Part shown: in pieces, positions 1-64,000 of the stretch
How positions within the stretch are numbered: position 1 is the first letter of the stretch
Layout: each line of letters begins with the position of its first letter
Source: an uncultured bacterium
GTDB taxonomy: Bacteria; Omnitrophota; Omnitrophia; Omnitrophales; Danuiimicrobiaceae
Assembly (NCBI GenBank): GCA_964373885.1
Contig: CAYJWM010000002.1
Span: forward strand, 2,189 to 66,188
Length of the DNA stretch: 64,000 nt
Direction of reading: 5' to 3'
Position numbers and translations under genes: made by a program
Notes under the pieces: model-generated
Told to the model about the DNA's origin: nothing
Databases searched by the model: none
The model's input: only the letters and a program-made list of their open reading frames with translations

Positions 1-128
1 GTGCAGAACTCAAGTTAGGAGAAACATCGCAAACAGCCGGAAAAATCCGAAATCGCTCGTCGAAGAGTGCTTAGCGCCAACGATACAGCTTAGACAAACT
101 TTCTGTTGCCTTGAAGCGGCGTTGACGA

Positions 129-158
129 GCACTCGATTTCTAGCTCGAAATCGAGTGC
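129..158. repeat. Perfect palindrome (12-bp stem, 6-nt loop) upstream of the first gene
   Basis: gcactcgatttc-tagctc-gaaatcgagtgc read directly. The two arms are exact reverse complements. Confidence 0.7.
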
Positions 159-176
159 GAGGAACCGAGCGAGCAC

Positions 177-214
177 GGCTGATTTTCGCTTAGGCGGACG
201 GCCTAAAATCAGCC
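177..214. repeat. Imperfect palindrome / REP-like hairpin
   Basis: The outer arms ggctgatttt and aaaatcagcc are exact reverse complements. The inner arms taggc/gcctaa pair with a 4-nt bulge. It lies 19 nt after the first hairpin. Confidence 0.55.
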
Positions 215-270
215 GCGCGCAGCGTCCGCGAGAGGCAATCAGGAAGTTTGTAAAAACAGTAGGGACGCGT

Positions 271-2046
271 ATGAAAAAGCTTTTGTGGATCGTACTGGCC
301 ATATTTTTGATCATCGTTGCGGCGCTCGTGGTGTTTGTGGTGACGTTTGATTTGAACAGAATGAAGCCGATGATTATTTCACAGATTGAAACCGCAGTGG
401 GGAACCCCGTACAGATTGACCGCTTGTCTCTCGGCTGGAAGGGCGGAATTGCCCTTTCCTTGACGGGTCTTCGCATTTATCCGGATGAAAAAGCCGGAGG
501 GGAGCCCGCCATTACAATACATCGGGTAAACGCCTTTCTTTCCTTAAAGCAGCTGCTGAAACGGCAAATTGCAATCGGGTCCATTGTTATCGATTATCCC
601 AGTCTTCATCTCCTTCGTTCCGGCGACGGCGCAGTTCATGTGATTGGGTTTAATCCTAAAAAAACTCAAAGTAAGGCGCCTGCTTCTCAAACGAATGCGT
701 TGGCGGCGATTCCTGTTTTAATTAATAAAATCCGTTTAGAGGAGGGTTCACTTCGTTTTACCGATGCCACCACTACCCCTCCTTTTGAAATTCAAATCCG
801 GCACATCGACGTTTTTCTTGATCAAGTGTTTTTCAATCAATCCGTCAAATTCGACACACGACTTGCGCTTTTAAGTGAACGGCATAATGTTTTTGTGAAT
901 GGCCGATTTCTGATACCTCTCGGAAAAAATCCGGGAGCTTTGGAAAACGTGCGGCTTAAAGTTGATTTAGGAAATATTAGCTCCGAAGAATTGGCCCGCG
1001 CAATCCCCGGTTTGGAACGGTTGGCACTCGGAGGGGAAGCCGTCATGGATTTGGATCGAGTTACTTTTGACACAAAGGGTTTCGGGAAACTAAATGCCGA
1101 CCTTCAATTAAGGGACGGCAAAATCGCATCACCTCAGCTTGCGCGCCCGATTGAGAATATCGGAGCATCGATTTCCGTTGAGAAAGACCGGCTTCTGATT
1201 AAGAATTTTTCTGCGGACCTTGCCGGAGGAAAGCTCGAAGCTTCCGGTTCTATCGGGCATATCCAAACCGCTCCGATTTCGAATTTAAGGGGGACATTGC
1301 GGGGGATTTCATTGGAATCATTACAGAGTCAGGTTGAGGAAGGGGCTCCTCGGCTCCAAGGAAAATTGGGCGGCTTCTTTGAAGCTGCCTTCTCCGGGCT
1401 TTCAGAAGCGCAAATCATCAATTCTCTTTCTGGAGAAATCGAGATGAATATTAGCGAGCCGGTCATTGTAAATTTTAATCTGGTGCGGGAAGTGTTCGGC
1501 CGTCTGGCGTTGATTCCGGGTTTGGTGAACACGCTTGAAAAACGCCTGCCGGAGCATTACGGAGAAAAATTGAGACGGCGGGACACCGCTCTGGAACCGA
1601 TTCAACTGGAGGGGAGAATGGAACCCGGCCGCCTCATTTTTGACCGCGTTCTGCTGGTTTCCGATACGTTTGTGCTGACGGGAAGAATAGCGGCCGGGAT
1701 CGACGGGTCTATATTAAGCGATGCCGTGCTTCGGCTGGACCCCGATTTGTCGGCCGCCTTTATCCGAAGCGTTGAGGAACTTCAATATTTAACGGACCGC
1801 GAGGGGCGTCTTGAGATTCCGGTGCAAATTCGAAGTGAGGATGGGCATTTCACGGCCGTGCCCGATCTTCAGTATGTGGCGGCAAAGCTGGCTGTGGCCA
1901 AAACGCAGGAAGTGATCGGGAAATGGCTTGAGAAAAAAGCGGGCCCAAAAAGCGAAGAGGAGAAGAGTGAAGCAGACGGACAAACAACCCCTCAAGGGGA
2001 TTTGATGGGGAGTTTGATCGGCGGCCTCTTGAAGGATAAACCATGA
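271..2046 (+). CDS. AsmA family outer-membrane assembly/lipid-transfer-like protein
   Basis: 591-aa ORF. It has an N-terminal signal-anchor (LLWIVLAIFLIIVAALVVFVV) followed by a long beta-rich region with AsmA-like organisation. Its stop overlaps the next start (ATGA). Confidence 0.7.
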   Translation: MKKLLWIVLAIFLIIVAALVVFVVTFDLNRMKPMIISQIETAVGNPVQIDRLSLGWKGGIALSLTGLRIYPDEKAGGEPAITIHRVNAFLSLKQLLKRQIAIGSIVIDYPSLHLLRSGDGAVHVIGFNPKKTQSKAPASQTNALAAIPVLINKIRLEEGSLRFTDATTTPPFEIQIRHIDVFLDQVFFNQSVKFDTRLALLSERHNVFVNGRFLIPLGKNPGALENVRLKVDLGNISSEELARAIPGLERLALGGEAVMDLDRVTFDTKGFGKLNADLQLRDGKIASPQLARPIENIGASISVEKDRLLIKNFSADLAGGKLEASGSIGHIQTAPISNLRGTLRGISLESLQSQVEEGAPRLQGKLGGFFEAAFSGLSEAQIINSLSGEIEMNISEPVIVNFNLVREVFGRLALIPGLVNTLEKRLPEHYGEKLRRRDTALEPIQLEGRMEPGRLIFDRVLLVSDTFVLTGRIAAGIDGSILSDAVLRLDPDLSAAFIRSVEELQYLTDREGRLEIPVQIRSEDGHFTAVPDLQYVAAKLAVAKTQEVIGKWLEKKAGPKSEEEKSEADGQTTPQGDLMGSLIGGLLKDKP

Positions 2047-2312
2047 TGGACATGATTCAAAACATAGGACTTGTGGCGGCCATAGTTCTTCCGCTTTGGA
2101 ATATCCCCCTTATCATCCGCATCATCAAACGAAAATCTTCCGACGACATCAGCATCTTTTGGGCCTTGGGGGTTTGGGTTTGTTTTGTGCTGATGGCGCC
2201 TTCCGGTTTTACGTCGAAAGACTTGGTTTGGAAAACCTTCAATGTGGTCAATTTCATACTTTTCAGTTGTGTGGTGATTACGGTACTGATTTTTCGAAAG
2301 AGGAAAATTTAG
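2043..2312 (+). CDS. Small 3-TM membrane protein, PQ-loop/SemiSWEET-like
   Basis: 89 aa with three hydrophobic helices. The loop IPLIIRIIKRKSSDDIS resembles the PQ-loop motif (PQ..K..R.S..DIS) of bacterial SemiSWEETs, but with PL in place of PQ. Confidence 0.45.
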   Translation: MMDMIQNIGLVAAIVLPLWNIPLIIRIIKRKSSDDISIFWALGVWVCFVLMAPSGFTSKDLVWKTFNVVNFILFSCVVITVLIFRKRKI

Positions 2313-2634
2313 CTGTTTTGAACTGCACGATGTTGATTTTTTAAAACACTTTGTAAGACTTGCAGATATAGGGTATTGTGAAAATTATCTGTTTTTGTGT
2401 TTAGAAAATGAACATTGGATGTTTATTTGTTTTTGGTTTTTCATTTTGAATTTTCTCTTCCTTTCCATAACTCCCCGTAATTCCGCCAGTTAGAAAAATC
2501 TGAATTTATTTTCAAAAAGGGCCATTTTTGGCATGAAATGTGTAGCTATGGACTGTCCGGGACAAAGCTGGATGAGTAGTAGGAAATATTACCAACATAC
2601 CTTTTTCACCCGTTTATCTTGGAGGAATTGAATT

Positions 2635-2823
2635 GTGAACGGACGATTAACCATTTCAGAGCTAGCCAAAATGGTCGGGGTGACCCCCAAGACAATTATT
2701 CGATGGGAAAAGTCCGGAAAGATTAAGAAGCCCAAGCGGGATTGGAAGGGCTGGCGGATCTTTCTGGAAGAAGACATCACTCATATTCAAAGCTTGGTCA
2801 GCGCTGTTTATGAGCCCAAGTGA
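2635..2823 (+). CDS. Small MerR/excisionase-type helix-turn-helix DNA-binding protein
   Basis: GTG start, 62 aa. LTISELAKMVGVTPKTIIRWEKSGKI is a typical MerR-superfamily HTH. It sits after a 320-bp AT-rich intergenic region at the head of the EPS genes. Confidence 0.6.
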   Translation: MNGRLTISELAKMVGVTPKTIIRWEKSGKIKKPKRDWKGWRIFLEEDITHIQSLVSAVYEPK

Positions 2824-2851
2824 GCTTCGAAAGCGAGGAGAAGAAATAGCT

Positions 2852-3865
2852 ATGAGAAAATTGGGTTTGATCGGTACCTTTTTGATTCTTTTTTTGCCGG
2901 CGGCGGGCCAAGCAGCTTTCGCGGAGCCGCTCGCCTATTCCGGGCGTGATGACGGTCTTTCCCCGACAGGCCAGGCGGTAAGGGCGAACCCTTCGCGCGT
3001 GGTGCCTATTTCGTACGGAACAAGTTATGACAATCAATTTGTGCCGTATTCGAGCTTCATGCAGGCTCCATCACTCAGCCAGGGGCCCCTTCAATATCAA
3101 TACGGGCGGCAGACGGTCGGCAGCATCGATCCTGCGGTCGCCGCGGGTTTAAATCCTTCCGCGAGCACTGACCCTTATCACGCCTCGGAAGTTTCTCCTT
3201 ATTCCCATTATTCTCCCTATTTGGAAATCGTCGGTGAGGGCTCCAATTACACGCTCGGCATCGATGACGTCGTGACGATTATCGTGCGCGATCAGCCGGA
3301 TTTTTCGGGGCGGTTCGTGATCGATCCGGAAGGCAATATTCAATATAACTTTGTCGGGGACATTCCGGCCGATGGGAAAACCAAAGGCGAGCTCAAGGCC
3401 GAGATTACAAAACGGCTTACCAAGTTCGTCCGCTATCCGGAAGTGGCCGTCATGATTTCCGAGTATCGAAGCAAGGCGGTCTATGTGTTCGGTTTTGTCA
3501 ACAACCCCGGCAAATACGCCATGAAAGGGGACAACATCTCGGTCAAAGAAGCGGTGGTGGCGGCGGGGCTTCCGCGCGTGGACGCTTCGCTGGATAACGT
3601 TTATGTGATACGTCCTTCAGACAAGAATCCGGATGGGAAACCGAGCAAACGCAAAGTGGATTTGAGAAAAGTGCTCAACAAAGGCGAAGCTGCGGAGAAT
3701 TTTATGCTCGAGCCCGGAGACACGGTGATTGTCAACCAACGGTATTTCGACAAATTCGTCAACAATTTGTCGAGACTTACCGGGCCCGTGTTTCAATCCG
3801 CCGCGCTTTATGAATTTGGTTTTGGAAGACGGAACGGCGGATGGTTCAGGGGTAGTGACAATTGA
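2852..3865 (+). CDS. Polysaccharide export protein (Wza/Poly_export + SLBB; PEP-CTERM-locus export type)
   Basis: Start moved to ATG 2852, which gives a signal peptide (MRKLGLIGTFLILFLPAAGQAAFA) and has GAGGAG upstream. Poly_export motif: YTLGIDDVVTIIVRDQPDFSGRFVIDPEGNIQYNFVGDIPADGKT. An SLBB-like segment follows: VYVFGFVNNPGKYAM. Confidence 0.8.
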   Translation: MRKLGLIGTFLILFLPAAGQAAFAEPLAYSGRDDGLSPTGQAVRANPSRVVPISYGTSYDNQFVPYSSFMQAPSLSQGPLQYQYGRQTVGSIDPAVAAGLNPSASTDPYHASEVSPYSHYSPYLEIVGEGSNYTLGIDDVVTIIVRDQPDFSGRFVIDPEGNIQYNFVGDIPADGKTKGELKAEITKRLTKFVRYPEVAVMISEYRSKAVYVFGFVNNPGKYAMKGDNISVKEAVVAAGLPRVDASLDNVYVIRPSDKNPDGKPSKRKVDLRKVLNKGEAAENFMLEPGDTVIVNQRYFDKFVNNLSRLTGPVFQSAALYEFGFGRRNGGWFRGSDN

Positions 3866-4018
3866 AACATTTGAAAAAAGATAAACCTTCCGCATTTTTT
3901 CATTGCTATGCCCGCGCGCTGCACTTTTGGCCTTTGATCGCGGCGGGGCGCCTGGTGGCGCGCATGGTGATGAATTTGTGGGACATGTTCGAGAGTTGAA
4001 AGGACGCAAAACGAACTT

Positions 4019-5227
4019 ATGAATTTCACCCAAGTCACTCAGACATTAAGAATTCGCGAATATTATTACATGATGCTGCGTCACAAGCTTTCATTTTTGA
4101 TTGTGACCTGCCTCTCGCTCGCCGTATCGCTCATCCTTGCGTTCACACTTCCGAAAGTTTACCGGGCGGATACCGTTTTGCTTGTCCAGGATGAGGACAT
4201 TTTAAATCCGTTGATTTCCGGTCTCGCCATCGCTCCGTCATTTTCACATCGCATCAGGACGCTGAGGGAAGAGCTGCTTTCCTGGCAGCGCCTGACGCTT
4301 CTCGTGGAAAAGCTCGGCATGGACAAAGGGATCAGGGGGCCTCTTCAGTATGAGCATTTGATTAAAAATTTGAGGGATCATATTGTCATCCGTCTTCAGG
4401 AGGCGCGCATTGTCAGCGTCGGCTTCGAGGGCCCCGATCCCCAGGAAGCTCAGAACATTGTCCAAACACTTGCAGACATCATCATTGAGGGCACGTTAAC
4501 CTCCCAAAGTGTCGAGGCCTCAAGCGCGATTAACTTTATTCAGGGACAGCTGGATGAATACCGCACCAAGCTTGAAAAGTCGGAAGTGGAATTGAGAAAG
4601 TTCAAAGAACTTTACAGCTCCACGCTTCCGGTGGCGACCCATTTAAACGAACAGCTGGTGGCACTTAAGATGATGCTCAATCAGCTCCTGATCGAAAATA
4701 CGGAAGAACACCCGCGCGTGAAACAAACCCGCCAATTGATCAAAGCCCTGGGGGAGCAGCGGGATGCGCAGTTGACTCAGGCACAGAAAGAAGGCGTGGA
4801 GATCGATCCGGCTGAATATGCGAAATTTGTCTCCAGCGTTCCGCTCCAGGAGCAGCAGCTTACGAAACTTCAAAGGGATTATGCCGTCAATGACCGGATT
4901 TACGAGTCGCTTCTTCAGCGCCTTGAAACGGCAAAAATTTCGGAAACTTTGGAAGAGTCGGACAAAGGGCCTAAATTCCGGATTTTGGAGCCGGCCCGGC
5001 TTCCGCTGGAGCCCGTCAAGCCGAAAAAAGGTCTCATTCTCCTGGGGGGGCTTGTGATCGGATTTGCCCTTGGATTCGTGCTCGTGTATTTGCTGGAGCT
5101 GAGCAACACCTCCATTCGCAGTCTCGATGAGGCCAGAGAAGTGCTGGTCCTTCCCATTTTCGGCTCCATTCCGCCAATCAATCCCGAAGAGCTGCTCTTA
5201 GAAGAAAATTTACGGAGGCAGGCGTAA
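4019..5227 (+). CDS. Polysaccharide chain-length determinant (Wzz/GumC-like, PEP-CTERM-locus type)
   Basis: 402 aa. It has an N-terminal TM, a long coiled-coil periplasmic region and a C-terminal TM (LILLGGLVIGFALGFVLVYLL). This is the Wzz architecture, and it sits directly upstream of the ATPase and tyrosine kinase. Confidence 0.75.
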   Translation: MNFTQVTQTLRIREYYYMMLRHKLSFLIVTCLSLAVSLILAFTLPKVYRADTVLLVQDEDILNPLISGLAIAPSFSHRIRTLREELLSWQRLTLLVEKLGMDKGIRGPLQYEHLIKNLRDHIVIRLQEARIVSVGFEGPDPQEAQNIVQTLADIIIEGTLTSQSVEASSAINFIQGQLDEYRTKLEKSEVELRKFKELYSSTLPVATHLNEQLVALKMMLNQLLIENTEEHPRVKQTRQLIKALGEQRDAQLTQAQKEGVEIDPAEYAKFVSSVPLQEQQLTKLQRDYAVNDRIYESLLQRLETAKISETLEESDKGPKFRILEPARLPLEPVKPKKGLILLGGLVIGFALGFVLVYLLELSNTSIRSLDEAREVLVLPIFGSIPPINPEELLLEENLRRQA

Positions 5228-6099
5228 TGTATCACGCCCATTATGGCTTTCGGGAACTCCCGTTTAATCAGACCCCCGATTCATCTTTTTTCTTTCCTTC
5301 CGAGCGCCACAAAACCGCGCTGGATGCGCTTGTGTATGCGATCAAGCAGAGAAAAGGGTTTGTTCTGGTGACGGGGGAGATCGGATCGGGGAAAACCACC
5401 GTGGCCCGCACGCTTCTCAGGAAGCTTGGCAGCCGTGCAAAAACAGCCATGATCACGAATACTTATTTGACGCCCAAGGGGATTATCACCTTGATTCTGG
5501 AAGATCTGGATGTTTCTTATCAGACCGGTTCCAAGGACCGCCTTCTGGTTCAGCTGAATGAGTTTTTGCTCGCGCAGGCCCAGCAGGACTTGGACGTGAT
5601 TGTGCTTGTGGATGAAGCCCAAAACCTCAATCCGCAGTGTCTTGAGGAAATTCGAATGCTTTCGAATCTGGAAACTGAAAAGGAAAAATTAATTCAAATC
5701 ATTTTGATCGGCCAGCCGGAACTGAGAAAAAAGATTGAAACGCCGAGACTGGAGCAGCTGCGTCAGCGAATTGCCATACACTATCATTTGGAACCGCTCA
5801 GCGAGCTCGAGACAAAGGAATATATTCTTCATCGTTTAAATCATGCCAAGGCGAACGGGCGGGATTTCAGCCGCCTTTTTGAAGCGCCTGCGTATGAGTT
5901 GGTTTATCAATATTCGCGGGGCCTGCCGCGTCTTGTGAACAAAGTCTGCGACCACGCACTTTTTACGGGCTGGCTTTACGGCGCGCAATCGATTACCGAG
6001 TCAATTGTTGCAGAAGCCGTTAACGAACTTCATTTCCGGGGGGAAAAAGGGGAAGAAACGGGAGAAAAAAAGCATGAGCAAATTTACAAAAGCGCTTGA
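5227..6099 (+). CDS. ExeA-like AAA ATPase (PEP-CTERM-locus secretion ATPase type)
   Basis: Walker A GEIGSGKTT and Walker B VLVDEAQ. The ending (LSELETKEYILHRL) is ExeA/GspA-like. Confidence 0.75.
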   Translation: MYHAHYGFRELPFNQTPDSSFFFPSERHKTALDALVYAIKQRKGFVLVTGEIGSGKTTVARTLLRKLGSRAKTAMITNTYLTPKGIITLILEDLDVSYQTGSKDRLLVQLNEFLLAQAQQDLDVIVLVDEAQNLNPQCLEEIRMLSNLETEKEKLIQIILIGQPELRKKIETPRLEQLRQRIAIHYHLEPLSELETKEYILHRLNHAKANGRDFSRLFEAPAYELVYQYSRGLPRLVNKVCDHALFTGWLYGAQSITESIVAEAVNELHFRGEKGEETGEKKHEQIYKSA

Positions 6100-7120
6100 G
6101 AAAATTCAAAGCGACAAACAGGAAAAAGCAAAAGAAGCGGTAAAAGCCAAGACAAACGGTTTTGAAATTCCTCAAGACCAAGAAAAAACCAAGACGTTGA
6201 ATTGGGAGCGCGGGATTCGCCAATTGCGCCACACCAATCCCGACACCCGGATGGTCACCTATCATTTTCCCAATGGTCTTTTGGCCGAGCAATACCGAAT
6301 GCTCAGGACAAATTTAAAAAATCAATTGGGAGAAAAGGGCTCGAAGGTGATTTTGTTGTCCAGCTCGATTCACGGGGAAGGGAAAACCATAACGGCGGCC
6401 AATTTGGCGATGACCTTGGCTGAGATGGAGAATACAAAAGTAGCTCTTGTGGACGCCGATTTGAGGCGGGGGAAAGTGGGTGAGTATCTTGGTTTTGAGA
6501 AGGAGCTTCCCGGGCTTTCCAATTTTCTTTCCAACGGGGTAAGTGCGAAAGAAGTCATGGTGCGCAATTCCATTGAAAATCTGATCGTGATCCCGCGCGG
6601 CGAAATCGTGAAAAATCCGTCCGAGCTTGTCAGCTCTCAGAAATTCCGGCTTCTCATCGCCGAGCTTCGCAGCCGCTTTGATTACGTGATCATCGACTCG
6701 CCGCCGATTATGTCTGTTGCCGACGCCGGTATTTTGGGCCGGGAAGCGGACGGGCTTTTGATGGTGATTCAATCCGGCAGGACCCCGAAAAGCGTGATTT
6801 CTCATGCCCACCTTTTGTTTAGCCAAGCGGGGCTTAAAATGCTCGGCTATGTGCTGACGAATGTGGAGTTTCAGTCCGCGGATTACCGGTACCATTACCA
6901 TTATTACAACGATTACGATGAACAGAGCGGCATTCCCAACCGGAGCACGTTTGTCGGCCGCGTGAAATTTTATTTCAAAAAATGCGGGTTTAATTTCGAA
7001 CGCACCGAACAGCAGTTCAACCAATGGTGGGAAAAAAAGTTTTTAAAACGCCACGACGCTTTTGTGGAAGACGACCTCATCCGCCGTCAGAAGCGATCCT
7101 CTGAGCATCGGGACGTTTAA
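6074..7120 (+). CDS. BY-family tyrosine autokinase (CpsD/CapB-like)
   Basis: Start moved to ATG 6074 (MSKFTKALEKIQ). Walker A GEGKT, Walker A' VALVDADLRRG, Walker B DYVIIDSPP. Tyr cluster: ADYRYHYHYYNDYDE. Confidence 0.8.
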   Translation: MSKFTKALEKIQSDKQEKAKEAVKAKTNGFEIPQDQEKTKTLNWERGIRQLRHTNPDTRMVTYHFPNGLLAEQYRMLRTNLKNQLGEKGSKVILLSSSIHGEGKTITAANLAMTLAEMENTKVALVDADLRRGKVGEYLGFEKELPGLSNFLSNGVSAKEVMVRNSIENLIVIPRGEIVKNPSELVSSQKFRLLIAELRSRFDYVIIDSPPIMSVADAGILGREADGLLMVIQSGRTPKSVISHAHLLFSQAGLKMLGYVLTNVEFQSADYRYHYHYYNDYDEQSGIPNRSTFVGRVKFYFKKCGFNFERTEQQFNQWWEKKFLKRHDAFVEDDLIRRQKRSSEHRDV

Positions 7121-7143
7121 TTTTTTAGGAGGTTTTGGAATTT

Positions 7144-8094
7144 ATGGCTAAATGTTTGGTCACAGGCGGGGCGGGTTTTATCGGATCCCATGTGGCGGAC
7201 GCTCTGATCGCCCGCGGGGATCGGGTGCGTGTTTTAGACAATCTCTCGACCGGGAGAAAAGAAAATCTCAGCCGTCACGCTTCGGAAATAGAGCTTTTGG
7301 CGGAAGACCTCCGGGACAAAGAAGCGGTCCGCAAAGCGGTCAAGGGAATCGATTGTGTGTTTCATATCGCAGCGCTTCGTGCGGTGCTGCGTTCCGTGGA
7401 TGATCCCCGCGAAACCAACGACGTGAATGTGAGCGGTACATTAAATCTTCTTCTGGCGGCAAGAGAGGCGGGTGTGAAGCGGGTCATTTTCTCTTCTTCC
7501 TCTTCCGTGTACGGGGACACGGACATTTTTCCTTCCCGCGAAGACGCCCTGCCGCGTCCCGAGTCGCCTTATGCGGCGTCCAAAATCATGGGCGAATATT
7601 ACTGCCGGATTTTTTCACGGTTGTACGGGCTTGAGACGGTTTGTCTCCGGTATTTCAATGTGTTTGGGCCGCGGCAGAACCCGGAGTCCAAGTATTCGGC
7701 GGTGATTCCCATTTTTATCGATTTGTTGCTCAAGGGTGTTTCCCCCGAAATACACTGGGACGGAAAGCAATCACGGGATTTTACATACATCGAAAACGTG
7801 GTCAGTGGAAATTTACTGGCCGCGGAAGCAAAGGGAGTTTCCGGCGAGGTGTTTAATATCGCTTGTCACGAAGAGTTCTCCGTTCTGGAGATTTTTAATC
7901 AATTAAAAGACATTTTGAACAGTGAGAGAGTTAAACCGGTATTCAAGCCGAAGCGGGCCGGAGACGTCCGCCGGTCGTTTGCGGATATCACCAAAGCCCA
8001 GCGATTGCTTGGCTACAAGACAAAAGTGAATTTTCGCGAAGGCCTTAAAGAAACAGTCAAATGGTTTTGCCCTGAACTCTTACCTGCCCGATAA
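7144..8094 (+). CDS. NAD-dependent sugar-nucleotide epimerase (extended SDR; WbpP/TviC-like)
   Basis: GGAGFIGSH Rossmann motif and YAASK catalytic motif. 317 aa from ATG 7144; the ORF-track start at 7135 is TTG. Confidence 0.8.
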   Translation: MAKCLVTGGAGFIGSHVADALIARGDRVRVLDNLSTGRKENLSRHASEIELLAEDLRDKEAVRKAVKGIDCVFHIAALRAVLRSVDDPRETNDVNVSGTLNLLLAAREAGVKRVIFSSSSSVYGDTDIFPSREDALPRPESPYAASKIMGEYYCRIFSRLYGLETVCLRYFNVFGPRQNPESKYSAVIPIFIDLLLKGVSPEIHWDGKQSRDFTYIENVVSGNLLAAEAKGVSGEVFNIACHEEFSVLEIFNQLKDILNSERVKPVFKPKRAGDVRRSFADITKAQRLLGYKTKVNFREGLKETVKWFCPELLPAR

Positions 8095-8104
8095 GGGCAG
8101 GGTA
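8081..8104. repeat. cctgccc hairpin overlapping the epimerase stop codon
   Basis: tacctgccc-gataa-gggcagggta, with the TAA stop in the loop. No U-tract follows, so it is not a canonical terminator. The stem sequence matches the repeats at 20783 and 31884. Confidence 0.55.
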
Positions 8105-8155
8105 ACGTGGCGGTCACTTGCAGTAAAATTCCTTGGGCTCAATGGAGAATCATTC

Positions 8156-9994
8156 ATGTGCGGCATTGTCGGCTATATCGGCGCGAAAGATACAAATCCT
8201 ATTCTGCTTAAAGCGCTTTCCCGGCTGGAATACCGCGGTTATGACTCCGCCGGCTTGGCGACGGTTTCAGATGCCGGCCTTACCCTCCTGAAGGCGCCCG
8301 GAAAAATTCACGTATTACAAAAACTAGCTGCCCGCAATCCTCTGCGCGGACATTTGGGAATAGGCCATACGCGCTGGGCCACTCACGGCGAGCCATCCGA
8401 ACGCAACGCCCATCCCCATGCGGATTGCACGGGAACCATCGCCGTGGTCCACAACGGCATTATTGAAAATCACGCTATTTTACGAAAGCGTTTGATCGAT
8501 TCGGGGCATCGTTTCAGCTCCGAAACGGACACCGAGGTGCTTTCGCATTTAATCGAGGAGTATTATTTAAAAGACAGTCGCGATTTGGAGCACTCCGTCC
8601 GCCTTGCATTGCAAGATCTGGAGGGAAGTTATGCGTTTTGTGTCGTGAGCGCCAAAGATCCGGATCGATTTATCGCGGCCCGGAACGCGAGCCCTTTGGT
8701 CGTGGGCCTGGGGGAGGGCGAGAATTTTATTGCTTCCGATGCGCCGGCCATTTTGGATTACACCCGCCGCATTATTTTTCTGGAAGATTATCAAACCGCC
8801 GTGGTTTCCCGAAACGGGGTGAAAGTGACCTCCCAAGAGGGAGAACCGGTAAAACCCACGGTCATCCAAGTCGATTGGAGCGAAAAAGACGCCACCAAGG
8901 ACGGGTTTGATCACTTCATGCTGAAGGAAATTGAAGAGCAGCCCAAAGTGATCGAACGGATGATCAAAACGCGCATTCAAGATTCATCGGATTTGGCGCT
9001 TTTCGACATTCTGAATTTCCCGGAAGACCGGTTGAAGCAAGTGAAACGCATCATGATTCAGGCCTGCGGCACGTCCTGGCATGCGGCGCTTACGGGAAAA
9101 TTTTTCTTTGAGGCCATTTCCGGCCTTCCGTGCGAAGTGGATGTTTCCTCCGAATTCAGATACCGGTCTTTTGTTCCGCCCGGGGACACTCTTCTTATTT
9201 CTATCACGCAGTCAGGGGAGACCATTGACACACTGATGGGTCTTCGCAGGGGAAAAGGGAACGGTTTAAAAACCATATCCATTTGCAATGTGCTTGGGAG
9301 CACCGTTGCCCGCGAATCGGACGCCGTTATTTATACCCAAGCGGGCCCCGAAATCGGCGTGGCTTCCACAAAGACATACACGGCCCAGCTTGGCATTTTG
9401 TTTTTGCTGAGTATTTACTGGGCGCGGCTTCGCAACCACTCGAACGGATTCGATTTGGACCGGCTGATCGCCGAGTTTAAAACCATTCCTGAGAAAATAT
9501 ATTCCATCATCCGGCAAAAGGAAAAAATCCGCTCCATTGCCGAATATTACTCCGATGCCCGCGACTTTTTGTTTTTAGCGCGCGGGATTCAATACCCGAA
9601 TGCGCACGAAGGCGCGCTTAAAATCAAAGAAATCGCCTATATTCACGCGACGGGCCATCCGGCCGGCGAGATGAAACACGGGCCGATCGCGCTGATCGAT
9701 GAACGCATGCCGGTCGTGGTGATCGCGACGGATTCAAGCATTTACGAAAAAATGGTTTCCAATATCCGTGAAGTGAAGGCGAGGGCCGGGAAGGTGATCG
9801 CGATTGCGACCGAAGGCAACGAATCCATCCGGGCGTTCGTCGACCATGTGATTTATGTTCCCAAAACGCATGAGCTTTTGTCTCCGTTGCTCGCCGCCCT
9901 CCCGCTTCAATATTTGGCCTATTTTGTGGCCGTCAGGCGTGGAACGGATATCGATCAACCCAGGAATTTGGCCAAATCCGTCACAGTGGAGTGA
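8156..9994 (+). CDS. glmS: Glutamine--fructose-6-phosphate aminotransferase (isomerising)
   Basis: 612 aa. N-terminal MCGIVGY is the Ntn Cys nucleophile. Two SIS domains follow, and the C-terminal end (KSVTVE) is canonical. Confidence 0.95.
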   Translation: MCGIVGYIGAKDTNPILLKALSRLEYRGYDSAGLATVSDAGLTLLKAPGKIHVLQKLAARNPLRGHLGIGHTRWATHGEPSERNAHPHADCTGTIAVVHNGIIENHAILRKRLIDSGHRFSSETDTEVLSHLIEEYYLKDSRDLEHSVRLALQDLEGSYAFCVVSAKDPDRFIAARNASPLVVGLGEGENFIASDAPAILDYTRRIIFLEDYQTAVVSRNGVKVTSQEGEPVKPTVIQVDWSEKDATKDGFDHFMLKEIEEQPKVIERMIKTRIQDSSDLALFDILNFPEDRLKQVKRIMIQACGTSWHAALTGKFFFEAISGLPCEVDVSSEFRYRSFVPPGDTLLISITQSGETIDTLMGLRRGKGNGLKTISICNVLGSTVARESDAVIYTQAGPEIGVASTKTYTAQLGILFLLSIYWARLRNHSNGFDLDRLIAEFKTIPEKIYSIIRQKEKIRSIAEYYSDARDFLFLARGIQYPNAHEGALKIKEIAYIHATGHPAGEMKHGPIALIDERMPVVVIATDSSIYEKMVSNIREVKARAGKVIAIATEGNESIRAFVDHVIYVPKTHELLSPLLAALPLQYLAYFVAVRRGTDIDQPRNLAKSVTVE

Positions 9995-10001
9995 AGAATT
10001 C

Positions 10002-11324
10002 ATGACCACTACTGCCTTGAGTGAACAAGAACTTTATCAAAAGATAAAAACCAAACACATTCGTTCCGGCATCATCGGACTCGGTTATGTGGGGCTTCCG
10101 CTTGCCGTGGAATTCGCAAGTGCCGGCGTGGAAGTGGTGGGAATCGATATAGACGGCAAAAAAACGGCACAGGCAAACAAGGGTATTTCCTATATTCAGG
10201 ACATTCCGGGCGAAACCGTTCAGGAGCTTGTACATCAGAAAAAACTTTCCGCCACCACGGACTTCAAAATCATCCGCGACTTGGACACGGTCAACATTTG
10301 CGTGCCCACACCGCTTCGGAAATCAAAGGACCCGGATATTTCTTATATTGTTTCCGCCGCCCAGGAAATTGCCAAATATCTTCACGAAGGAATGCTGATC
10401 ATACTGGAAAGCACGACTTATCCGGGCACGACGGAAGAAGTGATTCGCCCGCTGCTGGAAGAAACGGGTTTGAAAGTGGGGAAAGATTTCTTTCTCGCGT
10501 TTTCTCCGGAACGCGTGGATCCGGGCAATCCGCAGTTTAAAACCAGAAACATTCCGAAAGTGGTCGGCGGCGTGACGGCCGAATGCACGCGGCTGGCCAA
10601 GGCGTTTTATGAACTTGCCATTGATACCGTGCACACGGTTTCATCGCCCCGCGCCGCCGAAATGGTGAAGCTCCTTGAAAATACGTTTCGAAGCGTCAAT
10701 ATCGGCCTCGTCAATGAACTCTGCCAAATGAGTGAAAAGCTCGGGCTTGATATTTGGGAAGTGATCGATGCGGCCGCTACAAAACCGTTTGGTTTCATGC
10801 CGTTTTATCCGGGCCCCGGTCTCGGCGGGCATTGTATCCCGATTGATCCCCATTACTTGGCCTGGAAAGCGCGGGTAAACGGGTTTAACCCCAGATTTAT
10901 CGAGCTCGCCAGCGATGTGAACGCTCAAATGCCGGAATTTGTGGTCCGCAAAGCCCAAGCGGTTTTAAACGAGCGGGGAAAACCGCTGAAAGGTTCCCGC
11001 ATTTTAATTTTGGGTGTCACCTACAAAAAAAATGTGGCTGATATTCGCGAATCGCCGGCCCTTGAAATCATCGAATTACTCGAAAAAGGAGGCGCGGTCG
11101 TTTCCTATTGCGACCCATTCGTTCCGGAGCTTGCGCTCGGGCACAAAAGCCGTTGTTCGGTTTCACTTGATGCACCGGATCAAAAGCCCGATCTCGCTAT
11201 TTTAGTGACGGATCACGACCGGTTTGACCGCCAAGAAATCGTCAGCCGTTTTCCTCTGATTTTGGACACACGCCACGCGCTTCCCGCCATCCGTTCAAAT
11301 TCGGGAACGGTTGTGAGGATTTAG
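10002..11324 (+). CDS. UDP-N-acetyl-hexosamine 6-dehydrogenase (nucleotide-sugar dehydrogenase; WbpO/TviB/WecC-like)
   Basis: Start moved to ATG 10002, just after the glmS stop. NAD motif GIIGLGYVGLP and catalytic-Cys region GGHCIPIDP. It is paired with a WbpP/TviC-like epimerase. Confidence 0.8.
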   Translation: MTTTALSEQELYQKIKTKHIRSGIIGLGYVGLPLAVEFASAGVEVVGIDIDGKKTAQANKGISYIQDIPGETVQELVHQKKLSATTDFKIIRDLDTVNICVPTPLRKSKDPDISYIVSAAQEIAKYLHEGMLIILESTTYPGTTEEVIRPLLEETGLKVGKDFFLAFSPERVDPGNPQFKTRNIPKVVGGVTAECTRLAKAFYELAIDTVHTVSSPRAAEMVKLLENTFRSVNIGLVNELCQMSEKLGLDIWEVIDAAATKPFGFMPFYPGPGLGGHCIPIDPHYLAWKARVNGFNPRFIELASDVNAQMPEFVVRKAQAVLNERGKPLKGSRILILGVTYKKNVADIRESPALEIIELLEKGGAVVSYCDPFVPELALGHKSRCSVSLDAPDQKPDLAILVTDHDRFDRQEIVSRFPLILDTRHALPAIRSNSGTVVRI

Positions 11325-11335
11325 GGAGGGAAACG

Positions 11336-12103
11336 ATGCGTCAGGAAACCAAAGAGCATTCTTTAGATTATCCTACGGAATCACTCGTAACTGGTTTGCC
11401 ATCCGAAACAAATGGTTTAAGCGGATGGTATTTTCAACGACCGCCCCGGCTCGTGGTGTTTTTTTTCTCCGTTGCCTTGCTTCTCGGTTTATTGCACATC
11501 ATGGCTTTCGTGTGGGGAGAACAAGCCTGGCAATTCGAAAGAGCATTTTATCTGGGGAGAGAAAACAACGTGCCGACATGGTTTTCAAGCATTTTACTGT
11601 TTTTCGGAGGGCTTTTAGCTTTGGAGTTGGCATGGAATGTTGTGAACGCGAAGCGTTTTACACTATTTTTATTCGGCGGCATCTTGTTCTTCCTGTCGTG
11701 CGATGAAGTGGCATCCCTTCACGAAAGTGTTAATTCGGCATTAATACACCGTATCGTGCTGCCCGAAATGTTCATTGAGAAGTTTCCGGTGACACACTGG
11801 CCTATTTTTCTTGCCCCCCCTGTTTTAGCGGCAGGTTTTTTGGCACTGAAGCAGCTGCGTGCGGTTTTTCAGAGTTGCCCGGATGCGTTTTTGTTTCTTG
11901 TGTTTGGATGCGGCATGTTTATTCTCGGCGCGGTTGTCTTAGAGCTATTTGAGAACGTATTGATTGCAGATTCAGTTGTTTGGTGGCGTCCTTGGAACAC
12001 GTTTATTGAGGAATTGTTGGAGATGGCCGGAAGCATTTTCATTATTTGGGGTTTTTGTATTGCCAGGAGAAAATTCATGATTCCAAGAGCGGAGCTCACA
12101 TAG
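11336..12103 (+). CDS. Polytopic membrane protein, unknown function
   Basis: 255 aa with about 6 hydrophobic helices. I recognise no motif. Its stop directly abuts the next start. Confidence 0.45.
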   Translation: MRQETKEHSLDYPTESLVTGLPSETNGLSGWYFQRPPRLVVFFFSVALLLGLLHIMAFVWGEQAWQFERAFYLGRENNVPTWFSSILLFFGGLLALELAWNVVNAKRFTLFLFGGILFFLSCDEVASLHESVNSALIHRIVLPEMFIEKFPVTHWPIFLAPPVLAAGFLALKQLRAVFQSCPDAFLFLVFGCGMFILGAVVLELFENVLIADSVVWWRPWNTFIEELLEMAGSIFIIWGFCIARRKFMIPRAELT

Positions 12104-13963
12104 ATGCCCGGTTTAGTGGGTTGTGTCAGCCGTCAATCGTTGGACCGCAGTTTGCTCTCGGCCATGGCAAAACCCATGCTTCATCGGATCGATTATCAGG
12201 TCCATGAACATGCGGACGAGCATTTCATTTCCGCCGCAATTAATTTAGCTTCCGACCCGCAGAGCGCATTCATTCAGTCACCTGACGGCCGATACGCGGT
12301 CGTTTTCTTTGGCTCCCTTTATGAAACATGGGCCGGTTCGAAAGGGGAAATTCTCAGAAATCTTTTGAACCGCTGGAGAGGGGACGGTTGGCACGGTCTG
12401 GCGGATTTGAACGGCGAGTATTTGGTCATGGTCTGGGATTATTTAGAAAAGTCTTTGACCATTGTCAACGATCGTCTTGGGCTGCAGAAACTTTGCTATT
12501 GGACGGACGGTTCTTCATTTGCTTGGGCTTCTGAAGTGAAAGCTTTGGCGGTGATACCGCAAGTCAGCCGCACGGTTGACGAACATGCATTGTCGGAGCT
12601 TTTGACCTTCGGCCATTTGCAAGATGACCGCACGCTTTTCCGTGGCGTGAAGTTGATGCCGCCGGGAAGTTATCTTGAGTGGAAAAATGGAAATATTGTC
12701 ATTCATTCTTATTGGCAGTATGAACATCGGGCGGATCCCGCGCTTGAAAATGATGAAGCAGTTGTCCGGGAGTATGCCTCTCATGTGTTTCGTGCTGTTT
12801 CAAGGAGAATGGAAAAAAGCGGCCGCGCCGGACTTTTTCTAAGCGGCGGGCTTGATTCACGTACGCTTGCGGGCGTGATGCGGAAGGCAAGCCCGCACGG
12901 CGACATTTTGACATGGACAACAGGGCATGGCCACGATCATGACAGCCGTTATGCAAAGCAAATTGCAAATGCCATCGGTGCCAAACATACCTCTGTTGTG
13001 ATTCCGGAATCATTTCTTGAAGACCATGCTGCTGAATATGCCTGGATTTTGGACGGCGCCGTGACGGCGGACGGCTGCCACCGCGCTCTCTTGTGCAGTC
13101 CAGCGGAAGGAAAAGCGGATTTATTTTTTAACGGTTTTTTGGGCGATGTGCTGAGCGGCGGGAAACCTTTTGACAAGGTGTTGCATCTTACAAAGCTTGA
13201 TGATTTGGCAAAAACCGGGTTCGGTCTTTATGCCATGGGTTTTGACGATCTCGCTTTGTCCGAAATTTTTCGTCCGGCGATTTACGGACGCATTCGCGGC
13301 CTTGCTCGGGAAGCATTCCGGAAAACAATATGCAATGCCCGGGTGGAACACCCCGCGGACCGAGTGGTGCAAGCGGAATTAATTCAACGCCAGCGCCTTG
13401 GAAACCCGCGCATTCAAGTAGATTTTTTAAATGCCGGTTTACGGACGGCAACCCCTTTTACTGACAAGGATTTTATCGATTTCACGTTGCGGCTTCCCAT
13501 GAGTCAGCGGATTGGAAGAAAGGCATATACAAGCATGATCGTCCATGAGTTTCCGCATCTGGCCCGAATCTCAAGATCAGGGGATGGGCTTCCCCTTATT
13601 CATTCGCGTTTTCACGCTTCGCTTCATTGGCGCTGGGTCTTGTTCAAACGCCATGTGCTTCCCGAGCTGACGGGCGGGTGCTGGCAAGGACACAATTACG
13701 CGGCGTTTGTCCATTGCGGCGAGTGGTTCCGGAATTTTAATTGCAAATTTATCGAGCGTGAGCTTTTGGACAGCCCGTTTTTGGAAGAATATTTTCAAAT
13801 GGACGAACTGAACCGGTTGGTCCGCACGTTTTTGGATGACGAAACGCAGGAGCATTTGTATTCGGGAGTGGCATCGCTTTTGAGTTTTGTGCTGTTTCGG
13901 AAAAAATTAGACGAAGTCCCGGTTTATTCGGAAGGGAGAAAAATATTATGTGCGGCGTCGTAG
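12104..13963 (+). CDS. Asparagine-synthase-like ATP-dependent amide ligase lacking the N-terminal Cys nucleophile
   Basis: PP-loop LFLSGGLDSR. An Ntn-like N-domain is present (NDRLGLQKLCYW, FAWASEVKAL). The N-terminus is MPGLVGC rather than MCG. Confidence 0.75.
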   Translation: MPGLVGCVSRQSLDRSLLSAMAKPMLHRIDYQVHEHADEHFISAAINLASDPQSAFIQSPDGRYAVVFFGSLYETWAGSKGEILRNLLNRWRGDGWHGLADLNGEYLVMVWDYLEKSLTIVNDRLGLQKLCYWTDGSSFAWASEVKALAVIPQVSRTVDEHALSELLTFGHLQDDRTLFRGVKLMPPGSYLEWKNGNIVIHSYWQYEHRADPALENDEAVVREYASHVFRAVSRRMEKSGRAGLFLSGGLDSRTLAGVMRKASPHGDILTWTTGHGHDHDSRYAKQIANAIGAKHTSVVIPESFLEDHAAEYAWILDGAVTADGCHRALLCSPAEGKADLFFNGFLGDVLSGGKPFDKVLHLTKLDDLAKTGFGLYAMGFDDLALSEIFRPAIYGRIRGLAREAFRKTICNARVEHPADRVVQAELIQRQRLGNPRIQVDFLNAGLRTATPFTDKDFIDFTLRLPMSQRIGRKAYTSMIVHEFPHLARISRSGDGLPLIHSRFHASLHWRWVLFKRHVLPELTGGCWQGHNYAAFVHCGEWFRNFNCKFIERELLDSPFLEEYFQMDELNRLVRTFLDDETQEHLYSGVASLLSFVLFRKKLDEVPVYSEGRKILCAAS

Positions 13964-15894
13964 GTTTTTGGAATCGTGACGGCCAGATTGCAAGCGAAGT
14001 CCTGCTCGAGCGCATGCTTGAGCGCATCCGTCACCGGGGCCCGGATGACAAGGGAACGTGGGCCGAGGACGGAATCGGTCTGGGCCATGCGCGGCTGAGC
14101 ATTCTGGATTTGAGCGAGCGCGGTCATCAGCCATTTCTGACTCAAGACGGACTCGGTGCCATTTCCTACAACGGTGAAGTTTATAACTTCCGGGAACTCA
14201 GGAAAGATTTGGAAAAGGAAGGCGTGAAATTTAAAAGTACTTCGGATACCGAAGTCGTTCTCTATGCGCTTCACCATTGGGGTCCTGAGAAAGCGATTCC
14301 CCGCTTTGATGGAATGTTTGCCTTGGCTTATTTTGATTTACGAAGCCGAACCTTGTGGTTGAGCCGTGATCGCACAGGGATTAAGCCGCTTTATACGGCG
14401 CGCGCCGGCAATATGATCGCATTTGCATCCGAAATGAAAGCGTTCTTTGGTCATCCGGGGATTCCATGCCGGCCGGACCTTCATGCGCTTACCACGATGG
14501 TGATTCACGAGCGGTTAGATGGAAAATGGACCCCTTTTGAAAATGTGGAATGTGTCATCCCCGGCACGGTGGTGAGAATCACAAAGGATTGTGAGGAAGA
14601 AATCGTTTATTTTGATCTCCTGCGAGATCTCGATATCGACCGGATCATAAAGGGACGATCGATGCCATTTGAAGTTTTACTCGCGCAGTTCGAAGCGCTT
14701 TTCACGAAGAGCATAAACATGCATCTCATCAGTGACGCGCCGTTGGCCGCCATGTTGAGCGGCGGATTGGATTCATCTCTGATGCTGGCCATTGCAAGGC
14801 AGTATAAAAAAGACATTGTGGCTTATGTGGCGGACGTAAAGGGAGTCGGAATTCCAGAAACGCCAAAGGCGAGGAAGGTGGCTGACCATCTTGGGATTGA
14901 ACTTCGGCCTGTCAAAGTGGATGTCGAAGAGTACCTCCGCTTGTGGCCAATGGTCGTCTATCAAAACGACCAGCCCAATCACTTTTCCCAAAATGTTCCG
15001 TTTACCGCGGTTTCAAATGCAGCGCGGCGTGACGGATTTAAAGTTCTTCTGACGGGCGAGGGCTCGGATGAGCTTTTTGGTGGTTACGACTGGCTCGTTG
15101 AGTCATACAAGATGTGGCGTTGGCGGAGAATTCATTCACTTCTCATCCCCAATATCGCGCCCCTTCGTGCAATAGGCCGCTGGATGAAGAGACTTGCACC
15201 GCTTGACTTGAATGCTTTGGCCGAGAGGCCTTTTTCTCATCTTTCAAAATGGGAAGAAATAGATCAGGAAGAGCGCGCTTTATGTGCGGTTGATGGAGCT
15301 CAGCGCCATGTGCGTGAGAAAGCAATCTTTCAAAAGCTTGAGAGCATTAAGCCCGTTGAAGAGCGCGCTTTCCTGGCACATTCCTTCGAATCGTTTCACA
15401 TTCATTTGCGGACGCTCCTGGCCTGCAATGACAAAATGGGGATGGTTCAGTCCATTGAAGCCCGCGTCCCATTTCTAGAGACGGAGTTGATCGATTTTGC
15501 CCTCCACCTTCCTTGCAGCGCCAAGTTTTTTAAGGGCATGACCAAGCGCATTGTTAAGAAAGCGGCTGAAAAGATGCTGCCTCGCGATATCGTTCATGCG
15601 CCTAAGATCGGTTTTGCCGTGAATCCTCACGTGTGGAAAGGTGCAGAAGAACTTCTTAAGGGAGGAATGGTTCCGGAACTTTTCAAATGGGGTTCTTCAG
15701 AAATTCGGGGAATTTCAAGCATGCTCTTTAAGAATCCCTGGGTTGCTTTTCATATCTTGAGCGTTGAGCTTTGGGCACGGATTTATTTCCGCGGTGAATC
15801 GCCATCTGAATTAGGGGAAGCGCTTCTGAGAATGAATAAAAGGAATGGCAAGATACGGGGCATACCCCAAAGCGCGTTGCAAGGAGAATCGTAA
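13948..15894 (+). CDS. Asparagine synthase (glutamine-hydrolysing) family amidotransferase
   Basis: MCGVVGFW supplies Cys2. Other motifs: RGPDD, RDRTGIKPLY, FASEMKAF and PP-loop MLSGGLDSS. Good RBS (GGGAGAA). Confidence 0.9.
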   Translation: MCGVVGFWNRDGQIASEVLLERMLERIRHRGPDDKGTWAEDGIGLGHARLSILDLSERGHQPFLTQDGLGAISYNGEVYNFRELRKDLEKEGVKFKSTSDTEVVLYALHHWGPEKAIPRFDGMFALAYFDLRSRTLWLSRDRTGIKPLYTARAGNMIAFASEMKAFFGHPGIPCRPDLHALTTMVIHERLDGKWTPFENVECVIPGTVVRITKDCEEEIVYFDLLRDLDIDRIIKGRSMPFEVLLAQFEALFTKSINMHLISDAPLAAMLSGGLDSSLMLAIARQYKKDIVAYVADVKGVGIPETPKARKVADHLGIELRPVKVDVEEYLRLWPMVVYQNDQPNHFSQNVPFTAVSNAARRDGFKVLLTGEGSDELFGGYDWLVESYKMWRWRRIHSLLIPNIAPLRAIGRWMKRLAPLDLNALAERPFSHLSKWEEIDQEERALCAVDGAQRHVREKAIFQKLESIKPVEERAFLAHSFESFHIHLRTLLACNDKMGMVQSIEARVPFLETELIDFALHLPCSAKFFKGMTKRIVKKAAEKMLPRDIVHAPKIGFAVNPHVWKGAEELLKGGMVPELFKWGSSEIRGISSMLFKNPWVAFHILSVELWARIYFRGESPSELGEALLRMNKRNGKIRGIPQSALQGES

Positions 15895-15895
15895 A

Positions 15896-17842
15896 ATGGT
15901 TTTTGTTGTCACCAATCGGATTTTAAGTTATTTGCCGAATCCCGGGTCATCCGCCAGGGATGCTCATGGTGTGCGCATTTCATCGGCAGCTGTACGGCTC
16001 GGGCTTACGGTTTTTTGCAAGGAACCATTTGTGTTTGCTTGTTCTGAGATTGCTTCGTCCCTTCCTTCGGAAGGGACATTTAAAGGAATCCTATTTAGTC
16101 CTGACGCCGCCGGCGTCAGGGCTTCGGTCGCTTCGCGCCCTCGCAATGACGTTGTTGAAGCAATCCGGAACTCTCATTCCAATTCATTGACCAAAACAAT
16201 GGTTCTGGATGTTTTCCCTGGGACTTCCGCATCAGGCCGTCATTTGAATTTGAACATGAAACAATCCTCTTGGACCGAGTGGCATAAGCAAGCTGAAAAA
16301 GAAGCTCAATTTTACAATCTCCTTGAACTTACGGCCGAGAGCTTTCGACTTGAAAGTGATTCTTTGGGAATCAAGCCTCTTTATCGATCAGAGTTGTCTG
16401 GTGGGACAATATTTGCTTCCCGGCTGCGCGATTTAATTAGTATTTTCCCTGAACTTTCCAAACCCATTGATTCCGTCGCTTTATACGGACTTCTGATGCT
16501 GAGCAGTCCCCCGTCTGATCGAACGTTGCATGAGAAAATTCGTCGGACTTCGACCGGCGCTTGTTATGGATGGGATTCGCAGAACGGGCTCCGCATGACT
16601 CGTGAGCGCCGTTTGAAAGCGCCGAGTGTGGACGCCGATTTAGGCATGGAGCGTGCGCAGGATAGAATTCAAGCGGCATTGAGCTCAAGTTTGAACGCCA
16701 GGACCCAGTCGCTTAAACAACCCGTGATCCTCGCCCTGTCAGGGGGTTACGACTCCCGTCTGATCGCCGCATTTTCGAAAGAACTCGGCATTCCAATCAA
16801 TGCCTATACCTATGGTGAAGCACATCACCGCGAGGTTTATATTGCCAAACTTGTCGCTCAAACACTCAAACTTAATCACCGCGTGATTCCTTACGCTCAA
16901 AATAATTTGTTGTCCCGCTTACCTGTTTATTTGGAGACGGTTGAAGGACAGGCCGATTTAGGAACGGCACAAATTGCGAATATGCTTGATCTTGAAACTG
17001 AAGAAGGGTCCCCGCTTCTGATCGGCTTTTTGGGTGAAACGGTGGCGGGTGAGCATTTGGCTTGGTTAAAGGATTCGGACTTCGATGATTTTAACGGAAT
17101 TTCAGAAGGGATTGTGCGCGGATATGCGCATCGGCAGCAGCTCGACGGTCAACCGTTTACCGGAATGGAGCTTTCACGGGAGGCCTACAAAGAGGAAGTT
17201 TCGAAAGAACTGAGAAAGGACTGCCATCCTTACCAATCCTTGATGATTTGGGATTTGGAAAATCGCCAGCGACGCTATATTGGTGCTCATTGTCAAATGC
17301 TCGGTTCGCACTTCGATGTGATTGCTCCGAATTATGATTTGGAAGTGATTGACGCCTGGTTTTCTCTCCCGCGCATTCCGTTGATGAAAAGACGCTTCTT
17401 TCATCAATTGCTCGAACATTGCTTTCCGGACCTCGCCAAAATTCCGCATGCGGCCGAGCCCCATCCGATTATTCCTAATCTTAAGTATCAGCTCAAACTG
17501 TACGGTCGTTCTCAATTCAGCCGGTTGTTTGCAGCTTTCGGGCAGAATGGAAAACATCCGGATATTGACCGCCTCTGGTGTACGTTAACCGTCAAGCAGG
17601 AGGAACATATGGTTTCCCATGTGGTTCGATGTGGAGATAAATTGGAACGGATGTTTGGGATTCGCCCTGTGAGCGGGTTTGAAGGAATGGTTAGGGGAAA
17701 GCCGCAGGCAGTCAGAAATCTCTTCATGGTTGCCAAATATGCCGAATGGCTTCGCCGGGGGAAAACAGCCGTGCCAAGTTTGCCGCCCGCGACCAATTTG
17801 GAACTTGCCGGTTCGGGCATTTATTCGGGAGGGCATGCATGA
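15896..17842 (+). CDS. Asparagine-synthase-like protein with truncated/absent glutaminase domain (start uncertain)
   Basis: PP-loop LALSGGYDSR. Only the tail of the Ntn domain is recognisable (DSLGIKPLYRS, FASRLRDL). ATG 15896 has a strong AAGGAG RBS, but codons about 50-85 are a REP-like palindrome cluster. Alternative starts are 16199 and 16256. Confidence 0.6.
   Translation: MVFVVTNRILSYLPNPGSSARDAHGVRISSAAVRLGLTVFCKEPFVFACSEIASSLPSEGTFKGILFSPDAAGVRASVASRPRNDVVEAIRNSHSNSLTKTMVLDVFPGTSASGRHLNLNMKQSSWTEWHKQAEKEAQFYNLLELTAESFRLESDSLGIKPLYRSELSGGTIFASRLRDLISIFPELSKPIDSVALYGLLMLSSPPSDRTLHEKIRRTSTGACYGWDSQNGLRMTRERRLKAPSVDADLGMERAQDRIQAALSSSLNARTQSLKQPVILALSGGYDSRLIAAFSKELGIPINAYTYGEAHHREVYIAKLVAQTLKLNHRVIPYAQNNLLSRLPVYLETVEGQADLGTAQIANMLDLETEEGSPLLIGFLGETVAGEHLAWLKDSDFDDFNGISEGIVRGYAHRQQLDGQPFTGMELSREAYKEEVSKELRKDCHPYQSLMIWDLENRQRRYIGAHCQMLGSHFDVIAPNYDLEVIDAWFSLPRIPLMKRRFFHQLLEHCFPDLAKIPHAAEPHPIIPNLKYQLKLYGRSQFSRLFAAFGQNGKHPDIDRLWCTLTVKQEEHMVSHVVRCGDKLERMFGIRPVSGFEGMVRGKPQAVRNLFMVAKYAEWLRRGKTAVPSLPPATNLELAGSGIYSGGHA
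16051..16151. repeat. REP-like palindrome cluster inside the 5' part of the third AsnB-like ORF
   Basis: Two hairpins: gtcccttcc-ttc-ggaagggac (16057-16077) and cctgacgccg-c-cggcgtcagg (16100-16120). They are followed by gcttcggtcgcttcgcgccctcgcaatgacg. Confidence 0.65.
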
Positions 17843-18819
17843 ACGTACTGTTAGTGACTCATGAGTTTGAAAATCAGCATAAGTTTCTTCCCAGCGTTAT
17901 TCGAGAACTTGATGCGCTCGGCGAGCAGTTTGGACGGCGTTACCGGGCGCGTCTTGTCCATGATTACACACCGAATCTCAAACATAAATTATGGGCCCTG
18001 GGCCGGCCGACGGTTGTTATTTCCATGGTCCAATTGAGGCACTTTTTTCCCGCTTGGGCCACGGTTTGGTCCCAACAGAATATTGACAAAGTCGCCGAGT
18101 ACAAAGCGCTTGAGCAGGCCGGGATACCGGTCCCGAAATGGACGGCTGTTTACGAAGGCAATACTCCCGATCTCTCCGGATTTGACGATTTTGTGGTGGT
18201 CAAACCCGCTAGAGGGGGATGGGGCGCTTTGGTCCGGATCATGAAGCGTGACAAAGTCAGCTGGAGGCCGCTTAAGGTTGAAAAACTGGGTGTGGTAAGT
18301 GAAGCCATGGTTGTTCAAACCTATATACACACGGGCCCCAGACCTATGAGTTATCGTGTGGGATCCGTTTTTGGGGAGCCCATTTATGCCTGGACGCATA
18401 CGGCTTCGGACAGCAAAACCCCGTTTCCGGAGACAGACGTCAGGGACGAACGCTTTTTCGCAGGAAAGTCAATTGTAGCGACTGGAAAGGGTACGGTCTA
18501 TAAACTGGGCGTGCCGGATGATGTTCTTGATTTTGCAAGGCGGGCCCATCGTGCTTTTCCCACCATTCCGCTGCTGGGAATGGACATTGTCAGATGTCAA
18601 GCAACGCAAAAACTCTATGTTCTTGAAGTCAATGCAACAGGCGATACATTTCATCTTACCTCAAACGCTGGCCAGCGCATACAGCGCGAGATGGGATTTG
18701 ATGCCTTGAAACAATTCGGGGGCGCTCGCGCGGTGGCGCGCGGAATGTACAACCGCCTTAATGAATGGGCAGGGGTGTGTACTCCGGATCTTGAAGAAAA
18801 GGAAATGATTGCCGTATGA
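17839..18819 (+). CDS. ATP-grasp family ligase, paralogue 1
   Basis: Start at ATG 17839 (ATGA overlap). RimK-like motif order: DKVAEYKALEQAGIPVP, FVVVKPARGGWGALV, VVQTYI, YRVGSVFGEPIYA, LLGMDIV...KLYVLEVNATGD. Confidence 0.7.
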   Translation: MNVLLVTHEFENQHKFLPSVIRELDALGEQFGRRYRARLVHDYTPNLKHKLWALGRPTVVISMVQLRHFFPAWATVWSQQNIDKVAEYKALEQAGIPVPKWTAVYEGNTPDLSGFDDFVVVKPARGGWGALVRIMKRDKVSWRPLKVEKLGVVSEAMVVQTYIHTGPRPMSYRVGSVFGEPIYAWTHTASDSKTPFPETDVRDERFFAGKSIVATGKGTVYKLGVPDDVLDFARRAHRAFPTIPLLGMDIVRCQATQKLYVLEVNATGDTFHLTSNAGQRIQREMGFDALKQFGGARAVARGMYNRLNEWAGVCTPDLEEKEMIAV

Positions 18820-19829
18820 ACGTGCTGCTTGTGACTCATGACTATGAACAGCAAAATGAACTTCTTCCGGATGTGATTCGGGAACTGAACACGCTCGGCG
18901 ACAGATTCGGGCGGCGCTATCGCGCGCGTCTTGTCCATGATTATGCACCGAATCTCAAACATCAATTATGGACTTTGGGCCGACCGACCGTGGTGGTTTC
19001 AATGCTGCCGTTGCGCCGATTTTTTCCTTCTTGGGCCACGATTTTGGCCAATGAGGATATTTATAAAGTTCAGGAGTACACGGCGCTTGAGCGCGCAGGA
19101 ATTCCCATCCCAAAGTGGACGGTTGTGCGGCAGGGAGAGGAGCCGGACCTTAGCGGATTTAATGAGTTCGTGGTGGTGAAACCGGCGCAGGGCGGCTGCG
19201 GGGCTCTTGTGAGAATCATGCGCCGCAATCGGGTTGAATGGCGCCCGCTTGAAGTTAAAAAATTTAACTGGAGCCATATGGATTTGATCGCCCAGGAATA
19301 CGTTCATACGGGGCCGTGGCCCGTGAGCTATCGCGTGGGGACTGTTTTCGGAGAGCCGATTTATGCTTGGCGCATTACGGCGGACCGTTCGCGCCGGCCG
19401 TTTGAAGAAGGGAAGATGGATTCGCATTTTTTTGACGGGCGCACGATAGTGTCTTCTGGAAAAGGATGTACTTTTGATTGGGAAGTGCCCCAGGATGTGT
19501 TTGAGTTGGCGCGCGCCCTTCATGAACGGGCGTTTCCCAATACGCCGCTGCTTGGTTCGGACATCATACGAGACGTCCACTCAGGGAAACTTTATGTTCT
19601 TGAAGTAAACGCCAACGGAGATAATTTTCACCTTACCTCCCGAGTCGCCCAGCGAATTAAACGCGAGTTCAATCTCGATTCAAAAGCGCAATTCGGGGGC
19701 GCTCGCGCGGTGGCGCGCGGAATTTACAGGCGGCTGAATCAATTTGTCTCAAACGGGCGGGTAGATGAATTGAACCACTTACAATCTGACGCTGAAAGGA
19801 TGCCATCTACGATGACTACTTCAGTGTGA
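18816..19829 (+). CDS. ATP-grasp family ligase, paralogue 2
   Basis: ATGA overlap with paralogue 1. Same motif set (FVVVKPAQGGCGALV, AQEYV, LLGSDII...KLYVLEVNANGD). A 35-nt stretch at 19689-19723 is identical to 18712-18746. Confidence 0.7.
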   Translation: MNVLLVTHDYEQQNELLPDVIRELNTLGDRFGRRYRARLVHDYAPNLKHQLWTLGRPTVVVSMLPLRRFFPSWATILANEDIYKVQEYTALERAGIPIPKWTVVRQGEEPDLSGFNEFVVVKPAQGGCGALVRIMRRNRVEWRPLEVKKFNWSHMDLIAQEYVHTGPWPVSYRVGTVFGEPIYAWRITADRSRRPFEEGKMDSHFFDGRTIVSSGKGCTFDWEVPQDVFELARALHERAFPNTPLLGSDIIRDVHSGKLYVLEVNANGDNFHLTSRVAQRIKREFNLDSKAQFGGARAVARGIYRRLNQFVSNGRVDELNHLQSDAERMPSTMTTSV

Positions 19830-19859
19830 ACCCATGAGCAAGAAAGAGAGCGTTTTGAT

Positions 19860-20948
19860 ATGAACGTTTTATTGGTACGCACACACGATCCGGACCAGGA
19901 TTCCATATGGCCGGAAGTTGTGAGGGAACTTCGCGGGTTTGGAGTCCGCGCTCGGGCAGTCTGGGATTCGATTCCACACCTAAAACATCGCTTGTGGGCA
20001 CTCGGACGGCCGACCTATGTCATTGCCTTGAAGCCGATAAGGCGATTTGCGCCTTGGTGGGCCGAAAGATTGCAACAGGTGAGATGTGACAAAATTCAGG
20101 AATATGAATTGCTCGATCGCTCAGGCATTCCGGTTCCGAGATGGATCGCCATTCATCAAGGGGATGTGCCCAACCTTTCCGGGTTCGGTGATTTTGTGGT
20201 TACGAAGCCCGCGGCAGGATGCCGTGGGGCATTTGTGCGCGTGATGCGCCGCGGCCGGGTGCGGTGGCGATATTTCAACCTAGAACATAGAAGGGGAGAA
20301 AGTACGGCGATCGTCGTTCAGGAATATATTTATACGGGGTCAAGACCTGTGAGTTATCGCGTTGCCACATGTTTTGGAGAACCTTATTACGCCTGGAGGA
20401 CAACCGCAGCCGCCTCCCGATTACGATTTGAGGAAGGCCTTAAAGGAGCACATTTTTTTGCCGGAAAGAGCATCGTTTCCACCGGGGAAGGTTGCACCAT
20501 GGATCCGGAAGTTCCGTCAGACGTCATTCAATTCGGGACGCGGGTCCATGAAGCTTTTCCGGATATCCCGCTTCTTTCCATCGATATTATTCGTGACGGC
20601 CGTTCCGGCGCACTTTACGTGCTCGAGTTGAACACTGCCGGATTGATTATGGTCGCGACACCACAAAGTATGAGCCGGATCAAACACGATTTTGGCTTTG
20701 ATCCCTGCGTGCAGTTCGGAGGAGCAAAAGCGGTTGCACGCGGAATTTATAACCGGGTCAAGGGACGGCCCTTCGGGCCGCCACCTGCCCGCGGCACGGC
20801 TGCGCCGCCGCGGGCAGGTACTGCTCCGGCTCCCCCGGGCAAGCCCGGGGCATCCTCCGCTGTCAATCGAATGAGCTCAAAGGACTCTGAGCGCGGCGGA
20901 TCCGTTCGGGATTTAAATACAGTATTAGAGGAAGCTTTGGTTCCATGA
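19860..20948 (+). CDS. ATP-grasp family ligase, paralogue 3 (more divergent, with repeat-derived C-terminal tail)
   Basis: MNVLLVRTHD start. Motifs: FVVTKPAAGCRGAFV, VVQEYI, LLSIDII...ALYVLELNTAG. The last roughly 60 aa (PPARGTAAPPRAGTAPAPPGKPG...) are encoded by palindromic repeats. Confidence 0.65.
   Translation: MNVLLVRTHDPDQDSIWPEVVRELRGFGVRARAVWDSIPHLKHRLWALGRPTYVIALKPIRRFAPWWAERLQQVRCDKIQEYELLDRSGIPVPRWIAIHQGDVPNLSGFGDFVVTKPAAGCRGAFVRVMRRGRVRWRYFNLEHRRGESTAIVVQEYIYTGSRPVSYRVATCFGEPYYAWRTTAAASRLRFEEGLKGAHFFAGKSIVSTGEGCTMDPEVPSDVIQFGTRVHEAFPDIPLLSIDIIRDGRSGALYVLELNTAGLIMVATPQSMSRIKHDFGFDPCVQFGGAKAVARGIYNRVKGRPFGPPPARGTAAPPRAGTAPAPPGKPGASSAVNRMSSKDSERGGSVRDLNTVLEEALVP
20783..20850. repeat. 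Two adjacent GC-rich palindromes (acctgcccgcgg family) inside the 3' end of ATP-grasp paralogue 3
   Basis: acctgcccgcgg-N13-ccgcgggcaggt (20783-20819, 12-bp stem) and ccccgggc-aa-gcccgggg (20833-20850). The loop of the first is the reverse complement of the loop at 31895-31909. Confidence 0.7.
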
Positions 20949-21676
20949 AAAGTTTAGTGGAAAATTTTGCCAAAACATGGCGGTCTTTTCGAGATGACGG
21001 TGCCGTTGAGACCCTAGGCCGGCTTTTGCACCGGCTTAGGATTGTCTCTGTCGTGCACTCTTTGGATTTTTTTATAAAGGAGCTCAACGGGAGTGCGGCT
21101 GCCCGAGCAACCGAAAAGGGTAACCCCGTTAGTCCGTGGACTTTCCGGGAAGTGCCTTCTCATGAATTTGAATGTTTGAGATACGCCGAGGGTTTACAAC
21201 CCATTGAGTGGATGCGCGAACAATTTGCTCACGGTTCGCGGCTTTTTGCGGCTTTGCAACAAAATTTAGTCATTGCACTTAATTGGTTTAATCCGCATAT
21301 CGCCGAGCTAGGACATATTAAGCGGATTATTTCTCTGACGAACGGTGTTGTGTATACGCAAGGCGCTTTGACAGCGCCTGCGTATCGGAACCGGGGCGTC
21401 GGAACTTTGCTCAAACAATATTTACTGAGCGTGGTTCAAGGTGAAGGTTATCGCCTCGTTCTATTGGCTGTTTTTTTGGATAACGACCGAGCCATCAAAT
21501 GGCATGAGCGGAATGGTTTTAGAAGATGGGGCAGAATCACTTATGTGCGCTGGCGCAGCCGCGACTTTTGGCGGGTTTACCTTACGAAAGCAGGGAGGCT
21601 TCACCCGAATCTTCTCGATGGCCATCACACGAACGTTCGACACATGTCTCAGATTCTTCAAAAGGTCGCCTCATGA
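20945..21676 (+). CDS. GNAT family N-acetyltransferase
   Basis: 243 aa. Acetyl-CoA motif A is RNRGVGTLLKQYL, followed by NDRAIKWHERNGF. ATGA overlaps at both ends. Confidence 0.7.
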   Translation: MKSLVENFAKTWRSFRDDGAVETLGRLLHRLRIVSVVHSLDFFIKELNGSAAARATEKGNPVSPWTFREVPSHEFECLRYAEGLQPIEWMREQFAHGSRLFAALQQNLVIALNWFNPHIAELGHIKRIISLTNGVVYTQGALTAPAYRNRGVGTLLKQYLLSVVQGEGYRLVLLAVFLDNDRAIKWHERNGFRRWGRITYVRWRSRDFWRVYLTKAGRLHPNLLDGHHTNVRHMSQILQKVAS

Positions 21677-23172
21677 GGCCACAGTCATTTGCATTAACTT
21701 ATCCGCAATTGATGAACCAAGCATTATCAGGAGGTGTTTCTGAAGAAGACCTGATCCGACTGCGAAGGGCTTATGAGCTGGCAGAGGAACTCTTTGACGG
21801 CTTTTACCGGGGGCAGGGAATGCCGTTTATTTGTCATTTGGTGCGGACGGCAAGCATTCTTCTTGCCGAAAAACAGCCAATCGACGTTGTATCTGCTGGG
21901 TTATTACACTCAGCGTATTTGATCGGTCAATTTGAGGACGGAGTTTGCGGGCGGCGGACTGTTCGGCACCGGGAACAGCTTGTAGAACGGGTAGGAATTA
22001 AAGTTGAAGGGCTCATTGCGGATTATCAAGCGCTTCCTTGGAAGTCGCGATTCACATTTGAAGAACTTTTTCGAAAACAAGATACGTACGAAGTTCCCAA
22101 ACGACATTTGCTTGCCATGCGTCTGGCCAATGAATTGGAGGATTACCTGGACCTTTCGATGGCGTATCGGGGTCTTTTTCCTTTTCGCGAGCGCATAAAA
22201 GATTGCGGTCCATTGGTGATTGAGCTTGCCCGGCGGCTCGGCTTATCACTGATTGCGGATGGTTTGGAGGAAGCTTATGCGGCGCATATGAATTTCGAAT
22301 TGCCTCAAACCGTAACGAAAGGTCGTATGAATTGGTATGAGCAACCCGAACGGATTTGGCAAAAGATGAATTATTCCGAAAAAGCCAGGGTCTTATTTCG
22401 AAAAAGTGTTCGGAAGTGGCTTGCGGGCAGTTCTAACGAAAGACACGGGATCGAGAAAATAGATTTTGATTCGAATCAAATGTTTTGTGAATTGGATCAT
22501 CTGGCGAAAGACAAGAAACTTATTCGCATCGTGAATACTTGCATTGAAGCACATCGGGCTCAGGAATCAGAAATGCTCAAAGACCGTTTTAAACCAGACG
22601 CGCAAGCATTGGAAAAGGTATCGCTCAAGGCCTTAGAGGAAATCCTTGGGTCTGGGAAAAACATCCATGGCATTCTACAAAATCCGGAGATTTCAAATTG
22701 CATCGTCGTTAATGGTTCTGCGGTTCGAGATTCATTTTTTAGCAAGGAGCTTGAACAGTTAAGGGGAAAGGTTGATGAAATAGTGTCCGATCGGCTTAAG
22801 AAATTATTTTGCGAGAGCCGGAGGATTCTCATTTCAAATAGCGGACACTTTTTATATCCGCCGGGTGGTTTCATGAGTTGGCATACCAATTCACAAGCGC
22901 CTGGCTGGCGGTTTTATATCAATTACTGTGAAGAACCCGGCAAATCTTTTTTCCGGTATCGAAATCCGGAAACAGGTGAAATGGTCACCTCTTATGACAA
23001 AGAATGGAATTTTCGTTTGTTCAAAATCGACCCGGTAAAACCGTTCTGGCATGCGGTTTATTCAGAAACGAATCGTTACAGCTTCGGGTTCAGAATGACG
23101 CTCAAAACAAGACCTCGTTTCTTTACGCGAGCGGTCAATCGAATCAAAGGAATCACAACCCAAATCCTTTAG
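21673..23172 (+). CDS. Two-domain protein: HD-like N-terminal domain + cupin/double-stranded beta-helix (2OG-oxygenase-like) C-terminal domain
   Basis: Start at ATG 21673 (ATGA overlap). The N-domain FICHLVRTASILL...VVSAGLLHSAY resembles (p)ppGpp-hydrolase-type HD domains, but with HS instead of HD. The C-domain GGFMSWHTNS...FWHAVYSETNRYSFGF fits a DSBH pattern. Confidence 0.4.
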   Translation: MRPQSFALTYPQLMNQALSGGVSEEDLIRLRRAYELAEELFDGFYRGQGMPFICHLVRTASILLAEKQPIDVVSAGLLHSAYLIGQFEDGVCGRRTVRHREQLVERVGIKVEGLIADYQALPWKSRFTFEELFRKQDTYEVPKRHLLAMRLANELEDYLDLSMAYRGLFPFRERIKDCGPLVIELARRLGLSLIADGLEEAYAAHMNFELPQTVTKGRMNWYEQPERIWQKMNYSEKARVLFRKSVRKWLAGSSNERHGIEKIDFDSNQMFCELDHLAKDKKLIRIVNTCIEAHRAQESEMLKDRFKPDAQALEKVSLKALEEILGSGKNIHGILQNPEISNCIVVNGSAVRDSFFSKELEQLRGKVDEIVSDRLKKLFCESRRILISNSGHFLYPPGGFMSWHTNSQAPGWRFYINYCEEPGKSFFRYRNPETGEMVTSYDKEWNFRLFKIDPVKPFWHAVYSETNRYSFGFRMTLKTRPRFFTRAVNRIKGITTQIL

Positions 23173-23185
23173 CGCAGTTACGGGC

Positions 23186-24001
23186 GTGACCAGGAGACAA
23201 ATCATGGATCTCGCAAAATTGAACCGGTATCTTGAAGTAAGAGACGAAATTAGCGGCTGGATTAATCCAGGAGCTGCTTGCTTATTTGCTTGGGTCGATC
23301 ACATACAAAAGCAAGAAGGGATCGTTGGAAATCTTTTTGAAATCGGGGTTCATCATGGCAAGACTTCGATTTTACTTTCTTATATGACGGATTCTGTCCG
23401 GGAACAATTGGGGGTATGCGACGTGTTTGACACGGTAGAAAAAAATGTAACCGGCTCAGGGTGCGGCGATAAGGAAATTTTCCTCGATAACTTCAAGTCT
23501 TATGCCGGCGACCCAAGTTTCTTGCGGATTTTTGTAAAACCTTCAGCTGAATTACTGCTGGATGAAATCGGAACCGGTTATCGGTTTTTTCATGTCGATG
23601 GGGGCCATTCAGCAGAGGAGGTATTTGGTGATTTATGTTTGGCGGATTCAGCATTGTTAGAGCGCGGGATCGTAGCAGTGGATGATTACTTTAACGAGAA
23701 TTGGCCGGGTGTTTCTGAAGGGGTATGTCGGTTCATGATCGAAAGGCCGAATCGCCTTGTTCCTGTTGCAGTTGGATTTAACAAGGTACTTTTCAGCAAG
23801 CCCTCACAGCAAAAATGGTACCTGGATCAACTCCTAACTCATGACTGGAAAACTTTTTTCAGAGCGCTTGATCCGGACGCGGGGTTTAGAGAATTTTTTG
23901 GAGTCGAGACCTTGGTTTATATCGTTGATTGGAAAAAGCCCATAGGGAAGCGGATTGCCGCTAAATTCAAATCATTAATGGGTAGGTTGCAAAAGCGATG
24001 A
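23186..24001 (+). CDS. Class I SAM-dependent methyltransferase-like protein (Methyltransf_24/TylF-like)
   Basis: NLFEIGVHHGKTSILL is a SAM-binding-loop-like segment, and FFHVDGGHSAEEV...IVAVDDY is typical of this family. GTG start at 23186, or ATG at 23204. Confidence 0.55.
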   Translation: MTRRQIMDLAKLNRYLEVRDEISGWINPGAACLFAWVDHIQKQEGIVGNLFEIGVHHGKTSILLSYMTDSVREQLGVCDVFDTVEKNVTGSGCGDKEIFLDNFKSYAGDPSFLRIFVKPSAELLLDEIGTGYRFFHVDGGHSAEEVFGDLCLADSALLERGIVAVDDYFNENWPGVSEGVCRFMIERPNRLVPVAVGFNKVLFSKPSQQKWYLDQLLTHDWKTFFRALDPDAGFREFFGVETLVYIVDWKKPIGKRIAAKFKSLMGRLQKR

Positions 24002-24343
24002 ACTCATTGGGACGAGGAACAGTTGCCGGTTTAAGCCGGCAGAACCTGCGGCGGACGAAGTTCTTTGTTTCGTTTGTGATCCTGTTTTTTATAGCCGCGC
24101 AGGCGTTTGCCGGGCTGATTTACCATCCTGATTATGTTGGGGATTCCTATTTCCCCTTTTTGAATTATCCGATGTATTCAGGTGTCTGCAGGCGATCTCT
24201 TCTTCAAGCGGCACGGCAAGAAGCTTGTCGGTTTTCGTATCGAAAATCACCCCTTTGTACTTGGGGATGGCGGCCTTCGTAAAGGGAAAGCTTCCGTTTT
24301 GAATATGGTCCGTTTGGTTCCTTCGAAAGGGAAACAGGGATGA
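23998..24343 (+). pseudogene. Small membrane-anchored protein apparently split by a +1 frameshift near 24180
   Basis: The 23998 frame becomes Arg/Cys-rich nonsense after YPMYSG and stops at 24282. The +1 frame from 24182 reads VSAGDLFFKRHGKKLVGFRIENHPFVLGDGGLRKGK... and ends in an ATGA overlap with the next gene at 24340. Confidence 0.35.
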
Positions 24344-25002
24344 ATGCAGCTAAATTATGGGATCAATATTGGTTTCGTCCCGTGCCTTTAATTTATCTTG
24401 GGATGACCCGTGTTGTTATTGTCGGGTATCAGCTTTTTCACCTGATCGTTTTTGATGTGATGGGCCGCGTGCGCGGGGCGGCTTCATTTCCTCAAGATCT
24501 GTATGACGCGTTGCCCGTTGTGCATCTTCTGCTTTTGCCTTTTGGATGGCATGCCAGACCTTCTCTTGAGGTTCTGGAGATCGTTTATGCGGTTACTTTC
24601 GCGGCCGGATTTTTTTCTTTGGCAGGCCTTTATTCAAGGCCAAGTATGGCGGTCTTTGCCGTCGGAAATCTCTTGATGCAGGGGTACCTCTATTCATTTG
24701 GAATTCTTCATCATTCCGAAGCGATCATGATGATAGCGCTTACCATCCTTGTTTTCAGCCCGGCAGGGGCTCGCTTGTCTCCGGACCATTTAAGGCGGAG
24801 GATGACTTTTACTTCGAGAAAGAAGAAAAATATGGAGTTCAATCCTTTCTGCGGCAGGAGCCGGCTTGCCTGTTGGCCGCTCTTGTTAATCCAGCGGATG
24901 TTCGCTCTGATTTATATGTATGTTTTCTCCCGTGGTTGCCGCTTGGGAAATTCCGGCGGGCCGCCATTGCGCCGGCGGAATCTCAGCAGGTGTCGGGCAT
25001 GA
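24340..25002 (+). CDS. HTTM-domain-like polytopic membrane protein, probably truncated/degraded at the 3' end
   Basis: The N-terminus LWDQYWFRPVPLIYLGMTRVVIVGYQLF and the following helices resemble the HTTM family. The last roughly 60 aa are Arg-rich and not protein-like. Confidence 0.35.
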   Translation: MNAAKLWDQYWFRPVPLIYLGMTRVVIVGYQLFHLIVFDVMGRVRGAASFPQDLYDALPVVHLLLLPFGWHARPSLEVLEIVYAVTFAAGFFSLAGLYSRPSMAVFAVGNLLMQGYLYSFGILHHSEAIMMIALTILVFSPAGARLSPDHLRRRMTFTSRKKKNMEFNPFCGRSRLACWPLLLIQRMFALIYMYVFSRGCRLGNSGGPPLRRRNLSRCRA

Positions 25003-25039
25003 AGCAGACGATATCGGATTTTGGAGGATTCAGGTAATC

Positions 25040-26512
25040 ATGGCATCGTTAAAAGAAAAGACAGTTTCGGGTTTTAAATGGCTGGTCGTCAATCATGTCC
25101 TGCAGAGAGTCATTTCCGTCGGCACATTCGCCGTATTGGCCCGGATGCTCGAACCCTCGACCTTCGGTCTTTTTGCCATGGCCTTTATCGCCATTGACGG
25201 GCTGAGTTTGTTCAAATCATTCGGTTTGGACGGGGGAATTATTCAGAAAAAAGACGCCCCGGAAAAGGCGTATCACACGGCATTTTTTATCATCGCGGCC
25301 ATGAGTTTGCTTTTGGCGCTTATTTGTTTTGGATTGGCGCCTTCGATCGGGGCTTTTTTTGCCAATGTCGAGCTCGGTTCCGTTATCCGCGCGCTCGGCG
25401 TCGTTTTTATCGTGTCCGGCTTCGGAAGGGTCCCTTCCGCCATTCTGACGCGCCATCTGCGTTTTCGTTTGATTTCCGTCATTGCCTTGGTGGGGTCCAT
25501 TGTGAACAGCATTTTTGCCATTTTGTTTGCACTCATTTGGCCGAATGTGTGGAGTTTAGTGGGTGCTTATGTGATTCGGCACAGCACGATGGCCGTTCTG
25601 AGCTGGTATTTTTCGGGTTATCGGCTCAAGTGGGAATTTGACTGGGGGCTTGCGAGGGAACTTTTCGGTTTCGGAAAATTTTTAATCGGTCTGAGCGCCG
25701 TCTCCTATGTTTGGGCCAACGTAAGCAACATGGTCATCGGGAAATTGCTGGACGTGGCGGCCGTCGGTTATTTTACGCTCGCCTCAAACATCGGAAATTT
25801 TATCAACAGCCACTTTACTCATGTGATTTCACAGGTGATGTTTCCGGCTTACTCGGCGCTTCAGAACGATCGTGAAAGCGTAGGCCGCGCCTATCTGAAG
25901 GTGGTCAAATTTGTCATGATGCTTACCTTACCTTACAGCATAGCGCTCATATGCCTGGCCCGGGAGTTTACGCTTACCATTTACGGGGAAAGATGGCTTT
26001 CCATTGTTCCCGTGATGAGGTTTCTTGGATTCGCCCAGATGGTGGCCCCTATTTATTTTACCGGCTCACCCGTTTTCCAAGGGTGCGGCCGCCCCGATTA
26101 CGATTTCAAACTGAACAGCATCAGTCTTTTGTTATTCATTCCGACAATGGCGTTACTGACTCAAATGTTCGGTTTAATGGGTACCGTAGCCGCCGCCATT
26201 GTCAACATTTGGGTGTTTACCCCCATCAGTGTTTATTACGTGCATAAAATCACGGGATTCAGCTTCGCCCAATTTTTCCGGCAGTTGGTGCCGGCCCTTT
26301 TGTGCTCATTGGCCATGTTTTTTGCCATTTTGGCCGCGAAAGTGTTTTTAGGGACCCATCCGTCGCTTTTTAGGGTTGAGCTGAATCATTTTGTTCTTCT
26401 CGCCCTTCTTTGCGCCGTCGGGCTTTTTACTTATGGGATTGCGTATTTGATTGTGGATCGCGACTCAGCCATTGAAGTCAGGAACATGATTTTCAAACTG
26501 GAGAAAGCGTGA
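25040..26512 (+). CDS. Wzx-type polysaccharide flippase (MOP superfamily), copy A
   Basis: Start at ATG 25040 (MASLKEKTVSGFKW). About 12-14 TM helices. Clear paralogue of 34151-35620. Confidence 0.8.
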   Translation: MASLKEKTVSGFKWLVVNHVLQRVISVGTFAVLARMLEPSTFGLFAMAFIAIDGLSLFKSFGLDGGIIQKKDAPEKAYHTAFFIIAAMSLLLALICFGLAPSIGAFFANVELGSVIRALGVVFIVSGFGRVPSAILTRHLRFRLISVIALVGSIVNSIFAILFALIWPNVWSLVGAYVIRHSTMAVLSWYFSGYRLKWEFDWGLARELFGFGKFLIGLSAVSYVWANVSNMVIGKLLDVAAVGYFTLASNIGNFINSHFTHVISQVMFPAYSALQNDRESVGRAYLKVVKFVMMLTLPYSIALICLAREFTLTIYGERWLSIVPVMRFLGFAQMVAPIYFTGSPVFQGCGRPDYDFKLNSISLLLFIPTMALLTQMFGLMGTVAAAIVNIWVFTPISVYYVHKITGFSFAQFFRQLVPALLCSLAMFFAILAAKVFLGTHPSLFRVELNHFVLLALLCAVGLFTYGIAYLIVDRDSAIEVRNMIFKLEKA

Positions 26513-26739
26513 CAAAAAATACCGGGAAAATTCCGATCATCATGTGTATTGATGTGGAGCCCGACGGATTTCTTATCGATCGAAACAAGCCCTTGCCGAA
26601 AGAGTGGGTGATATCAAATACACCAACTGGAATTGGCATTTCCCTCGATGGCTCCAAAAGCTGTTTGCTTTTTGCGAATGGGAGATCAGGCAGCGGGCCA
26701 CTCGTTGGTGGCCGGGATTATTCGCCACTCCATTTGTGA
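26509..26739 (+). pseudogene. Gene remnant (deacetylase-like N-terminus IPIIMCIDVEPD), likely non-functional
   Basis: GTGA-coupled 76-aa ORF. Only the first roughly 30 aa look protein-like. A second frame (about 26583-26753) reads like a different protein fragment (WHFPRWLQKLFAFCEWEIRQR...). Confidence 0.3.
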
Positions 26740-26742
26740 TTT

Positions 26743-28002
26743 ATGGACGCAATTAACATGAAAATTCTTTATTTAACGCCCAATCTTCCGTACCCCCCGC
26801 ATACGGGCGGACAGCTGCGTTCGTGGTTTCTTTTGCGCGATTTGGCGAAAAGGGGATCGGTGACTTTGGTCAGCATCGGAAGACCTGATCAGTACGCGCC
26901 TTATATGCTAGAGCTTAAAAAATACTGCCGCCAGATTTTACTGGCAGATCCTAAAAAGTTTGAACCCAATGAACATCTGAACTGCTTCCGTTCGACGAAG
27001 CAGAGATTCATGAAGTTGGTCAGATGGCAACCGTGGCTTCTGGATGATTTTGTGAATCCCGAAATTTTGAAGCAAGTTGAGCTTGCCGAACCGGAATCGT
27101 ACGACCTGATTGTCTGCCGGTTTGCGGTGATGGCTTATTACTTTTTAACGGAAAAGAAATTCCAACCGCTTCTGAGGCGGACGGTAATTGATATCGATGA
27201 CATGAGCACCATGGTTCAGGAGAGAAAAATTAAATCCATGAAACCTGGCTACAAAAAACTAAGGAATCTATTGGATTTGTTTCTTCTTAAAGCGTATTAC
27301 CGGAAGCTTCATAAAACACAAGCGTGTTTTGTCGTTTCCCAAAAAGATCGGGATTATGCGGCCGAAAACAGGATCAGCGCGAACGCATTCGTCATACCGA
27401 ATGTTTTTGAAGTCAACGGCCGCCCGTTGACTGCGCCTGAAAAGGTTGAAGCCCCTGAAATTTTATTTTGCGGAATGATGAGCTATCCGCCGAATCAGGA
27501 AGCAATCATTCATTTTTGTGAAAATATTTTTCCCATGATTAAAAAGGAAATTCCAAATGCTCATCTAACGATTGTAGGTAAAAATATGCCGGAAAAAATT
27601 ACAAAGCTCGGAGCATTTCCGGGCGTGACGATTGCGGGATATGTTCCATCGATGGAACCTTATTATGAGAAAACGGCGATTGTGGTGGTTCCGCTTCTGA
27701 ACGGAGGCGGGACGAGGATTAAAATTTTAGAGGCCATGGCGTACGGCCGGCCGGTAGTGTCTACTTCGGTGGGTGCCGAAGGACTTGAGGTTTCGGCGGG
27801 TGAACATATTTTGATCGCGGATGAACCTCGTGAATTCGCGGATCGATGCGTTGAGCTCCTTCAGGATCCTCGAAAAAGGGCCTCAATCGCTTCGCGGGCC
27901 TATCAGCTTGTGAAAGAAAAATATGACACGGGCGTTTTCCGCCAAAAAATGGACGAAGTGTTTCAAACGCTGACGGTGAATGAAAGAGGAATTTCCAAAT
28001 GA
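26743..28002 (+). CDS. Glycosyltransferase family 4 (GT-B)
   Basis: N-terminus MKILYLTPNLPYPPHTGG. C-terminal GT4 motif GGTRIKILEAMAYGRPVVSTSVGAEGL. Confidence 0.85.
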   Translation: MDAINMKILYLTPNLPYPPHTGGQLRSWFLLRDLAKRGSVTLVSIGRPDQYAPYMLELKKYCRQILLADPKKFEPNEHLNCFRSTKQRFMKLVRWQPWLLDDFVNPEILKQVELAEPESYDLIVCRFAVMAYYFLTEKKFQPLLRRTVIDIDDMSTMVQERKIKSMKPGYKKLRNLLDLFLLKAYYRKLHKTQACFVVSQKDRDYAAENRISANAFVIPNVFEVNGRPLTAPEKVEAPEILFCGMMSYPPNQEAIIHFCENIFPMIKKEIPNAHLTIVGKNMPEKITKLGAFPGVTIAGYVPSMEPYYEKTAIVVVPLLNGGGTRIKILEAMAYGRPVVSTSVGAEGLEVSAGEHILIADEPREFADRCVELLQDPRKRASIASRAYQLVKEKYDTGVFRQKMDEVFQTLTVNERGISK

Positions 28003-28988
28003 ATGAGAAACCCAAAAATGCCAAGGTGACCATCGCGGTGGTCCCGCGCGAACGATTCAGTTTGATGGAAACCGCGATCGAGCACATTTACGCGTTTACG
28101 CAGGAACCTTTCGACTTGATCGTGATCGACCCGAAAAGTCCTCCTTTTGTCGGTGAAAAGCTCAAGAAATGGGAAAAAAGAAATCCCAATTGCCGCGTGA
28201 TTCGTTCGGAGCGTTTTCTTTATCCGTATGAGGCGAAAAATCTTGCCGTCAAACACCTTAGTCCCGAAACGGAATGGGTGGTGTTTGTGGATAGCGACGT
28301 GAAGGTGAGTCCTCATTGGCTCAGCTGGTTTTTAAAAGCCGCCGAGGAAACCGGAGCGCGCGTCCTGCATCCGCTTTACTTAATTGAGCAGAAGAAAGAC
28401 ACGGCGATTCACATGGCGGACGGCGAGATGAAGGAATTTAAACGAAACGGAAATATCATCGTTCAGCCGGTCATGAATTATGTCGGCATGAATATTTGCA
28501 ATTCTGCTAATTTCGTAAGACAGAAAAGCGGTTTCCTTGAGTTTCACACCTTTATGGTTCATCGGGAGATACTCAAAGAGATGGGAGATTTCCAGCCGTT
28601 CACTTTAGCCGAAGACGTCAATTTCAGTCTACGGTTAAGGGAGAAGAATGAAAAAATCATTTTTGAGCCGCGCTCCGTGGTTACCTATGTGGCGGGGCCT
28701 CCTTTTGAATCGTACGATCTCCCTTATTTTAAATTCCGCTGGGACCCGAAAGTCGGGGCGGATTCCGTCAACCGGTTAAGCCGTCGCTGGCCGATTAAAG
28801 AGGCCTATTGGGCGGGAAAACTGGAATGGGCCCGTTTTCACCGGAGCCGGGTTTCTCCGTGGTTTGTTCCTTTGTCGTTCGGGAACCGTTTGCTTTCAAA
28901 ATTCCGCGCGGTCGGTTCCAAACTGAAAAACCGCGCCGCGCGGCTTGGATTTGCGGCCCGGCCGAAAGAGGAAGGAAACAATGCCTAA
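27999..28988 (+). CDS. GT-A fold (GT2-like) glycosyltransferase, copy a
   Basis: VTIAVVPRERF start and VFVDSDVKV DXD-like motif. Paralogue of 36597-37604. Confidence 0.6.
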   Translation: MNEKPKNAKVTIAVVPRERFSLMETAIEHIYAFTQEPFDLIVIDPKSPPFVGEKLKKWEKRNPNCRVIRSERFLYPYEAKNLAVKHLSPETEWVVFVDSDVKVSPHWLSWFLKAAEETGARVLHPLYLIEQKKDTAIHMADGEMKEFKRNGNIIVQPVMNYVGMNICNSANFVRQKSGFLEFHTFMVHREILKEMGDFQPFTLAEDVNFSLRLREKNEKIIFEPRSVVTYVAGPPFESYDLPYFKFRWDPKVGADSVNRLSRRWPIKEAYWAGKLEWARFHRSRVSPWFVPLSFGNRLLSKFRAVGSKLKNRAARLGFAARPKEEGNNA

Positions 28989-30030
28989 AGTAAGCGTGAT
29001 TCTCACAACTTATAACCGCACTCATCTGGTTGGAGAAGCCATTGAAAGTGTTTTGGCGCAAACCTATCAGGATTGGGAGCTTATTGTGATGGATGACGGT
29101 TCGGCGGATGGGACAGGGGATATCGTCAAAGCGTTTGCCCAAAAGGATTCCAGAGTCCGCTGTATTCATCGGGAAAATATGGGCATTTCAGCCGTGCGTG
29201 CGCGAAGCATCGCGTTTGCCGAAGGGGAGTATATTACTTTTCTTGACGATGATGACGAATTTGCGCCGGACAAACTGGAACGTCAGGTTTCATTTTTGGA
29301 CGCGCATCCGGAAGCCGGCTTGGTTTATTCGTATGTGGACATGATAGACGCAGAGAAGAAATTGATTCGGAAATGGCCATATCGAGCGGCGGAAAGTTTT
29401 GTGGCGCTGATTAAAGATTGCGTCATTCAGCCGAATGCAACGCTTGTGCGGATGGAGTGTTTCAAAAGACTCGGAACGTTTCGTTTGGATTTCAAAGGCG
29501 GCGATGATTATGAAATGTGGCTCAGGATCGCTAAATTTTACCCCATTGCTTTTTTGCCGTTTACGGCCGGAACTTATCGATGGCATACGTCAAACTTTTC
29601 TCATGATTGGAAGAAACGCTGTTTCAATGACGTGAACGTTTTTAAGGCGGTGCGCGCTTATGATTTATCCTGTGAAGAGCGCAAAGCGGTGACTCAGAGA
29701 GTGATTGAGCTGACGTACACGAAGGGCTCTGACGCGTTTTCCCGCGGGGATTATCGTGACGCTTTATTTTATTTCACCCAGGCGCTCAGGTTCGGCAAGA
29801 CCCTTGGAATTCATATTGCATGGGGACGTTCTAAAAATTGGTTTTATGGGTTGCTGCGGCCGTATGTCGCTTTGGTGCTGGCAGCGGTACTGTTTCCATT
29901 GCGGGGGTCATCCCCGAAATCTTTTATCGGCGATCCCCGATTACCCCGCAAGGGGGCTGCTTCGCTGAAACATTCGGGGACGACGCCTGTCCCGGCCGGA
30001 AATGGTACCGAAGGCGTGCAAAATGCCTAA
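28981..30030 (+). CDS. Glycosyltransferase family 2 with helical-repeat tail, paralogue a
   Basis: Start at ATG 28981 (MPKVSVILTTYNR). Motifs WELIVMDDGSADGT and FLDDDDEF. The last roughly 40 aa are encoded by a 78-nt repeat. Confidence 0.85.
   Translation: MPKVSVILTTYNRTHLVGEAIESVLAQTYQDWELIVMDDGSADGTGDIVKAFAQKDSRVRCIHRENMGISAVRARSIAFAEGEYITFLDDDDEFAPDKLERQVSFLDAHPEAGLVYSYVDMIDAEKKLIRKWPYRAAESFVALIKDCVIQPNATLVRMECFKRLGTFRLDFKGGDDYEMWLRIAKFYPIAFLPFTAGTYRWHTSNFSHDWKKRCFNDVNVFKAVRAYDLSCEERKAVTQRVIELTYTKGSDAFSRGDYRDALFYFTQALRFGKTLGIHIAWGRSKNWFYGLLRPYVALVLAAVLFPLRGSSPKSFIGDPRLPRKGAASLKHSGTTPVPAGNGTEGVQNA
29907..29984 (+). repeat. 78-nt REP/MITE-like structured repeat, copy 1 (in frame in the GT2 3' end)
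   Basis: Matches 54808-54885 at 68 of 78 positions by hand alignment, in the same orientation. Terminal inverted repeats are gtcatccccgaaat / cattcggggacgac, and there are internal hairpins. Confidence 0.8.
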
Positions 30031-30940
30031 GCTTAGCGTTGTCATTTGCACCTATAACCGGGCCGAAAGTTTGTGGGACACGCTTCAGGCGCTTAAGAAC
30101 CAGCGCATCCCCGATGGTTTGGATTGTGAAATTATCGTGGTGGACAACAACAGTAGGGATCGGACAAAAGAGATCGCTTGTCAAGAAAGCCGCGAAAGTC
30201 CGTGGCCAATTCGTTATGTTTTTGAACCCGATCAGGGGGTCAGCCATGCGCGCAATCGCGGAATTTTAGAAGCCAAGGGAGACTTAATCGCGTTTGCGGA
30301 TGACGATATGATTCCCGAGCCGAATTGGATGGATTCGCTTTTAAGGGGTTTTGAGGAGTTTCGCGCCGACTGTGTCGGCGGTCCGGTTCTTCCAATTTGG
30401 GCTCAAGAACCTCCGGCGTGGTTGAGCGATCCAAAACTGAGATTCGGAATGCTCGCGCTCTTGGATCGGGGGGACAAACCGATTGTTGCTGCTAAGACAG
30501 ATTCCAACATCGTATTTGGTGGAAACTCCGCGTATCGGAAATCGCTTTTTCAAGAAGTAGGTTTGTTCCGCACGGATTTGGGCCGCAGGGGCAAAACGCT
30601 CTCGTGCGGTGAGGACAGCGAAATGATCAGGCGCATCATTCATTTGAAAAAGCACGTGGTTTACCTTCCGGGTGCCATCGTGAGACATAAAGTGATGCCC
30701 GAGAGAATGAGTTTAAATTACCTCCGGAAGTGGCATTTCGACGGTGCGCGGTCCACCGCCCGGCTTTCCAAGTTCCGCCGCGGAATTGTTTTGGAACTGA
30801 TTTTGGAATGCGTCAAAAGCGGGTCTGCCGCTTTGATGCGTTACGCATGTTTTGACCGGTTGCGGGCGGTGGGAGCGGAGATTAATTTTTGGTGGAAGCT
30901 GGGAATGCTTGTGGAAATGGTGAATCATGCCAAAAGTTAG
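30023..30940 (+). CDS. Glycosyltransferase family 2 (short type), copy a
   Basis: Start at ATG 30023 (MPKLSVVICTYNR). Motifs IIVVDNNSRDRT and FADDDMIP. Paralogue of 35623-36600. Confidence 0.85.
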   Translation: MPKLSVVICTYNRAESLWDTLQALKNQRIPDGLDCEIIVVDNNSRDRTKEIACQESRESPWPIRYVFEPDQGVSHARNRGILEAKGDLIAFADDDMIPEPNWMDSLLRGFEEFRADCVGGPVLPIWAQEPPAWLSDPKLRFGMLALLDRGDKPIVAAKTDSNIVFGGNSAYRKSLFQEVGLFRTDLGRRGKTLSCGEDSEMIRRIIHLKKHVVYLPGAIVRHKVMPERMSLNYLRKWHFDGARSTARLSKFRRGIVLELILECVKSGSAALMRYACFDRLRAVGAEINFWWKLGMLVEMVNHAKS

Positions 30941-33900
30941 CATTGTGATGCCCACGTACAACCGGGCGGACTATTTAAAGGAAGCCATTGAGTGCGTTCT
31001 CGCTCAGACGTTTACCGATTGGGAGCTTTTTGTGGTGGATGACGGCTCTACGGATCAAACGGAAGAGTTGGTACGTGCGCACGCTTTAAAAGACGAGCGG
31101 ATTTCTTACCTGAAACAGGCCAATGCCGGTTGCAGTGTCGCCCGGAATACGGGACTTCGCCATGCACGTGGGCTGTATGTCGCTTTTCTGGATGATGATG
31201 ACCGCTGGCTTCCGGAAAAGCTTGAAGTTCAAGCGGCTTATTTGGACTCGCGTCCGGAAATCGGATTTTGCTACACGCGCTTTCAAATTTTCCGTTTGGA
31301 AAATGGAAAACGGGTGCTTACAAAAACGTTTCCCGAGTTTCTCACCACGAAGTTTGAGGAGATTCCAGACGTATTTATTGTGCCTTCCACGGTGATGATG
31401 CACAAGCCGCATTTTGACGCCCTGGGCGGATTTAATCCGCGTTACCGGTATGCGGAGGATTTTGATCTATGGCTTCGGTACGCTCAGCGGTGGCAGATTG
31501 GGCCGATTGACCGTGCTTTAGTTTTTACCGTGATGGACAACCGAGAGCACGGAGGGCGCGATCAGATTCTGGTTAATGAAGCTACAAGCGCTATTTTAAA
31601 GAATCTCGAATTGACGCCCCGGTATCGAAATTGTAAGCGGTTGATCCGCGAGGAAATTGCGATCCGCCGTTATGATTCGGGCCGCGAGTACTTGGGTCGG
31701 GCTGACTATTGGCAGGCGCTTAAGTATTTTGCCATGGCTCTTTTCACCGATCCGTTGGTAGGGATTTTCGCCCACCGTCCCGGCGAACCCAGAACGCCCC
31801 GGCGCCGCGGGATGGAATGGGTGCGGCATTTTGGAAAAGCTTATGCGGCTATTTTGGTTTGCGCGCGGAAAGGATTATTCAATACCTGCCCGTGGCGGCG
31901 CAGCCGTGTCACGGGCAGGTGGCAGCGAAGCGAAGCGCAGCCGTCCCTTGACTTAATGGACTTGGCTGTCTTTGGCGGCAAGCCCGCTTTTGGCGAGCCG
32001 CTTCATGTGGGTTGCCCAAACATCGGAGCGCGGAATCGTTTGCAAAACCGGATGGATGACATTTTGAATCGGCGGTGGCTTACCAACAACGGGTGTTATG
32101 TGCGAGAGTTCGAGCAGAGGATTTGTGACGTTCTCGGCGTGAAACACTGCATCGCCATCTGTAATGGCACGGTCGCATTGGAAATCGCAATCCGCGCCTT
32201 GGGTTTGGTGGGAGAAGTAATTGTTCCTTCGTTTACAGCTCCGGCAACCGTTCACGCCCTTTCATGGCTCGGGATTAAACCCGTCTTTTGTGACATTGAT
32301 CCGGAAACGCTTTGTCTAGATCCAAAAGCGGCGGAGAAAAAAATTACTTCAAAGACCACCGGCATTCTTGCGGTTCATTTGTTTGGCAGGCCTTGCGATG
32401 TGAAAGCGCTTGAGGAAATAAGCGCAGCCGGAGGGCTTAAGCTTCTTTATGACTCTGCCCATGCGTTCGGTTGTTCCGTAGGAGGGCGGATGATCGGCAA
32501 TTTCGGCAATGCCGAAGTGTTCAGCTTTCATGCGACCAAGTTCTTAAATGCATTTGAAGGCGGCGCTGTGGTGACGAATGATGATTCGCTGGCCGAGCGG
32601 CTCCGGTTGATGCGTAATTTCGGCTATACCGACTCGGACAAAATTGAGTCTTTCGGAACCAATGGAAAGATGAGCGAGATTTCGGCGGCCATGGGCATTA
32701 CCTCTTTAGAGTCTATGGATGAGTTCGTCAGAAGCAATCGCCTGAATTTCCAATTATATCAAGAAGGATTGGAAGGGATCCCGGGCATTGCGCTGATGCC
32801 GTATGATTTGACCGAAAAGAACAATTTTCAATATGTCGTACTGGATGTCGATGAGGAAGCCGCCAGGATCAGCCGTGATGCACTGATTCAGGTTTTGCGG
32901 CAGGAAAATGTGCTTGCGCGCCGTTATTTTCACCCCGGATGTCACAGAATGCGGCCTTATCTTTCGGTCGAACACTCCGCATCGCTTCCCATCACGGAAC
33001 GCGTTTCGGAGCGTCTTTTACAGCTGCCGACAGGAACTTCAATAGGCCCATCGGAAATTAAAACCGTCTGCGAGATCATCAAAACCGCAGTGGAAGGAGC
33101 CGAGGAAATCTGTGCTCATTTGGAGAGGAAAGCCCGTGTTTTGTCTCAGGCAAATGGGGAACAAAAGACATATCCCGCAGTCAGCATCATTATCCCGACT
33201 TATAACCGCCCGAGTTATCTGGCCAAAGCGATTGAAAGTATCAGGGATCAAACCTACAAAGATTGGGAACTGATCGTGGTCGATGACGGCTCTGTGACCG
33301 GCGACATTAAAACGGTTGTCGAACACTACGCCGAGCAGGATGATCGCATTCGATATATTCGGCGGCCCAATGGGAGCTGGTATCGCGCGAGAAATACAGG
33401 GATTCGAAACGCAAGGGGCAAATATATTGCTTTTTTGGATGATGACGATTACTGGCTGAAAGAAAAACTTGAAAAGCAAGTCGCTTTTATGGACGCTCAC
33501 CCGGAAATTGGGATCAACTATACCTTGTTTCAGGTATATCGATCCCGCAATGGTCGATCGGAACCTGCGAAGGTTTTCCCAAGATGCTCCGTCGCAGGGA
33601 TAGAAGGGTTTTTGGATGCTTTTGTGCCCATTTCCGCCGTGATGATTCGAAGAGCATGCCTGGATGGAATGAGGTGGTTTCCAGCCCGCTACCCGATTTC
33701 GGGAGATTTTGAGTTTTATCTCCGCTTTGCAAGGCACTGGCCCGTAGGTGGCATTGAAGAAATTTTAACGGCGACAACAATGGACGAGCGCGATCACGCC
33801 GGAAAAGACCTCGTTTTGGTCTACCACGATTCAGTGAAAGTGCTTAAGGACCTTAAGGGCACTCGTGATTTTAGCAAATGTCGGTGGCTTCTTACTTGGC

Positions 33901-34154
33901 ACATGGCCCTGCGCTACTATTTATTGGCACGGTTTTTTTTGGATCAAGGAAGCTACTGGAAGGCCGCCGAATATTTTTTGCACGCACTGTTGGCAAATCC
34001 TTTGGTTGGACTGGCGGTCCGCAGGCCCGAGGAAAAGGGGCTTAAGCTTGGGTTTCGAGTGGTCAAGGCTTATGCGGCCGTCTTAGTTTGCGCATGGAAA
34101 GGTTTTTTTTGTTCAGGACGCCATATTTTTCCGGCGGCGGGAGTCAATCAATGA
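30927..34154 (+). CDS. Tri-domain fusion: GT2 - DegT/DnrJ/EryC1-type PLP aminotransferase - GT2
   Basis: Uninterrupted 1075-codon ORF. GT2-A: MPKVSIVMPTYNR, VVDDGSTD, FLDDDDRW. Aminotransferase from about 31956: GTVALEIA, FSFHATK (PLP lysine). GT2-B from about 33170: VSIIIPTYNR, VVDDGS, FLDDDDYW. There is no in-frame stop and no in-frame ATG at the second junction. Confidence 0.85.
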   Translation: MPKVSIVMPTYNRADYLKEAIECVLAQTFTDWELFVVDDGSTDQTEELVRAHALKDERISYLKQANAGCSVARNTGLRHARGLYVAFLDDDDRWLPEKLEVQAAYLDSRPEIGFCYTRFQIFRLENGKRVLTKTFPEFLTTKFEEIPDVFIVPSTVMMHKPHFDALGGFNPRYRYAEDFDLWLRYAQRWQIGPIDRALVFTVMDNREHGGRDQILVNEATSAILKNLELTPRYRNCKRLIREEIAIRRYDSGREYLGRADYWQALKYFAMALFTDPLVGIFAHRPGEPRTPRRRGMEWVRHFGKAYAAILVCARKGLFNTCPWRRSRVTGRWQRSEAQPSLDLMDLAVFGGKPAFGEPLHVGCPNIGARNRLQNRMDDILNRRWLTNNGCYVREFEQRICDVLGVKHCIAICNGTVALEIAIRALGLVGEVIVPSFTAPATVHALSWLGIKPVFCDIDPETLCLDPKAAEKKITSKTTGILAVHLFGRPCDVKALEEISAAGGLKLLYDSAHAFGCSVGGRMIGNFGNAEVFSFHATKFLNAFEGGAVVTNDDSLAERLRLMRNFGYTDSDKIESFGTNGKMSEISAAMGITSLESMDEFVRSNRLNFQLYQEGLEGIPGIALMPYDLTEKNNFQYVVLDVDEEAARISRDALIQVLRQENVLARRYFHPGCHRMRPYLSVEHSASLPITERVSERLLQLPTGTSIGPSEIKTVCEIIKTAVEGAEEICAHLERKARVLSQANGEQKTYPAVSIIIPTYNRPSYLAKAIESIRDQTYKDWELIVVDDGSVTGDIKTVVEHYAEQDDRIRYIRRPNGSWYRARNTGIRNARGKYIAFLDDDDYWLKEKLEKQVAFMDAHPEIGINYTLFQVYRSRNGRSEPAKVFPRCSVAGIEGFLDAFVPISAVMIRRACLDGMRWFPARYPISGDFEFYLRFARHWPVGGIEEILTATTMDERDHAGKDLVLVYHDSVKVLKDLKGTRDFSKCRWLLTWHMALRYYLLARFFLDQGSYWKAAEYFLHALLANPLVGLAVRRPEEKGLKLGFRVVKAYAAVLVCAWKGFFCSGRHIFPAAGVNQ
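31884..31920. repeat. acctgcccgtg hairpin repeat forming the linker between GT2-A and the aminotransferase domain
   Basis: acctgcccgtg-N15-cacgggcaggt (11-bp stem). The loop gcggcgcagccgtg is the reverse complement of the loop of the 20783 element, so this is the same family in opposite orientation. Confidence 0.7.
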
Positions 34155-35620
34155 AGGGCTCACTTAAGGAAAAAGCGGTGTCGGGAGTCAAGTGGCAGGT
34201 GGTGAGTAACGCCATACAGAAAGTCATATCCATCGGGACGTTCGCGGTTTTGGCCAGGATTCTGGAGCCCTCCGCGTTCGGACTGTTTGCCATGGCGTTT
34301 ATCGTTATTGACGGTTTTCACACCCTGAAATCATTCGGATTTGATTCGGCGCTCATTCAGAGGAATCGGGATGTGGAGACGGCAAAGCACACGTCGTTCT
34401 TCGTCATTCTGATTTCAGGAACGTTCATGTTCCTGCTTTGTTACGGCATCGCTCCGTGGGCTTCTTATTTTTTTAAATCGCCCGAGCTTACCCCTGTGTT
34501 GCGTGCGCTTGCCCTCATTTTTGTGATCAACGGATGCGCGCGCATTCCTTTGACGCTGCTTCAAAAGAAAATGAGTTTCCGGTCTATTTCGTTGATCGAA
34601 CTCATCGGTGCGCTGGCCAATGGGTTGATCGCCGTGGGCCTGGCGCTTGCGACATCAAGCGTATGGAGCTTGGTTTGGGCTTATGTGATCAAACAAGCGG
34701 TGATGTGCGCTTTGAGTTTCCTTTTTTCAGGATACCGGGCTGCTCCGGTCTTTGACCGGAAAATTGCGCGCGAGTTGTTTGACTTCGGCAAGTATATTTT
34801 CGGTCTCAAATGTCTGCGGTATCTGAGTATTAATGTGAGCAACGTAGCGGTTGGGAGGATGCTGGGAGCGGCCCAGTTGGGTTATTTTGCCCTGGCCGCC
34901 AACGCCGGCATGTTGATTCATACCCATTTTACCACCCTGATCCTGGAAGTCATGTTTCCCGCTTTTTCGACCATTCAGAACGATAAAGAATTTCTCAAGC
35001 GCGCGTATTTAAAAACGATCAAATTTATTTCCATGTTGTCCATTCCTTTTAGTGTCGCTCTGATCTGTTTGGCGGAAGAATTTGTCCTGACCCTGTACGG
35101 GCCTAAGTGGTTGGGGATTGCGCCTTTGATCAAACTGTATGGGGTGGTGCAGTTGATTTATCCAATTGCCCGCTGTTCCGATGAGGTGTTTACAGGATGC
35201 GGGAGATCCAATTATGTTTTTCGGTTGACGTGTCTTTCGGTGTTCGTCAAGCTCCCGCTTCTTTTTGTGTTCACCCAATGGTGGGGCCTCGCGGGGGTGA
35301 TGTGGTCCATCATCATCGCGACGGCCATTGTGGATCCTTTGAGCATTATCTTAGCCCAGAAAGTCGTTGCCTTTAGCTGGCGCGAGTTTTTTGAAGGGCT
35401 TATTCCGTCTTTTACCTGTTCCCTTGTGATGTTGGCAGTCCTTTCGGCAGTCAAAAGCATTTTGTTTTCCGGAGATTCTTTTTTTGTGGTTCATTCATTC
35501 TTGCGGCTGGGTGTTTTGTCGGCGGCAGGGATGTTAAGTTATGCCATGACTTTTTTCTTCCTCGACCGCTCTTCCACGATGGAAGTGAAACGCATGATTT
35601 TCAATCTGGAGAAGGTGTGA
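34151..35620 (+). CDS. Wzx-type polysaccharide flippase (MOP superfamily), copy B
   Basis: Start at ATG 34151 (ATGA overlap). MKGSLKEKAVSGVKWQVV... aligns by eye along its length with copy A. Confidence 0.8.
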   Translation: MKGSLKEKAVSGVKWQVVSNAIQKVISIGTFAVLARILEPSAFGLFAMAFIVIDGFHTLKSFGFDSALIQRNRDVETAKHTSFFVILISGTFMFLLCYGIAPWASYFFKSPELTPVLRALALIFVINGCARIPLTLLQKKMSFRSISLIELIGALANGLIAVGLALATSSVWSLVWAYVIKQAVMCALSFLFSGYRAAPVFDRKIARELFDFGKYIFGLKCLRYLSINVSNVAVGRMLGAAQLGYFALAANAGMLIHTHFTTLILEVMFPAFSTIQNDKEFLKRAYLKTIKFISMLSIPFSVALICLAEEFVLTLYGPKWLGIAPLIKLYGVVQLIYPIARCSDEVFTGCGRSNYVFRLTCLSVFVKLPLLFVFTQWWGLAGVMWSIIIATAIVDPLSIILAQKVVAFSWREFFEGLIPSFTCSLVMLAVLSAVKSILFSGDSFFVVHSFLRLGVLSAAGMLSYAMTFFFLDRSSTMEVKRMIFNLEKV

Positions 35621-35622
35621 GC

Positions 35623-36600
35623 ATGGACGTCAGCGTGATCGTTTCCACTTACAACCGTGCGGACAGTCTGCGGGATGCGATTGAAAGTCTCGCCGCTCAG
35701 CAGGCCGGCAATTGTTCTTACGAAATTATTGTGGTGGACAATAATTCAAGCGACCAGACCAAAAGGGTGGTGGCCACGTTCAACGGAAAAGTACGTTACC
35801 TTTTTGAGCCCAAGCAGGGTTTGTCGTATGCGCGCAACGCCGGGATTCAGCAGGCCAAAGGGCAGGTGATCGCGTTTACGGATGACGATTGTGTAGCGGA
35901 CCCGAATTGGGTGGCTTCGCTTTGGGCCTGTTTCCGGGAGACGCGCGCGCTCGCGGTAGGCGGGAAAATCGAACGTCTGTGGCATTGCGAGCGGCCCGAT
36001 TGGCTTACCGACGAACTTTTGGGACCTTTGATTGTGCAGGATCTGGGCCCCAAGCGCAAGATTTGGGACGCAAAAAACCGGCATATGATCGGCGCCAATA
36101 TGGCATTCCACCGTTCTATTTTCGAACGCTTCGGGTTATTCAAAGAGGAATTGGGCCGGAAAGGGGATTTACTGATCGGCGGGGAAGACCGGGAAATATT
36201 CCGGCGGTTGTTTGAAAGCGGCGCGCCGATTTTTTATGAACCGAAGGCGGTCATCCATCATAAGGTTGAGGAAGCGCGCCTAACGAAATCTTATATGAGG
36301 CAGTGGTTTTGGGACATCGGCAAAACGCTTGGCCATCAAATGCCTTGGCGCTGGTCCCGTCTCTTCAGCGTGGCGCCGATTTGGGTTTGGAAGAATTTCG
36401 TCTGCACTCTGGTGAGATTTTTTAGATCGCGGTCCCGGTTTGAGACCACAGAGGCCGTTCAATTTTCAAGCGAGGTATGGACACTGCACTATGCAGCTAT
36501 GATTTCTGAAACATTTGCGCACTGGCTTCCGTTTGGATTCGGAAGAAAGTGGTGCGCATTTAGAGCACCTAATAAAATCAAAGGAGAAAACAAACAATGA
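35623..36600 (+). CDS. Glycosyltransferase family 2 (short type), copy b
   Basis: MDVSVIVSTYNRADSL, IIVVDNNSSDQT, FTDDDCVA. Paralogue of 30023-30940. Confidence 0.85.
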   Translation: MDVSVIVSTYNRADSLRDAIESLAAQQAGNCSYEIIVVDNNSSDQTKRVVATFNGKVRYLFEPKQGLSYARNAGIQQAKGQVIAFTDDDCVADPNWVASLWACFRETRALAVGGKIERLWHCERPDWLTDELLGPLIVQDLGPKRKIWDAKNRHMIGANMAFHRSIFERFGLFKEELGRKGDLLIGGEDREIFRRLFESGAPIFYEPKAVIHHKVEEARLTKSYMRQWFWDIGKTLGHQMPWRWSRLFSVAPIWVWKNFVCTLVRFFRSRSRFETTEAVQFSSEVWTLHYAAMISETFAHWLPFGFGRKWCAFRAPNKIKGENKQ

Positions 36601-37604
36601 ACACACAAACAAATCAACCCACTGTGACGGTGGTGATCGTACCGAGGGAAAGTTTTAACATGTTCGTGGATGTGGCCAAGCGGATTTACGATGTGACGTC
36701 ACCCATCTTCAACATGTTGATGATGGAGGGTCATGCGCCCGCCAATCGCAGAAAAGACCTTGAAGATTTTGCCTCGAGCCATCCGAACTGCAAAATCATC
36801 TATTCCAATCGCTGGAAATATCCGCATGAAATGGTCAATGACGCGATCCCTTTGATTGACACCAAGTACGCGGTGTTTATCGACAATGATGTGGAAGTAT
36901 TGGAAGGTTGGCTTGAGCATTTGGTGAAAACGGCGGAAGAGAAAAATGCGCACTGCGTTCACCCGATTTACCTCACGGTGAAACTGACAGACCCTTCCCG
37001 GAAAATCCATATCGCCGAGGGAAAATTTTACAAAGAGAAACGCGGGGACAAATGGTTTATCGATACGGTGGCCTGTTATTCGGGCACCCGCCTTGAAGAT
37101 TATCCCGGCAAGGAAGCCAAAGAAAGCGACTTCTTTGAATGGCACACCGTGATGTTCAGTAAGGAGCTTTTGGACAAAGTAGGCCTTCTTGACGATTTGA
37201 ATGTGGCCGAGCACTTGGATTATGCGCTTCGCATTCATCAGGCGGGCTACAAAATTTGGCTGGAACCCAAAGCGGTTGTGGCGTACGACTACGGCCGCAT
37301 CTGGGAGCTTCGCGGGGCGGACCGGGAGTATCTGATTTGGCGATGGGATGTGAACAGGGCCGGCAAATCGCATGAACGCGTATGCCAGAAATGGAATTTG
37401 GATCCGGAGTGCACCTTGCGCCGGCAGCATTTTGTAAAGGAGCATAGCGCGAAGATGCGCAGCATGAGATTGATGCCGAGAATCGTCAATAAGCTGCGCC
37501 GGACGATCGGGCTTGGAAATATACCGATCAATGTCGGGCCCAAACCCGAGACGGTATCGCAGAAAGCGCAGGATGAGCATCTGGCTTCGGTGCATAAAGG
37601 TTAA
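36597..37604 (+). CDS. GT-A fold (GT2-like) glycosyltransferase, copy b
   Basis: VTVVIVPRESF and VFIDNDVEV. Paralogue of 27999-28988. ATGA overlap with the upstream gene. Confidence 0.6.
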   Translation: MNTQTNQPTVTVVIVPRESFNMFVDVAKRIYDVTSPIFNMLMMEGHAPANRRKDLEDFASSHPNCKIIYSNRWKYPHEMVNDAIPLIDTKYAVFIDNDVEVLEGWLEHLVKTAEEKNAHCVHPIYLTVKLTDPSRKIHIAEGKFYKEKRGDKWFIDTVACYSGTRLEDYPGKEAKESDFFEWHTVMFSKELLDKVGLLDDLNVAEHLDYALRIHQAGYKIWLEPKAVVAYDYGRIWELRGADREYLIWRWDVNRAGKSHERVCQKWNLDPECTLRRQHFVKEHSAKMRSMRLMPRIVNKLRRTIGLGNIPINVGPKPETVSQKAQDEHLASVHKG

Positions 37605-39800
37605 ATGAAAAAGAAAATCTTAATTGCTGAATCGGGAAGCGGATACGGGGGTTCGGCCAAGTATTTGGCGAATCTTCTGCCGCTCATTGACCACAAGCGG
37701 TTTCAAATCGAGATCGCGGCCTACGGGAGCGGTCCATTTATTCAGCGAATTAAGGGCGAGGGGGCGCGGGTGCATTATTTTCCCAGGTGGCGGTTTCCGT
37801 GGAATTTTTTGGAGGGCTCCGGCCGTCCGCTCACAGGGAAAATAGCGTATCTGGTTTTTAGCTTGCTTCAGCTTGCGGTTTTAATTCCTTGGATTGCTTT
37901 TTGGCTCGCCAGAAAACGTTTTGAATTGATTCATATCAATAACGAAATCATCTCGCATTTCCCGCTTCTTTTGGCCGCCCGTTTGGCGTGCCTGAAGACG
38001 ATTTGTCACATGCACGGGTGGAGGCAGCTGACCGCCACGGAAAAATGGGCCAGCCGTTTTGTCGGCCAATTCGCCGCCGTGACTCAGTCCGGGGCTGATT
38101 TTTACAGCTGGCAGTTGAACGGGAGAAATGTGTTGGGAATTCCGAACGGCATTTCCCCGGATGAAGAGGGCTTGCTTGCGGCCCCAGACAGCCGCCGGAA
38201 TGAAACCCGAAAACAGCTCGGCATTTCAGAACGCGAGATTTTGGCCGTGATGGTGGGCAGATTGATTCCGTTGAAGGGGCATTTTGTTTTCTTTCAGGCG
38301 CTTGCGAAAGCCAGGAAAAATTTCCCCCTGTTGCGCGGTTTGGCGGTCGGAAATGATCCTTCGCCGAGGGGCGAATATCGGAAGAAATTGGATGAAGAAT
38401 TATCCGCGCTCGGAATTCAAGATCAGGTTCAATTTTTGTCCTGGCAGGACCATATGGGACCCATTTATGAAGCAAGCGACATCATTCTTCAGCCATCGGT
38501 TGATCCGGAATCATTCGGGTATGTGGCGCTTGAGGGAATGCTGGCCGGAAAGCCGGTGATCGCAAGCCGAATCGGCGGGCTCCGCGATGTGGTGAAGGAA
38601 GGTGAGACGGGGTTTTTGGTTGGGGCGGGGGACCCGGGGGAGCTCGAGTGCGCCATTTCGAGGATTGCCGGAGACCGGAACCTTGGTTTTCGATTGGGCG
38701 AGCAAGGCCGCGAGCGCGCCAAGACGGTGTTTACAATGGAACGCAACGCAGGACAAGTCATGGAATTGTACCGCACGCTCCTTGACGCTCCCCAAGAAAA
38801 CGGCCGTTTCAAAGCGAGACAATTTGCAAGCCGCATCGTGAAGGAAGTAATCGTGCGCTCCGGCTCCATTGAAGCGATACGTCAAACGGTAAGTTCCAAA
38901 GTCCCCATCTTGATGTATCACCGGATCTCAGCCGAGAAGGACCCTTTTTTTCCCGCCATTTCTTACGGCACTTTTTTGAGCCAGATGGAATATGTCAAAC
39001 GCCATTACCGCATTATTTCCATGGACCAATTGATGGACCGTTGGAAAGCCAAAGAGCCGGTTCCGCGCGGAAGCTTGGCGGTTACCTTTGATGACGGACA
39101 TGCGCCTACCTGGTTGCTGGCTTATCCCGTCCTTCAAAAATTGGAAATACCGGTGACCATGTTTTTGGCCACGAATACGCTTCGGGAAGGTGATTTTATC
39201 TGGACTGATCTTTTGCGCTGGTGGTTTAAATTGACTTCTCTAGATTCATACGCCGTTCAGCTGAACGGAACGTACGGGGAATGGAAATTGGACACCGCTT
39301 CCCGCCGGCTTACGGCCGCTTCCGAAGTTTCTGAAAAACTGAAGACTTTTCCAAACATCGAGCGCCGGCGGATCATGGAACAGCTTGGAAAAGAACTGGG
39401 GATCGGATACGCCGAACTTCCGCGTCATTGGTCGCTCACCCTTGAAAAAATCAATCACATCGGGAGAGGGGGCGTTCAATTCGGCGCGCACACGCAGACC
39501 CACCCCATTTTGACCAGAATTTCAGAAGAGGAAGCGAGGTCTGAAATTTTCGGATCCAAAAAAGAGCTGGAAGCTATTTTTCAGGAACCCGTCCGGCATT
39601 TCGCTTATCCGAACGGGGAAGCCGGCGATTTTGATGAGACGCATGAGCGGTTGATTGCCGAGGCCGGTTTTGATTCGGCTTCTTCCAGCATCCTGGGTCT
39701 TAATGACTCCGGCACGAATCCTTACGCCCTTCGCCGTGTTTATGCGGCCGAGGAGCCCATCGCTCGATTTGCCTGCCGCTTGGCGGGAGTGGGAAGTTGA
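37605..39800 (+). CDS. Fusion: GT4 glycosyltransferase + NodB-type polysaccharide deacetylase
   Basis: The N-terminal half carries ESFGYVALEGMLAGKPVIASRIGG (GT4). The C-terminal half carries ILMYHRI, VTFDDGH, AHTQTHP and FAYPNGE (CE4/NodB motifs). Confidence 0.8.
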   Translation: MKKKILIAESGSGYGGSAKYLANLLPLIDHKRFQIEIAAYGSGPFIQRIKGEGARVHYFPRWRFPWNFLEGSGRPLTGKIAYLVFSLLQLAVLIPWIAFWLARKRFELIHINNEIISHFPLLLAARLACLKTICHMHGWRQLTATEKWASRFVGQFAAVTQSGADFYSWQLNGRNVLGIPNGISPDEEGLLAAPDSRRNETRKQLGISEREILAVMVGRLIPLKGHFVFFQALAKARKNFPLLRGLAVGNDPSPRGEYRKKLDEELSALGIQDQVQFLSWQDHMGPIYEASDIILQPSVDPESFGYVALEGMLAGKPVIASRIGGLRDVVKEGETGFLVGAGDPGELECAISRIAGDRNLGFRLGEQGRERAKTVFTMERNAGQVMELYRTLLDAPQENGRFKARQFASRIVKEVIVRSGSIEAIRQTVSSKVPILMYHRISAEKDPFFPAISYGTFLSQMEYVKRHYRIISMDQLMDRWKAKEPVPRGSLAVTFDDGHAPTWLLAYPVLQKLEIPVTMFLATNTLREGDFIWTDLLRWWFKLTSLDSYAVQLNGTYGEWKLDTASRRLTAASEVSEKLKTFPNIERRRIMEQLGKELGIGYAELPRHWSLTLEKINHIGRGGVQFGAHTQTHPILTRISEEEARSEIFGSKKELEAIFQEPVRHFAYPNGEAGDFDETHERLIAEAGFDSASSSILGLNDSGTNPYALRRVYAAEEPIARFACRLAGVGS

Positions 39801-39801
39801 C

Positions 39802-40944
39802 ATGCTGAACATTGTGCGATTTTCTGATTTATCGGAATTGCAAGCCGTTAAAACCGAGTGGGAAGAGCTTCTTGCTCAATCGCCTCGTGCGTCTGTTTTC
39901 ATGACTTGGGAATGGCTTGTGACCTGGTGGGAAGTTTACGGCGGGGATCATGAGCTTTGGTGGCTTGTGGCCAGGAATGAGGGCGGAAAGGCGGTAGGCG
40001 GGGCGCCCTTTTATGTGAGAAAACATCAGAACGGGCTCGTGCTTCCGCACCGCGAACTCCGGTTTGTGGGGACGGGGGCTGCTGTGTCCCCCGAGCATTT
40101 GGACATAGTGGCCCTGGCGTCACATGCCGGCGAGGCGGTAAAAAGCTTTGCCCGATATTTAGCGGATCACTTTTCGAAATGGGATGTTTTGTCTTTGGCG
40201 GATATAAGCGATCCCTCGGCGCTTGCATTCCAACTTGCTCAGGAATTGCGAGAGAAAGGTGCGGGCGGATTAGCCGAAGAGCAAATTCCGGGCGCCTCTT
40301 ATGTTCCGCTTCCCGTCTCGTGGGAGGGTTATTTGAAATCGCTCGGAAAATGGATGAGGCGGGACATCATACGCGGGAGGAATAAATTAAACCGCGAGCA
40401 TCAAATTCGTTTCCATGTCTGGTCTCCGTCCGACGGATCGTTAGAGGATGCATTTCAAGAATTTCAAACGTTGTTTGCGGCCCGGAAGGAAAGCACTGGT
40501 TTTGGCAACAAATTTAAATCCGAGAACGGATATCAAAAATTTCACCGTCGCCTGGCCGAAAGATTTGCCGAGCGCGGATGGCTTTATTTGGTATTTTTAA
40601 GAATCCATGGAAAAGCAGTTGCAGCGGAATATACCTTCAAATATTTAAAATCACTTTATTCCTATCAAACCGGTTTCGACCCTGCTTTAGGGAAAGAAAA
40701 TGTCTTTAAGGTATTGAGGAGCTATGCGATCGAGGATGCCATCCGCCAAGGGCTCGTCAAATTCGATTTGCTGCGCGGCGGGGAGTCTTACAAGCAGGAT
40801 TGGAAGGCGATTCCCAGAAAAAAATACAAGCTCAAATATTTCAGCCCCACGTTTTACGGGCGGACATTGAATGGGGTTCTGCGTCTGCGCCGCTTCGGGG
40901 CTCAAACAGTCAGAAGGTTGGGGCTGGCCGCCCCAAAAGGGTAA
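39802..40944 (+). CDS. FemAB/CelD-like GNAT-fold acyltransferase (PEP-CTERM-locus femAB type)
   Basis: Start at ATG 39802. EWEELLAQSPRASVFMTWEWLVTWWEVYG is the CelD/BioF2-like N-terminal signature, and the C-terminal FDLLRGGESYK fits as well. Confidence 0.65.
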   Translation: MLNIVRFSDLSELQAVKTEWEELLAQSPRASVFMTWEWLVTWWEVYGGDHELWWLVARNEGGKAVGGAPFYVRKHQNGLVLPHRELRFVGTGAAVSPEHLDIVALASHAGEAVKSFARYLADHFSKWDVLSLADISDPSALAFQLAQELREKGAGGLAEEQIPGASYVPLPVSWEGYLKSLGKWMRRDIIRGRNKLNREHQIRFHVWSPSDGSLEDAFQEFQTLFAARKESTGFGNKFKSENGYQKFHRRLAERFAERGWLYLVFLRIHGKAVAAEYTFKYLKSLYSYQTGFDPALGKENVFKVLRSYAIEDAIRQGLVKFDLLRGGESYKQDWKAIPRKKYKLKYFSPTFYGRTLNGVLRLRRFGAQTVRRLGLAAPKG

Positions 40945-42473
40945 TGATGATGCAAGGAGCGTCCGGTTTTGCCGATTCACCTAAGCCAAAACAAAAAATG
41001 GGGGCCATTTTTTTGATGACCGTCATGGCGTTGGCCTTCAGCTATATTATTTTGAAAGATTTTATTTTTCCTTCTTGGCTGATGATCGCAGCGGTGATGG
41101 TAGGCGGCATGTGTTTGTTCGGAGCCGGCATCAATAAACCGGAAGTGATCATTTACGTGTTGGTGGCCTATTTGCCGTTCAGCAAGGTGCTCGCCGGCGA
41201 TTTCGGCGGGTTCGCCATGGCTTTGAATCTGACGAATTTGCTGATGCTTTTTATCTTTTTGGTATGGATGAGCGGAAAATTTTCCGCCGGCGAACCGCTT
41301 TGGCTTTCCACGCCTTTGAATTTGCCGATCGTTTTCTTTACCCTGGCGGGCTGCGTTTCCGTTATCCGGGGGAATTATTTCGGGTCTGATTATTTTTGGT
41401 TTGCAATCGTGGAATTCAAACGGTGGATCACGCCCATCCTTTTGTATTTTTTGGTGCTCAACACCGTCAAGGACCGCGGCACCATCCGGAATGTGGTGAC
41501 GATTATTATCATCGTTTCCACGGTCGTGGGGCTGATGGCGATTTATGATTACATAGAGGTGGGGGATGTCAGTTTGGAAAAAGCGCGCATCGGCGGCATC
41601 GCGGGGCATTCCAATTCGCTGGCCGCATTTTTCAATTACTATATTTTTCTTCCCCTCGGATTTTTCTTATTGAATGCCCATCGGTCCCGGTATTGGCTCC
41701 TGTGGGTGCCGTTTTTGATTCAATTCCGCGGCATTATGGTCACTTTTTCGCGCGGCGGTTATATCGCTTTCGCTTTCGGTCTGTATGCGATCGCCTTTTT
41801 CCGGCACAAAGCGCTTTTTACTGTGCTCTTGCTCGCCGCTTGTCTGGCGTTTCTGAACCCCATTTTTCTTCCGGCCGGTATCCGCTATCGAATGAGCCAA
41901 ACCTTTACCAAACCCGTCAATTACGCAGACGCGGTCGTGAGTCCCAACCAAACAGGTGAAGCCCTGGACGGAAGCGCCCGCGGCCGCATTGAAATTTGGA
42001 AGGGGGCGCTTCGGATGATTCAGGAACAGCCGGTGTTCGGGGTCGGGTACGGGCTTTTCTTTCCCTTGATTCGTTATTATTGGAAGGGCGGTTTTTCAAT
42101 TGATGCGCACAATACCTATTTGATCATTGCGGCTGAGATGGGGATACCGGCCCTGCTTATTTTTTTGCTCATTATTTTGATCGTGACGTGGAACACCTAT
42201 GTGCTGTATCGAAGGACCAAAGATTCGTTCACCAAGGGGCTTGCCCTCGGGTTTTTGGGCGGCCTTTTCGGATTGATGATGAGCAATATGTTCGGCTCGC
42301 GCCTGGATTCCCAGGAGGTATCCAGTTATTTTTGGATTTTATCCGCTTTGATCATGAGATTAAGGATTTTGGAAGCGAAAGAGGGGAATTTGGCCCTCGC
42401 AGGGGGACGTCCTAAAAAATTGGACGCCGTTTGGAACCGCGGGACAGAAATTCATGAGGCGATGCCATCATGA
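40944..42473 (+). CDS. O-antigen ligase/Wzy-like polymerase family membrane protein, copy a
   Basis: Start at ATG 40944 (TAATG overlap). Polytopic. Wzy_C-like motifs: MVTFSRGGYIAFAFGL and AHNTYLIIAAEMGIPAL. Confidence 0.75.
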   Translation: MMMQGASGFADSPKPKQKMGAIFLMTVMALAFSYIILKDFIFPSWLMIAAVMVGGMCLFGAGINKPEVIIYVLVAYLPFSKVLAGDFGGFAMALNLTNLLMLFIFLVWMSGKFSAGEPLWLSTPLNLPIVFFTLAGCVSVIRGNYFGSDYFWFAIVEFKRWITPILLYFLVLNTVKDRGTIRNVVTIIIIVSTVVGLMAIYDYIEVGDVSLEKARIGGIAGHSNSLAAFFNYYIFLPLGFFLLNAHRSRYWLLWVPFLIQFRGIMVTFSRGGYIAFAFGLYAIAFFRHKALFTVLLLAACLAFLNPIFLPAGIRYRMSQTFTKPVNYADAVVSPNQTGEALDGSARGRIEIWKGALRMIQEQPVFGVGYGLFFPLIRYYWKGGFSIDAHNTYLIIAAEMGIPALLIFLLIILIVTWNTYVLYRRTKDSFTKGLALGFLGGLFGLMMSNMFGSRLDSQEVSSYFWILSALIMRLRILEAKEGNLALAGGRPKKLDAVWNRGTEIHEAMPS

Positions 42474-44827
42474 AAAAAATCCATATTCTTTATCTGATCG
42501 ACAAGCTGACGCCGGCGGGAACCCAGCTCAATTTGCTTGAGATCATGAAGCGCCTGGACCGCAGCTGTTTCGAACCCCATCTGATTGCTTTGGTTGAGGG
42601 AGGAGAGTTAGAGGAGGAGTTTCGTGTGATCGGGATCGAGCCCGTGGTGTTACGGGTCGGGAAAGTGTACGGGCCGTCCGGATGGAGGGCGCTTTTGTTT
42701 CTCATTCGGTATCTCAAGGAAAAAGAAATTGACATCGTGCAGACCCATTTTCTGCACGCAGACATTTTGGGGACGATTGCGGCAAGGCGGGTGCGGGGCG
42801 TCAAAATCGTTTCGGCCAGGCGCGATGAGGGATTTTGGCGGACCAGACGGCAGCTTGCTGTGAACCGGTTTTTCAGCCGCCGCGCGACATGTTTTCTCGC
42901 CAATTCCTCGGCGGTCCGCAGTATGGTGCGCCAAAGCGAACAGGTGAGTTCGAGACAAATCGAAGTGATTCACAACGGCGTGGATTTGGACAAATTCTTT
43001 CCTTCCCCCGATTTAAGGGCCGCCATCAGGTGCGAATTCGGGATCCAAGAGGATGAGTATCTCATTGGGATGGTGGCCAACATGCGCCATCGTGTGAAGG
43101 GGCATCGCTATTTAATTAAGGCCATTTCCCATCTGAAAAAAGACATTCCCAATGTGAAGCTTCTCTTGGTGGGCGACGGGCCGCTCAGGTCTGATCTGGA
43201 AGGTTACGCCGTCCGGCACAAAGTGATGGACCGGACTTTGTTTGTAGGTGTGCAGCGCGACGTGAGCGCTCTCTTGAATGCGATGGATGTGGTGTGCGTG
43301 CCGTCGCTTTCTGAAGGTTTTTCCAATACGATTCTGGAAGCGATGGCGGTCGGGAAGCCCGTTGTGGCGACCCATGTGGGCGGGAATCCGGAGGCCATTT
43401 TAGACGGCGAGACAGGATTTTTGGTCCGGCCGCGCGACGAGAGAATGATTTCTGAAAAATTGCTTTTGCTTTTCGAAAACCGCAGTTTTCGAGAAGAAAT
43501 GGGCAGGGCCGCGCGCCGGCATGTTCAAAGTGAGTTCCGCATGGAAAAGATGATCCATGAATATGAATCGTTTTACACCAAGCTGTCGACCGAACCCAGA
43601 CGGGTGTGGCGGAGGTCCAAAAAACATCATGTTCTCAAGACCGAAGAAAAGGCGGAACAAAGCCCCGCCGCTCTCGGCCCGCCCTCTTTTGATACGCTTT
43701 TCGAGCTTCATGGTTTCCACCGCTTCCGCGTGCTTTATTTGATTTGGTCGCTCGATTTGGGCGGCGCGGAGCGCGTGGCGGTGGATCTCGCAAAAGGCCT
43801 GAACAACAGGATGTTCAAACCCAAAGTTTGCTGTCTCAATGACAAGGGAAGATATGCCTCGCTTTTGGAGCGGCGCGGGATCAGGGTATTTGCGCTTCGC
43901 AAGCGGCCCAAGTTTGATTTGTCATTGATTCCACGTTTGGTCCGATTGATCAAAGAGGAACGGATTGACCTGATTCACAGCCATTTGTTCGGTGCCAATT
44001 TATGGGGCCGCATCGCGGCTCACTTGGCCGGCATTCCCATTGTTTGCACGGAACACGGAATGGATGCTTGGCGCACACCTTTTCATCTGACCTTGGACCG
44101 CCTGCTTGCGCCGATCAGCAAGCGGGTGGTGTTTGTTTCCCAGGCCGTGAAAAAATTTTATCAGTCCAAACATATTTCCCTGAACGGGAAAAGCCGGGTG
44201 ATTTACAACGGCATCGATTTAACCCATTTCGGAAAAAGTTCGGATCTTTCGTCTATCCGTTTGGGACTGGGGCTCGCCGGCACACAGAAGGTGATCGGAA
44301 TTGTCGGCCGGCTCGTGCCGGAAAAGGCGCATGACGATTTTATCCGCGCCATTCAGTTGCTTGCACAAAAACGCGACGATGTGGTCGGACTCATTGTGGG
44401 TCATGGCGAGCTTTTGGAACCGCTCGCGAAACAAGTCAAAGACGCAGGACTGGAACGCCATGTGATTTTTACGGGGCACAGAGACGATTTAGCCCAGCTT
44501 TATCAAGCGATGGATGTGTTTGTGCTGTGTTCTGAGCGGGAGGGTTTTCCGCTGGTGGCGCTTGAGGCGATGGCTTCTCAGGTTCCGGTGGTGGCCACAG
44601 CGGTAGGCGGCATTGGGGAATTGCTTAAGGATCACGAAACCGGACTGCTCGTTCCTCCCCGAAATCCGGAAGCGCTGGCGGGGGCCATTTCAACGGTTTT
44701 GGAGAATGGGGATTTGAGGGAAAAATTGGTGAACAATGCCTATCAAGAAGTGCGCACTTATTTCGGCACGGAACAAATGGTACAAAATTACGAATCGCTT
44801 TATCAGGAAGTATTAGCGTCATGTTAA
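42470..44827 (+). CDS. Tandem double GT4 glycosyltransferase fusion
   Basis: Two complete GT4 modules. Module 1 ends with EGFSNTILEAMAVGKPVVATHVGG, and module 2 ends with EGFPLVALEAMASQVPVVATAVGG. A roughly 40-aa basic linker joins them. Confidence 0.85.
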   Translation: MKKIHILYLIDKLTPAGTQLNLLEIMKRLDRSCFEPHLIALVEGGELEEEFRVIGIEPVVLRVGKVYGPSGWRALLFLIRYLKEKEIDIVQTHFLHADILGTIAARRVRGVKIVSARRDEGFWRTRRQLAVNRFFSRRATCFLANSSAVRSMVRQSEQVSSRQIEVIHNGVDLDKFFPSPDLRAAIRCEFGIQEDEYLIGMVANMRHRVKGHRYLIKAISHLKKDIPNVKLLLVGDGPLRSDLEGYAVRHKVMDRTLFVGVQRDVSALLNAMDVVCVPSLSEGFSNTILEAMAVGKPVVATHVGGNPEAILDGETGFLVRPRDERMISEKLLLLFENRSFREEMGRAARRHVQSEFRMEKMIHEYESFYTKLSTEPRRVWRRSKKHHVLKTEEKAEQSPAALGPPSFDTLFELHGFHRFRVLYLIWSLDLGGAERVAVDLAKGLNNRMFKPKVCCLNDKGRYASLLERRGIRVFALRKRPKFDLSLIPRLVRLIKEERIDLIHSHLFGANLWGRIAAHLAGIPIVCTEHGMDAWRTPFHLTLDRLLAPISKRVVFVSQAVKKFYQSKHISLNGKSRVIYNGIDLTHFGKSSDLSSIRLGLGLAGTQKVIGIVGRLVPEKAHDDFIRAIQLLAQKRDDVVGLIVGHGELLEPLAKQVKDAGLERHVIFTGHRDDLAQLYQAMDVFVLCSEREGFPLVALEAMASQVPVVATAVGGIGELLKDHETGLLVPPRNPEALAGAISTVLENGDLREKLVNNAYQEVRTYFGTEQMVQNYESLYQEVLASC

Positions 44828-46224
44828 AAAAATACCGTTTTCTATCTCTTTTTGTTGTTTCCCTTTTCCTCGCGCTGTTTGTCGCGGGATTGTGTTACGG
44901 CGTTTTTCTGGTGAACACCCAATATCCATGGCTTTGGATGTATGTGACGGATGCCATGAAACCGGAATCAAAGCAGGAGGTGAAAGGCCCCAAACATCTG
45001 ATGTTCGTGTTTGTGGATCATTTTGAGCCGCATGATCAGGACGCGATGGACCGGTGGATGAAGGGCTATCCCGAAATGGCCTCAAAACACGTCGATCGCG
45101 ACGGAAAACATCCCCAGCATTCTTGGTTCTGGTTTTTCAGCGAATCGGACCTGGAGGAGAAGAAAAGCTTTTTGGCGCAGCTTTCGAATTTATCTTATCA
45201 AGGTTACGGCGAAATAGAGCTTCATCTGCATCACGGAAATGACCATGAAGAATCATTTTTGAAACAGATGAATGAAGCGCTTGCGCTTTCCAGGCAAGTG
45301 GGCGCCATGGTGACCCAAGAGCCCCAGCCGTGGCAGGCGTTTGCTTTTATTCACGGGATGTGGGGTCTTGACAATTCGCGTGGGGCTGGGTTTTGCGGAA
45401 TCAATAATGAATTGATTTTGCTCCGGAAATTGGGCTGTTACGCCGATTTTACGAATCCTTCTTGGGGTCCCATGCATCCCAAAATGGTGAACCGGCTTTA
45501 TTATGCGGCGGATGATCCCCTCCGGCCAAAATCTTATGATACAGGCAGAGTCATGGAAACCGGAAAGCCGGGCGTTGGAGATTTGCTGATGTTTACGGGG
45601 CAAAGCGTGGCGGGCTTTAACAGCGTCACGCCGCATTATGATCATGGCGAAGTGGATCATGAATACCTGCCTACGCCGGGACGAATCGATGCTTGGGTCA
45701 GGAAAGCGGTTTCGGTCAAAGGGCGGCCCGAATGGGTTTTTGTCAAAGTGTTTTCCCACGGCGCTTTGGCTTCGGATCATGACGCCATGCTTGGGGATTG
45801 GGGCCATCGTTTGTATTCCTATCTGGAAGAACATTATAACAATGGCTCCGATTATGTGCTTCATTATGTGACCGCGCGCGAAGCGTATAACATCGCAAAG
45901 GCGGCGGAAGCGGGAAAAAGCGGAAACCCGAATCAGTATCGCGATTTTCTCATTCCGCCGTATGTCAACCGCTTGTTTTTGGCCAGCGTTCCGTTCGAAC
46001 CCATTCGTTTTGAGCAGGGGAAAGCCATTGTCCGTTTTATGCAGGAAAAAGGGGATTCCGCGGAAGTTCGCTTGAAGGGTACTAAAGCGGAAGTGATGGG
46101 CGATGCGACTGTTGTTTCTAAAACGGAAGCCGGCGGCGAAACGGTTTTTCATCTGCTTCTCTTGGAAAACAAAGTGGTCGGCTTTTCGTTCGAACCGAGC
46201 ACTTCAGAAGGAGTCATTAGATGA
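44821..46224 (+). CDS. Membrane-anchored hypothetical protein (possibly a divergent deacetylase/hydrolase-like fold)
   Basis: N-terminal TM (FLSLFVVSLFLALFVAGLCYGVFL). His-rich segments FVFVDHFEPHD and IELHLHHGNDHE suggest a metal site. I cannot assign a confident family. Confidence 0.35.
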   Translation: MLKKYRFLSLFVVSLFLALFVAGLCYGVFLVNTQYPWLWMYVTDAMKPESKQEVKGPKHLMFVFVDHFEPHDQDAMDRWMKGYPEMASKHVDRDGKHPQHSWFWFFSESDLEEKKSFLAQLSNLSYQGYGEIELHLHHGNDHEESFLKQMNEALALSRQVGAMVTQEPQPWQAFAFIHGMWGLDNSRGAGFCGINNELILLRKLGCYADFTNPSWGPMHPKMVNRLYYAADDPLRPKSYDTGRVMETGKPGVGDLLMFTGQSVAGFNSVTPHYDHGEVDHEYLPTPGRIDAWVRKAVSVKGRPEWVFVKVFSHGALASDHDAMLGDWGHRLYSYLEEHYNNGSDYVLHYVTAREAYNIAKAAEAGKSGNPNQYRDFLIPPYVNRLFLASVPFEPIRFEQGKAIVRFMQEKGDSAEVRLKGTKAEVMGDATVVSKTEAGGETVFHLLLLENKVVGFSFEPSTSEGVIR

Positions 46225-47432
46225 GTCCCAAAGTCGCATTCATTATTTCAAAATTCCCGTGTTATGACGAGGCCTTTATCTTAAGGGAAATCGATTCTCT
46301 TTCAAAAAAAATGGACATTGTGATTGTCTCTTTGAGGCGGTCCAAGGAAAAAATCGTCCATGACGAAGCGCGAGCGCTTTTGCCTAAAACCATCTATATT
46401 CCTTATCTTTTTTCCCGGAAAATTTTTGGGGCTTTTCTTCGGGCCATGTTCCGTACCCCTGCCCGCACCTGGCGCGCTTTTTTCCGGTTGGTGTTTGGGA
46501 ATATCAAAAGCCCGGAATTTCTGCTCAAGAGCATGATTTTTTTCCCGAAATCGATTTATTTGGCCGAGTGGGTTCAAAAGGAAAAGGTGACCCATCTTCA
46601 TGCGTATTGGGCCACGTACCCGGCTACGGCGGCGCTCGCGATTTCCGAGATGACGGGTATTCCCTTTAGTTTTACAGGACATGCCCATGATATTTATTTA
46701 AATACGACTTTTCTTGAGGAAAAGATGATGCGCGCCTCTTTTGTGACCACCTGCACGCAGCAAAACAAACGGCATTTGAGAAAGGTGGCGCCCGGATATC
46801 CCGAGAATCGGATTCTTGTGAATCATCACGGATTGAAACTTAAGCAGTTCGAAGTGAATGGGAAAAAAAGGAACGGAACCTTTCAAATTCTTTCCGTCGG
46901 TACCCTGCACGACCACAAGGGATTTCAATATTTGATCCCGGCCCTCGCGATTCTCCGCCAGAAGGGGCTTCATTTTGAATGTACCGTGATCGGCGGCGGG
47001 CCGCTCGAGAATGACTTAAAAAAACACATACGGCTTTTGAATTTGGAGTCATACGTCAGCATGACGGGCCCGCTGAAACAGAATCAAGTGCTCCCATTTT
47101 ATAAACGCGCGGACCTTTTGATTTTAATGGCCCAGCCGGAATGGCATTGGGGGATTCCGAATGTGCTGGTGGAGGCCCTGGCTGCCAAGACAGCGGTGGT
47201 CACTACGTCTTTTGGGTCGGTGGAGGAATTGATTCAGGACGGCCGAACGGGATTGATTGTTGATCCAAAAGATCCAGAAGCGTTGGCGCAGGCGATCGAG
47301 CGGCTTTATGACGATGAGGATTTGAGACGGCGCCTGGCGAATGCGGGACATGAATCCGTTATCGGACGTTTTGATTTAGACCGGAACATGAATCGATTTG
47401 CCGAAGAGATTGGAGCCCATGAGCGCGCTTAG
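46221..47432 (+). CDS. Glycosyltransferase family 4
   Basis: GIPNVLVEALAAKTAVVTTSFGSVEELIQDGRTGLIV. ATGA overlap upstream. Confidence 0.85.
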   Translation: MSPKVAFIISKFPCYDEAFILREIDSLSKKMDIVIVSLRRSKEKIVHDEARALLPKTIYIPYLFSRKIFGAFLRAMFRTPARTWRAFFRLVFGNIKSPEFLLKSMIFFPKSIYLAEWVQKEKVTHLHAYWATYPATAALAISEMTGIPFSFTGHAHDIYLNTTFLEEKMMRASFVTTCTQQNKRHLRKVAPGYPENRILVNHHGLKLKQFEVNGKKRNGTFQILSVGTLHDHKGFQYLIPALAILRQKGLHFECTVIGGGPLENDLKKHIRLLNLESYVSMTGPLKQNQVLPFYKRADLLILMAQPEWHWGIPNVLVEALAAKTAVVTTSFGSVEELIQDGRTGLIVDPKDPEALAQAIERLYDDEDLRRRLANAGHESVIGRFDLDRNMNRFAEEIGAHERA

Positions 47433-48174
47433 GTCGTCGCTTAGTTCGGTGGTGGATTACGGCACCCGGCTTTTGGGCCGGAAGCAGAAGGGGGTCCGAA
47501 TCCTTTGTTATCACCGCGTCAATGATTCCGAAAAGAATTATTTGACTGTCCCCGTGCGCCAATTCAGGGCCCAGATGGAATTTTTGGCTTGGGAAGGGTA
47601 TCAAACGATTCGTTTGAATTCGCTTTTGGCGAAAGAGACGCTCGAACGGAGCATTGTGATTACCTTTGACGACGGGTATCGGGACAATTACGAGCATGCC
47701 TATCCCATTTTGAAGGAATTCGGATTTTCGGCGGCCATTTTTTGCATCACGGGCCGGATGAACACCGGAGATTATTTGACCGCGCAGGATATTCGTCACA
47801 TGCGCACGGACGGTTTCGAATTCGGTTCCCATACGGTTTCGCACCCGCGCCTCGGCCGTTTGAGCTCCGTGGAAAAATGGCGTGAAATTTTGGATTCAAA
47901 GGGGATGCTTGAGGATTTAAGCGGCGGCCCCGTTGATTTTTTCTGCTACCCGTACGGCGACTATGACGCCGAAGCCGTGGATTTGGTCAAGAAAGCGGGT
48001 TATTTAGGGGCTTGTTCCAATCACCCCGGCGCGAATGCAAAAAAAACGAGCGCTTATCTTTTAAAACGCACCGAGATCAGCCCCGCGGATACGGTGGATG
48101 AATTTCGCAAAAAACTGTCGGGTGCTTTCGATTTACTCCATCAGGGGCTTCATTGGGTAAGGGGAAGAACATGA
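47419..48174 (+). CDS. NodB-type polysaccharide deacetylase
   Basis: ILCYHRV, ITFDDGYRDN, GSHTVSHP, FCYPYGDYD. ATG 47419 is preferred over TTG 47398. Confidence 0.8.
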   Translation: MSALRSSLSSVVDYGTRLLGRKQKGVRILCYHRVNDSEKNYLTVPVRQFRAQMEFLAWEGYQTIRLNSLLAKETLERSIVITFDDGYRDNYEHAYPILKEFGFSAAIFCITGRMNTGDYLTAQDIRHMRTDGFEFGSHTVSHPRLGRLSSVEKWREILDSKGMLEDLSGGPVDFFCYPYGDYDAEAVDLVKKAGYLGACSNHPGANAKKTSAYLLKRTEISPADTVDEFRKKLSGAFDLLHQGLHWVRGRT

Positions 48175-49601
48175 GTAAAACATTCACGGCGGAACGCCTG
48201 GGATACTTCGTTCAAAGGAACAAGGTTTTGTTCTTTTTGGGGTTTCTTTTGTGCGCCTTCGGATATGTCGTTTTGAAAGACAATCCTCCCCGTGTGCTGT
48301 TGTATGCCGTTGCCTTGATTGCAGGAGTTGTGTTTCTATGGCAGGGCCTGTTCCGTCAGGACGTGCTGACCTATTTGTTCGTGGCCTATGTGCCGTTCAG
48401 CAAGCAAATCCCCGTGGATTTCGGCAATCGAATTCCCGGCTTTAATTTGACCAATATTTTTATCGTTCTGCTTGTTTTTTTCTGGCTGAAGAATAGGGCC
48501 AAAGAAGAAGCTGGAAAACAGGCCTCCATTCCATTAAGGGTCCCTATTTTCCTGTTTTGGGGCATGGGCCTTTTTTCCGTTTTTCAGAGCTTGCCGTACG
48601 GCTTCGGTTATTTTGTTTCCATACTGATTGACTATTACCGGGTTTGGTTTGCCCCCTTATTCGTTTATTTTCTCATTGTCCATACAGCGCGGGACAAAGA
48701 GATGGTCAAAAACTTGGTCATTGTGATCATGATGGTGACGACTTTGGTTGGCCTGATGTCCATTTATGAGTACATGGATACCGATGAGCGGGTGGGCGGG
48801 ATTCTCGATGAGCCGAATCTTTTGGGCGCTTTTTTCAATTATTACATGTTTCTGCCGCTTGGTTTTTTTCTGACGAATATGAAAAACCGGCTTTATTGGC
48901 TGTTTCTTCTGCCTTTTTTGGTCTGTCTTCGGGGCGTGATGGTGACGTTTTCGCGCGCCGCGTATTTGGCGTTCGCCGCGGGCCTGTACGGCATTACTTT
49001 TTTCAGGAGCAAATTTCTGATTCTTCTGCTGGTTTTGGCCACCTTTTTCATTATTAAAAATCCGGTGTTTATTCCCGAAGGCGTTCGCTACCGGTTCGCC
49101 CAAACGTTTGAAAAATCCACGGTTTCGGCCGGCACCCAGTCCCATACCACGGAACAGCTGGACAAAAGCACAAGCGACCGTTTGCAGCTTTGGAACGCCG
49201 CTTATTGGATGATTCAAGACCATCCGTTTGTGGGGGTGGGGTATCACTTGTTCGAATCGAAGGTGCTGCATTATTACCCGGGCTCGGAGGCATATGACCC
49301 GCATAATTCTTATCTTCTGATCGCGTCGGAAATGGGAATTCCCGCGCTTGGCGTGTTTCTTTGGATATTGTGGAGCATTTTTTGGAGCGCCCGGAAGGTG
49401 TACCGGAAAACCGATGATTTATTTGTGAGGTCCATGGCACTCGGCTTTTTGGGAGGGCTGTTCAGTCTTTTAATGAGCAATCTATACGGTTCCCGGTTTA
49501 ATTCCGGGGAAATTTCCTATTATTTTTGGATTCTGTCCGCTTTGCTGGCACGGCTCAAAATGGATCTGGAAAAAACGCCGCCCTTGAAAAAAACAGGATG
49601 A
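48171..49601 (+). CDS. O-antigen ligase/Wzy-like polymerase family membrane protein, copy b
   Basis: ATGA overlap start. Paralogue of 40944-42473 (VAYVPFSKQIPVDFG, MVTFSRAAYLAFAAGL, PHNSYLLIASEMGIPAL). Confidence 0.75.
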   Translation: MSKTFTAERLGYFVQRNKVLFFLGFLLCAFGYVVLKDNPPRVLLYAVALIAGVVFLWQGLFRQDVLTYLFVAYVPFSKQIPVDFGNRIPGFNLTNIFIVLLVFFWLKNRAKEEAGKQASIPLRVPIFLFWGMGLFSVFQSLPYGFGYFVSILIDYYRVWFAPLFVYFLIVHTARDKEMVKNLVIVIMMVTTLVGLMSIYEYMDTDERVGGILDEPNLLGAFFNYYMFLPLGFFLTNMKNRLYWLFLLPFLVCLRGVMVTFSRAAYLAFAAGLYGITFFRSKFLILLLVLATFFIIKNPVFIPEGVRYRFAQTFEKSTVSAGTQSHTTEQLDKSTSDRLQLWNAAYWMIQDHPFVGVGYHLFESKVLHYYPGSEAYDPHNSYLLIASEMGIPALGVFLWILWSIFWSARKVYRKTDDLFVRSMALGFLGGLFSLLMSNLYGSRFNSGEISYYFWILSALLARLKMDLEKTPPLKKTG

Positions 49602-52600
49602 ATGGCATGAGCAAACTTGATGAATTGAAGGATGAGTTGAAAAAAGAAATGAGGGAACGCTTTGGCCAGTGGCGTTCTTCGGCGAAGGCCCGGGTGCAGA
49701 AGTTCTTTTCGGAAGGGTTATCGCCTGCGATGCTCAAGAACCGTTTTTGGAATATAAAATTCATCGGGGGGTTCATTGCCGCGTGTCTGGTCGTCGGTTT
49801 TCTCATCGGGTTTTCCGCCATGAAAGGGCCGGCCGCCCGGCTGGTGCACGCGCAGCCGGACGGCAGTTTTGTGTTTTCCAATTTTGAGACGCCGGAAGAC
49901 ATGAATCACTGGAAGGTGATTTCCGCGCAAATCGCGCCTTCAATCAATTATGCCTGGGAAAAGTCCAGGTCGGCACAAGTGACGTTTGAGGGAGGAAAAG
50001 AAATTTCGGCCGCCACGATCGGGGACATTGGGAAAAATAAAACTCAGCCGTCCGATTGGTCCTCCTATGGGGCGCTTCAATTTTATGTGTTCCATCCCCA
50101 AAAAGAAGCTGAAGCGTTCACCTTCATGGTGACGGATCTATGGGGAAAACAGTATGAGGAGACCCTAAGCGTCCCGCCCGGGATTTGGGCCCGCTTTACG
50201 GTCCCGGTCAGCAAAATAGCGAATACGATCAATGTTAAGAAAGTGAATCAGTTTTCCGTTTCGAGACGCGAGGGAACAAAGCCCGCCTTTTTTTATTTCG
50301 ATGATTTTCGCCTGCTTCCCGGAGGCGAATCGGCCGGCGCACCCGCCCGGCCATTTATGGATTACGGCTTCGCCAAGCGAAAACCGGCATGGATGGTATT
50401 TGACCCTCAGCTGAACAACAAAATAGTGCGGGTCCCGTTTATCGTCAAAAATGAGACGGACGCGCTCTGCCAGCTTTGTCCCGTGGAAGGCGGAGTGCCG
50501 CTTCCGATGGGTGAAGTCAAAGACATTAAGACCATCAGAATACGGAATTCCTCCGAAGAGGACCTGCCGTTTCAGGTCAAAGCGCTGGCCTATTGGCCCG
50601 ACCAGTCCGTCAAGTGGGTGGGAGTTCATTTCGCGACCACGCTCAGGCCCCATGACGGTGCCGGTTTCTTTTTGGATTACGGGCCTTATGTGCGTTCGTT
50701 TGATTTTGCGAACCCGCTTAAGGTGGAGGAAAACGACGCGTCCATTCTCGTCAACACCGGGGTGATGGAAACTGTTTTGAATAAAAAATCGTTTTATCTT
50801 TTTGACCGGGTTTCGATCGACCAAAATACAAACGGCTTGTTCGAACCGAGCGAGGAAATCAGTTCCAAGGCCACGCTTGTGCTCACTTTCCGCGGCAAAG
50901 AGTTCCGCACCGATTTGGACCGGAAAACCTACACCGTCGAAGTGGAGGAAAAAGGAAGCCGGCGCGTCGTGGTGAAGGCGAGCGGCTGGTATGAATCCCA
51001 GGACGGTGAACGCTACTGTCAGGCGATCGTCCGCTATTATTTTTATCAGGGCAAAAGCCATGTCCGATTGAGCCACTCGCTTATTTACACCGGCTATCCG
51101 GCCAATAAAGTATATGCTGCCTATCAAATGCTCCAGCTGCCGGAAAATGAGACCATCGATGCGTACGGTCTACGAATTCCCTTTCGTCCGTCTCAAACCG
51201 GCGAACAGGTTTTTTTCGGCCGGCCCGGCGGCAAAAACCCGATCGGAATTGTTTTGGGCGGGGACATTAAGCTTTTTCAAAAGGACTATGATCATATTTT
51301 GTTGAATCGGGATGCCGTTGACGTTCCATTTGACGGAACCACGAACGGGTGGCTGGATCTTTCGGAAAGCACCCGCGGGATGGCGGTCGCGGTCAGAAAT
51401 TTCCGGGAGAATTTTCCGAAGGCGTTTAAAATCAGCCGATCCCGAGCGGAACTTTTGGTGGATTTATGGCCGAAAGAGGCGGGTCCAATTGATCTTTCGA
51501 CGACCTCCAAGTCGGTCGGGCCGGATGATTACGGCCGGGGAAATGCGTTTGGCCTGGGCAAAACCCATGAATTGCTGCTTTATTTTCACAGGGGTGATGC
51601 CGCCGAGGCCAATGTGTATGAAGTGGCCGGAAGTTTCATGGAGCCGTTTTTGGTACGCCCTAACCCTTACTGGGTGGATGCGACCGGCACTCTGGGGCGG
51701 CTTTTTCCGGTGGACCACAAATATGCGACTCAGGAACGGGTGCTCGAAGGGCTTTTTGATTGGGCCGACCGCCATCCCCGGCATTTCAAATGGTACGGCA
51801 TGCTTGATTTTGGCGACACGCTGACCTGGTGGCGCGATTCGGACGAAGACGGCCATTACGGCGGATTCGGATGGCATCCAATCGGCCGCTGGGGCTGGTA
51901 TAACTGCGAGGGCGTGGGGACTCATACCGGGGCACTGCTTCAATATGTGAGAAGCGGCGCGTGGAAATATTTTGAATTTGGCGAGAATTTAACGCAGCAT
52001 CTGATGGACGTCGATACCGTTCATTACAACACCATCGACAATGACAAGCGGATCAAGCATGTTTTGAACCACCGTTACTCCCGGGTGGGCGCCATGCACC
52101 GCCACAGCGGCGATCATTGGGGCGGGCGTACCGATGAGGCCAGCCACACCAGCGTGGTCGGCATTCTTCTTTATTATTATTTGACGGCGAATGAACGCGC
52201 GCTCGATGTGGCCAAGGAAATCGGCGAGTATTTTCTGACGGAGCCGTTTACCTATATCGACCGGCCTGATGTGGCCCCGAACCGGGCCATGGCGAACGCT
52301 CTATGGGGCGATGTATTGCTTTATCAATTGACCTGGGATGAGCGTTATAAAAAAGCGGCTGAAAAACTAGTAAAAATTTTCTTAAAGGGGCAACAGGCGG
52401 ACGGAAGTTTTCTTGAAAATTATAATCCGCTTTTGGGAACGTGGAACGGGGAGAAACACGAGCTTTATATGAGCGGTTATCTGGTCGGCGCGCTCATTGC
52501 CTATCATGAGCTGACGCAGGATCAGGAGGTCAAAGAAATGTTTCTCCGGCTTGTCCGTTATCTAGCCCCGACGGAATTTTCAGGCCCCGTGATTTTGCAC

Positions 52601-52828
52601 GGCATCGCCTATGCTTATTTGATTACCAAAGACCCTTATTTCATCACCATGGCCGAAGAGAATATGAAAAAAATCATTTCCAATACCCAAATGTATTCTC
52701 AGGACCCATTTATGAACGGGCTGGTTTATGAAAAGCCGATTTATCACCGGCCCATGGCCTTTTTGTCCACGGTGCCGTATGTGTTCGGTGCGTTTGAAGA
52801 GTATTTTCGTGAGCATCACACGGAATGA
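49598..52828 (+). CDS. Large (1076 aa) membrane-anchored exoprotein of unknown function; possibly glycan-binding/degrading
   Basis: ATGA overlap start and one N-terminal TM (FIGGFIAACLVVGFLIGF). The N-terminal part looks like a beta-sandwich. The C-terminal part is helical and Trp/His-rich (WYGMLDFGDTLTWW, GWHPIGRWGWYNCEG), reminiscent of alpha/alpha-toroid glycanases or lyases. Confidence 0.35.
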   Translation: MNGMSKLDELKDELKKEMRERFGQWRSSAKARVQKFFSEGLSPAMLKNRFWNIKFIGGFIAACLVVGFLIGFSAMKGPAARLVHAQPDGSFVFSNFETPEDMNHWKVISAQIAPSINYAWEKSRSAQVTFEGGKEISAATIGDIGKNKTQPSDWSSYGALQFYVFHPQKEAEAFTFMVTDLWGKQYEETLSVPPGIWARFTVPVSKIANTINVKKVNQFSVSRREGTKPAFFYFDDFRLLPGGESAGAPARPFMDYGFAKRKPAWMVFDPQLNNKIVRVPFIVKNETDALCQLCPVEGGVPLPMGEVKDIKTIRIRNSSEEDLPFQVKALAYWPDQSVKWVGVHFATTLRPHDGAGFFLDYGPYVRSFDFANPLKVEENDASILVNTGVMETVLNKKSFYLFDRVSIDQNTNGLFEPSEEISSKATLVLTFRGKEFRTDLDRKTYTVEVEEKGSRRVVVKASGWYESQDGERYCQAIVRYYFYQGKSHVRLSHSLIYTGYPANKVYAAYQMLQLPENETIDAYGLRIPFRPSQTGEQVFFGRPGGKNPIGIVLGGDIKLFQKDYDHILLNRDAVDVPFDGTTNGWLDLSESTRGMAVAVRNFRENFPKAFKISRSRAELLVDLWPKEAGPIDLSTTSKSVGPDDYGRGNAFGLGKTHELLLYFHRGDAAEANVYEVAGSFMEPFLVRPNPYWVDATGTLGRLFPVDHKYATQERVLEGLFDWADRHPRHFKWYGMLDFGDTLTWWRDSDEDGHYGGFGWHPIGRWGWYNCEGVGTHTGALLQYVRSGAWKYFEFGENLTQHLMDVDTVHYNTIDNDKRIKHVLNHRYSRVGAMHRHSGDHWGGRTDEASHTSVVGILLYYYLTANERALDVAKEIGEYFLTEPFTYIDRPDVAPNRAMANALWGDVLLYQLTWDERYKKAAEKLVKIFLKGQQADGSFLENYNPLLGTWNGEKHELYMSGYLVGALIAYHELTQDQEVKEMFLRLVRYLAPTEFSGPVILHGIAYAYLITKDPYFITMAEENMKKIISNTQMYSQDPFMNGLVYEKPIYHRPMAFLSTVPYVFGAFEEYFREHHTE

Positions 52829-52844
52829 CGGATGAGGTAAAACC

Positions 52845-53639
52845 ATGCTGCTTCCTGCGTTAAATTATCACGGGCTCGAGCATTTTTCGGGTGAATACGG
52901 CTGGAATATTTCCGAAAAGCCCTATGTTGTCAATCTGGATGTGTTTGAAAAACAGATGAATTACATCGTGCGCTCAGGATTTTTGTCGCTTTCCCTTGAG
53001 GAAGTGGGCAAATGGCTGAGGATCAAAGGGGAGTACAAAAGACCGATCGTGCTGACCTTTGACGACGGGCATATCAGCCATTTCGAATATGCCGCCCCCT
53101 GTTTGAGACAAAATAAGCTCAAGGCCGTTTTTTTTGTTTCCGCCGGCTGGGTGGGGAAAGAAAACCAGATGAATTGGGAGCATTTGCGGGAACTGGTGCG
53201 CCAGGGATTTGAAATCGGTTCGCACGGGCTGACCCATATTCCGCTGACAAAGCTTTCCAATGAAGCACTGGCATCGGAGCTATGCGATTCAAAAAAGACG
53301 CTGGAAGATCGTCTCGGAATCCAGGTGAAGGGTTTTTCCGTGCCGAGAGGATATTTTTCGGAACGGGTTCGCGGGCAAGCGCTTCGCACCGGATACCGGT
53401 TTGTGTTCACCTCTCTTTTTGATTTCAATTCATTTGCCGAGGACCCTTATTTTCTCAGGCGGCTCGTGGTGACGCGCAGCACTTCTTTTGAGACCTTTGA
53501 CGGCATCATTCACGGAAATCTCGGGTTTAAAAAATGGTGGGAGCGCGCGAAGGAAACGGCGCGGAGCGTGATCAAACCCGAATGGTATGACGCGCTTTCG
53601 GGTTTCAAGCAGGCGCTTTTGCGCGGCCAGAGGGCTTGA
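52845..53639 (+). CDS. NodB-type polysaccharide deacetylase
   Basis: LNYHGL, LTFDDGHISH, GSHGLTHIPL, FSVPRGY. Confidence 0.8.
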   Translation: MLLPALNYHGLEHFSGEYGWNISEKPYVVNLDVFEKQMNYIVRSGFLSLSLEEVGKWLRIKGEYKRPIVLTFDDGHISHFEYAAPCLRQNKLKAVFFVSAGWVGKENQMNWEHLRELVRQGFEIGSHGLTHIPLTKLSNEALASELCDSKKTLEDRLGIQVKGFSVPRGYFSERVRGQALRTGYRFVFTSLFDFNSFAEDPYFLRRLVVTRSTSFETFDGIIHGNLGFKKWWERAKETARSVIKPEWYDALSGFKQALLRGQRA

Positions 53640-53640
53640 T

Positions 53641-54801
53641 ATGATTCAAAAAGCGTTTGAAGTTTTATTTTGGTGTTCGGCCGGAGCGATTGCATATGCT
53701 TATTTTTTGTATCCTATTTTTCTTTTTCTGCTGAGTTTAACGGCCGGGAAGAAGGTCCGAAAAGGTTTTTCAGAGCCTTTTGTAAGCGTGATTCTTTCGG
53801 TGTTTAATGAGGAAAAAATGATACGGGAAAAAATTGAAAATTTGCTTTCGCTTGATTATCCGCGGGATCAATTCGAAATTCTGATCGGCTCCGACGGCGC
53901 TTCCGACCGGACCGATGAAATCATTTCGGACTTTCGAATGCCCCAGGTGCGTTTTTTCCGTTTTGTCTCGAATTTTGGAAAGCCGAATGTGCTGCGCGCG
54001 CTTGTCGAAGAAGCAAAGGGGCCGGTGATCGTGTTCACGGATGCCAGACAGGCGTTTGACTCGAAGGCCGTCCGGGCCTTGGTCGAAAACTTTCATGACG
54101 GAGCCGTGGGATGCGTTTCGGGAGAGCTTTGTTTTCCTGCCGCCGGAGCCCAGAGTACCGGTAAGGGGATGGATCGGTACTGGAGCTATGAAAAATTCCT
54201 GCGGCAGAAAGAAAGCGAGATCGGTTCCATGCTCGGCGCTACGGGCGCTATTTACGCGATCCGAAAGGATTTGTTTCCGGATCTTCCTAAGAACATTTTG
54301 GTGGATGACATGTATATCCCGCTTTCCATTGTCCGGCGCGGCTACCGGGCGGTCTTCGAACGCGAAGCGCGGGCTTATGAAAAACGGCTTTCCCAATCAG
54401 GCGGGGAAGAAATGACGCGAAAAGTGAGGACGCTGGCAGGCAATTATCAAATTTTTTCGTACTTTCCGGATCTTTTTATTCCCTTCAAAAGTCCGATCGC
54501 CTGGCAGCTTTTCTCGCATAAATTTCTGCGGCTTCTGGTCCCTTTCTTCCTGCTTGCGCTTTTTGGTTCTAATTTGTTCCTGCTCGCAAGCCCTTGGTAC
54601 GCTTTCTTTTTTGCCTGTCAGGCGGCTTTTTATTTTCTCGCCCTTTCGGAGGCGCAAAAAGAAAAGAGACCAGCCCGCGTCGGGAGGGGAATCGGCTATA
54701 TTCCGTACACGTTTTGTCTTTTGAATTTTTCGGCTTTTTTAGGCCTTTTGCGTTTTTTGCGGGGGAAACTCAACGCTTCCTGGGAGAAAGCATATGCTTA
54801 A
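53641..54801 (+). CDS. Membrane-embedded GT2 glycosyltransferase (synthase-like)
   Basis: Start at ATG 53641. N-terminal TM; motifs VSVILSVFNEE, IGSDGASDRT, VFTDARQ and GATGAIYAIRK; C-terminal TM helices. Confidence 0.75.
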   Translation: MIQKAFEVLFWCSAGAIAYAYFLYPIFLFLLSLTAGKKVRKGFSEPFVSVILSVFNEEKMIREKIENLLSLDYPRDQFEILIGSDGASDRTDEIISDFRMPQVRFFRFVSNFGKPNVLRALVEEAKGPVIVFTDARQAFDSKAVRALVENFHDGAVGCVSGELCFPAAGAQSTGKGMDRYWSYEKFLRQKESEIGSMLGATGAIYAIRKDLFPDLPKNILVDDMYIPLSIVRRGYRAVFEREARAYEKRLSQSGGEEMTRKVRTLAGNYQIFSYFPDLFIPFKSPIAWQLFSHKFLRLLVPFFLLALFGSNLFLLASPWYAFFFACQAAFYFLALSEAQKEKRPARVGRGIGYIPYTFCLLNFSAFLGLLRFLRGKLNASWEKAYA

Positions 54802-54807
54802 CCCTAA

Positions 54808-54885
54808 GTCATCGCCGAAATCTTTAAGCGGGGATCCCCGACAATCCCACAAGGGGACTGCTTCGCTGAAACATTCGGGGATGAC
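54808..54885 (+). repeat. 78-nt REP/MITE-like structured repeat, copy 2 (between GT2 and exosortase; supplies ATG 54881)
   Basis: gtcatcgccgaaat...cattcggggatgac. Matches copy 1 (29907-29984) at 68 of 78 positions by hand alignment. Confidence 0.8.
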
Positions 54886-55711
54886 ACTTTTTTGGTTCAA
54901 GTGGATGATTCCGCTCGCGATGCTGGGCGTTATTTATTACCCCACTTTTTTGTGGATGATCGACCGCTGGGCCGCGCGCGATTCTTATTTCGGACACGGC
55001 TTCATCATTCCGTTTGTCTCGCTTTATTGGATATTTAAAAAACGCGGGACGCTTTCGCGCTTAAGCCGGAGGGGCGAACAGTGGGGATTTTTGATCGTTC
55101 TGGCGGGCGTTTTTCTTCAACTGGGGGCGAGTTTTTTAAGGATTTACTTTGTTTCCGCTTTTTCTTTGGTTTTGATTTTGATGGGGGGGATTTATTTCTT
55201 GTTCGGGCGGAAAATCGCCCGTGAGGTTTGGTTTCCGATTTTATTTCTTTCGCTCATGATCCCCCTGCCGCTTTTGGCGATTTCGGAGCTCACGCTTCAG
55301 ATGAAATTTTTTGTTTCGGAGATCTCCGCTTTTCTGCTTAATTCGATCGGCATTCGGGCTGTTCGAGAAGGAAGTTATTTGTACACGCCCAATGCGTTGG
55401 TATTGGTGGGGGACCCCTGCAGCGGGCTGAGGTCTTTTCTGGCATTTTTGTGTCTCGGGCTTGTGTTCGCCTATGAAAGCAAATCTATTTTCTGGAAACG
55501 GGTGGTGTTGGTGATCTCGGGACTTCCGCTTGCCATTGGTTCCAATGTGCTGCGGGTTTTTTCGCTCAGTCTTTTGAGTGAAATTTACGGAATGGGTTTT
55601 GTCTCAAAAGGCGTGCATGATGCCTCCGGAATCATTGTGTTTGCGGTCGCTTTTTTTGCGTTCATGTTGATTCGAAAATCCCTTGAAGGATCGAGCCATG
55701 CGATGGGATAA
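54881..55711 (+). CDS. Exosortase (EpsH/Xrt family transpeptidase)
   Basis: WAARDSYFGHGFIIPFVSLY is the exosortase N-terminal motif. Catalytic Cys lies in GDPCSGLRSF, and the Arg region is GSNVLRV. Eight or so TM helices. An alternative upstream ATG at 54794 would add a repeat-encoded 29-aa tail. Confidence 0.85.
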   Translation: MTLFWFKWMIPLAMLGVIYYPTFLWMIDRWAARDSYFGHGFIIPFVSLYWIFKKRGTLSRLSRRGEQWGFLIVLAGVFLQLGASFLRIYFVSAFSLVLILMGGIYFLFGRKIAREVWFPILFLSLMIPLPLLAISELTLQMKFFVSEISAFLLNSIGIRAVREGSYLYTPNALVLVGDPCSGLRSFLAFLCLGLVFAYESKSIFWKRVVLVISGLPLAIGSNVLRVFSLSLLSEIYGMGFVSKGVHDASGIIVFAVAFFAFMLIRKSLEGSSHAMG

Positions 55712-56303
55712 ACATTATTTTGCTTTTGTTTTGATATTGGTCCCGCTTTCCGTGTTTCCATTGGCGCGGCCGTCCTCTTTTTCGGTGGATACGAAATTGG
55801 ATGCAAAGTTTGCGCAGATTCCGATGGCTTTTAGCGGCTGGCGCGGAACGGATCACGCCGTGGATGAGCGAACATATGAAATTCTTGAGACCCGGAACGT
55901 GCTTTCACGTCTGTACACCAACTCGGCGGGAAAAACGATACACCTGCTCCTTGTCAGTTCGGAAAAAGACAGACGCGTCGCCCATCCGCCCGAAGTGTGT
56001 TACCTTTCATCTCATTACACGATTATGGATGAACATGAAGAAACAATAAATGTGGCCGGCCGCGGGTTTGAGGTTAAAAAATTTATTGCTAGAAGCGAAA
56101 AAATTCCTTCCTATCAAGAAGAAGTGCTTTATGTTTATAAAGTGGGAGATCGTTTCACGACCAATTACTATGCCCAGCAGTTTCAATTTGCTTTTGATCG
56201 CCTGTCCAGAGGGAATTCCCGCGTCCTTTTGATCCGCCTTGCCGGGGCCGAGAAAACCACGCTTCAAAAGTTCTTTTCAGACTTTCTTCCGCACATTTCC
56301 TAA
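55698..56303 (+). CDS. EpsI family exosortase-associated protein
   Basis: N-terminal anchor, then FAQIPMAFSGWRGTD and AHPPEVCYLSS (the EpsI HsPe.C motif). It overlaps the exosortase 3' end. Confidence 0.75.
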   Translation: MRWDKHYFAFVLILVPLSVFPLARPSSFSVDTKLDAKFAQIPMAFSGWRGTDHAVDERTYEILETRNVLSRLYTNSAGKTIHLLLVSSEKDRRVAHPPEVCYLSSHYTIMDEHEETINVAGRGFEVKKFIARSEKIPSYQEEVLYVYKVGDRFTTNYYAQQFQFAFDRLSRGNSRVLLIRLAGAEKTTLQKFFSDFLPHIS

Positions 56304-56621
56304 ATTCAGCGCAGACTCCAAGAAACGATTTATAGGGGCGGTTTGTCCGGGTCTGTCCGGTTATGACTATGCTTAACCGCGCTTGTCCCCATGTTTATTT
56401 TTTATTTGTGATGAAAAAAGAGCACATATTATTGCTCTCGTAAGTTACTGAATTCTCACGATTTATGTAATTAAAATATTTAGGAAGAATAGTGTTTATT
56501 TTTTAAGACGCAGGTCTACGCGATTAAAATTGTTTTTATTTGCTTCACAAAGTGAAGTTCGTAAGTTTAATGATTTCAATCACTTAAAGCATTTGCTTTT
56601 TTCCGGAACTTCAAGAAAAGT

Positions 56622-56637
56622 TGGCATGGAATCTGCA
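56622..56637 (+). promoter_or_regulatory. Candidate sigma-54 (-24/-12) promoter for the priming transferase / PEP-CTERM gene group
   Basis: TGGCAT-ggaat-CTGCA has GG and GC at the canonical spacing. It lies 56 nt upstream of ATG 56693 in a 389-bp AT-rich intergenic region. A sigma-54 activator is encoded at 62947. Confidence 0.5.
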
Positions 56638-56692
56638 GTAAGACGGGAGCGTGTTTTGTGTGTGCGCAAATCTTCATTGGGGAGGTTTTTAA

Positions 56693-57448
56693 ATGGATGC
56701 TGGAAATCAGGCGGATTTCAGAGAGTTTTATAGCGATATTAAGGAAGAAGTGAAACTGCTTTTATTTTTCAGGCGCTATCAAAAAGCTTTGGAAGGTGAA
56801 ACGCCATGGGAAGAAAGCTTGGCGCTTACGACCGCCAAGCTTTCGACGAGACTTGCGGTGTCATGGAGGCGTTTTTTTAAACGGACCCTTGATGTGGTTG
56901 TGTCTGCTTCAGGTCTTCTGTTGGCGCTGCCGGCCATGGCGCTGATCGGAATTGCGATTAAGCTGGATTCTCGCGGACCGATTGTATTCAAGCAGGGCAG
57001 GGTCGGCATTCGCGGCAAAGTGTTCACCATGTTTAAATTTCGCACCATGCGTCAGAACGCCGAAGAGATGACAGGTCCCATTTGGGCCAGGGAAGATGAT
57101 CCCCGAATCACAAGGGTAGGGAATTTTTTGCGCAAGACCCATTTGGATGAGCTCCCGCAGCTGTTTAATGTGTTGAAGGGTGAAATGAGCTTGGTGGGGC
57201 CGCGTCCGGAGCGCCCCTGTTTTGTGAATGAGTTTCGAAAAGTGATCCTGCATTACGAGAGACGCCTTTGCGTGAAACCGGGGATTACGGGCCTTGCGCA
57301 GATTAAACGTGGATACGACGAAACCATTAAGGATGTTCGTAAAAAGGTAAGGTATGATTTGCTGTACGTTCGAAAAATGTGTCCTGTTCTTGATGCGATG
57401 GTGCTCGGGATGACCGTGGCAGCCGTTGTGTTGCGGACGGGCAGGTAA
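56693..57448 (+). CDS. Undecaprenyl-phosphate sugar phosphotransferase (bacterial sugar transferase family, EpsB/WbaP C-terminal type)
   Basis: GGGGAGG RBS. One TM, then [41 protein letters not shown]. Confidence 0.9.
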
Positions 57449-57511
57449 ACAGGTAAAAAAGGCATTATCGAATAAATGATTAAATCCAAAAGCGAAAAGA
57501 GAGGAAAAGCG

Positions 57512-58303
57512 ATGAAGAAAACACTGATAGTATTGGCAGTTGTGCTCGGGGTGTTTGGGGTGAGTTCCCCCGCCCAAGCCGTACCCACGATTGATGGTTT
57601 GTTGGGGGTTGGCGAGTGGGACAATATCGGTTACACCTATTATTTGAATGTGTTTGATCCGAATGAGCCGGATGTAACGCCGGATACGATGGATATTTTC
57701 CGCGTTACCCTATTGCAGGAATTGCTTCCTGCGGCAGGCGGAACCGGCACTACTCTAACCACGGCCGATGACGGGGTTTATCTATTGATTGAAACTTGGG
57801 TGAAGCCGACAACTCTAGAGGATCCGGACGGCTTGGTGTCTCAAAAGCCGGTGGTTGCCATGGAAGGTGATTTCTTTGCGGACGGCACTTTCGACGGCTT
57901 CAATATTTTCATCCGGCATCGGAACACCACACCGTTTAACGGCATTAACGATCCAGCAGCCGATTCGGTCACATGGTGCTTCGGTTCTGTGATTACTTGT
58001 GATCCAGACGGAGGCGGTTATTCTACATTTGACGGCACAGCGGGTTTTTTTGGTTCACTCGCGACCCATGCCCGAGGCGATGTATTTGAATACTTTTTGC
58101 CGACCGGCGGATTTTTTACACCCGTGGCTCCGTTCCCGTTTACGTTTATAGGAACCATCCTGTTCGACAATGGAAATGCGGGTCTGAACACCTCAGACGA
58201 CATTGTCATAGGGACTTTGATTCCGGAACCGGGGACCATGTTTCTTTTCGGCAGCGGGATGTTAGGTCTTTTGGGAGTCAAAAGGTTTCGCTTTAAGAAG
58301 TAG
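57512..58303 (+). CDS. PEP-CTERM sorting-domain secreted protein
   Basis: Signal peptide MKKTLIVLAVVLGVFGVSSPAQA. The C-terminus IPEPGTMFLFGSGMLGLLGVKRFRFKK is PEP + TM + basic cluster (58220-58300). Confidence 0.85.
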   Translation: MKKTLIVLAVVLGVFGVSSPAQAVPTIDGLLGVGEWDNIGYTYYLNVFDPNEPDVTPDTMDIFRVTLLQELLPAAGGTGTTLTTADDGVYLLIETWVKPTTLEDPDGLVSQKPVVAMEGDFFADGTFDGFNIFIRHRNTTPFNGINDPAADSVTWCFGSVITCDPDGGGYSTFDGTAGFFGSLATHARGDVFEYFLPTGGFFTPVAPFPFTFIGTILFDNGNAGLNTSDDIVIGTLIPEPGTMFLFGSGMLGLLGVKRFRFKK

Positions 58304-58310
58304 ATAAGCA

Positions 58311-59252
58311 ATGCAAGCACAACAAACAGAGCATGAAATCAGTGTCGCTTTGGAATCGCTAAAGCGCCTGGGCATGAAAACTGCCCAGGCGTTTTCCTCC
58401 GCTGGGGAACGTTCTGTGGTTCGTTCTGGAGTTAAGGAAAACGGTCTTTTTCAGGCCGCCCGCGATTTTTATGAGCAAGTTCTTTTGCTGACGCGCAAGG
58501 ATGTGACCCTGCCTCTCCTTTTTTTAATCATCGCTTTTTTGGATTTTGCCGCTTTAATTGTACTCTATTTGATTCCGTCCCCACCGGTTTCTTATGTCTT
58601 GGCCCCCATTGTGAGGACGTTTTGGGGGGAGCGGTTTTTGCATTATCCGGACAATTTTCTGCTTTTGCCTAAATTGATGACTCACGCCCATTTTGTGATG
58701 TCCACCTGCTTCGGCGTGTTGATTACCGGCATCACCATGAAGAAAATCGAAGCCAGTTTGGATCGAAACGCCTCCATTTCCATCCTGAGCGCCGTTCAGG
58801 CCTTAGGAAAGCGCTTTTTTCCTCTTTTGGCCACCTGGTTGGGCACTTATTTTCTTTTTTTCGCCATCTTGAAAATGTCACTGCCGTTTGTTTCCAAAAA
58901 TCCGTGGGTTCAGCTTGCCGCGGTCTACCTGTTCGGATTATTGTTTCAGTCGGTCAGTATTTATTTGCTGCCCGCCATGGTGATTTCAAGCCGGCGGTTT
59001 TTAATGCGACTTTCGGAAGGTTTTGCGTTTGGGGTACGAAATTTTCAGATGACGCTGGCTCTTTTGGCGGCACCGGTTTTTGTGATCATCCTTGTGTTTT
59101 TTTCACGGCTTTTGACCCCTCTGTACATCCGTATTTATCCCGAGCTTGTTTTGTGGGTGCTGGGCTTTGGCATTATTCTTACTGCCCTTGTGGATTATAT
59201 CATTACGTTGTCTACGACGGCCGTCTTTCTGAAGGGGAGGAATGAAACATGA
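58311..59252 (+). CDS. Polytopic membrane protein of unknown function between the two PEP-CTERM genes
   Basis: 313 aa. A soluble N-terminal region of about 70 aa is followed by about 6 TM helices. ATGA overlap with the downstream gene. Confidence 0.4.
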   Translation: MQAQQTEHEISVALESLKRLGMKTAQAFSSAGERSVVRSGVKENGLFQAARDFYEQVLLLTRKDVTLPLLFLIIAFLDFAALIVLYLIPSPPVSYVLAPIVRTFWGERFLHYPDNFLLLPKLMTHAHFVMSTCFGVLITGITMKKIEASLDRNASISILSAVQALGKRFFPLLATWLGTYFLFFAILKMSLPFVSKNPWVQLAAVYLFGLLFQSVSIYLLPAMVISSRRFLMRLSEGFAFGVRNFQMTLALLAAPVFVIILVFFSRLLTPLYIRIYPELVLWVLGFGIILTALVDYIITLSTTAVFLKGRNET

Positions 59253-60025
59253 AGCTCAATTGGCGAACGGCTTTCATTGCTTCGGCGCTTGTGGTCACGC
59301 TGCCAATGGCACAGGTCAGCGCTCTGTCGGTGGCGGAGCTTGGATTTCCTGCGATTTACGTTACCTCATCTCAGGCGGAGGAGTCGATGACCATATTTGC
59401 GCATCCGCCCGTGAATATTCAGCAGGAGATGAATGTGAGCGAAAGCCCGATTTTTGATTTTGTGGTCAAAGATCAGGCCATTGAGCTGACACCTATGCCG
59501 GATGAATTAGGCGGGCTTCTTGAAAAAGAGCTAAGCTTGGGCCTTGAAAAAGAGCTGAGCATGGGCCAGGATGACGAAATTTTTCCACCGGACATTGACA
59601 TTGAGCAAGCCCCTGTTTCCAAAGAGCATTTTTGGACCAAGAAAAAAGTGTTTATCGCAACGGGGGTTCTTTTGACCACAGGGCTTCTTTTTGGCGTTCT
59701 GGCATTTGCTTTATCGGGCTCAGGATCTGGAAGTGGGTCCGGCAGTAGTTTTGGTGGAGGAGGGGGAGTGCCTAACAATCCAAATCCAGACGATCCTTCG
59801 GATCCAGACGATCCTTTGGATGTAGATGATCCTATCCCCCCATTAACTTGTCCGGATGGAGGCGATTGTATCCCAGATGATGGAGGAGGGCCTATTGGAC
59901 CGCCGGGCATAGATGTGGTACCGCTCCCTGATCCCAACGGGATTCCACACAGCCCGGAGCCGGCTACTTTTCTTTTGTTTGGGCTCGGGTTATTTTTACC
60001 CTTGTTGAGGCGCAAAACATCATGA
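59249..60025 (+). CDS. PEP-CTERM sorting-domain protein with internal hydrophobic segment and SG / Asp-Pro-rich linker
   Basis: Signal peptide MKLNWRTAFIASALVVTLPMAQVSA. The C-terminus SPEPATFLLFGLGLFLPLLRRKTS lies at 59951-60022. Also present: an internal VFIATGVLLTTGLLFGVLAFAL segment, an (SG)n run and an NPNPDDPSDPDDPLDVDDP stretch. Confidence 0.8.
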   Translation: MKLNWRTAFIASALVVTLPMAQVSALSVAELGFPAIYVTSSQAEESMTIFAHPPVNIQQEMNVSESPIFDFVVKDQAIELTPMPDELGGLLEKELSLGLEKELSMGQDDEIFPPDIDIEQAPVSKEHFWTKKKVFIATGVLLTTGLLFGVLAFALSGSGSGSGSGSSFGGGGGVPNNPNPDDPSDPDDPLDVDDPIPPLTCPDGGDCIPDDGGGPIGPPGIDVVPLPDPNGIPHSPEPATFLLFGLGLFLPLLRRKTS

Positions 60026-61413
60026 AGAAAAGCGGTTGGCTGTTTCTGATTTTGGCGTTTTTGGTTTCCGGCTGCCGGGAGAGTTATTTCGCCGAAAAGC
60101 AGTTTTATAAAGCGTCCCAGCTGCGTGCCCGCGGTTCTTCTTATGAAGCCACGTTGGAAGCGTTTAACCAAGTGGTGAGCAAATACCCCGGGACTTATAA
60201 GGCGGCCGATAGTCTATTTGTGATTGCCGAACTCAAACTCAAGCAAAAAGATTACGAAGGCGCTCGCCAGGCCTTGGGCCGTGTGATCCAAAACTTTCCC
60301 GGCCGGCAGGCGAAAGTTTGTGACGCGCGCCATGCCATTGCCCAAAGCTATGAATTAGAGGGAAAATGGCCGGAAGCCGAAAGGGCTTATTGGGAAACGG
60401 CCGAATATCACTCGCTTGAGGTAAAAGGTCTTTATGCCCCTATTCAGGTAATGACCCACTATAAAAAAGCGGGGGATATACCAGCCAAGGAGCAGGCCTA
60501 TCAACGAGCCATGGCGCATTTTAAGAAGGTCCTTCATGAAATCGGCCCCATTCAAGCGGCTGCCCAGGTGCGGAATTATATGGCCCTTTTGGATTTAATG
60601 GCCGGAAACCGCGAAAAGGCCAAGGCAGAATGGCTTGCCATCGCCAAAGATTTTCCAAAGGACAAATACTACGCACCGCTTTCCGTTTTGGCGGCGGCGG
60701 ATGCGGCCTCTGAAAAGGGCTCTATCTCTGAGGAAGCGCTCGCGCTTTATGAGCGCTTTTTGAAGGGTTATCCGAAACATTCACTTGCTGGCAAAACGGC
60801 CGTTCGTCTCGGGCTGCTTTATTTAAACAAGAGAAATTTTGCGAAGGCGCGTGAACATCTGGAACAAGTGGCGAACCAAAATTTCAGCAAGAATAAAGCT
60901 CAAGCGACCGATGTGAAGCTTTTGATCGCGAAGGTTTATGAGGCGGAAGGCCTGTGGCCGGAAGCCGAAAAAATTTATGAGGCCCTCGAGCAAAACGAAC
61001 CGGCCACCACAGCCGCCCTGCAGGTCCCTTTTTTGCGGGCCGCTTATTATGAAGCGACGGGTGATCAGGAAAAAGCGGAACAAATTCTGAATCAAGCTGT
61101 CGAACATTACAAGAATTTTGAACAGCAACACCCGAATACCGAGATTGCGAAATATGCCAGACGCCAATTGCAGTCGGTGTATATCAGACAGGGTAATTGG
61201 GATCAAGTGCTTGTCAATATCGACGAAGATTTACAGAAAGAACGCAATTTCGCCCGCCAGGGTGAATGGTCTTTGTTGAAAGCGCTCATTACCGAAAATC
61301 GGCTTCAAGACAAAGGGAAAGCGGTCGCGCTGTACCAGGATTTCTTGAAGCGGTATTCGGGCCACCCATTGGTAGGGGTAGCCAAAAGTCATTTGGAAGC
61401 GTTGTCGAGTTAA
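60022..61413 (+). CDS. TPR-repeat lipoprotein
   Basis: Lipobox LVSGC after MKKSGWLFLILAF. Multiple TPR-like repeats follow (recurring A..Y....G.W.EAE.). ATGA overlap upstream. Confidence 0.8.
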   Translation: MKKSGWLFLILAFLVSGCRESYFAEKQFYKASQLRARGSSYEATLEAFNQVVSKYPGTYKAADSLFVIAELKLKQKDYEGARQALGRVIQNFPGRQAKVCDARHAIAQSYELEGKWPEAERAYWETAEYHSLEVKGLYAPIQVMTHYKKAGDIPAKEQAYQRAMAHFKKVLHEIGPIQAAAQVRNYMALLDLMAGNREKAKAEWLAIAKDFPKDKYYAPLSVLAAADAASEKGSISEEALALYERFLKGYPKHSLAGKTAVRLGLLYLNKRNFAKAREHLEQVANQNFSKNKAQATDVKLLIAKVYEAEGLWPEAEKIYEALEQNEPATTAALQVPFLRAAYYEATGDQEKAEQILNQAVEHYKNFEQQHPNTEIAKYARRQLQSVYIRQGNWDQVLVNIDEDLQKERNFARQGEWSLLKALITENRLQDKGKAVALYQDFLKRYSGHPLVGVAKSHLEALSS

Positions 61414-61569
61414 TCGTTGTGCTTGCATGAAAGAAAACTATGCAAGGGATAGAAAAAATCGGCAATTTCGTCTACGACCCCGGGTTCTAAGCATTTAGTC
61501 AACCAGTTAGTGTTTAAAAAAGTGATTTTTTATGCGCAAATTGTGTGTAAAAAAATCAACTATTCGGTG

Positions 61570-61597
61570 TTGACGCCCAGCCGCCATGTGGTATAAT
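61570..61597 (+). promoter_or_regulatory. Near-consensus sigma-70 promoter (TTGACG - 16 nt - TGgTATAAT, extended -10)
   Basis: TTGACG at 61570-61575 and TATAAT at 61592-61597, preceded by TGG. It lies upstream of the kinase ATG at 61670, and it overlaps the ORF-track start at 61586, which argues against that start. Confidence 0.6.
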
Positions 61598-61669
61598 CCC
61601 CCCTCTTTTGAAATCAGTAAAATTCTCCGCCAGAAAGGCAGTAACCGTTTTTCCCTTGAAACATCGCTT

Positions 61670-62950
61670 ATGAAGTCCGCATGGACCAAAGATGGCGAAA
61701 AAACCCGCGAAGAGGACCTCCTTTCGGCCATTGAGCATACGGCCGCGATTCACTCCATTGGCAATCCGGCTCAGTTAATTGAGTTCGGATTGGATGCCAT
61801 TTGCGCTATTACCGGTGCCCATGCCGGCTCCGTTTTTTTATGGGATGAGACCTCTAAGGAATTGATTCTAAGTTGCGGCCGCGGGCCTTATCTGGAAAAG
61901 ATTTCCAGTGCGCGAATTCGTCTTAAAGAAGGGATCGCGGGCTGGGTGGCCGATACGGGAAAATCGGTTTTGGTCAAAGACGTACAGAAAGACTACCGGT
62001 TTTACGCTTTGAAACGGTTTAATGACTATCGCTCACATTCGTTCATTTCCATTCCTCTTGTGGCCGGCGACAATAAATTAATCGGCGTCCTCAACCTCAC
62101 CGAACAAAAAGACCTTACGCCTTTCGACAATGAAGATTTGGAATGCGCAAATGCCGTTGCGAAACACATGGCATTGGCCTATGAGCATCTGAAGATTCAA
62201 AAACGCCTCAAAAAAGAAAACTCCGATTTAAATCAAGCCAATCAAACGCTCAAGGAAACATTAAACCAGCAGGAATCTTTTGTTTCCATCGGGAAGCTGG
62301 CTTCCCATCTGGCCCATGAGCTGAACAATCCGCTGGATGCCATCCGCCGCTTCATTGGTTTGGCCCTGGATCAAGTGATGGAAGATTCGCTCACGCGGGA
62401 ATATTTGGTGAAGGCGAAACAAGGCGTTCGCAGAGCCATTCAGGTTATTCGCGGCCTTCTCTCTTTTTCTCGGGAGACAAACGCCGCCGGCCCTCGCTTC
62501 GCCGAACTTCATATGACCATCGATCAAATCGTCACCGAAATGGCTCAAAACTCAAATTACGGCGGCGTTTCGTTCAAATTGGAATTCTGTGAGGGTCCGA
62601 TTCGCGTATACGATTGCGGTTTGAAGGCCGTGTTCCGGAATTTGTTCGATAATGCCCATCATGCCATGAGCGGAAATGGGCAAATCACAGTTTCAACGCA
62701 CCGGAACGGGACGTGCGTGACGGTGTCGGTCCGCGATACAGGGTGTGGAATATCAGAGCAAATGAAGGAACGGGTGTTTGAGCCCTTTTTTACAACCAAA
62801 GAAGAAGGCCGAGGAACGGGAATCGGTCTCGCCATTTGCCGGGACATTGTAGAGCGTTCCGGCGGCAAAATTACATTTGCGAGCGAAACGCAGAAAGGCA
62901 CTGCCTTTTTTGTCATGCTCCCGCTGGCTTCGTGGGAAGGACGTTTATGA
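61670..62950 (+). CDS. Cytoplasmic GAF-domain sensor histidine kinase
   Basis: Start moved to ATG 61670. GAF region GSVFLWDETSKELIL...LIGVLNL. H-box SHLAHELNNPLDAI, N-box FDNAHHAM, G-boxes RDTGCGI and GTGIGLAI. No TM segments. Confidence 0.85.
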   Translation: MKSAWTKDGEKTREEDLLSAIEHTAAIHSIGNPAQLIEFGLDAICAITGAHAGSVFLWDETSKELILSCGRGPYLEKISSARIRLKEGIAGWVADTGKSVLVKDVQKDYRFYALKRFNDYRSHSFISIPLVAGDNKLIGVLNLTEQKDLTPFDNEDLECANAVAKHMALAYEHLKIQKRLKKENSDLNQANQTLKETLNQQESFVSIGKLASHLAHELNNPLDAIRRFIGLALDQVMEDSLTREYLVKAKQGVRRAIQVIRGLLSFSRETNAAGPRFAELHMTIDQIVTEMAQNSNYGGVSFKLEFCEGPIRVYDCGLKAVFRNLFDNAHHAMSGNGQITVSTHRNGTCVTVSVRDTGCGISEQMKERVFEPFFTTKEEGRGTGIGLAICRDIVERSGGKITFASETQKGTAFFVMLPLASWEGRL

Positions 62951-64000
62951 AAGGATCTGTATTGATTGTTGAAGATGATGCGCTGGTCCGTGAATCGCTT
63001 TATGAGGTCTTAAATCTTTCGGGCTATCAGGTCGGTTTGGCCGCGGACGGAAAGGAAGGTTTTTCAAGGCTGGAACACCAACCGTTTGATGTGGCGCTTG
63101 TCGATTTGCGGCTTCCGGAGATCAACGGGATTGATTTTTTGAAAGAGGCAAAAAGCCGTTTTCCGGCTTTGGATGTGTTGATGATGACAAGCTTCGGGAC
63201 CATTGAGAGCGCGGTGGAAGCCATGAAGCTTGGAGCCAATGATTACTTCACAAAACCGATCAATGACGATGAAATTAAAATTTTACTGAACCGCATTTTT
63301 GAAACAAGGCATCTGAAAGACGAGAACAAACAACTCAGGGAAGAACTGACAGAGAAAAAAAGTCATTTCCACGATATTGTGGGTACGCATCTGGAGATGC
63401 AAAAAATTTATTCCGTGATTGAAGCGATCCGCAATACGGAGACCACTGTTTTGCTTAAAGGAGAAAGCGGCACCGGAAAAGGCATGATTGCCCAGGCGAT
63501 TCACCAATCCGACCCGGCTCGGAAAGACAAGCCCTACGTGGAAGTGAGCTGCGGAGCCATTCCCAGGGAACTTTTGGAAAGCGAGTTGTTCGGCCATGTC
63601 AAAGGCGCTTTTACGCATGCGATCCGCGACCGAGTGGGCCGTTTTGAGCTTGCCGACGGGGGCACCATTGTGTTGGACGAAATTGACGCGCTCCCGCCGT
63701 ATTTGCAGGTGAAGCTCTTGCGGGTACTTCAACAAAAAGTGTTTGAACGGGTCGGCGATACCAAAACGATGCGCGTGAATGTGCGCATCATCGCTTCGAC
63801 CAATATTGATCTTCAGGAAGAAATTAAGAAGGGGAATTTCAGGGAAGACCTCTATTACCGTTTAAATGTCATTACGATCGATGTGCTGCCTCTTCGCAGG
63901 CGCAAAGAAGATATCCCGCAGCTGGTTCAGCATTTTCTCAATTTTTTTAACGCGAAAATGGGGAAACAAATCAAAGGGGTAGATAAGACGATCATGAAGT
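62947..64000 (+). CDS. Sigma-54-dependent response regulator (NtrC family; PrsR-like), 3' end outside the window
   Basis: My own translation from ATG 62947 (ATGA overlap): REC domain (LIVEDD...VDLRLPEING), AAA+ Walker A GESGTGKG, GAFT loop (GHVKGAFTHA), Walker B TIVLDEID, and RVNVRIIASTN. It is open to the window end. Confidence 0.9.
   Translation, partial: MKGSVLIVEDDALVRESLYEVLNLSGYQVGLAADGKEGFSRLEHQPFDVALVDLRLPEINGIDFLKEAKSRFPALDVLMMTSFGTIESAVEAMKLGANDYFTKPINDDEIKILLNRIFETRHLKDENKQLREELTEKKSHFHDIVGTHLEMQKIYSVIEAIRNTETTVLLKGESGTGKGMIAQAIHQSDPARKDKPYVEVSCGAIPRELLESELFGHVKGAFTHAIRDRVGRFELADGGTIVLDEIDALPPYLQVKLLRVLQQKVFERVGDTKTMRVNVRIIASTNIDLQEEIKKGNFREDLYYRLNVITIDVLPLRRRKEDIPQLVQHFLNFFNAKMGKQIKGVDKTIMK

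Follow-up and report, generated by a model that had tools for sequence, protein, structure and literature searches.

Three AsnB-like genes in an exopolysaccharide locus

The window, by which we mean the whole 64,000-nucleotide stretch analysed, carries an exosortase (XrtA-like)/PEP-CTERM-type exopolysaccharide cluster of an uncultured Omnitrophota-like bacterium. In addition to the exosortase, it encodes EpsI, the pepcterm ATPase, a chain-length determinant, an export protein, a priming transferase, many glycosyltransferases and two flippases. Three consecutive open reading frames on the plus strand, hereafter copies 1, 2 and 3, match Pfam Asn_synthase with 81, 212 and 34 bits, respectively, and are probably co-transcribed within the exopolysaccharide locus (Table 1). 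The TAG of the gene for a 255-residue membrane protein abuts the ATG of copy 1 in the same frame. The ATP-grasp genes are translationally coupled to copy 3 through an ATGA overlap and match Pfam ATP-grasp_3 and NCBIfam rimK_fam/LysX, with a weak match to ATPgrasp_ST.

The three copies share only 21–23% pairwise identity and are ancient, distantly related AsnB-superfamily paralogues. A copy 1 gene in a related Omnitrophota locus may be accompanied by copy 2 or by copy 3, or it may stand without either. The sequence-only reading had treated the three genes as a triad; such a unit is not borne out, as these paralogues recombine freely among the related loci.

Table 1. Features of the locus and key codons of the three AsnB-like genes
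Feature	Position	Strand	Basis or remark
GlmS (precursor supply)	8156-9994	+	Profile matches
NDP-N-acetyl-sugar 6-dehydrogenase (uronic-acid-making)	10002-11324	+	TIGR03026, 433 bits
Polytopic membrane protein, 255 aa, no family match	11336..12103	+	Upstream neighbour of copy 1
Copy 1, Cys-less AsnB-like, 619 aa	12104..13963	+	Pfam, HMMs, residue alignment, AlphaFold, Foldseek
Copy 1 Pro2 codon CCC (Ntn nucleophile Cys position)	12107..12109	+	hhalign, family alignment
Copy 1 PP-loop SGGLDS	12842-12859	+	Verified by translation
Copy 1 NGFLGDV (in place of SGEGSDE)	13130-13150	+	Aspartate pocket
Copy 1 Arg491	13574-13576	+	Lys449 position
Copy 2, canonical class II glutamine amidotransferase/AsnB-type, 648 aa	13948..15894	+	TIGR01536, catalytic residues
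Copy 2 PP-loop SGGLDS	14758-14775	+	Verified by translation
Copy 2 TGEGSDE	15052-15072	+	Aspartate pocket
Copy 2 Lys553	15604-15606	+	Lys449 of E. coli AsnB
Copy 3, Cys-less AsnB-like, 648 aa from revised start	15896..17842	+	8-homologue alignment, Shine-Dalgarno, AlphaFold
Copy 3 PP-loop SGGYDS	16739-16756	+	Verified by translation
Copy 3 IGFLGET	17021-17041	+	Pocket position
Copy 3 His518	17447-17449	+	Lys449 position
Three paralogous RimK/LysX-like ATP-grasp ligases	17839-18819, 18816-19829, 19860-20948	+	Pfam, NCBIfam
GNAT acetyltransferase	20945-21676	+	Co-occurs with copy 1 in related loci
DUF6817/HD-domain protein	21673-23172	+	Co-occurs with copy 1 in related loci
Exosortase	54794-55711		In window

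Glutaminase domains of the three copies

Copy 2 opens MCGVVG behind a GGGAG Shine-Dalgarno sequence, with Cys directly after Met, confirming that the glutaminase nucleophile is confined to the middle copy. Residues R49, N74, G75, E76 and D98 (E. coli AsnB numbering) are all present in copy 2, which scores 423.4 bits against TIGR01536 (cutoff 267.1 bits) and matches PDB entries 7ylz and 1ct9. The MCG start is also found in the copy 2 orthologues of two related loci (L002 and L005). Because copy 2 lies within a polysaccharide operon, asparagine may not be its product; most likely, it would convert a carboxylate, for example a sugar uronate, to a primary amide, as WbpS and WbqG do.

By comparison, copy 1 opens ATG CCC GGT and begins MPGLVGC. 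An in-frame TAG (12101-12103) is the codon immediately before its ATG, and no ATG, GTG or TTG followed by a Cys codon occurs in frame within its first 200 codons, so that the predicted N-terminus stands without an alternative Met-Cys start. The hhalign alignment pairs P2 of copy 1 with the canonical C2, and relative to E. coli AsnB the substitutions are C1 to P, R49 to N, N74 to F, E76 to S and D98 to I, with G75 kept. For copy 3, an alignment of eight homologues and an AAGGAG Shine-Dalgarno sequence place the real start at the ATG at 15896, one base past the copy 2 stop, and not at 15845. From this start, copy 3 begins MVFVVTNRIL, and no in-frame start codon followed by Cys is found. Neither Cys-less copy thus has a start in frame that would restore a Met-Cys N-terminus.

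The hhalign alignment of copy 3 to canonical enzymes begins only at residue 141, the N-terminal 140 residues not being alignable, and residues 54–96 form a disordered, lineage-specific insertion. At the sequence level, this bears out the earlier description of copy 3 as retaining just the last part of the Ntn domain, but AlphaFold predicts a complete N-domain that is folded with confidence. The models of copy 1 (pLDDT 93.8, pTM 0.92) and copy 3 (pLDDT 79.7, pTM 0.83) resemble TsnB9, beta-lactam synthetase, AsnB and CarA across the entire two-domain fold in Foldseek; for copy 1, TsnB9 ranks first (7ylz, TM 0.72), ahead of beta-lactam synthetase and AsnB, and copy 3 matches the same three proteins. 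On TIGR01536, copies 1 and 3 score 136.5 and 64.2 bits, both under the cutoff.

The ATP site is kept in all three copies and the aspartate pocket is lost in copies 1 and 3

As the sequence-only reading had stated, the PP-loop SGG(L/Y)DS is found in all three copies, and [ST]GGxDS is retained in about 120 of the 136 cluster representatives nearest to copy 1. Gly347 and a P-F/N-x-D motif are common to all three copies. Position 351 is acidic throughout (Asp in copies 1 and 2, Glu in copy 3, with Asp in 7/8 homologues of the latter). Loss of the ATP site, which would mark copies 1 and 3 as dead, is thus not observed, as the PP-loop, Gly347 and the acidic residue at 351 are intact in both.

Copy 2 retains all the aspartate-pocket residues that were checked, with TGEGSDE for the SGEGSDE of AsnB, whereas in the Cys-less copies Glu348 is replaced by Phe and Glu352 by Val (copy 1) or Thr (copy 3). 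Position 348 is Phe or Tyr throughout both Cys-less clades. In human ASNS, the alpha-amino group of the aspartyl substrate is bound by the corresponding residues Glu364, Asp367 and Glu368, and the E364A/Q substitutions abolish activity even when NH4Cl is supplied (PMC6748925). The loss of Glu348 and Glu352 therefore indicates that copies 1 and 3 are not asparagine synthetases and, as judged from their residues, they cannot be glutamine-hydrolysing asparagine synthetases. At the position of catalytic Lys449, copies 1 and 3 carry a basic residue or His: the copy 1 family has Arg in 21 and Lys in 6 sequences, and the copy 3 family has His, in an alignment that is less certain for copy 3 because the hhalign register past residue 445 looks wrong. 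Taken together, the losses of Cys, glutamine site and aspartate pocket uphold the negative half of the earlier prediction, namely that copies 1 and 3 are not glutamine-dependent; the group that they would ligate instead may be free ammonia or another amine.

Two conserved Cys-less clades

All full-length copy 1 orthologues at 42–84% identity have Pro at position 2, and this column is one of 71 that are invariant among the 25 sequences of the family alignment. A [MVL]PG start occurs in 81/120 word-index matches to copy 1, and among the nearest 136 full-length representatives from an exhaustive search, 82 start with MPG and none with MCG. By these alignments, the Cys-to-Pro change is a clade signature. 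The clade is large: the proteins that match copy 1 at E ≤ 1e-30 form 351 clusters at 50% identity; for copy 3, a search of 5.8 billion proteins returned only 9 homologues besides canonical enzymes. Our literature searches found no paper on either Cys-less clade.

Conservation of the N-domain equals that of the synthetase domain in the copy 1 family (54.6% versus 54.3%) and nearly so in the copy 3 family (33.9% versus 36.0%). Domain conservation, invariant columns and confident models together indicate that the two genes are not decaying, and their N-domains appear to be retained under selection as a structural or ligand-binding module.

The 255-residue membrane protein, with invariant motifs ENN[IV]PTWFSS, SxDExASLHE and EExxEM, is encoded immediately 5' of the copy 1 orthologue in three of the four related loci (L002, L005 and L006), with none detected in L007; L006 and L007 carry a copy 1 orthologue without copy 2. 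The number of ATP-grasp genes in the related loci ranges from 0 to 3. Beyond these, the genes of four distant Cys-less relatives (P0058, P0060, P0087 and the copy 3 relative P0123) adjoin genes for Wzx, Wzy or glycosyltransferases, and none of the four has a canonical AsnB gene 8 kb or less away. A distant relative, P0044, sits among ribosomal genes, outside a glycan locus.

Proposed function and alternatives

We propose, at a probability of roughly 0.45, a glutamine-dependent amidotransferase function for copy 2 and, for copies 1 and 3, a role in glycan biosynthesis as amide ligases that adenylate their substrate at the expense of ATP. The glycan-locus setting, seen also for the four distant relatives above, and the precedents of uronamide formation by WbpS-type enzymes and of glucuronate amidation by an ATP-grasp domain favour this reading; the Arg or His at the Lys449 position and the ribosomal-gene setting of P0044 count against it. 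Copies 1 and 3 would be catalytically live in their synthetase half only: they would bind ATP/Mg via the PP-loop and adenylate a carboxylate other than aspartate, and an amine from outside their own N-domain would then attack the acyl-adenylate to yield an amide. Adenylation is suggested by the retained ATP motifs. From the gene neighbourhood, the carboxylate is probably a uronic acid made by the neighbouring dehydrogenase or, alternatively, an amino-acid side chain assembled by the ATP-grasp and GNAT enzymes.

The strongest competing explanation, which we nevertheless consider rather unlikely, is ammonia-dependent amidation by copies 1 and 3: they would adenylate a carboxylate other than that of copy 2 and use free cytoplasmic NH3/NH4+ to make a primary amide, so that their products would be of one class with those of copy 2. 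AsnB lacking the Cys nucleophile retains ammonia-dependent synthetase activity, as illustrated by the C1A variant of 1CT9, and the ATP motifs of the synthetase site are intact in both copies. Moreover, Cys-less relatives without a nearby canonical partner must be self-sufficient for their nucleophile. However, the Phe/Tyr at position 348 of both clades stands where asparagine synthetases need Glu for ammonia as well as glutamine activity, and an N-domain conserved like the catalytic domain is hard to explain without a role in nucleophile delivery or binding. Still less probable is that copies 1 and 3 have lost catalysis altogether and, as pseudo-enzymes, serve as scaffolds or regulatory partners, for example as heterodimers with copy 2 or by tethering the pathway to the membrane via the 255-residue protein. 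The loss of the AsnB catalytic residues C1, E348, E352 and K449, the pairing of copy 1 with the membrane protein and the dimerisation of AsnB-family enzymes fit such a role, but the near-invariance of the PP-loop, Gly347 and Asp351 across very deep divergence would be unexpected without nucleotide binding, and some copy 1 orthologues exist where copy 2 is absent.

Adenylation could also serve intramolecular lactam or cyclisation chemistry, of the kind known from beta-lactam synthetase, CarA and lasso cyclases, or the amidation of a small NAGGN-like peptide produced by the ATP-grasp and GNAT enzymes, in place of an intermolecular glycan amide, an explanation of low likelihood that ranks between the preceding two. 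Position 348 (Phe in copies 1 and 3, Phe or Tyr in their families) may correspond to Tyr348 of beta-lactam synthetase, an enzyme marked by a Tyr348-Glu382 catalytic dyad and Lys443, and there are partial HMM matches to lasso and macrolactam cyclase models. AsnB-like, ATP-grasp and GNAT proteins are also the set that makes N-acetylglutaminylglutamine amide (NAGGN), as AsnO and Ngg. Against this, the HMM scores fall far under their cutoffs (102 versus 525 bits for NF033535; 91 and 50 versus 570 for TIGR03104), no precursor peptide, leader peptidase, B-protein or beta-lactam genes were found in the window, and the ATP-grasp count varies independently of copy 1.

In a more speculative and improbable reading, the MPG (Pro-2) clade comprises widespread, unrecognised glycan amide ligases that attach amines to uronic acids by means of a repurposed N-domain or a catalytic N-terminal proline. 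The N-domain would bind a non-ammonia amine (an amino acid or amino alcohol) and deliver it through the old ammonia tunnel or, alternatively, the exposed N-terminal proline might itself be used catalytically; copy 1 would act at the membrane with the conserved 255-residue partner.

Many bacterial surface polysaccharides carry amide decorations on their uronic acids, among them primary amides, amino acids and amino alcohols. To our knowledge, the enzymes for these amide-linked decorations have been identified in few cases, for example WbpS-type amidotransferases and one ATP-grasp amidoligase. If this speculative reading holds, the MPG clade would supply missing catalysts joining amino acids or amines to the uronic acids of bacterial polysaccharides. 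More generally, the locus points to large, uncharacterised Cys-less AsnB clades in glycan loci across phyla. Such proteins often carry the database label 'asparagine synthase (glutamine-hydrolysing)', as several of the matches do, and for the Cys-less members it is wrong. Establishing which reactions they catalyse would put this annotation right and give glycan biosynthesis a new class of enzymes.

Comparison with known systems

Copy 2 resembles E. coli AsnB and human ASNS in architecture, Cys1, R49/N74/E76/D98, PP-loop, SGEGSDE pocket and Lys449. With these enzymes, copies 1 and 3 have the two-domain fold and the PP-loop in common, but they lack the nucleophile, the glutamine-binding residues, Glu348 and Glu352, indicating that they are neither glutaminases nor aspartate-specific.

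WbpS, WbqG and PGN_1234 (TIGR03108) are AsnB-family enzymes that convert a uronic acid to a uronamide and, like the present genes, lie in glycan/exosortase loci beside Wbp-type dehydrogenases; the VimA-like acetyltransferase and deacetylase described for such loci (PMC7468200) are also encoded in the window. All three copies score below the curated 816.9-bit threshold of this XrtA/PEP-CTERM amidotransferase family (copy 2, 307.7; copy 1, 107.4; copy 3, 48.2 bits). All three likewise fall below the 570.1-bit cutoff of the NAGGN amidotransferase AsnO, TIGR03104 (90.8, 285.4 and 50.1 bits for copies 1, 2 and 3). In the C. jejuni capsule, glucuronate is amidated by an ATP-grasp domain, Cj1438C (PMC11800379).

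The earlier analogy to beta-lactam synthetase, carbapenam synthetase and lasso-peptide cyclases holds for fold and Cys loss but not for context, which here is polysaccharide biosynthesis. Lasso-peptide cyclases of the McjC type are AsnB homologues without the Cys; they activate a carboxylate by adenylation and join it to an amine other than ammonia, giving an amide (isopeptide). Membership in NF033535 is rejected at 101.6, 194.4 and 25 bits for copies 1, 2 and 3 (cutoff 525 bits), and neither precursor nor B-protein genes occur in the window. Beta-lactam synthetase and CarA combine the AsnB fold and a dead, Cys1-less N-domain with PP-loop, ATP/Mg-dependent acyl-adenylation. Both rank among the closest structural matches of copies 1 and 3, with which they have the Cys-less N-domain and intact PP-loop in common; sequence similarity is marginal (E 0.003 to 0.06), and these enzymes belong to antibiotic clusters, where they close beta-lactam rings within small molecules, in contrast to the exopolysaccharide context here. 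The best match of copies 1 and 3 in both sequence and structure is TsnB9 (E 4.9e-17 for copy 1), which resembles them in length (~620 aa) and in its C-terminal extension. Unlike copies 1 and 3, this hydroxyamidotransferase of trichostatin biosynthesis retains MCG and a working glutaminase-type N-domain.

Starts of the AsnB-like genes

The sequence-only reading held that only the middle of three adjacent AsnB-like genes (copies 1, 2 and 3) keeps the Ntn nucleophile Cys after the initiator Met. ORF translation confirms MCGVVG for copy 2, with a GGGAG Shine-Dalgarno sequence 9 nt before the start, and MPGLVGC for copy 1, whose start (ATG CCC GGT) directly follows the in-frame TAG of the membrane-protein gene. 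Copy 3 is 648 aa long rather than as listed, because 8/8 homologues begin at the Met18 position of the listed ORF in the alignment and ATG 15896, one base past the TAA of copy 2, is preceded by AAGGAG. Over 200 codons of copy 1, as had been claimed, and over 260 codons plus the upstream extension of copy 3, an in-frame scan detected no start codon with a Cys codon directly behind it; in copy 2 the annotated start is the sole one. The only nearby start-Cys pair (12121) is out of frame, which rules out an alternative Met-Cys start for copies 1 and 3. Copies 1 and 2 overlap by 16 nt, and an ATGA overlap joins copy 3 to the gene that follows; these genes are translationally coupled.

Features of the locus and of a compared array
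Feature	Coordinates	Strand	Description
Membrane-protein gene	11336-12103	+	polytopic, 255 aa; TAG stop in frame with, and abutting, copy 1 ATG
Copy 1	12104-13963	+	619 aa; Pfam Asn_synthase 81 bits
Copy 2	13948-15894	+	648 aa; Pfam Asn_synthase 212 bits
Copy 3, as listed	15845-17842	+	665 aa; Pfam Asn_synthase 34 bits
Copy 3 insertion	16055-16183		residues 54-96; about 40 residues, lineage-specific, predicted disordered (pLDDT below 50)
ATP-grasp genes	17839-20948		three tandem RimK/LysX-like paralogues, each starting MNVLLV
Large fusion gene	30927-34154		1075-aa GT2-DegT aminotransferase-GT2 fusion
Deacetylase fusion and neighbour	37605-40944		GT4 glycosyltransferase-polysaccharide deacetylase fusion, then VimA-like (Acetyltransf_6) protein
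Large GT4 gene	42470-44827		785-aa double GT4
Large ORF	49526-52828		1100 aa; no family match
Pedomonas mirosovicensis array (JAKFIA010000001.1)	L011 9001-18308		five Cys-less AsnB-like paralogues

Active-site residues

Residues were assigned in an alignment of 129 sequences that combined copies 1, 2 and 3 and homologues of them with E. coli AsnB (sequence identical to 1CT9), with profile-profile alignments as a cross-check.

Active-site positions in E. coli AsnB numbering
Position	Copy 2	Copy 1	Copy 3
C1	C	P	not alignable
R49/N74/G75/E76/D98	all kept	N/F/G/S/I	not alignable
PP-loop	SGGLDS	SGGLDS	SGGYDS
346-352 (SGEGSDE)	TGEGSDE	NGFLGDV	IGFLGET
K449	Lys553	Arg491	His518

The K449 position is R (n = 21) or K (n = 6) in the copy 1 family and His in every member of the copy 3 family. 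In human ASNS, the pocket that receives the aspartyl alpha-amino group is made up of the equivalents of E348, D351 and E352, and E364A/Q variants show no activity even when given ammonium (PMC6748925). Read with these pocket roles, the residue assignments mean that copies 1 and 3 keep the nucleotide/Mg site and have lost the glutamine and aspartate sites. The PP-loop claimed for all three copies is present, but in copies 1 and 3 the aspartate-pocket residues E348 and E352 are not retained.

The GATase_6/7 Pfam matches are full-length in copy 2 and restricted to residues 79-148 in copy 1; copy 3 has none, and its profile-profile alignment with canonical enzymes begins only at residue 141. Although these results fit the earlier view that copy 3 holds only the end of the Ntn domain, its predicted model does not: the AlphaFold models of copy 1 (pLDDT 93.8, pTM 0.92) and copy 3 (pLDDT 79.7, pTM 0.83) both match full-length TsnB9, beta-lactam synthetase, AsnB, human ASNS and CarA. 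The copy 3 insertion is missing in 8/8 homologues.

Conservation of the Cys-less lineages

Copies 1 and 3 are conserved lineages rather than products of decay. About 28 copy 1 orthologues share 40-84% identity. Position 2 is Pro in every full-length orthologue but two, which are among the most distant (P0028, beginning MST, and P0029, beginning MPR). Among the best 120 word-index matches, 81 start [MVL]PG and 10 start [ML]CG. An exhaustive HMMER search with copy 1 against 1.84 billion cluster representatives returned 351 clusters at E <= 1e-30. The top 150 include 136 full-length proteins, of which 82 start MPG and none MCG; about 120 of these 136 keep the [ST]GGxDS loop. Conservation of the N-domain is close to that of the synthetase domain in the copy 1 family (54.6% versus 54.3%) and in the rare copy 3 family (33.9% versus 36.0%; 9 members found).

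In locus L001, from the near-identical public assembly GCA_947085775.1 (CAMTXR010000027.1), TTT at 9946-9949 replaces the TTTT at 12600-12603 of the window, and this shift splits copy 1 into gene calls of 166 and 435 aa. As every orthologue is intact, the shift is probably a homopolymer sequencing error.

Gene neighbourhoods

The three copies share 21-23% pairwise identity, and copies 1 and 3 are the nearest pair (72 bits, against 43 and 32 bits for either with copy 2), which rules out a recent tandem duplication. Nor are they a unit, as 'triad' had implied. The closest loci belong to Omnitrophica/Omnitrophota metagenome-assembled genomes, and their gene orders, determined by tblastn, exclude a fixed three-gene cassette: L002 carries the membrane protein, copy 1, three ATP-grasps, copy 2, GNAT and DUF6817; L005 two membrane proteins, copy 1, one ATP-grasp, GNAT, DUF6817, copy 2 and a methyltransferase; L006 the membrane protein, copy 1, GNAT, copy 3 (43% identity), GNAT and DUF6817, with no copy 2 or ATP-grasp detected; and L007 copy 1 only. 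ATP-grasp genes number 0 to 3 in these loci, and their match in number to the AsnB-like genes of the window is probably coincidence.

Copy 1 recurs together with the 255-aa membrane protein, encoded directly upstream of it in 3/4 related loci (L002, L005 and L006). This membrane protein has invariant acidic/His motifs (ENN[IV]PTWFSS, SxDExASLHE and EExxEM), no Pfam or NCBIfam match, and no named or Pfam-annotated relatives in a homologue search.

The window is a single long + strand exopolysaccharide locus. It encodes export and control functions (XrtA-type export protein, chain-length determinant, pepcterm ATPase, ParA-like ATPase), precursor supply (epimerase, GlmS, NDP-sugar dehydrogenase), assembly (two flippases, many glycosyltransferases, O-antigen-ligase-like proteins, and a VimA-like acetyltransferase adjoining a glycosyltransferase-deacetylase fusion), and sorting and regulation (exosortase, EpsI, priming transferase, histidine kinase). 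Decoration candidates are the AsnB-like genes, the three ATP-grasp ligases, GNAT, an HD/DUF6817 protein and a methyltransferase. Three large genes are unusual: the GT2-DegT aminotransferase-GT2 fusion, the double GT4 and the 1100-aa ORF. The deacetylase fusion and the VimA-like gene after it form the Wbp/Vim pathway's pairing of deacetylase and aminoacyl-transferase, which has been described near exosortase and asnB genes (PMC7468200).

Elsewhere, no canonical AsnB lies near the distant Cys-less relatives P0058, P0060 and P0087 or near P0123, a relative of copy 3, all of which adjoin genes for Wzx, Wzy or glycosyltransferases; P0044, another distant relative, lies among ribosomal genes. In the cultured alphaproteobacterium Pedomonas mirosovicensis, an organism tractable for genetics on Cys-less AsnB-like enzymes, each of the five paralogues (591, 617, 577, 581 and 584 aa) carries an SGG[YF]DS PP-loop and lacks a Met-Cys start.

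Proposed chemistry

WbpS, WbqG and PGN_1234, which belong to the AsnB family and are encoded in exosortase or Wbp loci, turn uronic acids into uronamides (PMC7468200), and copy 2 most plausibly would perform, by analogy, a WbpS-like step from uronic acid to uronamide or similar. Copies 1 and 3 would adenylate a carboxylate other than aspartate at the expense of ATP, and the acyl-adenylate would be captured by an amine which the N-domain of these proteins is unable to supply. We tentatively read copies 1 and 3 as non-ammonia amide ligases, with a probability of about 0.45. The earlier prediction that they ligate something other than glutamine-derived ammonia is supported on its negative side, C1 and the glutamine site being absent in copy 1 and a Met-Cys start absent in copy 3. 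Amidation with free ammonia is less likely yet retains appreciable weight.

A third reading, other adenylation chemistry, we consider less probable still. Least probable is a non-catalytic role, although both copies have lost aspartate-pocket residues. Dead or decaying genes are ruled out by conserved motifs and a conserved N-domain. A C. jejuni ATP-grasp amidoligase uses glucuronate as substrate (PMC11800379), and the co-encoded ATP-grasps may therefore carry out parallel or sequential ligations.

Comparison with known families

Our literature search found no described function for any member of either Cys-less clade, and nothing specific on Cys-less paralogues of AsnB in polysaccharide loci, on the EPS of Omnitrophota or on Zoogloea floc asnB genes. 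Against TIGR03108 (WbpS/WbqG), copy 2 scores 308 bits, below the 817-bit cutoff. Cys-less AsnB homologues are already known in beta-lactam synthetase, CarA and lasso cyclases; the clades of copies 1 and 3 fall under the curated threshold of every named family tested and have a signature of their own, comprising Pro2, an aromatic residue at 348, GFLGD and a glycan context.

Follow-up and report, generated by a model that had tools for sequence, protein, structure and literature searches.

A probable REP-type repeat carried in frame by two genes of an exopolysaccharide operon in an uncultured bacterium

Two genes in a giant exopolysaccharide/exosortase operon of an uncultured bacterium each carry a copy of the same 78-nt structured repeat, which we call element A. 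One copy lies close to the 3′ end of a GT2 glycosyltransferase gene and the other close to the start of an exosortase gene, both within the 64,000-nt stretch of DNA that was analysed (hereafter the window). We consider it most probable, at roughly 80%, that element A is a non-autonomous repeat of the REP type that has spread to two coding sites of one operon, and that the peptide it encodes is a tolerated passenger. In-frame insertion of REP/RPE-type repeats is a known phenomenon, and element A is an ordinary but clean case of it. A first-pass annotation had already proposed that a REP/MITE-like repeat is read in frame as the tail of the GT2 protein, a proposal that is now supported by 319-aa orthologues lacking the segment. 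It was right that copy 1 is intragenic, but it overlooked copy 2 as an insertion in the exosortase gene. The features under discussion are as follows.

28981..30030, plus strand: GT2 glycosyltransferase gene hosting copy 1; 349 aa; Pfam PF00535, PF10111 and PF13641.
29907..29984, plus strand: element A copy 1, a 78-nt putative REP-type dimer in the 3′ part of the GT2 gene (residues 310-335).
29907..29934, plus strand: putative left REP unit of copy 1, with GTC tag, stem ATCCCCGA, 9-nt loop and stem TCGGCGAT; delimited from the sequence and the other copies.
29933..29984, minus strand: putative right REP unit of copy 1, inverted, with GTC tag, stem (G/A)TCCCCGA...TCGGGGAT and a 33-nt insert.
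29944-29955: predicted inner hairpin CCCC-GCAA-GGGG of copy 1, inside the 33-nt insert of the right unit.
30023..30940, plus strand: downstream GT2 gene (MPKLSVVICTYNR...), whose ATG overlaps the stop of the host gene; this junction is kept in orthologues.
53587..54801, plus strand: upstream GT2-family gene, whose stop TAA (54799-54801) overlaps the exosortase ATG at 54794; in synteny with loci L030 and L031.
54794..55711, plus strand: exosortase gene (EpsH family, PF09721) hosting copy 2; conserved start at 54794, preceded by GGGAGA.
54808..54885, plus strand: element A copy 2, 78 nt, in the exosortase gene, in frame after codon 5.

The pairing of the two copies, reported in the first-pass annotation as an ungapped match at 68 of 78 positions in the same orientation, was reproduced on realignment, and the ends of the match are sharp. 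Similarity runs as far as the GTC...GAC termini and stops there, and the flanks beyond share nothing. Both copies begin with GTCATC... and finish with ...GA(C/T)GAC, within imperfect terminal inverted repeats of the form GTCATC(C/G)CCGAAAT...CATTCGGGGA(C/T)GAC. When the 25-nt core was sought with up to three mismatches, only these two window sites were recovered (shuffled sequences are expected to give 0.00), and no partial copies were found elsewhere in the 64-kb window. The inverted repeats and internal hairpins noted earlier are real features of the element, as the RNA folds of both copies, on either strand, reach -31 to -38 kcal/mol with z-scores of -3.5 to -5.0, and the terminal stem of the window copies spans 12-15 bp.

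These features suggest that element A is a compact dimer of inverted REP-type hairpins whose GTC-tagged heads face outward. The left unit of each window copy reads GTC, ATCCCCGA, a 9-nt loop and TCGG(C/G)GAT. A second ATCCCCGA stem, which overlaps the left-unit stem by 2 nt, opens the right unit and is followed by the 33-nt insert with its hairpin, then TCGGGGA(T/C) and GAC. Because both units share the stem ATCCCCGA/TCGGGGAT, the element has two possible folds, a pair of neighbouring hairpins or a single long stem-loop. Six copies were aligned; all keep a 10-bp terminal stem, and the inner hairpin has compensatory CG to UA changes in two pairs, with a covariation term of about 0. A scan of the window against Rfam gave no hits at the gathering threshold, and at permissive thresholds the sole sub-threshold match (15.8 bits, to a trypanosomatid snoRNA) was a chance one.

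Copy 1 is in frame within the open reading frame 28945-30030, whose real start is at 28981, and it encodes SSPKSFIGDPRLPRKGAASLKHSGTT. The insertion point lies about 14 codons ahead of the GT2 stop codon (TAA, 30028-30030), which overlaps the next gene. A deposited protein, P0001 (GCA_947085775.1), is identical to the 349-aa product. The nearest orthologues among the homologues listed, P0002 and P0003, are encoded at the syntenic loci L005 and L006, have 77% identity and a length of 319 aa, and lack the 26 residues. Their sequences end in ...ALKQNAFGSKFQNA, whereas the window protein runs ...FPLRG, then SSPKSFIGDPRLPRKGAASLKHSGTT, then PVPAGNGTEGVQNA and the stop. The terminal QNA with its stop codon, and the overlap with the next ATG (AAAATGCCTAA), are kept in all three. 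This comparison of orthologues with and without the tail was one that the first-pass annotation had recommended, and its outcome favours insertion into an existing gene end.

The wider family agrees with the claim, also made earlier, that the tail takes the GT2 protein past the point at which its paralogous modules end. Nearly all of the best 120 GT2 homologues are about 300-340 aa long. Those among the 120 listed that align to the C-terminus all stop shortly past the last conserved helix; the paralogous modules end there too, and the homologue C-termini are variable. An AlphaFold model of the GT2 protein is confident to about residue 307, with its last helix at 287-307, and pLDDT falls below 50 for residues 311-349. 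The model hints that the tail may lie outside the GT2 fold, with the caution that its low pLDDT arises partly because no homologues align over those columns. The 26-residue segment is probably disordered.

Copy 2 begins 6 nt past the stop codon of the upstream glycosyltransferase gene and 14 nt past the start codon of the exosortase gene, and the deposited exosortase (P0121, 305 aa) includes the element. An orthologue with 89% identity, P0122 from locus L030, lacks the 26 residues. Its sequence opens with ML..., and the initiating ATG, with GGGAGA ahead of it, shares bases with the stop codon of the upstream glycosyltransferase gene (ATGCTTAG). At 54794 the window has the same arrangement, namely the overlap (ATGCTTAA) and the Shine-Dalgarno-like motif as in L030, and ATGCTTA(A/G) is common to both. 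The N-terminus of the window exosortase is MLNPK, then SSPKSLSGDPRQSHKGTASLKHSGMT, then LFWFKW..., and that of P0122 is MLRGFQPWRWVKW.... Candidate alternative starts exist at ATG 54881 (within the terminal stem) and at ATG 54905, both of which lack a well-spaced purine-rich motif. The sequence ACTTTTTT stands directly after copy 2 and is missing from the L030 orthologue. Judged by the conserved start, copy 2 is placed inside the exosortase coding sequence.

Empty sites are thus available for both copies. The DNA of the syntenic relatives (L005, L006, L030 and L031, about 66 kb) contains no copy of element A, and the filled and empty sites together identify both window copies, at the level of sequence comparison, as lineage-specific in-frame insertions at gene termini. 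No bases are duplicated relative to the empty sites, and no direct repeats flank any of the seven copies of element A, so there is no sign of a target-site duplication. A conserved flank motif was not found at the copies. Similarity between the empty sites and the 3′ end of element A, as a possible guide to insertion, is marginal (p about 0.03, 0.25 and no signal). Neither the syntenic loci nor the annotated parts of the window showed a transposase.

Element A is a multi-copy structured repeat present in several genomes. An exact 20-mer scan of 185,579 genomes (one per species, the source genome not included) returned three copies, two of them (L001 and L002) in one uncultured metagenome-assembled genome (MAG) and the third (L003) in a Candidatus Omnitrophota MAG. 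JGI metagenomes, scanned for exact 18-mers, yielded 23 loci. Of these, 21 were chance or coding matches; the two real ones are L013 and L009, which represents the L003 locus again. A further copy, L032, was reached through a protein match. The five further copies (L001, L002, L003, L013 and L032) come from Omnitrophota-like MAGs and metagenomes, at least four other assemblies or samples in all, and four of the five are intergenic. The yield of so few relatives from exact-word scans of very large collections indicates that the subfamily is rare.

The right unit is near-identical in all five further copies, with the form GGATCCCCGA(C/T)(A/T)ACCC...GGGCTGCTTCGCTGAA(A/G)CATTCGGGGATGAC. Left units and spacers differ among copies, the spacer ranging from -2 to 43 nt. 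In L001, L002 and L013 the left unit reads GTC ATTCCCG(C/A)-loop-(G/T)CGGGAAT CC(A/G) and is followed by a spacer of 11-12 nt, in L032 the spacer is AT-rich and 43 nt long, and the window copies are spacer-less. This unique spacer-less 78-nt form, common to both window copies, points to spread within the genome. Elsewhere the genomic contexts are unrelated, and copies run with or against transcription. Unidirectional minus-strand genes flank L001 and L002, which are 6-8 nt past the upstream stop codon and antisense to those genes; L003 is 14 nt ahead of the dapF ATG; L032 is 8 nt from a tRNA-Val gene; and no real genes are called near L013.

The window alone contains just two copies, which share an orientation and a gene cluster and are separated by 25 kb. 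It might be supposed from this that no mobile repeat is involved and that a one-off event of ectopic recombination or gene conversion between operon sites, or an assembly artefact, produced the pair. We find this explanation scarcely credible, because related copies occur at unrelated loci in at least four other assemblies or samples, similarity stops exactly at GTC...GAC with flanks that are not shared, and copy 1 is present in two independent assemblies. The second of these assemblies comes from a near-identical strain (L004, 99.92% identical over 21,050 nt).

The closest known relatives appear to be the CGTC-tagged REPs, for which our comparison draws on parts of the description by Di Nocera et al. 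2013 (PMC3733652). As characterised in those parts, such REPs have an unpaired CGTC or TGTC tag (a CCTC variant is allowed), an 8-9-bp stem starting with AT, a 4-5-nt loop and a short unpaired CCA tail. They occur mostly as inverted dimers with variable spacers, near ORF ends and in many dispersed copies per genome, and intragenic CGTC or GTAG REP dimers encode 20-30 aa. The same parts of the paper place Neisseria dRS3 and Rickettsia conorii RPE-4 and RPE-6 in the CGTC superfamily, state that no dedicated transposase or RAYT is known for CGTC-type REPs, and do not include Omnitrophota among the host phyla named.

Element A shares much of this plan. Every copy has GTC at each end without variation, and most of the non-window termini have C or T as the base just before it. 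At the left ends of the window copies this base is G (copy 1, GGTC) or A (copy 2, AGTC), and the right end carries, on the minus strand, a CGTC tag in copy 1 and a TGTC tag in copy 2. The stems in both units of the window copies are 8 bp long and their first two pairs are A-T and T-A. The dimer organisation is present, at two copies in 64 kb. The loops of the window copies, at 9 nt and 33 nt, exceed the 4-5 nt described for the superfamily, and a GAAA loop occurs only in a related dimer at 6316-6381 of L001. A CCA or CCG tail follows the left unit in L001, L002, L003, L013 and L032, and in the window copies tail and next stem are merged (GATCCCCGA).

As far as the cited parts of PMC3733652 describe the superfamily, then, the likeness lies in the GTC tag core, the 8-bp AT-first stem, the inverted dimer and the position near ORF ends, together with the choice between separate hairpins and one large stem-loop and with spacers that vary or are deleted. 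The differences are the enlarged, structured loops of the window copies, their first tag base of G or A, and the deleted spacer (a 2-nt overlap). The L001 doublet at 6316-6381, which reads TTGTC ATCCCCGC GAAA GCGGGGAT CCA ... TGG ATTCCCGC TTTC GCGGGAAT GACAA, agrees with every feature of CGTC REPs given in the same parts of that paper. We describe element A as a derived heterodimer of REP type with CGTC-like units, and do not count it as a certified member of the CGTC superfamily.

Other systems resemble element A mainly in behaviour. Rickettsia palindromic elements insert in frame into functional genes, where they are read through, and are absent from orthologues; the peptide stretch that they contribute is compatible with protein function (PMC10969869, and the parts of PMC3733652 that treat them). 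RPE-1 differs in being about 150 bp long, with a conserved peptide and dozens of intragenic copies, whereas element A has 78 nt, two known intragenic copies and a peptide that is not conserved. The QMITE1 and QMITE2 repeats of Coxiella burnetii extend over the 3′ ends of functional genes, whose products thereby gain basic C-terminal residues, as in the 33-aa C-terminal extension of EnhC by QMITE2 (PMC5896051), but they are longer, have direct repeats plus terminal inverted repeats and, as far as can be judged, are unrelated in sequence. REPINs, which are GTAG REPs mobilised by RAYT, are likewise inverted doublets that form a long hairpin, are non-autonomous and leave no target duplication. The termini of element A lack GTAG, however, and no RAYT/Y1 transposase is present in the annotated parts of the window.

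Several further identities were considered and rejected. Terminal inverted repeats of the kind found in MITEs are present, but a target-site duplication is absent at all seven copies and relative to the empty sites, and because no such duplication is visible element A is REP-like rather than a classical MITE. Terminator scans call neither copy an intrinsic terminator; copy 1 has no T-run, and copy 2 has ACTTTTTT after it but its closing stem encloses 54 nt. A template/variable pair of a diversity-generating retroelement (DGR) does not fit, as the differences between copies are not adenine-specific and the annotated parts of the window contain no reverse transcriptase. Integron attC sites terminate in RYYYAAC/GTTRRRY, and the element termini are GTCAT/ATGAC instead.

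The first-pass annotation had observed that the same frame is open in both copies, which is correct, and considered this unusual for selfish repeat DNA, which does not hold. Other frames are open as well (three of six in copy 1 and four of six in copy 2), since sense frames 0 and 1 and antisense frame 0 are stop-free in both copies, and antisense frame 1 is open in copy 2 only. At 78 nt, or 26 codons, the element never shifts the frame of its host. Given a length divisible by three and two of three open sense frames, read-through is expected rather than remarkable: the prior chance that the reading stays open through both copies is about (2/3)^2, and that one frame is shared about one half. 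The continuity of the open reading frames suggests that the segment is translated.

This bears on possible co-option, in which the 26 residues would serve the host proteins as a functional tag at one end, perhaps as a basic motif for membrane association or interaction. Both peptides are basic (net charge +4 and +3) and read in one frame, and the GT2 and exosortase proteins belong to one membrane-associated polysaccharide pathway. We nevertheless judge co-option to be very improbable. The ten base differences between the copies fall at codon positions 1, 2 and 3 in the ratio 3/4/3 and eight of them are non-synonymous, so that the peptides (19 of 26 residues identical, seven different) are less similar than the nucleotides (68 of 78). 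With two open sense frames, chance alone would give a shared frame in one case of two, and the orthologues function without the segment. A 30-column profile of both peptides returned three matches among 1.84 billion representative proteins, of which one (P0243, ...SVIPAKAGIQKIEIIDPRLPRQGAASLKHSGMTGGDK) is genuine and is itself another element translated by the gene caller. A search of a 5.8-billion protein set with a 156-aa concatenate of three frames found only P0241, a result that is uninformative because the window's own proteins were missed.

The peptides have diverged and are nearly absent from the 1.84 billion proteins, and for these reasons the tail seems to be tolerated, not co-opted; it is apparently a passenger at non-conserved protein termini, and co-option lacks support. 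Where the first-pass annotation had hinted at either tolerance or co-option, the predominance of non-synonymous changes favours tolerance. The segment is also rejected as a conserved protein domain, on the grounds that the profile search revealed none and that eight of ten changes are non-synonymous. The earlier annotation had named, as the outcome that would overturn its proposal, an element unique to the two sites that forms part of a conserved domain; copies in at least four other assemblies or samples, and a peptide that corresponds to no domain, are what was found.

Taken as a REP-type passenger, element A would spread within one Omnitrophota-like genome by a mobilisation that leaves no duplication. 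It would land at gene junctions of the operon, 14 codons before the GT2 stop in one case and 5 codons after the exosortase start in the other. Genes in this operon overlap by 4-8 nt or sit a few bases apart, and because such overlaps leave no intergenic space an insertion near a junction falls within a gene, so both insertions had to hit coding sequence. Presumably only those insertions that spare the ORFs and the start/stop overlaps survive, and each host protein would thereby gain a basic 26-residue segment at a non-conserved terminus. If element A has any function, it is more likely to act at the DNA or RNA level, where a hairpin in the polycistronic mRNA might affect stability or translational coupling.

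A stronger version of this last idea is that element A is retained because its RNA hairpin controls the operon: it might stabilise mRNA, serve as a processing site, attenuator or terminator, or modulate translational coupling, with the peptide as a by-product. Both window copies are sense-oriented at cistron boundaries of one operon, and their folds are very stable, with a conserved terminal stem and some compensation in the inner hairpin. In addition, copy 2 begins 14 nt past a start codon, the ACTTTTTT directly after it has no counterpart in L030, and REPs are thought to work as RNA elements close to ORF 3′ ends (in the cited parts of PMC3733652). However, the L001 and L002 copies are antisense to their flanking genes, the other contexts (dapF, tRNA-Val) are unrelated, and close relatives run the same operon without element A. 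The covariation term near 0, the absence of an Rfam match and the lack of a T-run after copy 1 also count against regulation, which we regard as unlikely. A repeat carried as a tolerated passenger remains our preferred reading.

The finding of element A does not open a new mechanism. It extends in-frame repeats of the REP/RPE type to an uncultured PVC-related phylum, with unusually clean pairs of filled and empty sites, and it offers a simple account of how selfish repeats turn coding, through operons free of intergenic space, a length that is a multiple of three and stop-free frames. It also flags an annotation artefact, in that deposited proteins carry 26 element-derived residues, and such tails should not be taken for domains.

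The window contains a second palindromic family, element B, which behaves as element A does, and no further close hairpin elements were found in it besides families A and B. A much broader proposal would be that small palindromic repeats in those Omnitrophota whose operons overlap tightly are captured preferentially at cistron junctions, where they could donate in-frame linkers or termini that remodel or fuse proteins, and perhaps tune translational coupling by way of their RNA hairpins. We consider this quite unlikely. If true, repeats such as A and B would be a recurrent engine of protein and operon evolution, not passive passengers.

Element B1 (about 20759-20863) is 105 nt, or 35 codons, long and stands in frame 28 codons before the stop of the ORF 19860-20948; it is missing from L005, which is otherwise 92-95% identical. 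Element B2 (about 31876-31957) is inverted and falls precisely in the gap that separates GT2 module 1 from the ATG of a DegT-like module, where it is read through as a linker in a 1075-aa ORF (30927-34154). It appears to join the GT2 module to a DegT-type aminotransferase via a 25-residue (75-nt) linker, and an out-of-frame TAATG at the site looks like an old stop/start overlap. All four palindromic insertions, of A and of B, lie no more than about 90 nt from a gene junction.

The source MAG's public annotation keeps 26 residues derived from element A, the 78-nt REP-type dimer, in each of two host proteins, namely the 349-aa GT2 that hosts copy 1 (P0001, window 28981-30030) and the 305-aa exosortase that hosts copy 2 (P0121, window 54794-55711). 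Thus, protein databases already hold repeat-derived segments as if they were ordinary sequence.

For copy 1, the orthologous empty sites lie at 10912-10942 in both L005 and L006, the two syntenic loci that lack this copy, and read TTCGCGCTGAAACAGAATGCCTTCGGGAG. Both CGCTGAAACA and (A)TTCGGG are common to these empty sites and the 3' end of element A, and it is possible that such microhomology guided the insertion. In shuffle tests, this sharing gave p values of about 0.03 for L005 and about 0.25 for L006, and we consider that the resemblance probably arose by chance.

Copy 2 is followed directly by ACTTTTTTGG (54886-54895), a T-run that begins 2 nt past the terminal stem and that is absent from the orthologue in L030, the syntenic locus without copy 2. 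The copy and its T-run together look like a terminator, yet they are located inside the exosortase coding sequence, and a simple scan called no terminator there.

A second palindromic family in the window, element B, is represented by two copies that have in common the core GTCAAGGGACGGC...CCACCTGCCCG(C/T)G(G/A)CACGGCTGCGCCGCC(G/A)CGGGCAGGTA(C/T)TG.

B1: 20759-20863, 105 nt (35 codons), in frame near the 3' end of the ORF at 19860-20948
B2: about 31876-31957, minus orientation, flanked by GT2 module 1 on one side and the start codon of a DegT-like module (ATG, 31956) on the other

B1 is an in-frame insertion, and the syntenic locus L005 lacks it. B2 is read through in a 1075-aa ORF (30927-34154), where it encodes the linker NTCPWRRSRVTGRWQRSEAQPSLDL, and element B may through this copy have caused the fusion of the GT2 and DegT-like modules.

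The gene carrying B1 is the third of three tandem paralogues (17746-20948) that recur with a period of 977-1023 nt (repeat families D1, D4 and D7). ATP-grasp Pfam matches are present in the genes that correspond to the second and third paralogues in L005 and in L004, a second assembly from a near-identical strain. Elsewhere in the window, several direct repeats (D5, D9 and D13) that are 70-80% identical and about 7.2 kb apart link 41141-42350 with 48359-49544, and indicate a putative gene duplication within the operon. Judging from synteny with L030, the downstream duplicate is a predicted Wzy_C/O-antigen-ligase-like membrane protein.

Relatives of element A occur in other genomes, including a seventh copy from a metagenome.

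L032 395-522 (ENA ERZ27280021 k141_5796463): seventh copy of element A

In this copy, an AT-rich spacer of 43 nt intervenes between the two hairpin units, and a tRNA-Val(TAC) gene lies 8 nt away; the 144-aa protein P0241 is a gene-caller translation of this element and the tRNA. L001, from a MAG with two element A copies, also carries a canonical CGTC-type REP dimer with GAAA and TTTC loops and CCA tails (6316-6381). A degenerate fragment resembling the inner hairpin of element A (CCCCACAAGGGGACTGCTCCGCTGA) is located at L001 6707-6765, just upstream of the start of a minus-strand gene.

Follow-up and report, generated by a model that had tools for sequence, protein, structure and literature searches.

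The window, the whole 64-kb stretch of DNA analysed here, carries at positions 30927 to 34154 a real three-module gene and not an assembly accident. The gene is located in an exosortase-linked exopolysaccharide cluster, probably of a Candidatus Omnitrophota bacterium, and, judged from comparison with related loci, was probably assembled in two evolutionary steps. In the first, old step, a DesI-like NDP-4-keto-sugar aminotransferase (DegT module) would have been fused to a glycosyltransferase (GT2-B). In the second, recent step, another glycosyltransferase (GT2-A), formerly encoded by a separate gene, would have been joined to the DegT module. The outcome of both steps can be read from the sequences, and we infer the order of events within the second. 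The gene, its parts and a neighbouring paralogue are as follows.

30927..34154, forward strand: complete ORF, GT2-A / linker 1 / DegT / linker 2 / GT2-B, 1075 codons, stop included
30927..31883, forward strand: GT2-A module, codons 1-319, GT-A fold family-2 glycosyltransferase (Pfam PF00535) with a helical tail ending KAYAAILVCARKGLFN
31884..31952, forward strand: copy A of a palindromic, GC-rich hairpin repeat, 64 nt (ACCTG...GTCCC) and then the pentamer TTGAC, encoding linker 1 (TCPWRRSRVTGRWQRSEAQPSLD); from sequence comparison
31956..33110, forward strand: DesI-like DegT/PLP sugar aminotransferase, codons 344-728, from an in-frame ATG without Shine-Dalgarno sequence (PF01041, TIGR04427, PDB 2PO3)
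33111..33179, forward strand: linker 2, codons 729-751, conserved DegT→GT2-B joint; same fusion in P0002, P0003 and P0004
33180..34154, forward strand: GT2-B module, codons 752-1075 plus stop, paralogue of GT2-A (Pfam, alignment)
28981..30030, forward strand: stand-alone GT2 paralogue, 31-33 % identical to GT2-A and to GT2-B (Pfam, alignment)

The ORF listing and the Pfam domains bear out the earlier note, which had described a single 1075-codon ORF fusing a GT2, a DegT-type aminotransferase and a second GT2. The 1075-aa product contains a GT2 domain at residues ~2-190, DegT_DnrJ_EryC1 at 371-718, and the second GT2 from 753; as claimed, no in-frame stop separates the modules at either junction. 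An ORF with the same junctions occurs in three further assemblies, corresponding to three haplotypes. The first (L001, Logan ERR3478686) differs from the window by 36 SNPs and 0 gaps over 14.2 kb, the second (L013, NCBI GCA_947085775.1) by 4 SNPs across 8.2 kb, and the third, a database protein (P0430, source NCBI, 69.5-kb contig), equals the window protein from codon 8 on. Because identical junctions recur in these assemblies, the ORF does not stem from misassembly. A sequencing or assembly error at junction 1 (GT2-A→DegT), such as a homopolymer indel or the chimeric joining of the paralogous GT2 tails, hiding what are truly two genes, would fit the observation that the contigs of two relatives, L002 and L003, end exactly at this junction, which hints at a hard assembly, and that both other frames contain stops shortly 5' of the ATG at 31956. 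Given the recurrence in three haplotypes, however, we consider this explanation barely credible. Moreover, the change at the junction is a 64-for-44-nt swap by a recognisable repeat and not a 1-nt indel, and GT2-A and GT2-B, with 44 % protein identity, are too diverged for repeat-induced mis-assembly.

No second GT2-DegT-GT2 protein was found among the best 150 matches in 1.84 billion representatives, while DegT→GT2 pairs were recurrent. The searchable literature likewise yielded no characterised enzyme of this architecture, in agreement with the earlier note. Fungal chitin synthases (GT2) with a DegT_DnrJ_EryC1 Pfam domain (PMC5122149) also combine GT2 and DegT in one polypeptide, but they are eukaryotic, integral-membrane, processive enzymes of an unrelated GT2 subfamily, and the role of their DegT domain is uncharacterised. 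N-terminal fusions to DegT are also tolerated in other proteins, namely in P0127 and in DegT-DegT tandems.

Over the ORF, PF00535 scored 271.6 bits, above threshold, in two separate stretches, and GT2-A and GT2-B are 44-45 % identical. The proposed mutual paralogy with the gene at 28981-30030 was confirmed, including the motifs TYNR, DDGS and FLDDDD; the nucleotide-binding DDGS and the metal-binding DxD (FLDDDD) are invariant across all three proteins. The supposedly common helical tail (YW.A..YF..AL..PLVG) is shared by GT2-A and GT2-B and only partly by the 28981 gene, which has GKTLG. None of the named GT2 equivalogs (TuaG, EpsE, WcaA, PglI, ArnC) reached its curated cut-off. The best match, TuaG, scored 241 against a cut-off of 400, and the others were further below theirs; the acceptor and donor specificity of the GT2 modules is therefore not assignable. 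The AF2 model gave a pLDDT of 70-90 for residues 1-280 of GT2-A, with a helix at 297-319, and of 85-95 for GT2-B, whose best solved match was the GT2 domains of the E. coli K4 chondroitin polymerase (2Z86/2Z87). That enzyme also carries two GT-A fold GT2 domains per polypeptide, but it contains no aminotransferase and is a processive co-polymerase, of which there is no indication here.

The DegT module belongs to PF01041 with 361.7 bits against a cut-off of 19.8, covering profile positions 6-359 of 360. It aligned end to end (403 bits, ~50 % identity) with DesI, the dTDP-4-keto-6-deoxy-D-glucose 4-aminotransferase of Streptomyces venezuelae (PDB 2PO3), and SFHATK, with the PLP Schiff-base lysine, and DSAHA, with the Asp for the pyridine nitrogen, coincide with identical motifs of DesI. 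The DesI equivalog TIGR04427 (dTDP-4-dehydro-6-deoxyglucose aminotransferase) was by far the best NCBIfam match, yet its score of 523.8-526.2 bits lies under the 650-bit cut-off. The module thus appears DesI-like by family membership, and its exact substrate is uncertain because of this score. It also differs from DesI in being embedded between two glycosyltransferases and in belonging to an exopolysaccharide locus, whereas DesI serves a macrolide deoxysugar pathway. In none of the 43 ORFs annotated across the window did we detect an NDP-hexose 4,6-dehydratase or nucleotidyltransferase of the RmlA/RmlB type to feed a DesI-type enzyme; the sole SDR (7135-8094) looks TviC/GalE-like, scoring 170 against 365 with the RmlB model. 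RmlA and RmlB may be encoded in another part of the genome. The AF2 model was weak for the DegT part (pLDDT 25-55), and the linkers were not reliably modelled. From their motifs, all three catalytic modules look intact.

Junction 2 (DegT→GT2-B) is the older of the two joints. The fusion is kept in P0002 (78 % identity), P0003 (59 %; Candidatus Omnitrophica MAG GCA_016206945.1) and P0004 (57 %), true orthologues (57-78 %) from syntenic clusters, with the same domain order at the junction. With a dN/dS of 0.18, and of ~0.19 over the 23 codons of linker 2, the two-module fusion is under purifying selection. This half of the architecture is not new, since two-module DegT→GT2 proteins are recurrent in the databases. 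They are uncharacterised, and none has an N-terminal GT2-A. DegT is also fused to other GT2 subfamilies (P0005, P0027, P0122, P0124, P0227, P0229 and P0248), which indicates that such fusions arose independently in unrelated lineages. In the 4-amino-arabinose pathway, the gene of the DegT aminotransferase ArnB (PmrH) lies directly upstream of that of ArnC (PmrF), a GT2 from which a lipid carrier receives the (formylated) amino sugar. DegT→GT2-B corresponds to this pair in both gene order and functional logic, but ArnB and ArnC are separate proteins, the DegT module reached only 195 bits against the ArnB cut-off of 631, and the ArnC model was absent from the top matches of the GT2 modules. The earlier note had further argued that GT2-B is not easily made alone, for lack of an in-frame ATG at this junction. 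The ATG at 33154 is indeed in phase +1, and the conservation of the fusion in orthologues is in line with the argument; in-frame alternative starts (GTG 33090, TTG 33120 and TTG 33141, the last 12 nt 3' of GGAGAGG) nevertheless leave internal initiation formally possible.

Junction 1 presents a different picture. Orthologues of GT2-A are without exception stand-alone proteins 314-319 aa long, the closest of them ending where the module ends, and relatives with DegT→GT2-B encode GT2-A upstream, as a gene of its own and in a different frame. On L002, L003 and the P0004 contig, this gene encodes ~315 aa, its stop adjoins or overlaps the DegT start, and DegT follows in the +1 frame. The L002 joint reads ...KGLFNWNG* before DegT in the +1 frame, the L003 joint reads ...KGLIHAWR* with the ATG overlapping the stop, and on the P0004 contig a 314-aa GT2 is followed by DegT with a 14-nt overlap (11-14 nt for L003 and the P0004 contig). 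The arrangement 'GAAAGGA N7 ATG ... stop' is conserved in L003, L009 and L011. The close syntenic relatives L009 and L010 lack DegT altogether; related clusters gain and lose DegT-GT2-B as a cassette. Compared with L002, the window carries 64 nt of repeat in place of 44 unrelated nt that include the TGA stop. Through this replacement, the GT2-A stop and the Shine-Dalgarno sequence and ATG of DegT are gone, and DegT stands in the GT2-A frame. The carriers of the fusion diverge from each other by 0.05-0.25 % at the nucleotide level. From these comparisons, the three modules do not form a single designed unit: relatives share the old junction 2, whereas junction 1 is recent and population-specific, and the two genes that it joins are separate in every relative examined.

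The sequence found at junction 1 belongs to a repeat family with a second copy in the window.

31884..31920, forward strand: main hairpin of copy A, 11-13 bp stem, arms 31884-31894 / 31910-31920, invariant loop GGCGGCGCAGCCGTG (folding, covariation)
20757..20861, reverse strand: copy B, full three-hairpin form, within the ATP-grasp-like gene 19860-20948 (filled/empty site comparison)

Besides these two copies, the repeat was found in other genomes on L005 and L008, the latter in a two-hairpin form, with 81-89 % identity. In the 13-bp stem, 96 % of the cells were paired across the four copies, versus 31-40 % in slid controls, and two compensatory pairs were observed among only four sequences. 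The element is a true dispersed repeat, and its hairpin shows compensatory change. No terminal inverted repeats were recognised in it, and across the whole window no Rfam family reached its gathering score. Copy B adds exactly 105 nt, or 35 codons, to its gene and keeps the frame: L012/P0379 lacks exactly that block and is 93 % identical on either side. In this one filled/empty pair, copy B lies between two GTCAA pentamers where the empty site has a single GTAAA, probably a 5-bp target duplication; the same pentamer also abuts copy A. A filled and an empty site with preserved reading frame point to insertion in the manner of MITEs and Rickettsia palindromic elements (RPEs), short palindromic dispersed repeats reviewed in PMC10969869 and compared here by their features. 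As in those families, copy B adds an in-frame peptide segment to its host protein, and in-frame fusions by MITEs or RPEs have been published before (PMC10969869). The present element is GC-rich and ~100 nt long as opposed to ~150 nt for RPEs, its host is not Rickettsia, only four copies are known so far, and terminal inverted repeats are not evident. Furthermore, it welds two neighbouring genes instead of splitting one.

Copy A occupies the position of the GT2-A stop and the DegT Shine-Dalgarno-ATG site of relatives. We propose that the Shine-Dalgarno sequence of DegT was contained in the last codons of ancestral GT2-A (AAA GGA ...) and that the small, GC-rich hairpin element inserted at (G/T)TGAC, 5 nt before the present ATG 31956. 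The stretch between GT2-A codon 319 and the second hairpin of the element is now missing, which may reflect insertion followed by deletion or a one-step insertion of a short form. Ribosomes starting at 30927 would read through into a polypeptide of ~120 kDa, in which an Arg-rich, element-encoded tether of 24 residues would join GT2-A to DegT-GT2-B. Some separate DegT-GT2-B could be made from ATG 31956, the in-frame ATG at junction 1 (codon 344). That two working enzymes arise from the continuous ORF, with DegT-GT2-B produced mainly from this internal start and the fusion as a tolerated by-product, or with GT2-A activity mattering in the long form, strikes us as unlikely. An ATG does stand at the same position in L002 (MNLAVFGG), the start of DesI precedes the equivalent DLAFFGG by just 6 residues, and the lost 16-residue N-terminal extension is outside the conserved fold. 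On the other hand, ATG 31956 has no Shine-Dalgarno sequence upstream, unlike most genes of the cluster, and lies within a stable fold (-48.5 kcal/mol, z = -3.5). L003 has Leu instead of Met at the codon 344 position, so that this is not the ancestral start, and in the absence of a stop each ribosome starting at 30927 makes the fusion regardless.

Going by family membership, the DegT module of the two-step fusion would supply a donor of the NDP-4-amino-4,6-dideoxyhexose type, and the two inverting GT-A transferases would add sugars to a lipid-linked repeat unit at the membrane. Dimerisation of DegT would gather four GT2 domains. The earlier note had gone further and held that the fusion implies channelling of an amino-sugar donor; this was pure inference and found no support. 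An adaptive assembly line that passes the aminotransferase product to the flanking transferases seems quite unlikely to us, even though DegT has repeatedly been fused to different GT2 subfamilies, which by Rosetta-stone logic suggests functional coupling, and all catalytic motifs are intact. Junction 1 was made by a repeat element and occurs only within a nearly clonal population, and selection for it is therefore not demonstrable; syntenic relatives dispense with DegT (L009, L010) or keep GT2-A separate, and the AF2 model gives no evidence of a tunnel or interface. Before transfer, a separate enzyme usually N-acylates 4-amino sugars, and the presence of GNAT genes in the cluster also speaks against direct channelling.

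Because it is so young, the triple fusion may be neutral or mildly deleterious instead of functional. A stronger version, in which the fusion is a slightly harmful or inactivating lesion heading for loss, with the DegT start destroyed and the long protein misfolded or inactive, is very unlikely in our judgement. It would agree with the youth of the event and with the gain and loss of the DegT-GT2-B cassette in related clusters, by which the function of the cassette may be dispensable. However, the 1075 codons show no stop, frameshift or motif loss, and the three haplotypes of the fused ORF differ by only 2 synonymous and 2 conservative changes. The same element family is also found in-frame within another intact gene.

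An earlier note on this DNA had described a single open reading frame (ORF) in which a DegT module lies between two GT2 modules. The ORF list contained exactly one entry of 1075 aa:

30927-34154, + strand, triple-module ORF of 1075 aa
TCPWRRSRVTGRWQR, peptide stretch of the fused protein

Pfam assigned Glycos_transf_2 domains from residue 2 (GT2-A) and from residue 753 (GT2-B), and DegT_DnrJ_EryC1 at residues 371-718 (361.7 bits), in agreement with that description. Translation of both junctions in all frames revealed no in-frame stop at either the GT2-A/DegT transition (junction 1) or the DegT/GT2-B transition (junction 2). It also bore out that the ATG at 33154 is out of frame (phase +1) and that junction 2 lacks an in-frame ATG. 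In-frame alternative starts at junction 2 are the GTG/TTG codons at 33090, 33120, and 33141, the last of which lies 12 nt after GGAGAGG. Junction 1 carries an in-frame ATG at 31956 (codon 344). The proposed mutual paralogy of GT2-A, GT2-B, and the stand-alone GT2 gene 28981-30030 held for the sequence identities, which were 44-45% between the two modules and 31-33% between each of them and 28981-30030, and for the TYNR, DDGS, and FLDDDD motifs, which are invariant in all three. The YW..A..YF..AL..PLVG tail, claimed to be shared by all three, is common to GT2-A and GT2-B and only partly present in 28981-30030.

A simple frameshift or assembly artefact at a junction was ruled out by the presence of the same ORF in additional assemblies. 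A Logan assembly of run ERR3478686 (contig L001) matched window positions 29943-44154 at 99.75% without gaps. It contains the same ORF with four single-nucleotide polymorphisms (SNPs), two of them synonymous and none in either linker. The 90% protein cluster held two more members from NCBI assemblies. P0430 equals the window sequence from codon 8 on; P0431 differs in one residue and is encoded on CAMTXR010000027.1 of GCA_947085775.1, a contig that matches the window at 99.95% identity along 8.2 kb. For both, the gene callers placed the start at a Met 7 codons downstream. Across the assemblies, the ORF occurs in three haplotypes, and linker 1 is identical in all of them. Of the 36 SNPs that separate L001 from the window, 14 cluster outside the ORF, in 46 nt (40227-40272) of an Acetyltransf_6 gene (39655-40944), in a stretch otherwise 99.75% identical over 14 kb. 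This clustering is suggestive of recombination over a short tract or of a hypervariable patch.

The two junctions differ in age, junction 2 being old and conserved. After the identical cluster, the top homologues were two-module DegT-GT2 proteins, namely P0002 (78% identity, 755 aa), P0003 (59%, 744 aa; Candidatus Omnitrophica MAG GCA_016206945.1), and P0004 (57%). P0003 and P0004 have a Met immediately ahead of the GT2 module (SPMVSIVTPTYNR), which looks like a relic of the start codon that a formerly separate GT2-B gene would have had; this residue is gone from the window protein and from P0002. A codon comparison with L002, a related contig, gave a dN/dS of 0.18 over 722 codons and of 0.19 in the 23-codon linker 2. 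The dS values of the same comparison were uneven, with 0.44 for DegT (31956-33110), far below the value of ~1.1 for GT2-B (33180-34151), which is saturated in the tail. This difference hints at mosaic ancestry or recombination inside the fused gene.

To see how widespread the domain order is, we searched 1.84 billion representative proteins exhaustively with HMMER and inspected the best 150 hits. DegT-GT2 fusions with other GT2 subfamilies recurred (P0122, P0124, P0227, P0229, and P0248; also P0005, P0025, and P0027), alongside one GT2-DegT protein with a long coiled-coil linker (P0127) and several DegT-DegT tandems. No second GT2-DegT-GT2 protein was present among these 150 hits, where a further three-module family would be expected because it would outscore single-module hits. 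The order is thus found elsewhere for its DegT-GT2 half, a recurrent architecture for which, as far as we found, no member has been characterized. The literature searched contained no characterized aminotransferase-GT2 fusion, the sole relevant item being that fungal chitin synthases can carry a DegT Pfam domain (PMC5122149).

The fusion of GT2-A, in turn, is young and specific to this population, and was caused by an in-frame repeat resembling Rickettsia palindromic elements (RPEs). GT2-A is a gene of its own in every relative examined; its close orthologues, 314-319 aa long, all stand alone. L002 has a stop in the GT2-A frame after ...KAYAAIFVCAWKGLFNWNG*, and DegT follows in the +1 frame. 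In L003, a contig of an Omnitrophica relative, GT2-A ends with ...VVKGLIHAWR* and its stop is overlapped by the DegT ATG. On the contig encoding P0004, a 314-aa GT2 (2949-3893) is followed by DegT from 3880, also in the +1 frame. The GT2 genes of L003 and of two further contigs, L009 and L011, share an end joint of the form GAAAGGA-N7-ATG...TAG/TAA, in which the codons for Lys-Gly in the GT2 tail also serve as Shine-Dalgarno sequence of the gene that follows. The GT2 3' ends concerned are:

31866-31883, window
~95-125, L003
~7930-7960, L009
~7925-7955, L011

At this joint, the ATG of the next gene overlaps the GT2 stop by 11-14 nt, and the genes that follow differ between relatives. The joint thus resembles a portable module that couples genes and allows cassettes to be exchanged.

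In the window, the joint reads GAAAGGATTATTCAATA and is followed by 64 nt (31884-31947) in place of 44 nt of unrelated sequence in L002. The window is thereby 20 nt longer at this site, and DegT moves from the +1 frame into frame 0 relative to GT2-A. We also considered TAATG (31953-31958) as a fossil stop/start overlap fused by a 1-nt indel. This explanation was rejected, as L002 has the same TTAATG with its GT2-A stop 47 nt upstream.

The 64-nt segment is a copy (copy A) of a dispersed repeat and forms a perfect hairpin of 11-13 bp. The repeat occurs again, with one extra hairpin, on the opposite strand:

20757-20861, - strand, full-length element (copy B), inside the ATP-grasp-like gene 19860-20948

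A scan of a genome collection yielded one true copy, at 4475-4598 of MAG contig CAYJTI010000028.1 (L005; 81% over 113 nt), and a metagenome scan yielded one more, at 212-291 of JGI Ga0080064_1000072 (L008), which has the short two-hairpin form seen at junction 1. These two copies belong to other genomes, and in each case an ORF runs at its 3' end into the element, in the ...ARGGAAVPR... frame. Two other candidates, L006 and L007, located in coding sequence of high-GC actinobacteria, were discarded as matching by chance, and an nhmmer profile run over 167 kb of sequence added no copies. Across the four copies, the stem was 96% paired, compared to 31-40% in slid controls, and two stem pairs change on both sides. 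Rfam gave no family match for the element or anywhere else in the window. Five of the element's six reading frames are open; shuffled sequences of equal composition were just as open (P = 0.43-0.52), and we dismissed the lack of stops as a sign of selection.

Copy B illustrates how the element enters a coding sequence. It adds GRPFGPPPARGTAAPPRAGTAPAPPGKPGASSAVN to the product of 19860-20948. The closest homologue, P0379 (327 aa), is 93% identical on both sides and exactly 35 residues shorter. The window thus contains a 105-nt block (35 codons, in frame) that is missing from contig L012, which represents the empty site. Copy B is flanked by GTCAA on both sides and the empty site has a single GTAAA, so that the flanks are probably a 5-bp target-site duplication. 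In the orientation of junction 1, the pentamer reads TTGAC, and it also follows copy A (...GTCCC|TTGAC|TTAATG), where L002 has GTGAC. Because of this shared pentamer, the element most likely struck the DegT gene within its first codons, 5 nt upstream of ATG 31956. The first hairpin of the element and the ancestral stop/start region are missing at junction 1. They may have been lost through a later deletion between the similar end-points CAAT and CAGT; alternatively, a short form as in L008 may have inserted directly. The order of insertion and loss at this site is inferred. There is published precedent for palindromic elements, RPEs and other MITEs, that integrate in frame and give translational fusions (PMC10969869), a property that the present element has in common with them.

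A scan of 26-36 kb for terminators and promoters revealed nothing beyond chance at either junction, and the junction hairpin lacks a U-tract. ATG 31956 has no Shine-Dalgarno sequence, which most genes of the cluster possess, and is located within a stable fold. For these two reasons, the full polypeptide of about 120 kDa is most likely the product.

The DegT module shares about 50% identity (403 bits) with DesI (PDB 2PO3), including the conserved SFHATK and DSAHA motifs. It is therefore predicted to be an NDP-4-keto-6-deoxyhexose 4-aminotransferase, at family level only, because it scored 526 bits against the DesI equivalog model (cut-off, 650) and the window contains no RmlA/RmlB-type genes. 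Both GT2 modules retain DDGS and DxD and score below every named equivalog cut-off. AF2 modelled both confidently, each with a long terminal helix (297-319 and 1039-1065). The whole model reached a mean pLDDT of 66.5 and a pTM of 0.39, with DegT not folded because the alignment is shallow there; owing to this failure, the model is silent on the linkers.

The architecture alone is only mildly new, as multi-domain glycosyltransferases are common and the DegT-GT2 half recurs in databases. The unusual point is that the sequences themselves show how the domains became fused, since the two separate genes of the ancestral state, the repeat that took the place of the stop/start joint, and another copy of this repeat with a matching empty site can all be seen. 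The locus thus provides a concrete, datable case, from an uncultured phylum, in which a 'Rosetta-stone' fusion was created by a small palindromic repeat. The fused version in the window and the split versions in L002, L003, and the P0004 contig form a natural construct pair, which allows one to probe whether tethering a sugar-nucleotide-modifying enzyme to transferases brings a kinetic or assembly benefit in polysaccharide synthesis. A bolder reading, which we regard as unlikely, would be that the element belongs to a so far undescribed family of mobile elements in Omnitrophota-like bacteria, 105 nt long and thus frame-preserving, that can insert into coding DNA and weld neighbouring genes into multi-enzyme proteins. 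The GT2-DegT-GT2 protein would then be both active and favoured, its DesI-like dimer gathering four transferase domains at the membrane so that fresh amino sugar passes straight into the polymer.

The observation of the earlier note is thus confirmed and its interpretation supported in part, with channelling of an amino-sugar donor a hypothetical consequence of the fusion. The synteny calls for caution before the triple fusion is regarded as a design under long selection. DegT is missing from two syntenic clusters, L009 and L010: in L009, the orthologue of 35617 directly follows GT2-A, and in L010, two tandem GT2 genes resembling A/B precede the flippase. DegT-GT2-B therefore behaves like a cassette within a hot spot. 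In L003, a toxin-antitoxin-like nucleotidyltransferase/HEPN pair (2489-3527) directly follows DegT-GT2-B, in the position of the flippase 34088-35620 of the window.

The window as a whole is an exosortase-type exopolysaccharide (EPS) locus, about 60 kb long and co-directional, with the following content:

54794-55711, exosortase EpsH
56693-57448, priming Bac_transf
export and chain-length genes; GlmS; nucleotide-sugar dehydrogenase
many GT2/GT4 genes; deacetylases

EpsH, an EpsI-family DUF3485 protein, and Bac_transf (54794-57448) mark a PEP-CTERM/exosortase-type EPS system. Two Wzx-type flippases (24920 and 34088) and two Wzy-like genes (40800 and 48153) possibly reflect two repeat units or polymers. 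Three consecutive asparagine-synthase-like genes (12104-17842) and three consecutive ATP-grasp-like paralogues (17746-20948), followed by a GNAT gene, suggest that the polymer is decorated by amide linkage or with amino acids. Domain fusions are common in this cluster; other multi-domain proteins are a GT4-polysaccharide deacetylase fusion (37605-39800), a double GT4 of 785 aa (42470-44827), and a PcRGLX-like/GH127-like protein of 1100 aa (49526-52828).

Follow-up and report, generated by a model that had tools for sequence, protein, structure and literature searches.

The window analysed here is a 64,000-nt stretch of one strand of DNA from an uncultured bacterium (GCA_964373885.1, CAYJWM010000002.1:2189-66188). 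It carries an open reading frame (ORF) of 1075 aa in which Pfam recognises three domains, namely PF00535 (GT2) twice, once at either end, and PF01041 (DegT/DnrJ/EryC1 aminotransferase) once, at residues 371-718. From this ORF a single GT2-aminotransferase-GT2 product of 1075 aa is predicted. Gene callers placed the start of the fusion protein later than the start of the window ORF. The features of the window that are relevant to the junction between the first two domains, and to the repeat that occupies it, are as follows, with positions counted from the first nucleotide of the window.

30927..34154, + strand: fused ORF, 1075 aa, comprising GT2, a repeat-encoded linker, a DegT-type aminotransferase and GT2 (ORF list, Pfam, three assemblies)

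30927..31883, + strand: body of the former stand-alone GT2 gene, aa 1-319 (comparison with locus L001 and with stand-alone homologues, DNA alignment A6)

31884..31952, + strand: W1, a 5'-truncated copy of a three-hairpin repeat, consisting of hairpin B (31884-31920), hairpin C (31921-31945) and the terminal CCTTGAC (31946-31952) (sequence, fold, covariance model R1, alignment to L001)

31956..34154, + strand: aminotransferase-GT2 part, beginning at a conserved Met (MDLAVFGG...) (comparison with L001 and with proteins P0002 and P0003)

19860..20948, + strand: ORF that hosts W2 and codes for 362 aa of an ATP-grasp-like protein; among three tandem paralogues it is the third (ORF, Pfam, paralogue alignment)

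20757..20861, - strand: W2, a full-length 105-nt copy of the repeat (hairpins A, B and C followed by TTGAC), in frame, adding 35 aa (model R1, orthologue P0122, paralogue alignment A3)

20862..20866, - strand: host pentanucleotide TTGAC directly 5' of W2, presumed target motif (TTTAC at the empty site, left-flank consensus)

8081..8104, + strand: small hairpin over the stop codon of an epimerase gene, no demonstrable member of the family (fold, model R1, alignment statistics)

The first-pass annotation had proposed that the linker is encoded by the hairpin acctgcccgtg-N15-cacgggcaggt, and this was borne out by the sequence at 31884-31920, which is followed by ggcagcgaagcgaagcgcagcc and has the in-frame translation NTCPWRRSRVTGRWQRSEAQPS within ORF 30927-34154. 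The hairpin is composed of ACCTGCCCGTG-GCGGCGCAGCCGTGT-CACGGGCAGGT with an 11-bp stem, and is succeeded by GGCAGCGAAGCGAAGCGCAGCC and GTCCCTTGAC. W1 as a whole, which is without hairpin A of the full unit and its spacer, encodes TCPWRRSRVTGRWQRSEAQPSLD. The linker is about 25 aa long and Arg-rich, and would be flexible to judge from its composition alone. The element is foreign in composition, with a GC content of 70-78 % against a background of about 50 %. Over 87 nt the fold is stable at -39.7 kcal/mol (z = -3.0), with values for the two strands of -39.7 and -38.5 kcal/mol and z close to -3 for both.

The fusion is common to three assemblies (P0001, P0124 from a 69.5-kb NCBI contig, and P0125 from GCA_947085775.1). 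All three have the same linker as the window, and the junction DNA read in L003 (Logan ERR3478686) is identical to that of the window. The peptides predicted to span the fusion junctions are GLFNTCPWR...SLDLMDLAVFGGK, GLFNTCPWR and WQRSEAQPSLDLMDLAVFGGK. A chimeric join, or a frameshift error made by sequencing or assembly at a GC-rich palindrome, would be suspected because copies of the repeat are found at contig ends in other loci, but the recurrence of the same junction, in proteins with one or two differing residues outside it, makes such an artefact very improbable.

The order of the genes before the fusion can be read from three relatives (L001, L002 and an ENA contig), each of which has a GT2 gene with its own stop codon followed by a separate aminotransferase-GT2 gene. 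L001 is the closest relative with similarity in the flanking DNA, and covers the upstream gene for 60 nt only. There the upstream gene ends ...AWKGLFNWNG-TGA, the ATG of the downstream gene overlaps this end (ATGGGTGA), and the downstream product reads MGELRELRKSKLERDLMNLAVFGG. The two genes overlap by 14 nt in L002 and have the same overlapping layout in the ENA contig. Model R1, the covariance model of the repeat family, reported no family copy in L001 or L002. In two other close relatives, L158 and L159, a pair of stand-alone GT2 genes lies side by side and the aminotransferase is absent, so that these loci are uninformative on the junction.

The protein comparisons give the same picture. 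The whole protein has its closest homologues among aminotransferase-GT2 proteins without the N-terminal GT2 (P0002 with 78 % identity, and P0003, from a Candidatus Omnitrophica MAG, with 59 %). Met 31956, named earlier as the aminotransferase Met, is the conserved Met of the aminotransferase part. For the N-terminal GT2 part, every close homologue is a stand-alone protein; at 314-324 aa, these proteins end before the linker and cover 93 % of a 343-aa N-terminal query with the linker at its end. The linker is repeat DNA and no conserved protein sequence, and is absent from the homologues. From the separate genes in the relatives, and from stand-alone GT2 proteins that end before the linker, it follows that the fusion is the derived state.

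The pattern ACCTGCCCGYG-N8-20-CRCGGGCAGGT has two matches in the 64-kb window, at 20783 and 31884, and was found in none of 100 shuffles. The loops of the two copies are reverse complements of each other, and their flanks agree with opposite orientations, as had been noted for the hairpin at 20783-20819. The repeated unit proved to be longer than that hairpin and extends over 20757-20861. Pairwise alignment showed that the part common to both copies runs past the hairpin, via a second small hairpin, to GCCGTCCCTTGAC, and the stems of the two copies differ by compensatory changes (T-A vs C-G). R1 recognises two copies in the window, W2 with 95.8 bits over the full model and W1 with 40.6 bits over the B and C parts only. 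That the palindrome at 31884 arose by chance, or incidentally through the selection of codons for a functional linker peptide, has the open reading frame in its favour and nothing else. Such an origin is extremely improbable in view of the shuffles, of the same DNA in opposite orientation and another frame at 20757-20861, of the occurrence of the element in five frames of unrelated proteins, and of the homologues that have no linker.

The reduced form of the hairpin that had been recognised at 8081-8104 was not upheld as a member of the family. It has only the 10-mer TACCTGCCCG in common with it, is not reported by R1 with filters off at E<=10, attains a local alignment score that is equalled by 5-10 % of random window segments, and has a fold z-score of only -1.8. 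A 9-mer at 57438 was likewise rejected, as neither the covariance model nor the alignment statistics support it.

W2 lies in the 3' part of the ATP-grasp-like gene and lengthens the tail of its product by about 35 residues. An orthologue from the 90 %-identity cluster of this protein (P0122, locus L157) is without W2 and exactly 35 aa, or 105 nt, shorter. The empty site in L157 reads ...AACCGGGTA|AATCGG..., and the filled site in the window reads ...AACCGGGTC[105 nt]AATCGA.... Written in the orientation of the element, the site is TT(T/G)AC | AGCGG...CCCTTGAC | CCGGTT. In this one pair of empty and filled sites W2 is a precise 105-nt insertion, and no target sequence is duplicated except for an uninformative AC.

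The full unit of the family is 99 or 105 nt long. Its three hairpins, A, B and C, adjoin one another and are followed by CCTTGAC, with the consensus AGCGGAGGATGCCCCGGGCTTGCCCGGGGTATCCGGAGCAGT | ACCTGCCCGTGGTTTCATGCCACGGGCAGGT | GGCCGAGCGAAGCGAGGTC | CCTTGAC. Each copy folds into the three hairpins, with energies of -47 to -76 kcal/mol. Compensatory changes were found in 16 of the 37 stem pairs, a number reached by none of 500 shuffles and compared with 1-7 in slid controls, and this covariation supports the stems. When a genome collection was scanned with a pattern for the hairpin only, the matches listed were mostly chance palindromes in GC-rich genomes. Among them were at least six true loci, at which the flanks of the hairpin also fitted the family, three on contigs of Candidatus Omnitrophus fodinae SCGC AAA011-A17 and three in another MAG. 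Metagenomes were scanned with a stricter pattern, in which hairpin B is followed by GGC and later by CCTTGAC, and this gave 33 loci, all of them true members. In these 33 loci and the six or more from genomes, the flanking DNA is unrelated from copy to copy. Over about 303 kb of related loci R1 gave 49 matches, palindromic reverse-strand matches and matches in duplicate loci included, and with these set aside 40-odd distinct copies remained. The repeat is thus present well beyond the window, as the first-pass annotation would have it. By its sequence characters, the element is a small GC-rich non-coding mobile repeat dispersed in Omnitrophota genomes. The repeat does break assemblies: in L086, L088 and L156 the contig stops at a copy.

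The family is apparently undescribed. The whole window had no match in Rfam 15 at gathering thresholds, and the region 20700-20900 gave matches at chance level only (E>=0.13) when Rfam 15 was searched at E<=10. A full-text literature search returned no paper tying Omnitrophota to palindromic repeats. At the protein level, a word-indexed peptide search for segments encoded by the element found only four small ORFs, and an exhaustive HMMER search gave no match with the 36-aa W2 peptide, a query that is too short and low in complexity.

Such elements had been taken to be normally intergenic, and in this respect the earlier account has to be corrected for this family, as about a third of its copies are in frame within bona fide genes. 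A mechanical ORF analysis placed many copies, in both orientations, wholly within long ORFs, where they are read in five different frames. Hosts recognised by Pfam, each of them a single gene, include transaldolase, GT2, RsmA/KsgA, TrpE/PabB, cytochrome P450, glutathione synthetase, PLD-like and ORF6N proteins, and the insert is situated within one domain or between domains of one protein. In the transaldolase, residues 1-36 of the query correspond to residues 13-48 of the chain in PDB entry 1VPX, and residues 70-243 to residues 49-222. No chain residue is skipped between 48 and 49, which puts the insert between two neighbouring residues of the known structure. Copies that are intergenic or at gene ends were found in L019, L048, L129, L130 and L133.

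The length of the element is divisible by three in 26 of the 31 copies in which it could be measured, distributed as follows.

99 nt: 14 copies

105 nt: 8 copies

87, 102, 108 and 111 nt: one copy each

The other five copies (98, 100, 101, 101 and 107 nt) are all outside validated genes. The family consensus has no stop codon in four of the six frames, and, read in forward frame 3, the end of the element (cctTGAc) can be used as a stop. Together, the lengths divisible by three and the stop-free frames indicate that copies persist in genes as translated in-frame inserts.

A different role for the hairpin at the junction would be that of a functional cis-element in mRNA or DNA, retained, for example, for transcript processing or stability, translational pausing or the coupling of cistrons, with the downstream part made from the ATG at 31956 and the continuity of the ORF incidental. 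The compensatory changes that maintain the stems across the family, the very stable structure and the retention of the conserved Met 31956 are compatible with this. It is nevertheless unlikely, since in the lack of an in-frame stop ribosomes that have translated the GT2 part have to continue across the element, and no ribosome-binding sequence was seen by eye upstream of 31956. A scan for promoter-like and terminator-like sites found none on W1, there is no match to an Rfam family, and the presence of the element in unrelated enzymes and in five frames argues against a regulatory role that is specific to the locus.

The events at the junction were reconstructed from alignment A6, in which the collinearity of the window with L001 extends to ...TTATTCAAT and resumes at TGACTTAATG. 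Between these points L001 has 45 nt (its positions 61-105), as against 65 nt of element in the window. The 45 nt that were lost comprise the last three codons of the GT2 gene, its TGA, and the ATG with about the first 14 codons of the downstream gene. Thus the GT2 body of the window ends ...KGLFN, without the codons for WNG and the TGA stop of L001, and the aminotransferase-GT2 part is without its ancestral start codon and about 14 N-terminal codons. The net gain of 20 nt cancels the +1 frame offset, and with the TGA absent both genes are in one frame. As read from this alignment, the 45-nt junction is shown to have been replaced in the window lineage by 65 nt of the element, comprising B, C and the terminus.

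The first-pass annotation had suggested that the fusion arose by loss of a stop codon across an intergenic repeat. Its view that the repeat made the fusion stands, as does the loss of the TGA, but no intergenic repeat exists at this junction in the relatives. In the form of a point mutation or small indel acting on a repeat that already lay between the two genes, stop loss has some basis in the intergenic and gene-end copies of the family (in the five loci given above), and in the ability of cctTGAc to serve as a stop in forward frame 3. This origin is very doubtful all the same. The three relatives have overlapping stop and start codons, with neither a spacer nor a repeat; W1 is without hairpin A and abuts the GT2 coding sequence directly; and the disappearance of 45 nt of host sequence, the downstream start included, demands a deletion or replacement and no point change. 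It is much more probable, and held with high confidence, that the linker is a 5'-truncated copy of a mobile repeat that replaced the stop/start junction and joined the two genes.

Apart from copies that are cut by contig ends, W1 is the only copy without hairpin A. On its right it borders on TTAATG, exactly the point at which an element placed after the host (G/T)TGAC would finish. The simplest route to this arrangement, we infer, is insertion followed by deletion. In the first step a full element would have inserted in frame after the host (G/T)TGAC before TTAATG, in the 5' end of the downstream gene, giving an intermediate allele ...GGAACGTGAC|AGCGGAGG...CCCTTGAC|TTAATG with the TGA still in place. 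In the second step about 91 nt between TTCAAT and the foot of hairpin B would have been deleted at the microhomology CAAT/CAGT, with the loss of hairpin A and of both the start and the stop codon. A one-step replacement via microhomology on both sides would fit equally well. The two-step route is put forward conditionally because the sequences compared included no allele in which the genes are still separate and the full element lies between them.

Features of the insertion site bear on how the element may move. Copies are located 3' of a TTNAC-like pentanucleotide. In the left flank of 31 copies the five positions are T in 68 %, T in 84 %, C in 65 %, A in 100 % and C in 100 %, and nothing is conserved in the right flank. 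The last three bases on the left vary between copies (CAC, TAC, GAC or AAC), and the right end of the element is always GAC. The ends of the element (AGCGGAGG... and ...CCCTTGAC) are not inverted repeats. About 8 nt separate the 5' end from the start of hairpin A, and 7 nt separate the end of hairpin C from the 3' end; both hairpins are supported by covariation. Elements of the IS200/IS605 style, such as IS608 and ISDra2, have ends without inverted repeats, make no target duplication, carry hairpins by both ends and use a short target motif. The family resembles miniature elements of this kind in its ends, which are not inverted repeats, in the lack of a target duplication at the one pair of empty and filled sites, in its subterminal hairpins at both ends, and in insertion 3' of a motif that resembles its own 3' end. 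It differs in that no Y1 transposase or TnpB with matching ends came to light in about 370 kb of loci, where a tblastn search with approximate IS608 and IS200 TnpA queries, which is a weak test, gave nothing below E=0.01. The anatomy suggests, as a lead, that the element may be mobilised in trans by a single-strand transposase of the IS200/IS605 type.

Comparison was made with other repeats that enter coding sequence. The GC-rich 'byps' of yeast mitochondrial genes, reportedly described by Lang et al. in 2014, are said to be translational-bypass elements that are skipped by the ribosome. They are GC-rich palindromic mobile inserts in coding sequence for which preservation of the frame is unneeded. 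The Omnitrophota element is similar to byps as a GC-rich palindromic mobile insert within coding sequence, and differs in that its in-gene copies are stop-free and of a length divisible by three, which indicates that they are translated, unlike byps. A classical MITE was rejected as a model, since terminal inverted repeats and a target-site duplication are both absent.

The REP/BIME repeats with RAYT, and the MITEs ERIC, BOX, RUP, Correia, BRE and Nezha, are short structured repeats that have been found fused to or within ORFs (PMC3184786, PMC3733652), and intragenic copies of BRE, ERIC and BOX are documented, although less often than those of the Rickettsia palindromic elements (RPE) (PMC10969869, PMC3184786). 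The present element likewise is a short structured repeat able to lie within ORFs. Unlike REP, it has no GTAG/CGTC head in its consensus, its unit is 99-105 nt as opposed to a palindrome of 20-40 nt, and many of its copies are intragenic, the intragenic fraction in the Omnitrophota family being far above that usual for REPs.

The closest parallel in behaviour is with the RPE (Ogata et al. 2000), which, within the compass of the accounts consulted, are palindromic repeats of about 100-150 bp that often occur in frame in unrelated housekeeping genes (PMC10969869, PMC3184786). As in RPE, a dispersed palindromic repeat adds a peptide segment and leaves the host ORF intact, and the family fits the RPE-type class in being multi-copy with unrelated flanks and in keeping the frame in bona fide genes, as seen with Pfam, 1VPX and P0122. 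It is unlike RPE in its occurrence in Omnitrophota, its GC-richness, its three hairpins, the fixed TTGAC terminus and the TTNAC left flank; its copies are, moreover, read in five frames, and a truncated copy also joins two genes. Sequence homology to RPE families is unlikely, judged by phylum and GC-rich composition only. The family therefore apparently represents RPE-like translated palindromic inserts, here in Omnitrophota.

Omnitrophota genomes are assumed to be gene-dense. A tentative explanation, which we regard as possible and rather less than probable, is that the element is a 'coding-compatible' miniature transposon, whose frame-friendly length, stop-free frames and TTNAC targeting would have evolved for spread in genes. 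Moved in trans by an enzyme of the IS200/IS605 type, it would be a recurrent source of loops, tails, linkers and fusions. The locus offers a documented before-and-after case of a multidomain enzyme ORF built by a selfish repeat, with separate genes in relatives, an empty site for the sister copy and a junction legible at single-base resolution. With the Omnitrophota family, the spread of small repeats into genes in frame would reach beyond Rickettsia and the few other lineages in which it is documented. Inserts of this kind give rise to unusual segments of low complexity, and to ORFs that are fused or too long, in the annotations of MAGs, and the repeats, besides interrupting assemblies, may be of use as lineage markers.

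The hairpin B loop is reverse-complemented in 5 of 37 copies of the repeat family, with the orientation of hairpins A and C unchanged (for example, GGCATGGAACC versus GGTTCCATGCC). A perfect palindrome has thus undergone a flip/flop, which suggests template switching or recombination inside the hairpin.

Hairpin B with inverted loop, by related locus (L)
L025, 3303-3333
L134, 3964-3994
L124, 7588-7618
L130, 12394-12424
L048, 6728-6758

An enlarged hairpin B loop, GGCGGCGCAGCCGTG, is lineage-specific and common to both window copies, the truncated copy at the GT2-aminotransferase junction (31884-31952) and the full-length copy (20757-20861). Their hairpins C differ, one variant being 25 nt and the other 19 nt; since both variants are found in other lineages too, modules appear to be exchanged by recombination between repeat copies. 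An additional hairpin of ~60 nt (gggccagtacttgccgtgggaaac...gtttccctacggcaatgt) is present in two copies, where it is nested after the spacer and before hairpin B. The length of this hairpin is again a multiple of three, and the host ORF continues through it; the hairpin may represent another small element that followed the same route as the repeat.

Repeat copies with the nested hairpin
L140, 7910-8079
L142, 8808-8977

The window also contains, at 17746-20948, three tandem ATP-grasp-like paralogues (~50% identical) preceded by three asparagine-synthase-like genes, all within a polysaccharide gene cluster that is very large and contains many GT2 paralogues. Genes have been gained and lost in the same cluster of three related loci (L157, L158 and L159), loss or absence of the aminotransferase being among the changes. 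In a relative, the aminotransferase-GT2 gene is in two pieces, encoding 136 aa and 599 aa; the split could be due to a frameshift or a stop, or be an artefact of gene calling.

Split aminotransferase-GT2 gene
ENA contig of ERZ27297570, 3880-4290 and 4315-6114

In the single-cell assembly of Ca. Omnitrophus fodinae, as in metagenome contigs, repeat copies are located at the ends of contigs, and the repeat therefore breaks short-read assemblies.

Repeat copies at contig ends
L086, 1-63 and 7623-7703
L088, 5626-5700
L156, 1-100

The 9-mer ACCTGCCCG/CGGGCAGGT adjoins the stop codons of two window ORFs. The extra matches in the window (2 observed, 0.46 expected) are not significant, and neither site was recognised by the family covariance model.

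9-mer sites in the window
8082-8090, adjoining the stop of ORF 7135-8094
57438-57446, adjoining the stop of ORF 56693-57448

Some repeat copies coincide exactly with the boundary of two co-directional ORFs.

Repeat copies at ORF-ORF boundaries
L126, 2156-2261
L147, 650-753

At both loci the upstream ORF passes through the repeat and apparently stops at the terminal cctTGAc, a putative stop, and the repeat may thus provide stop codons in addition to removing them.
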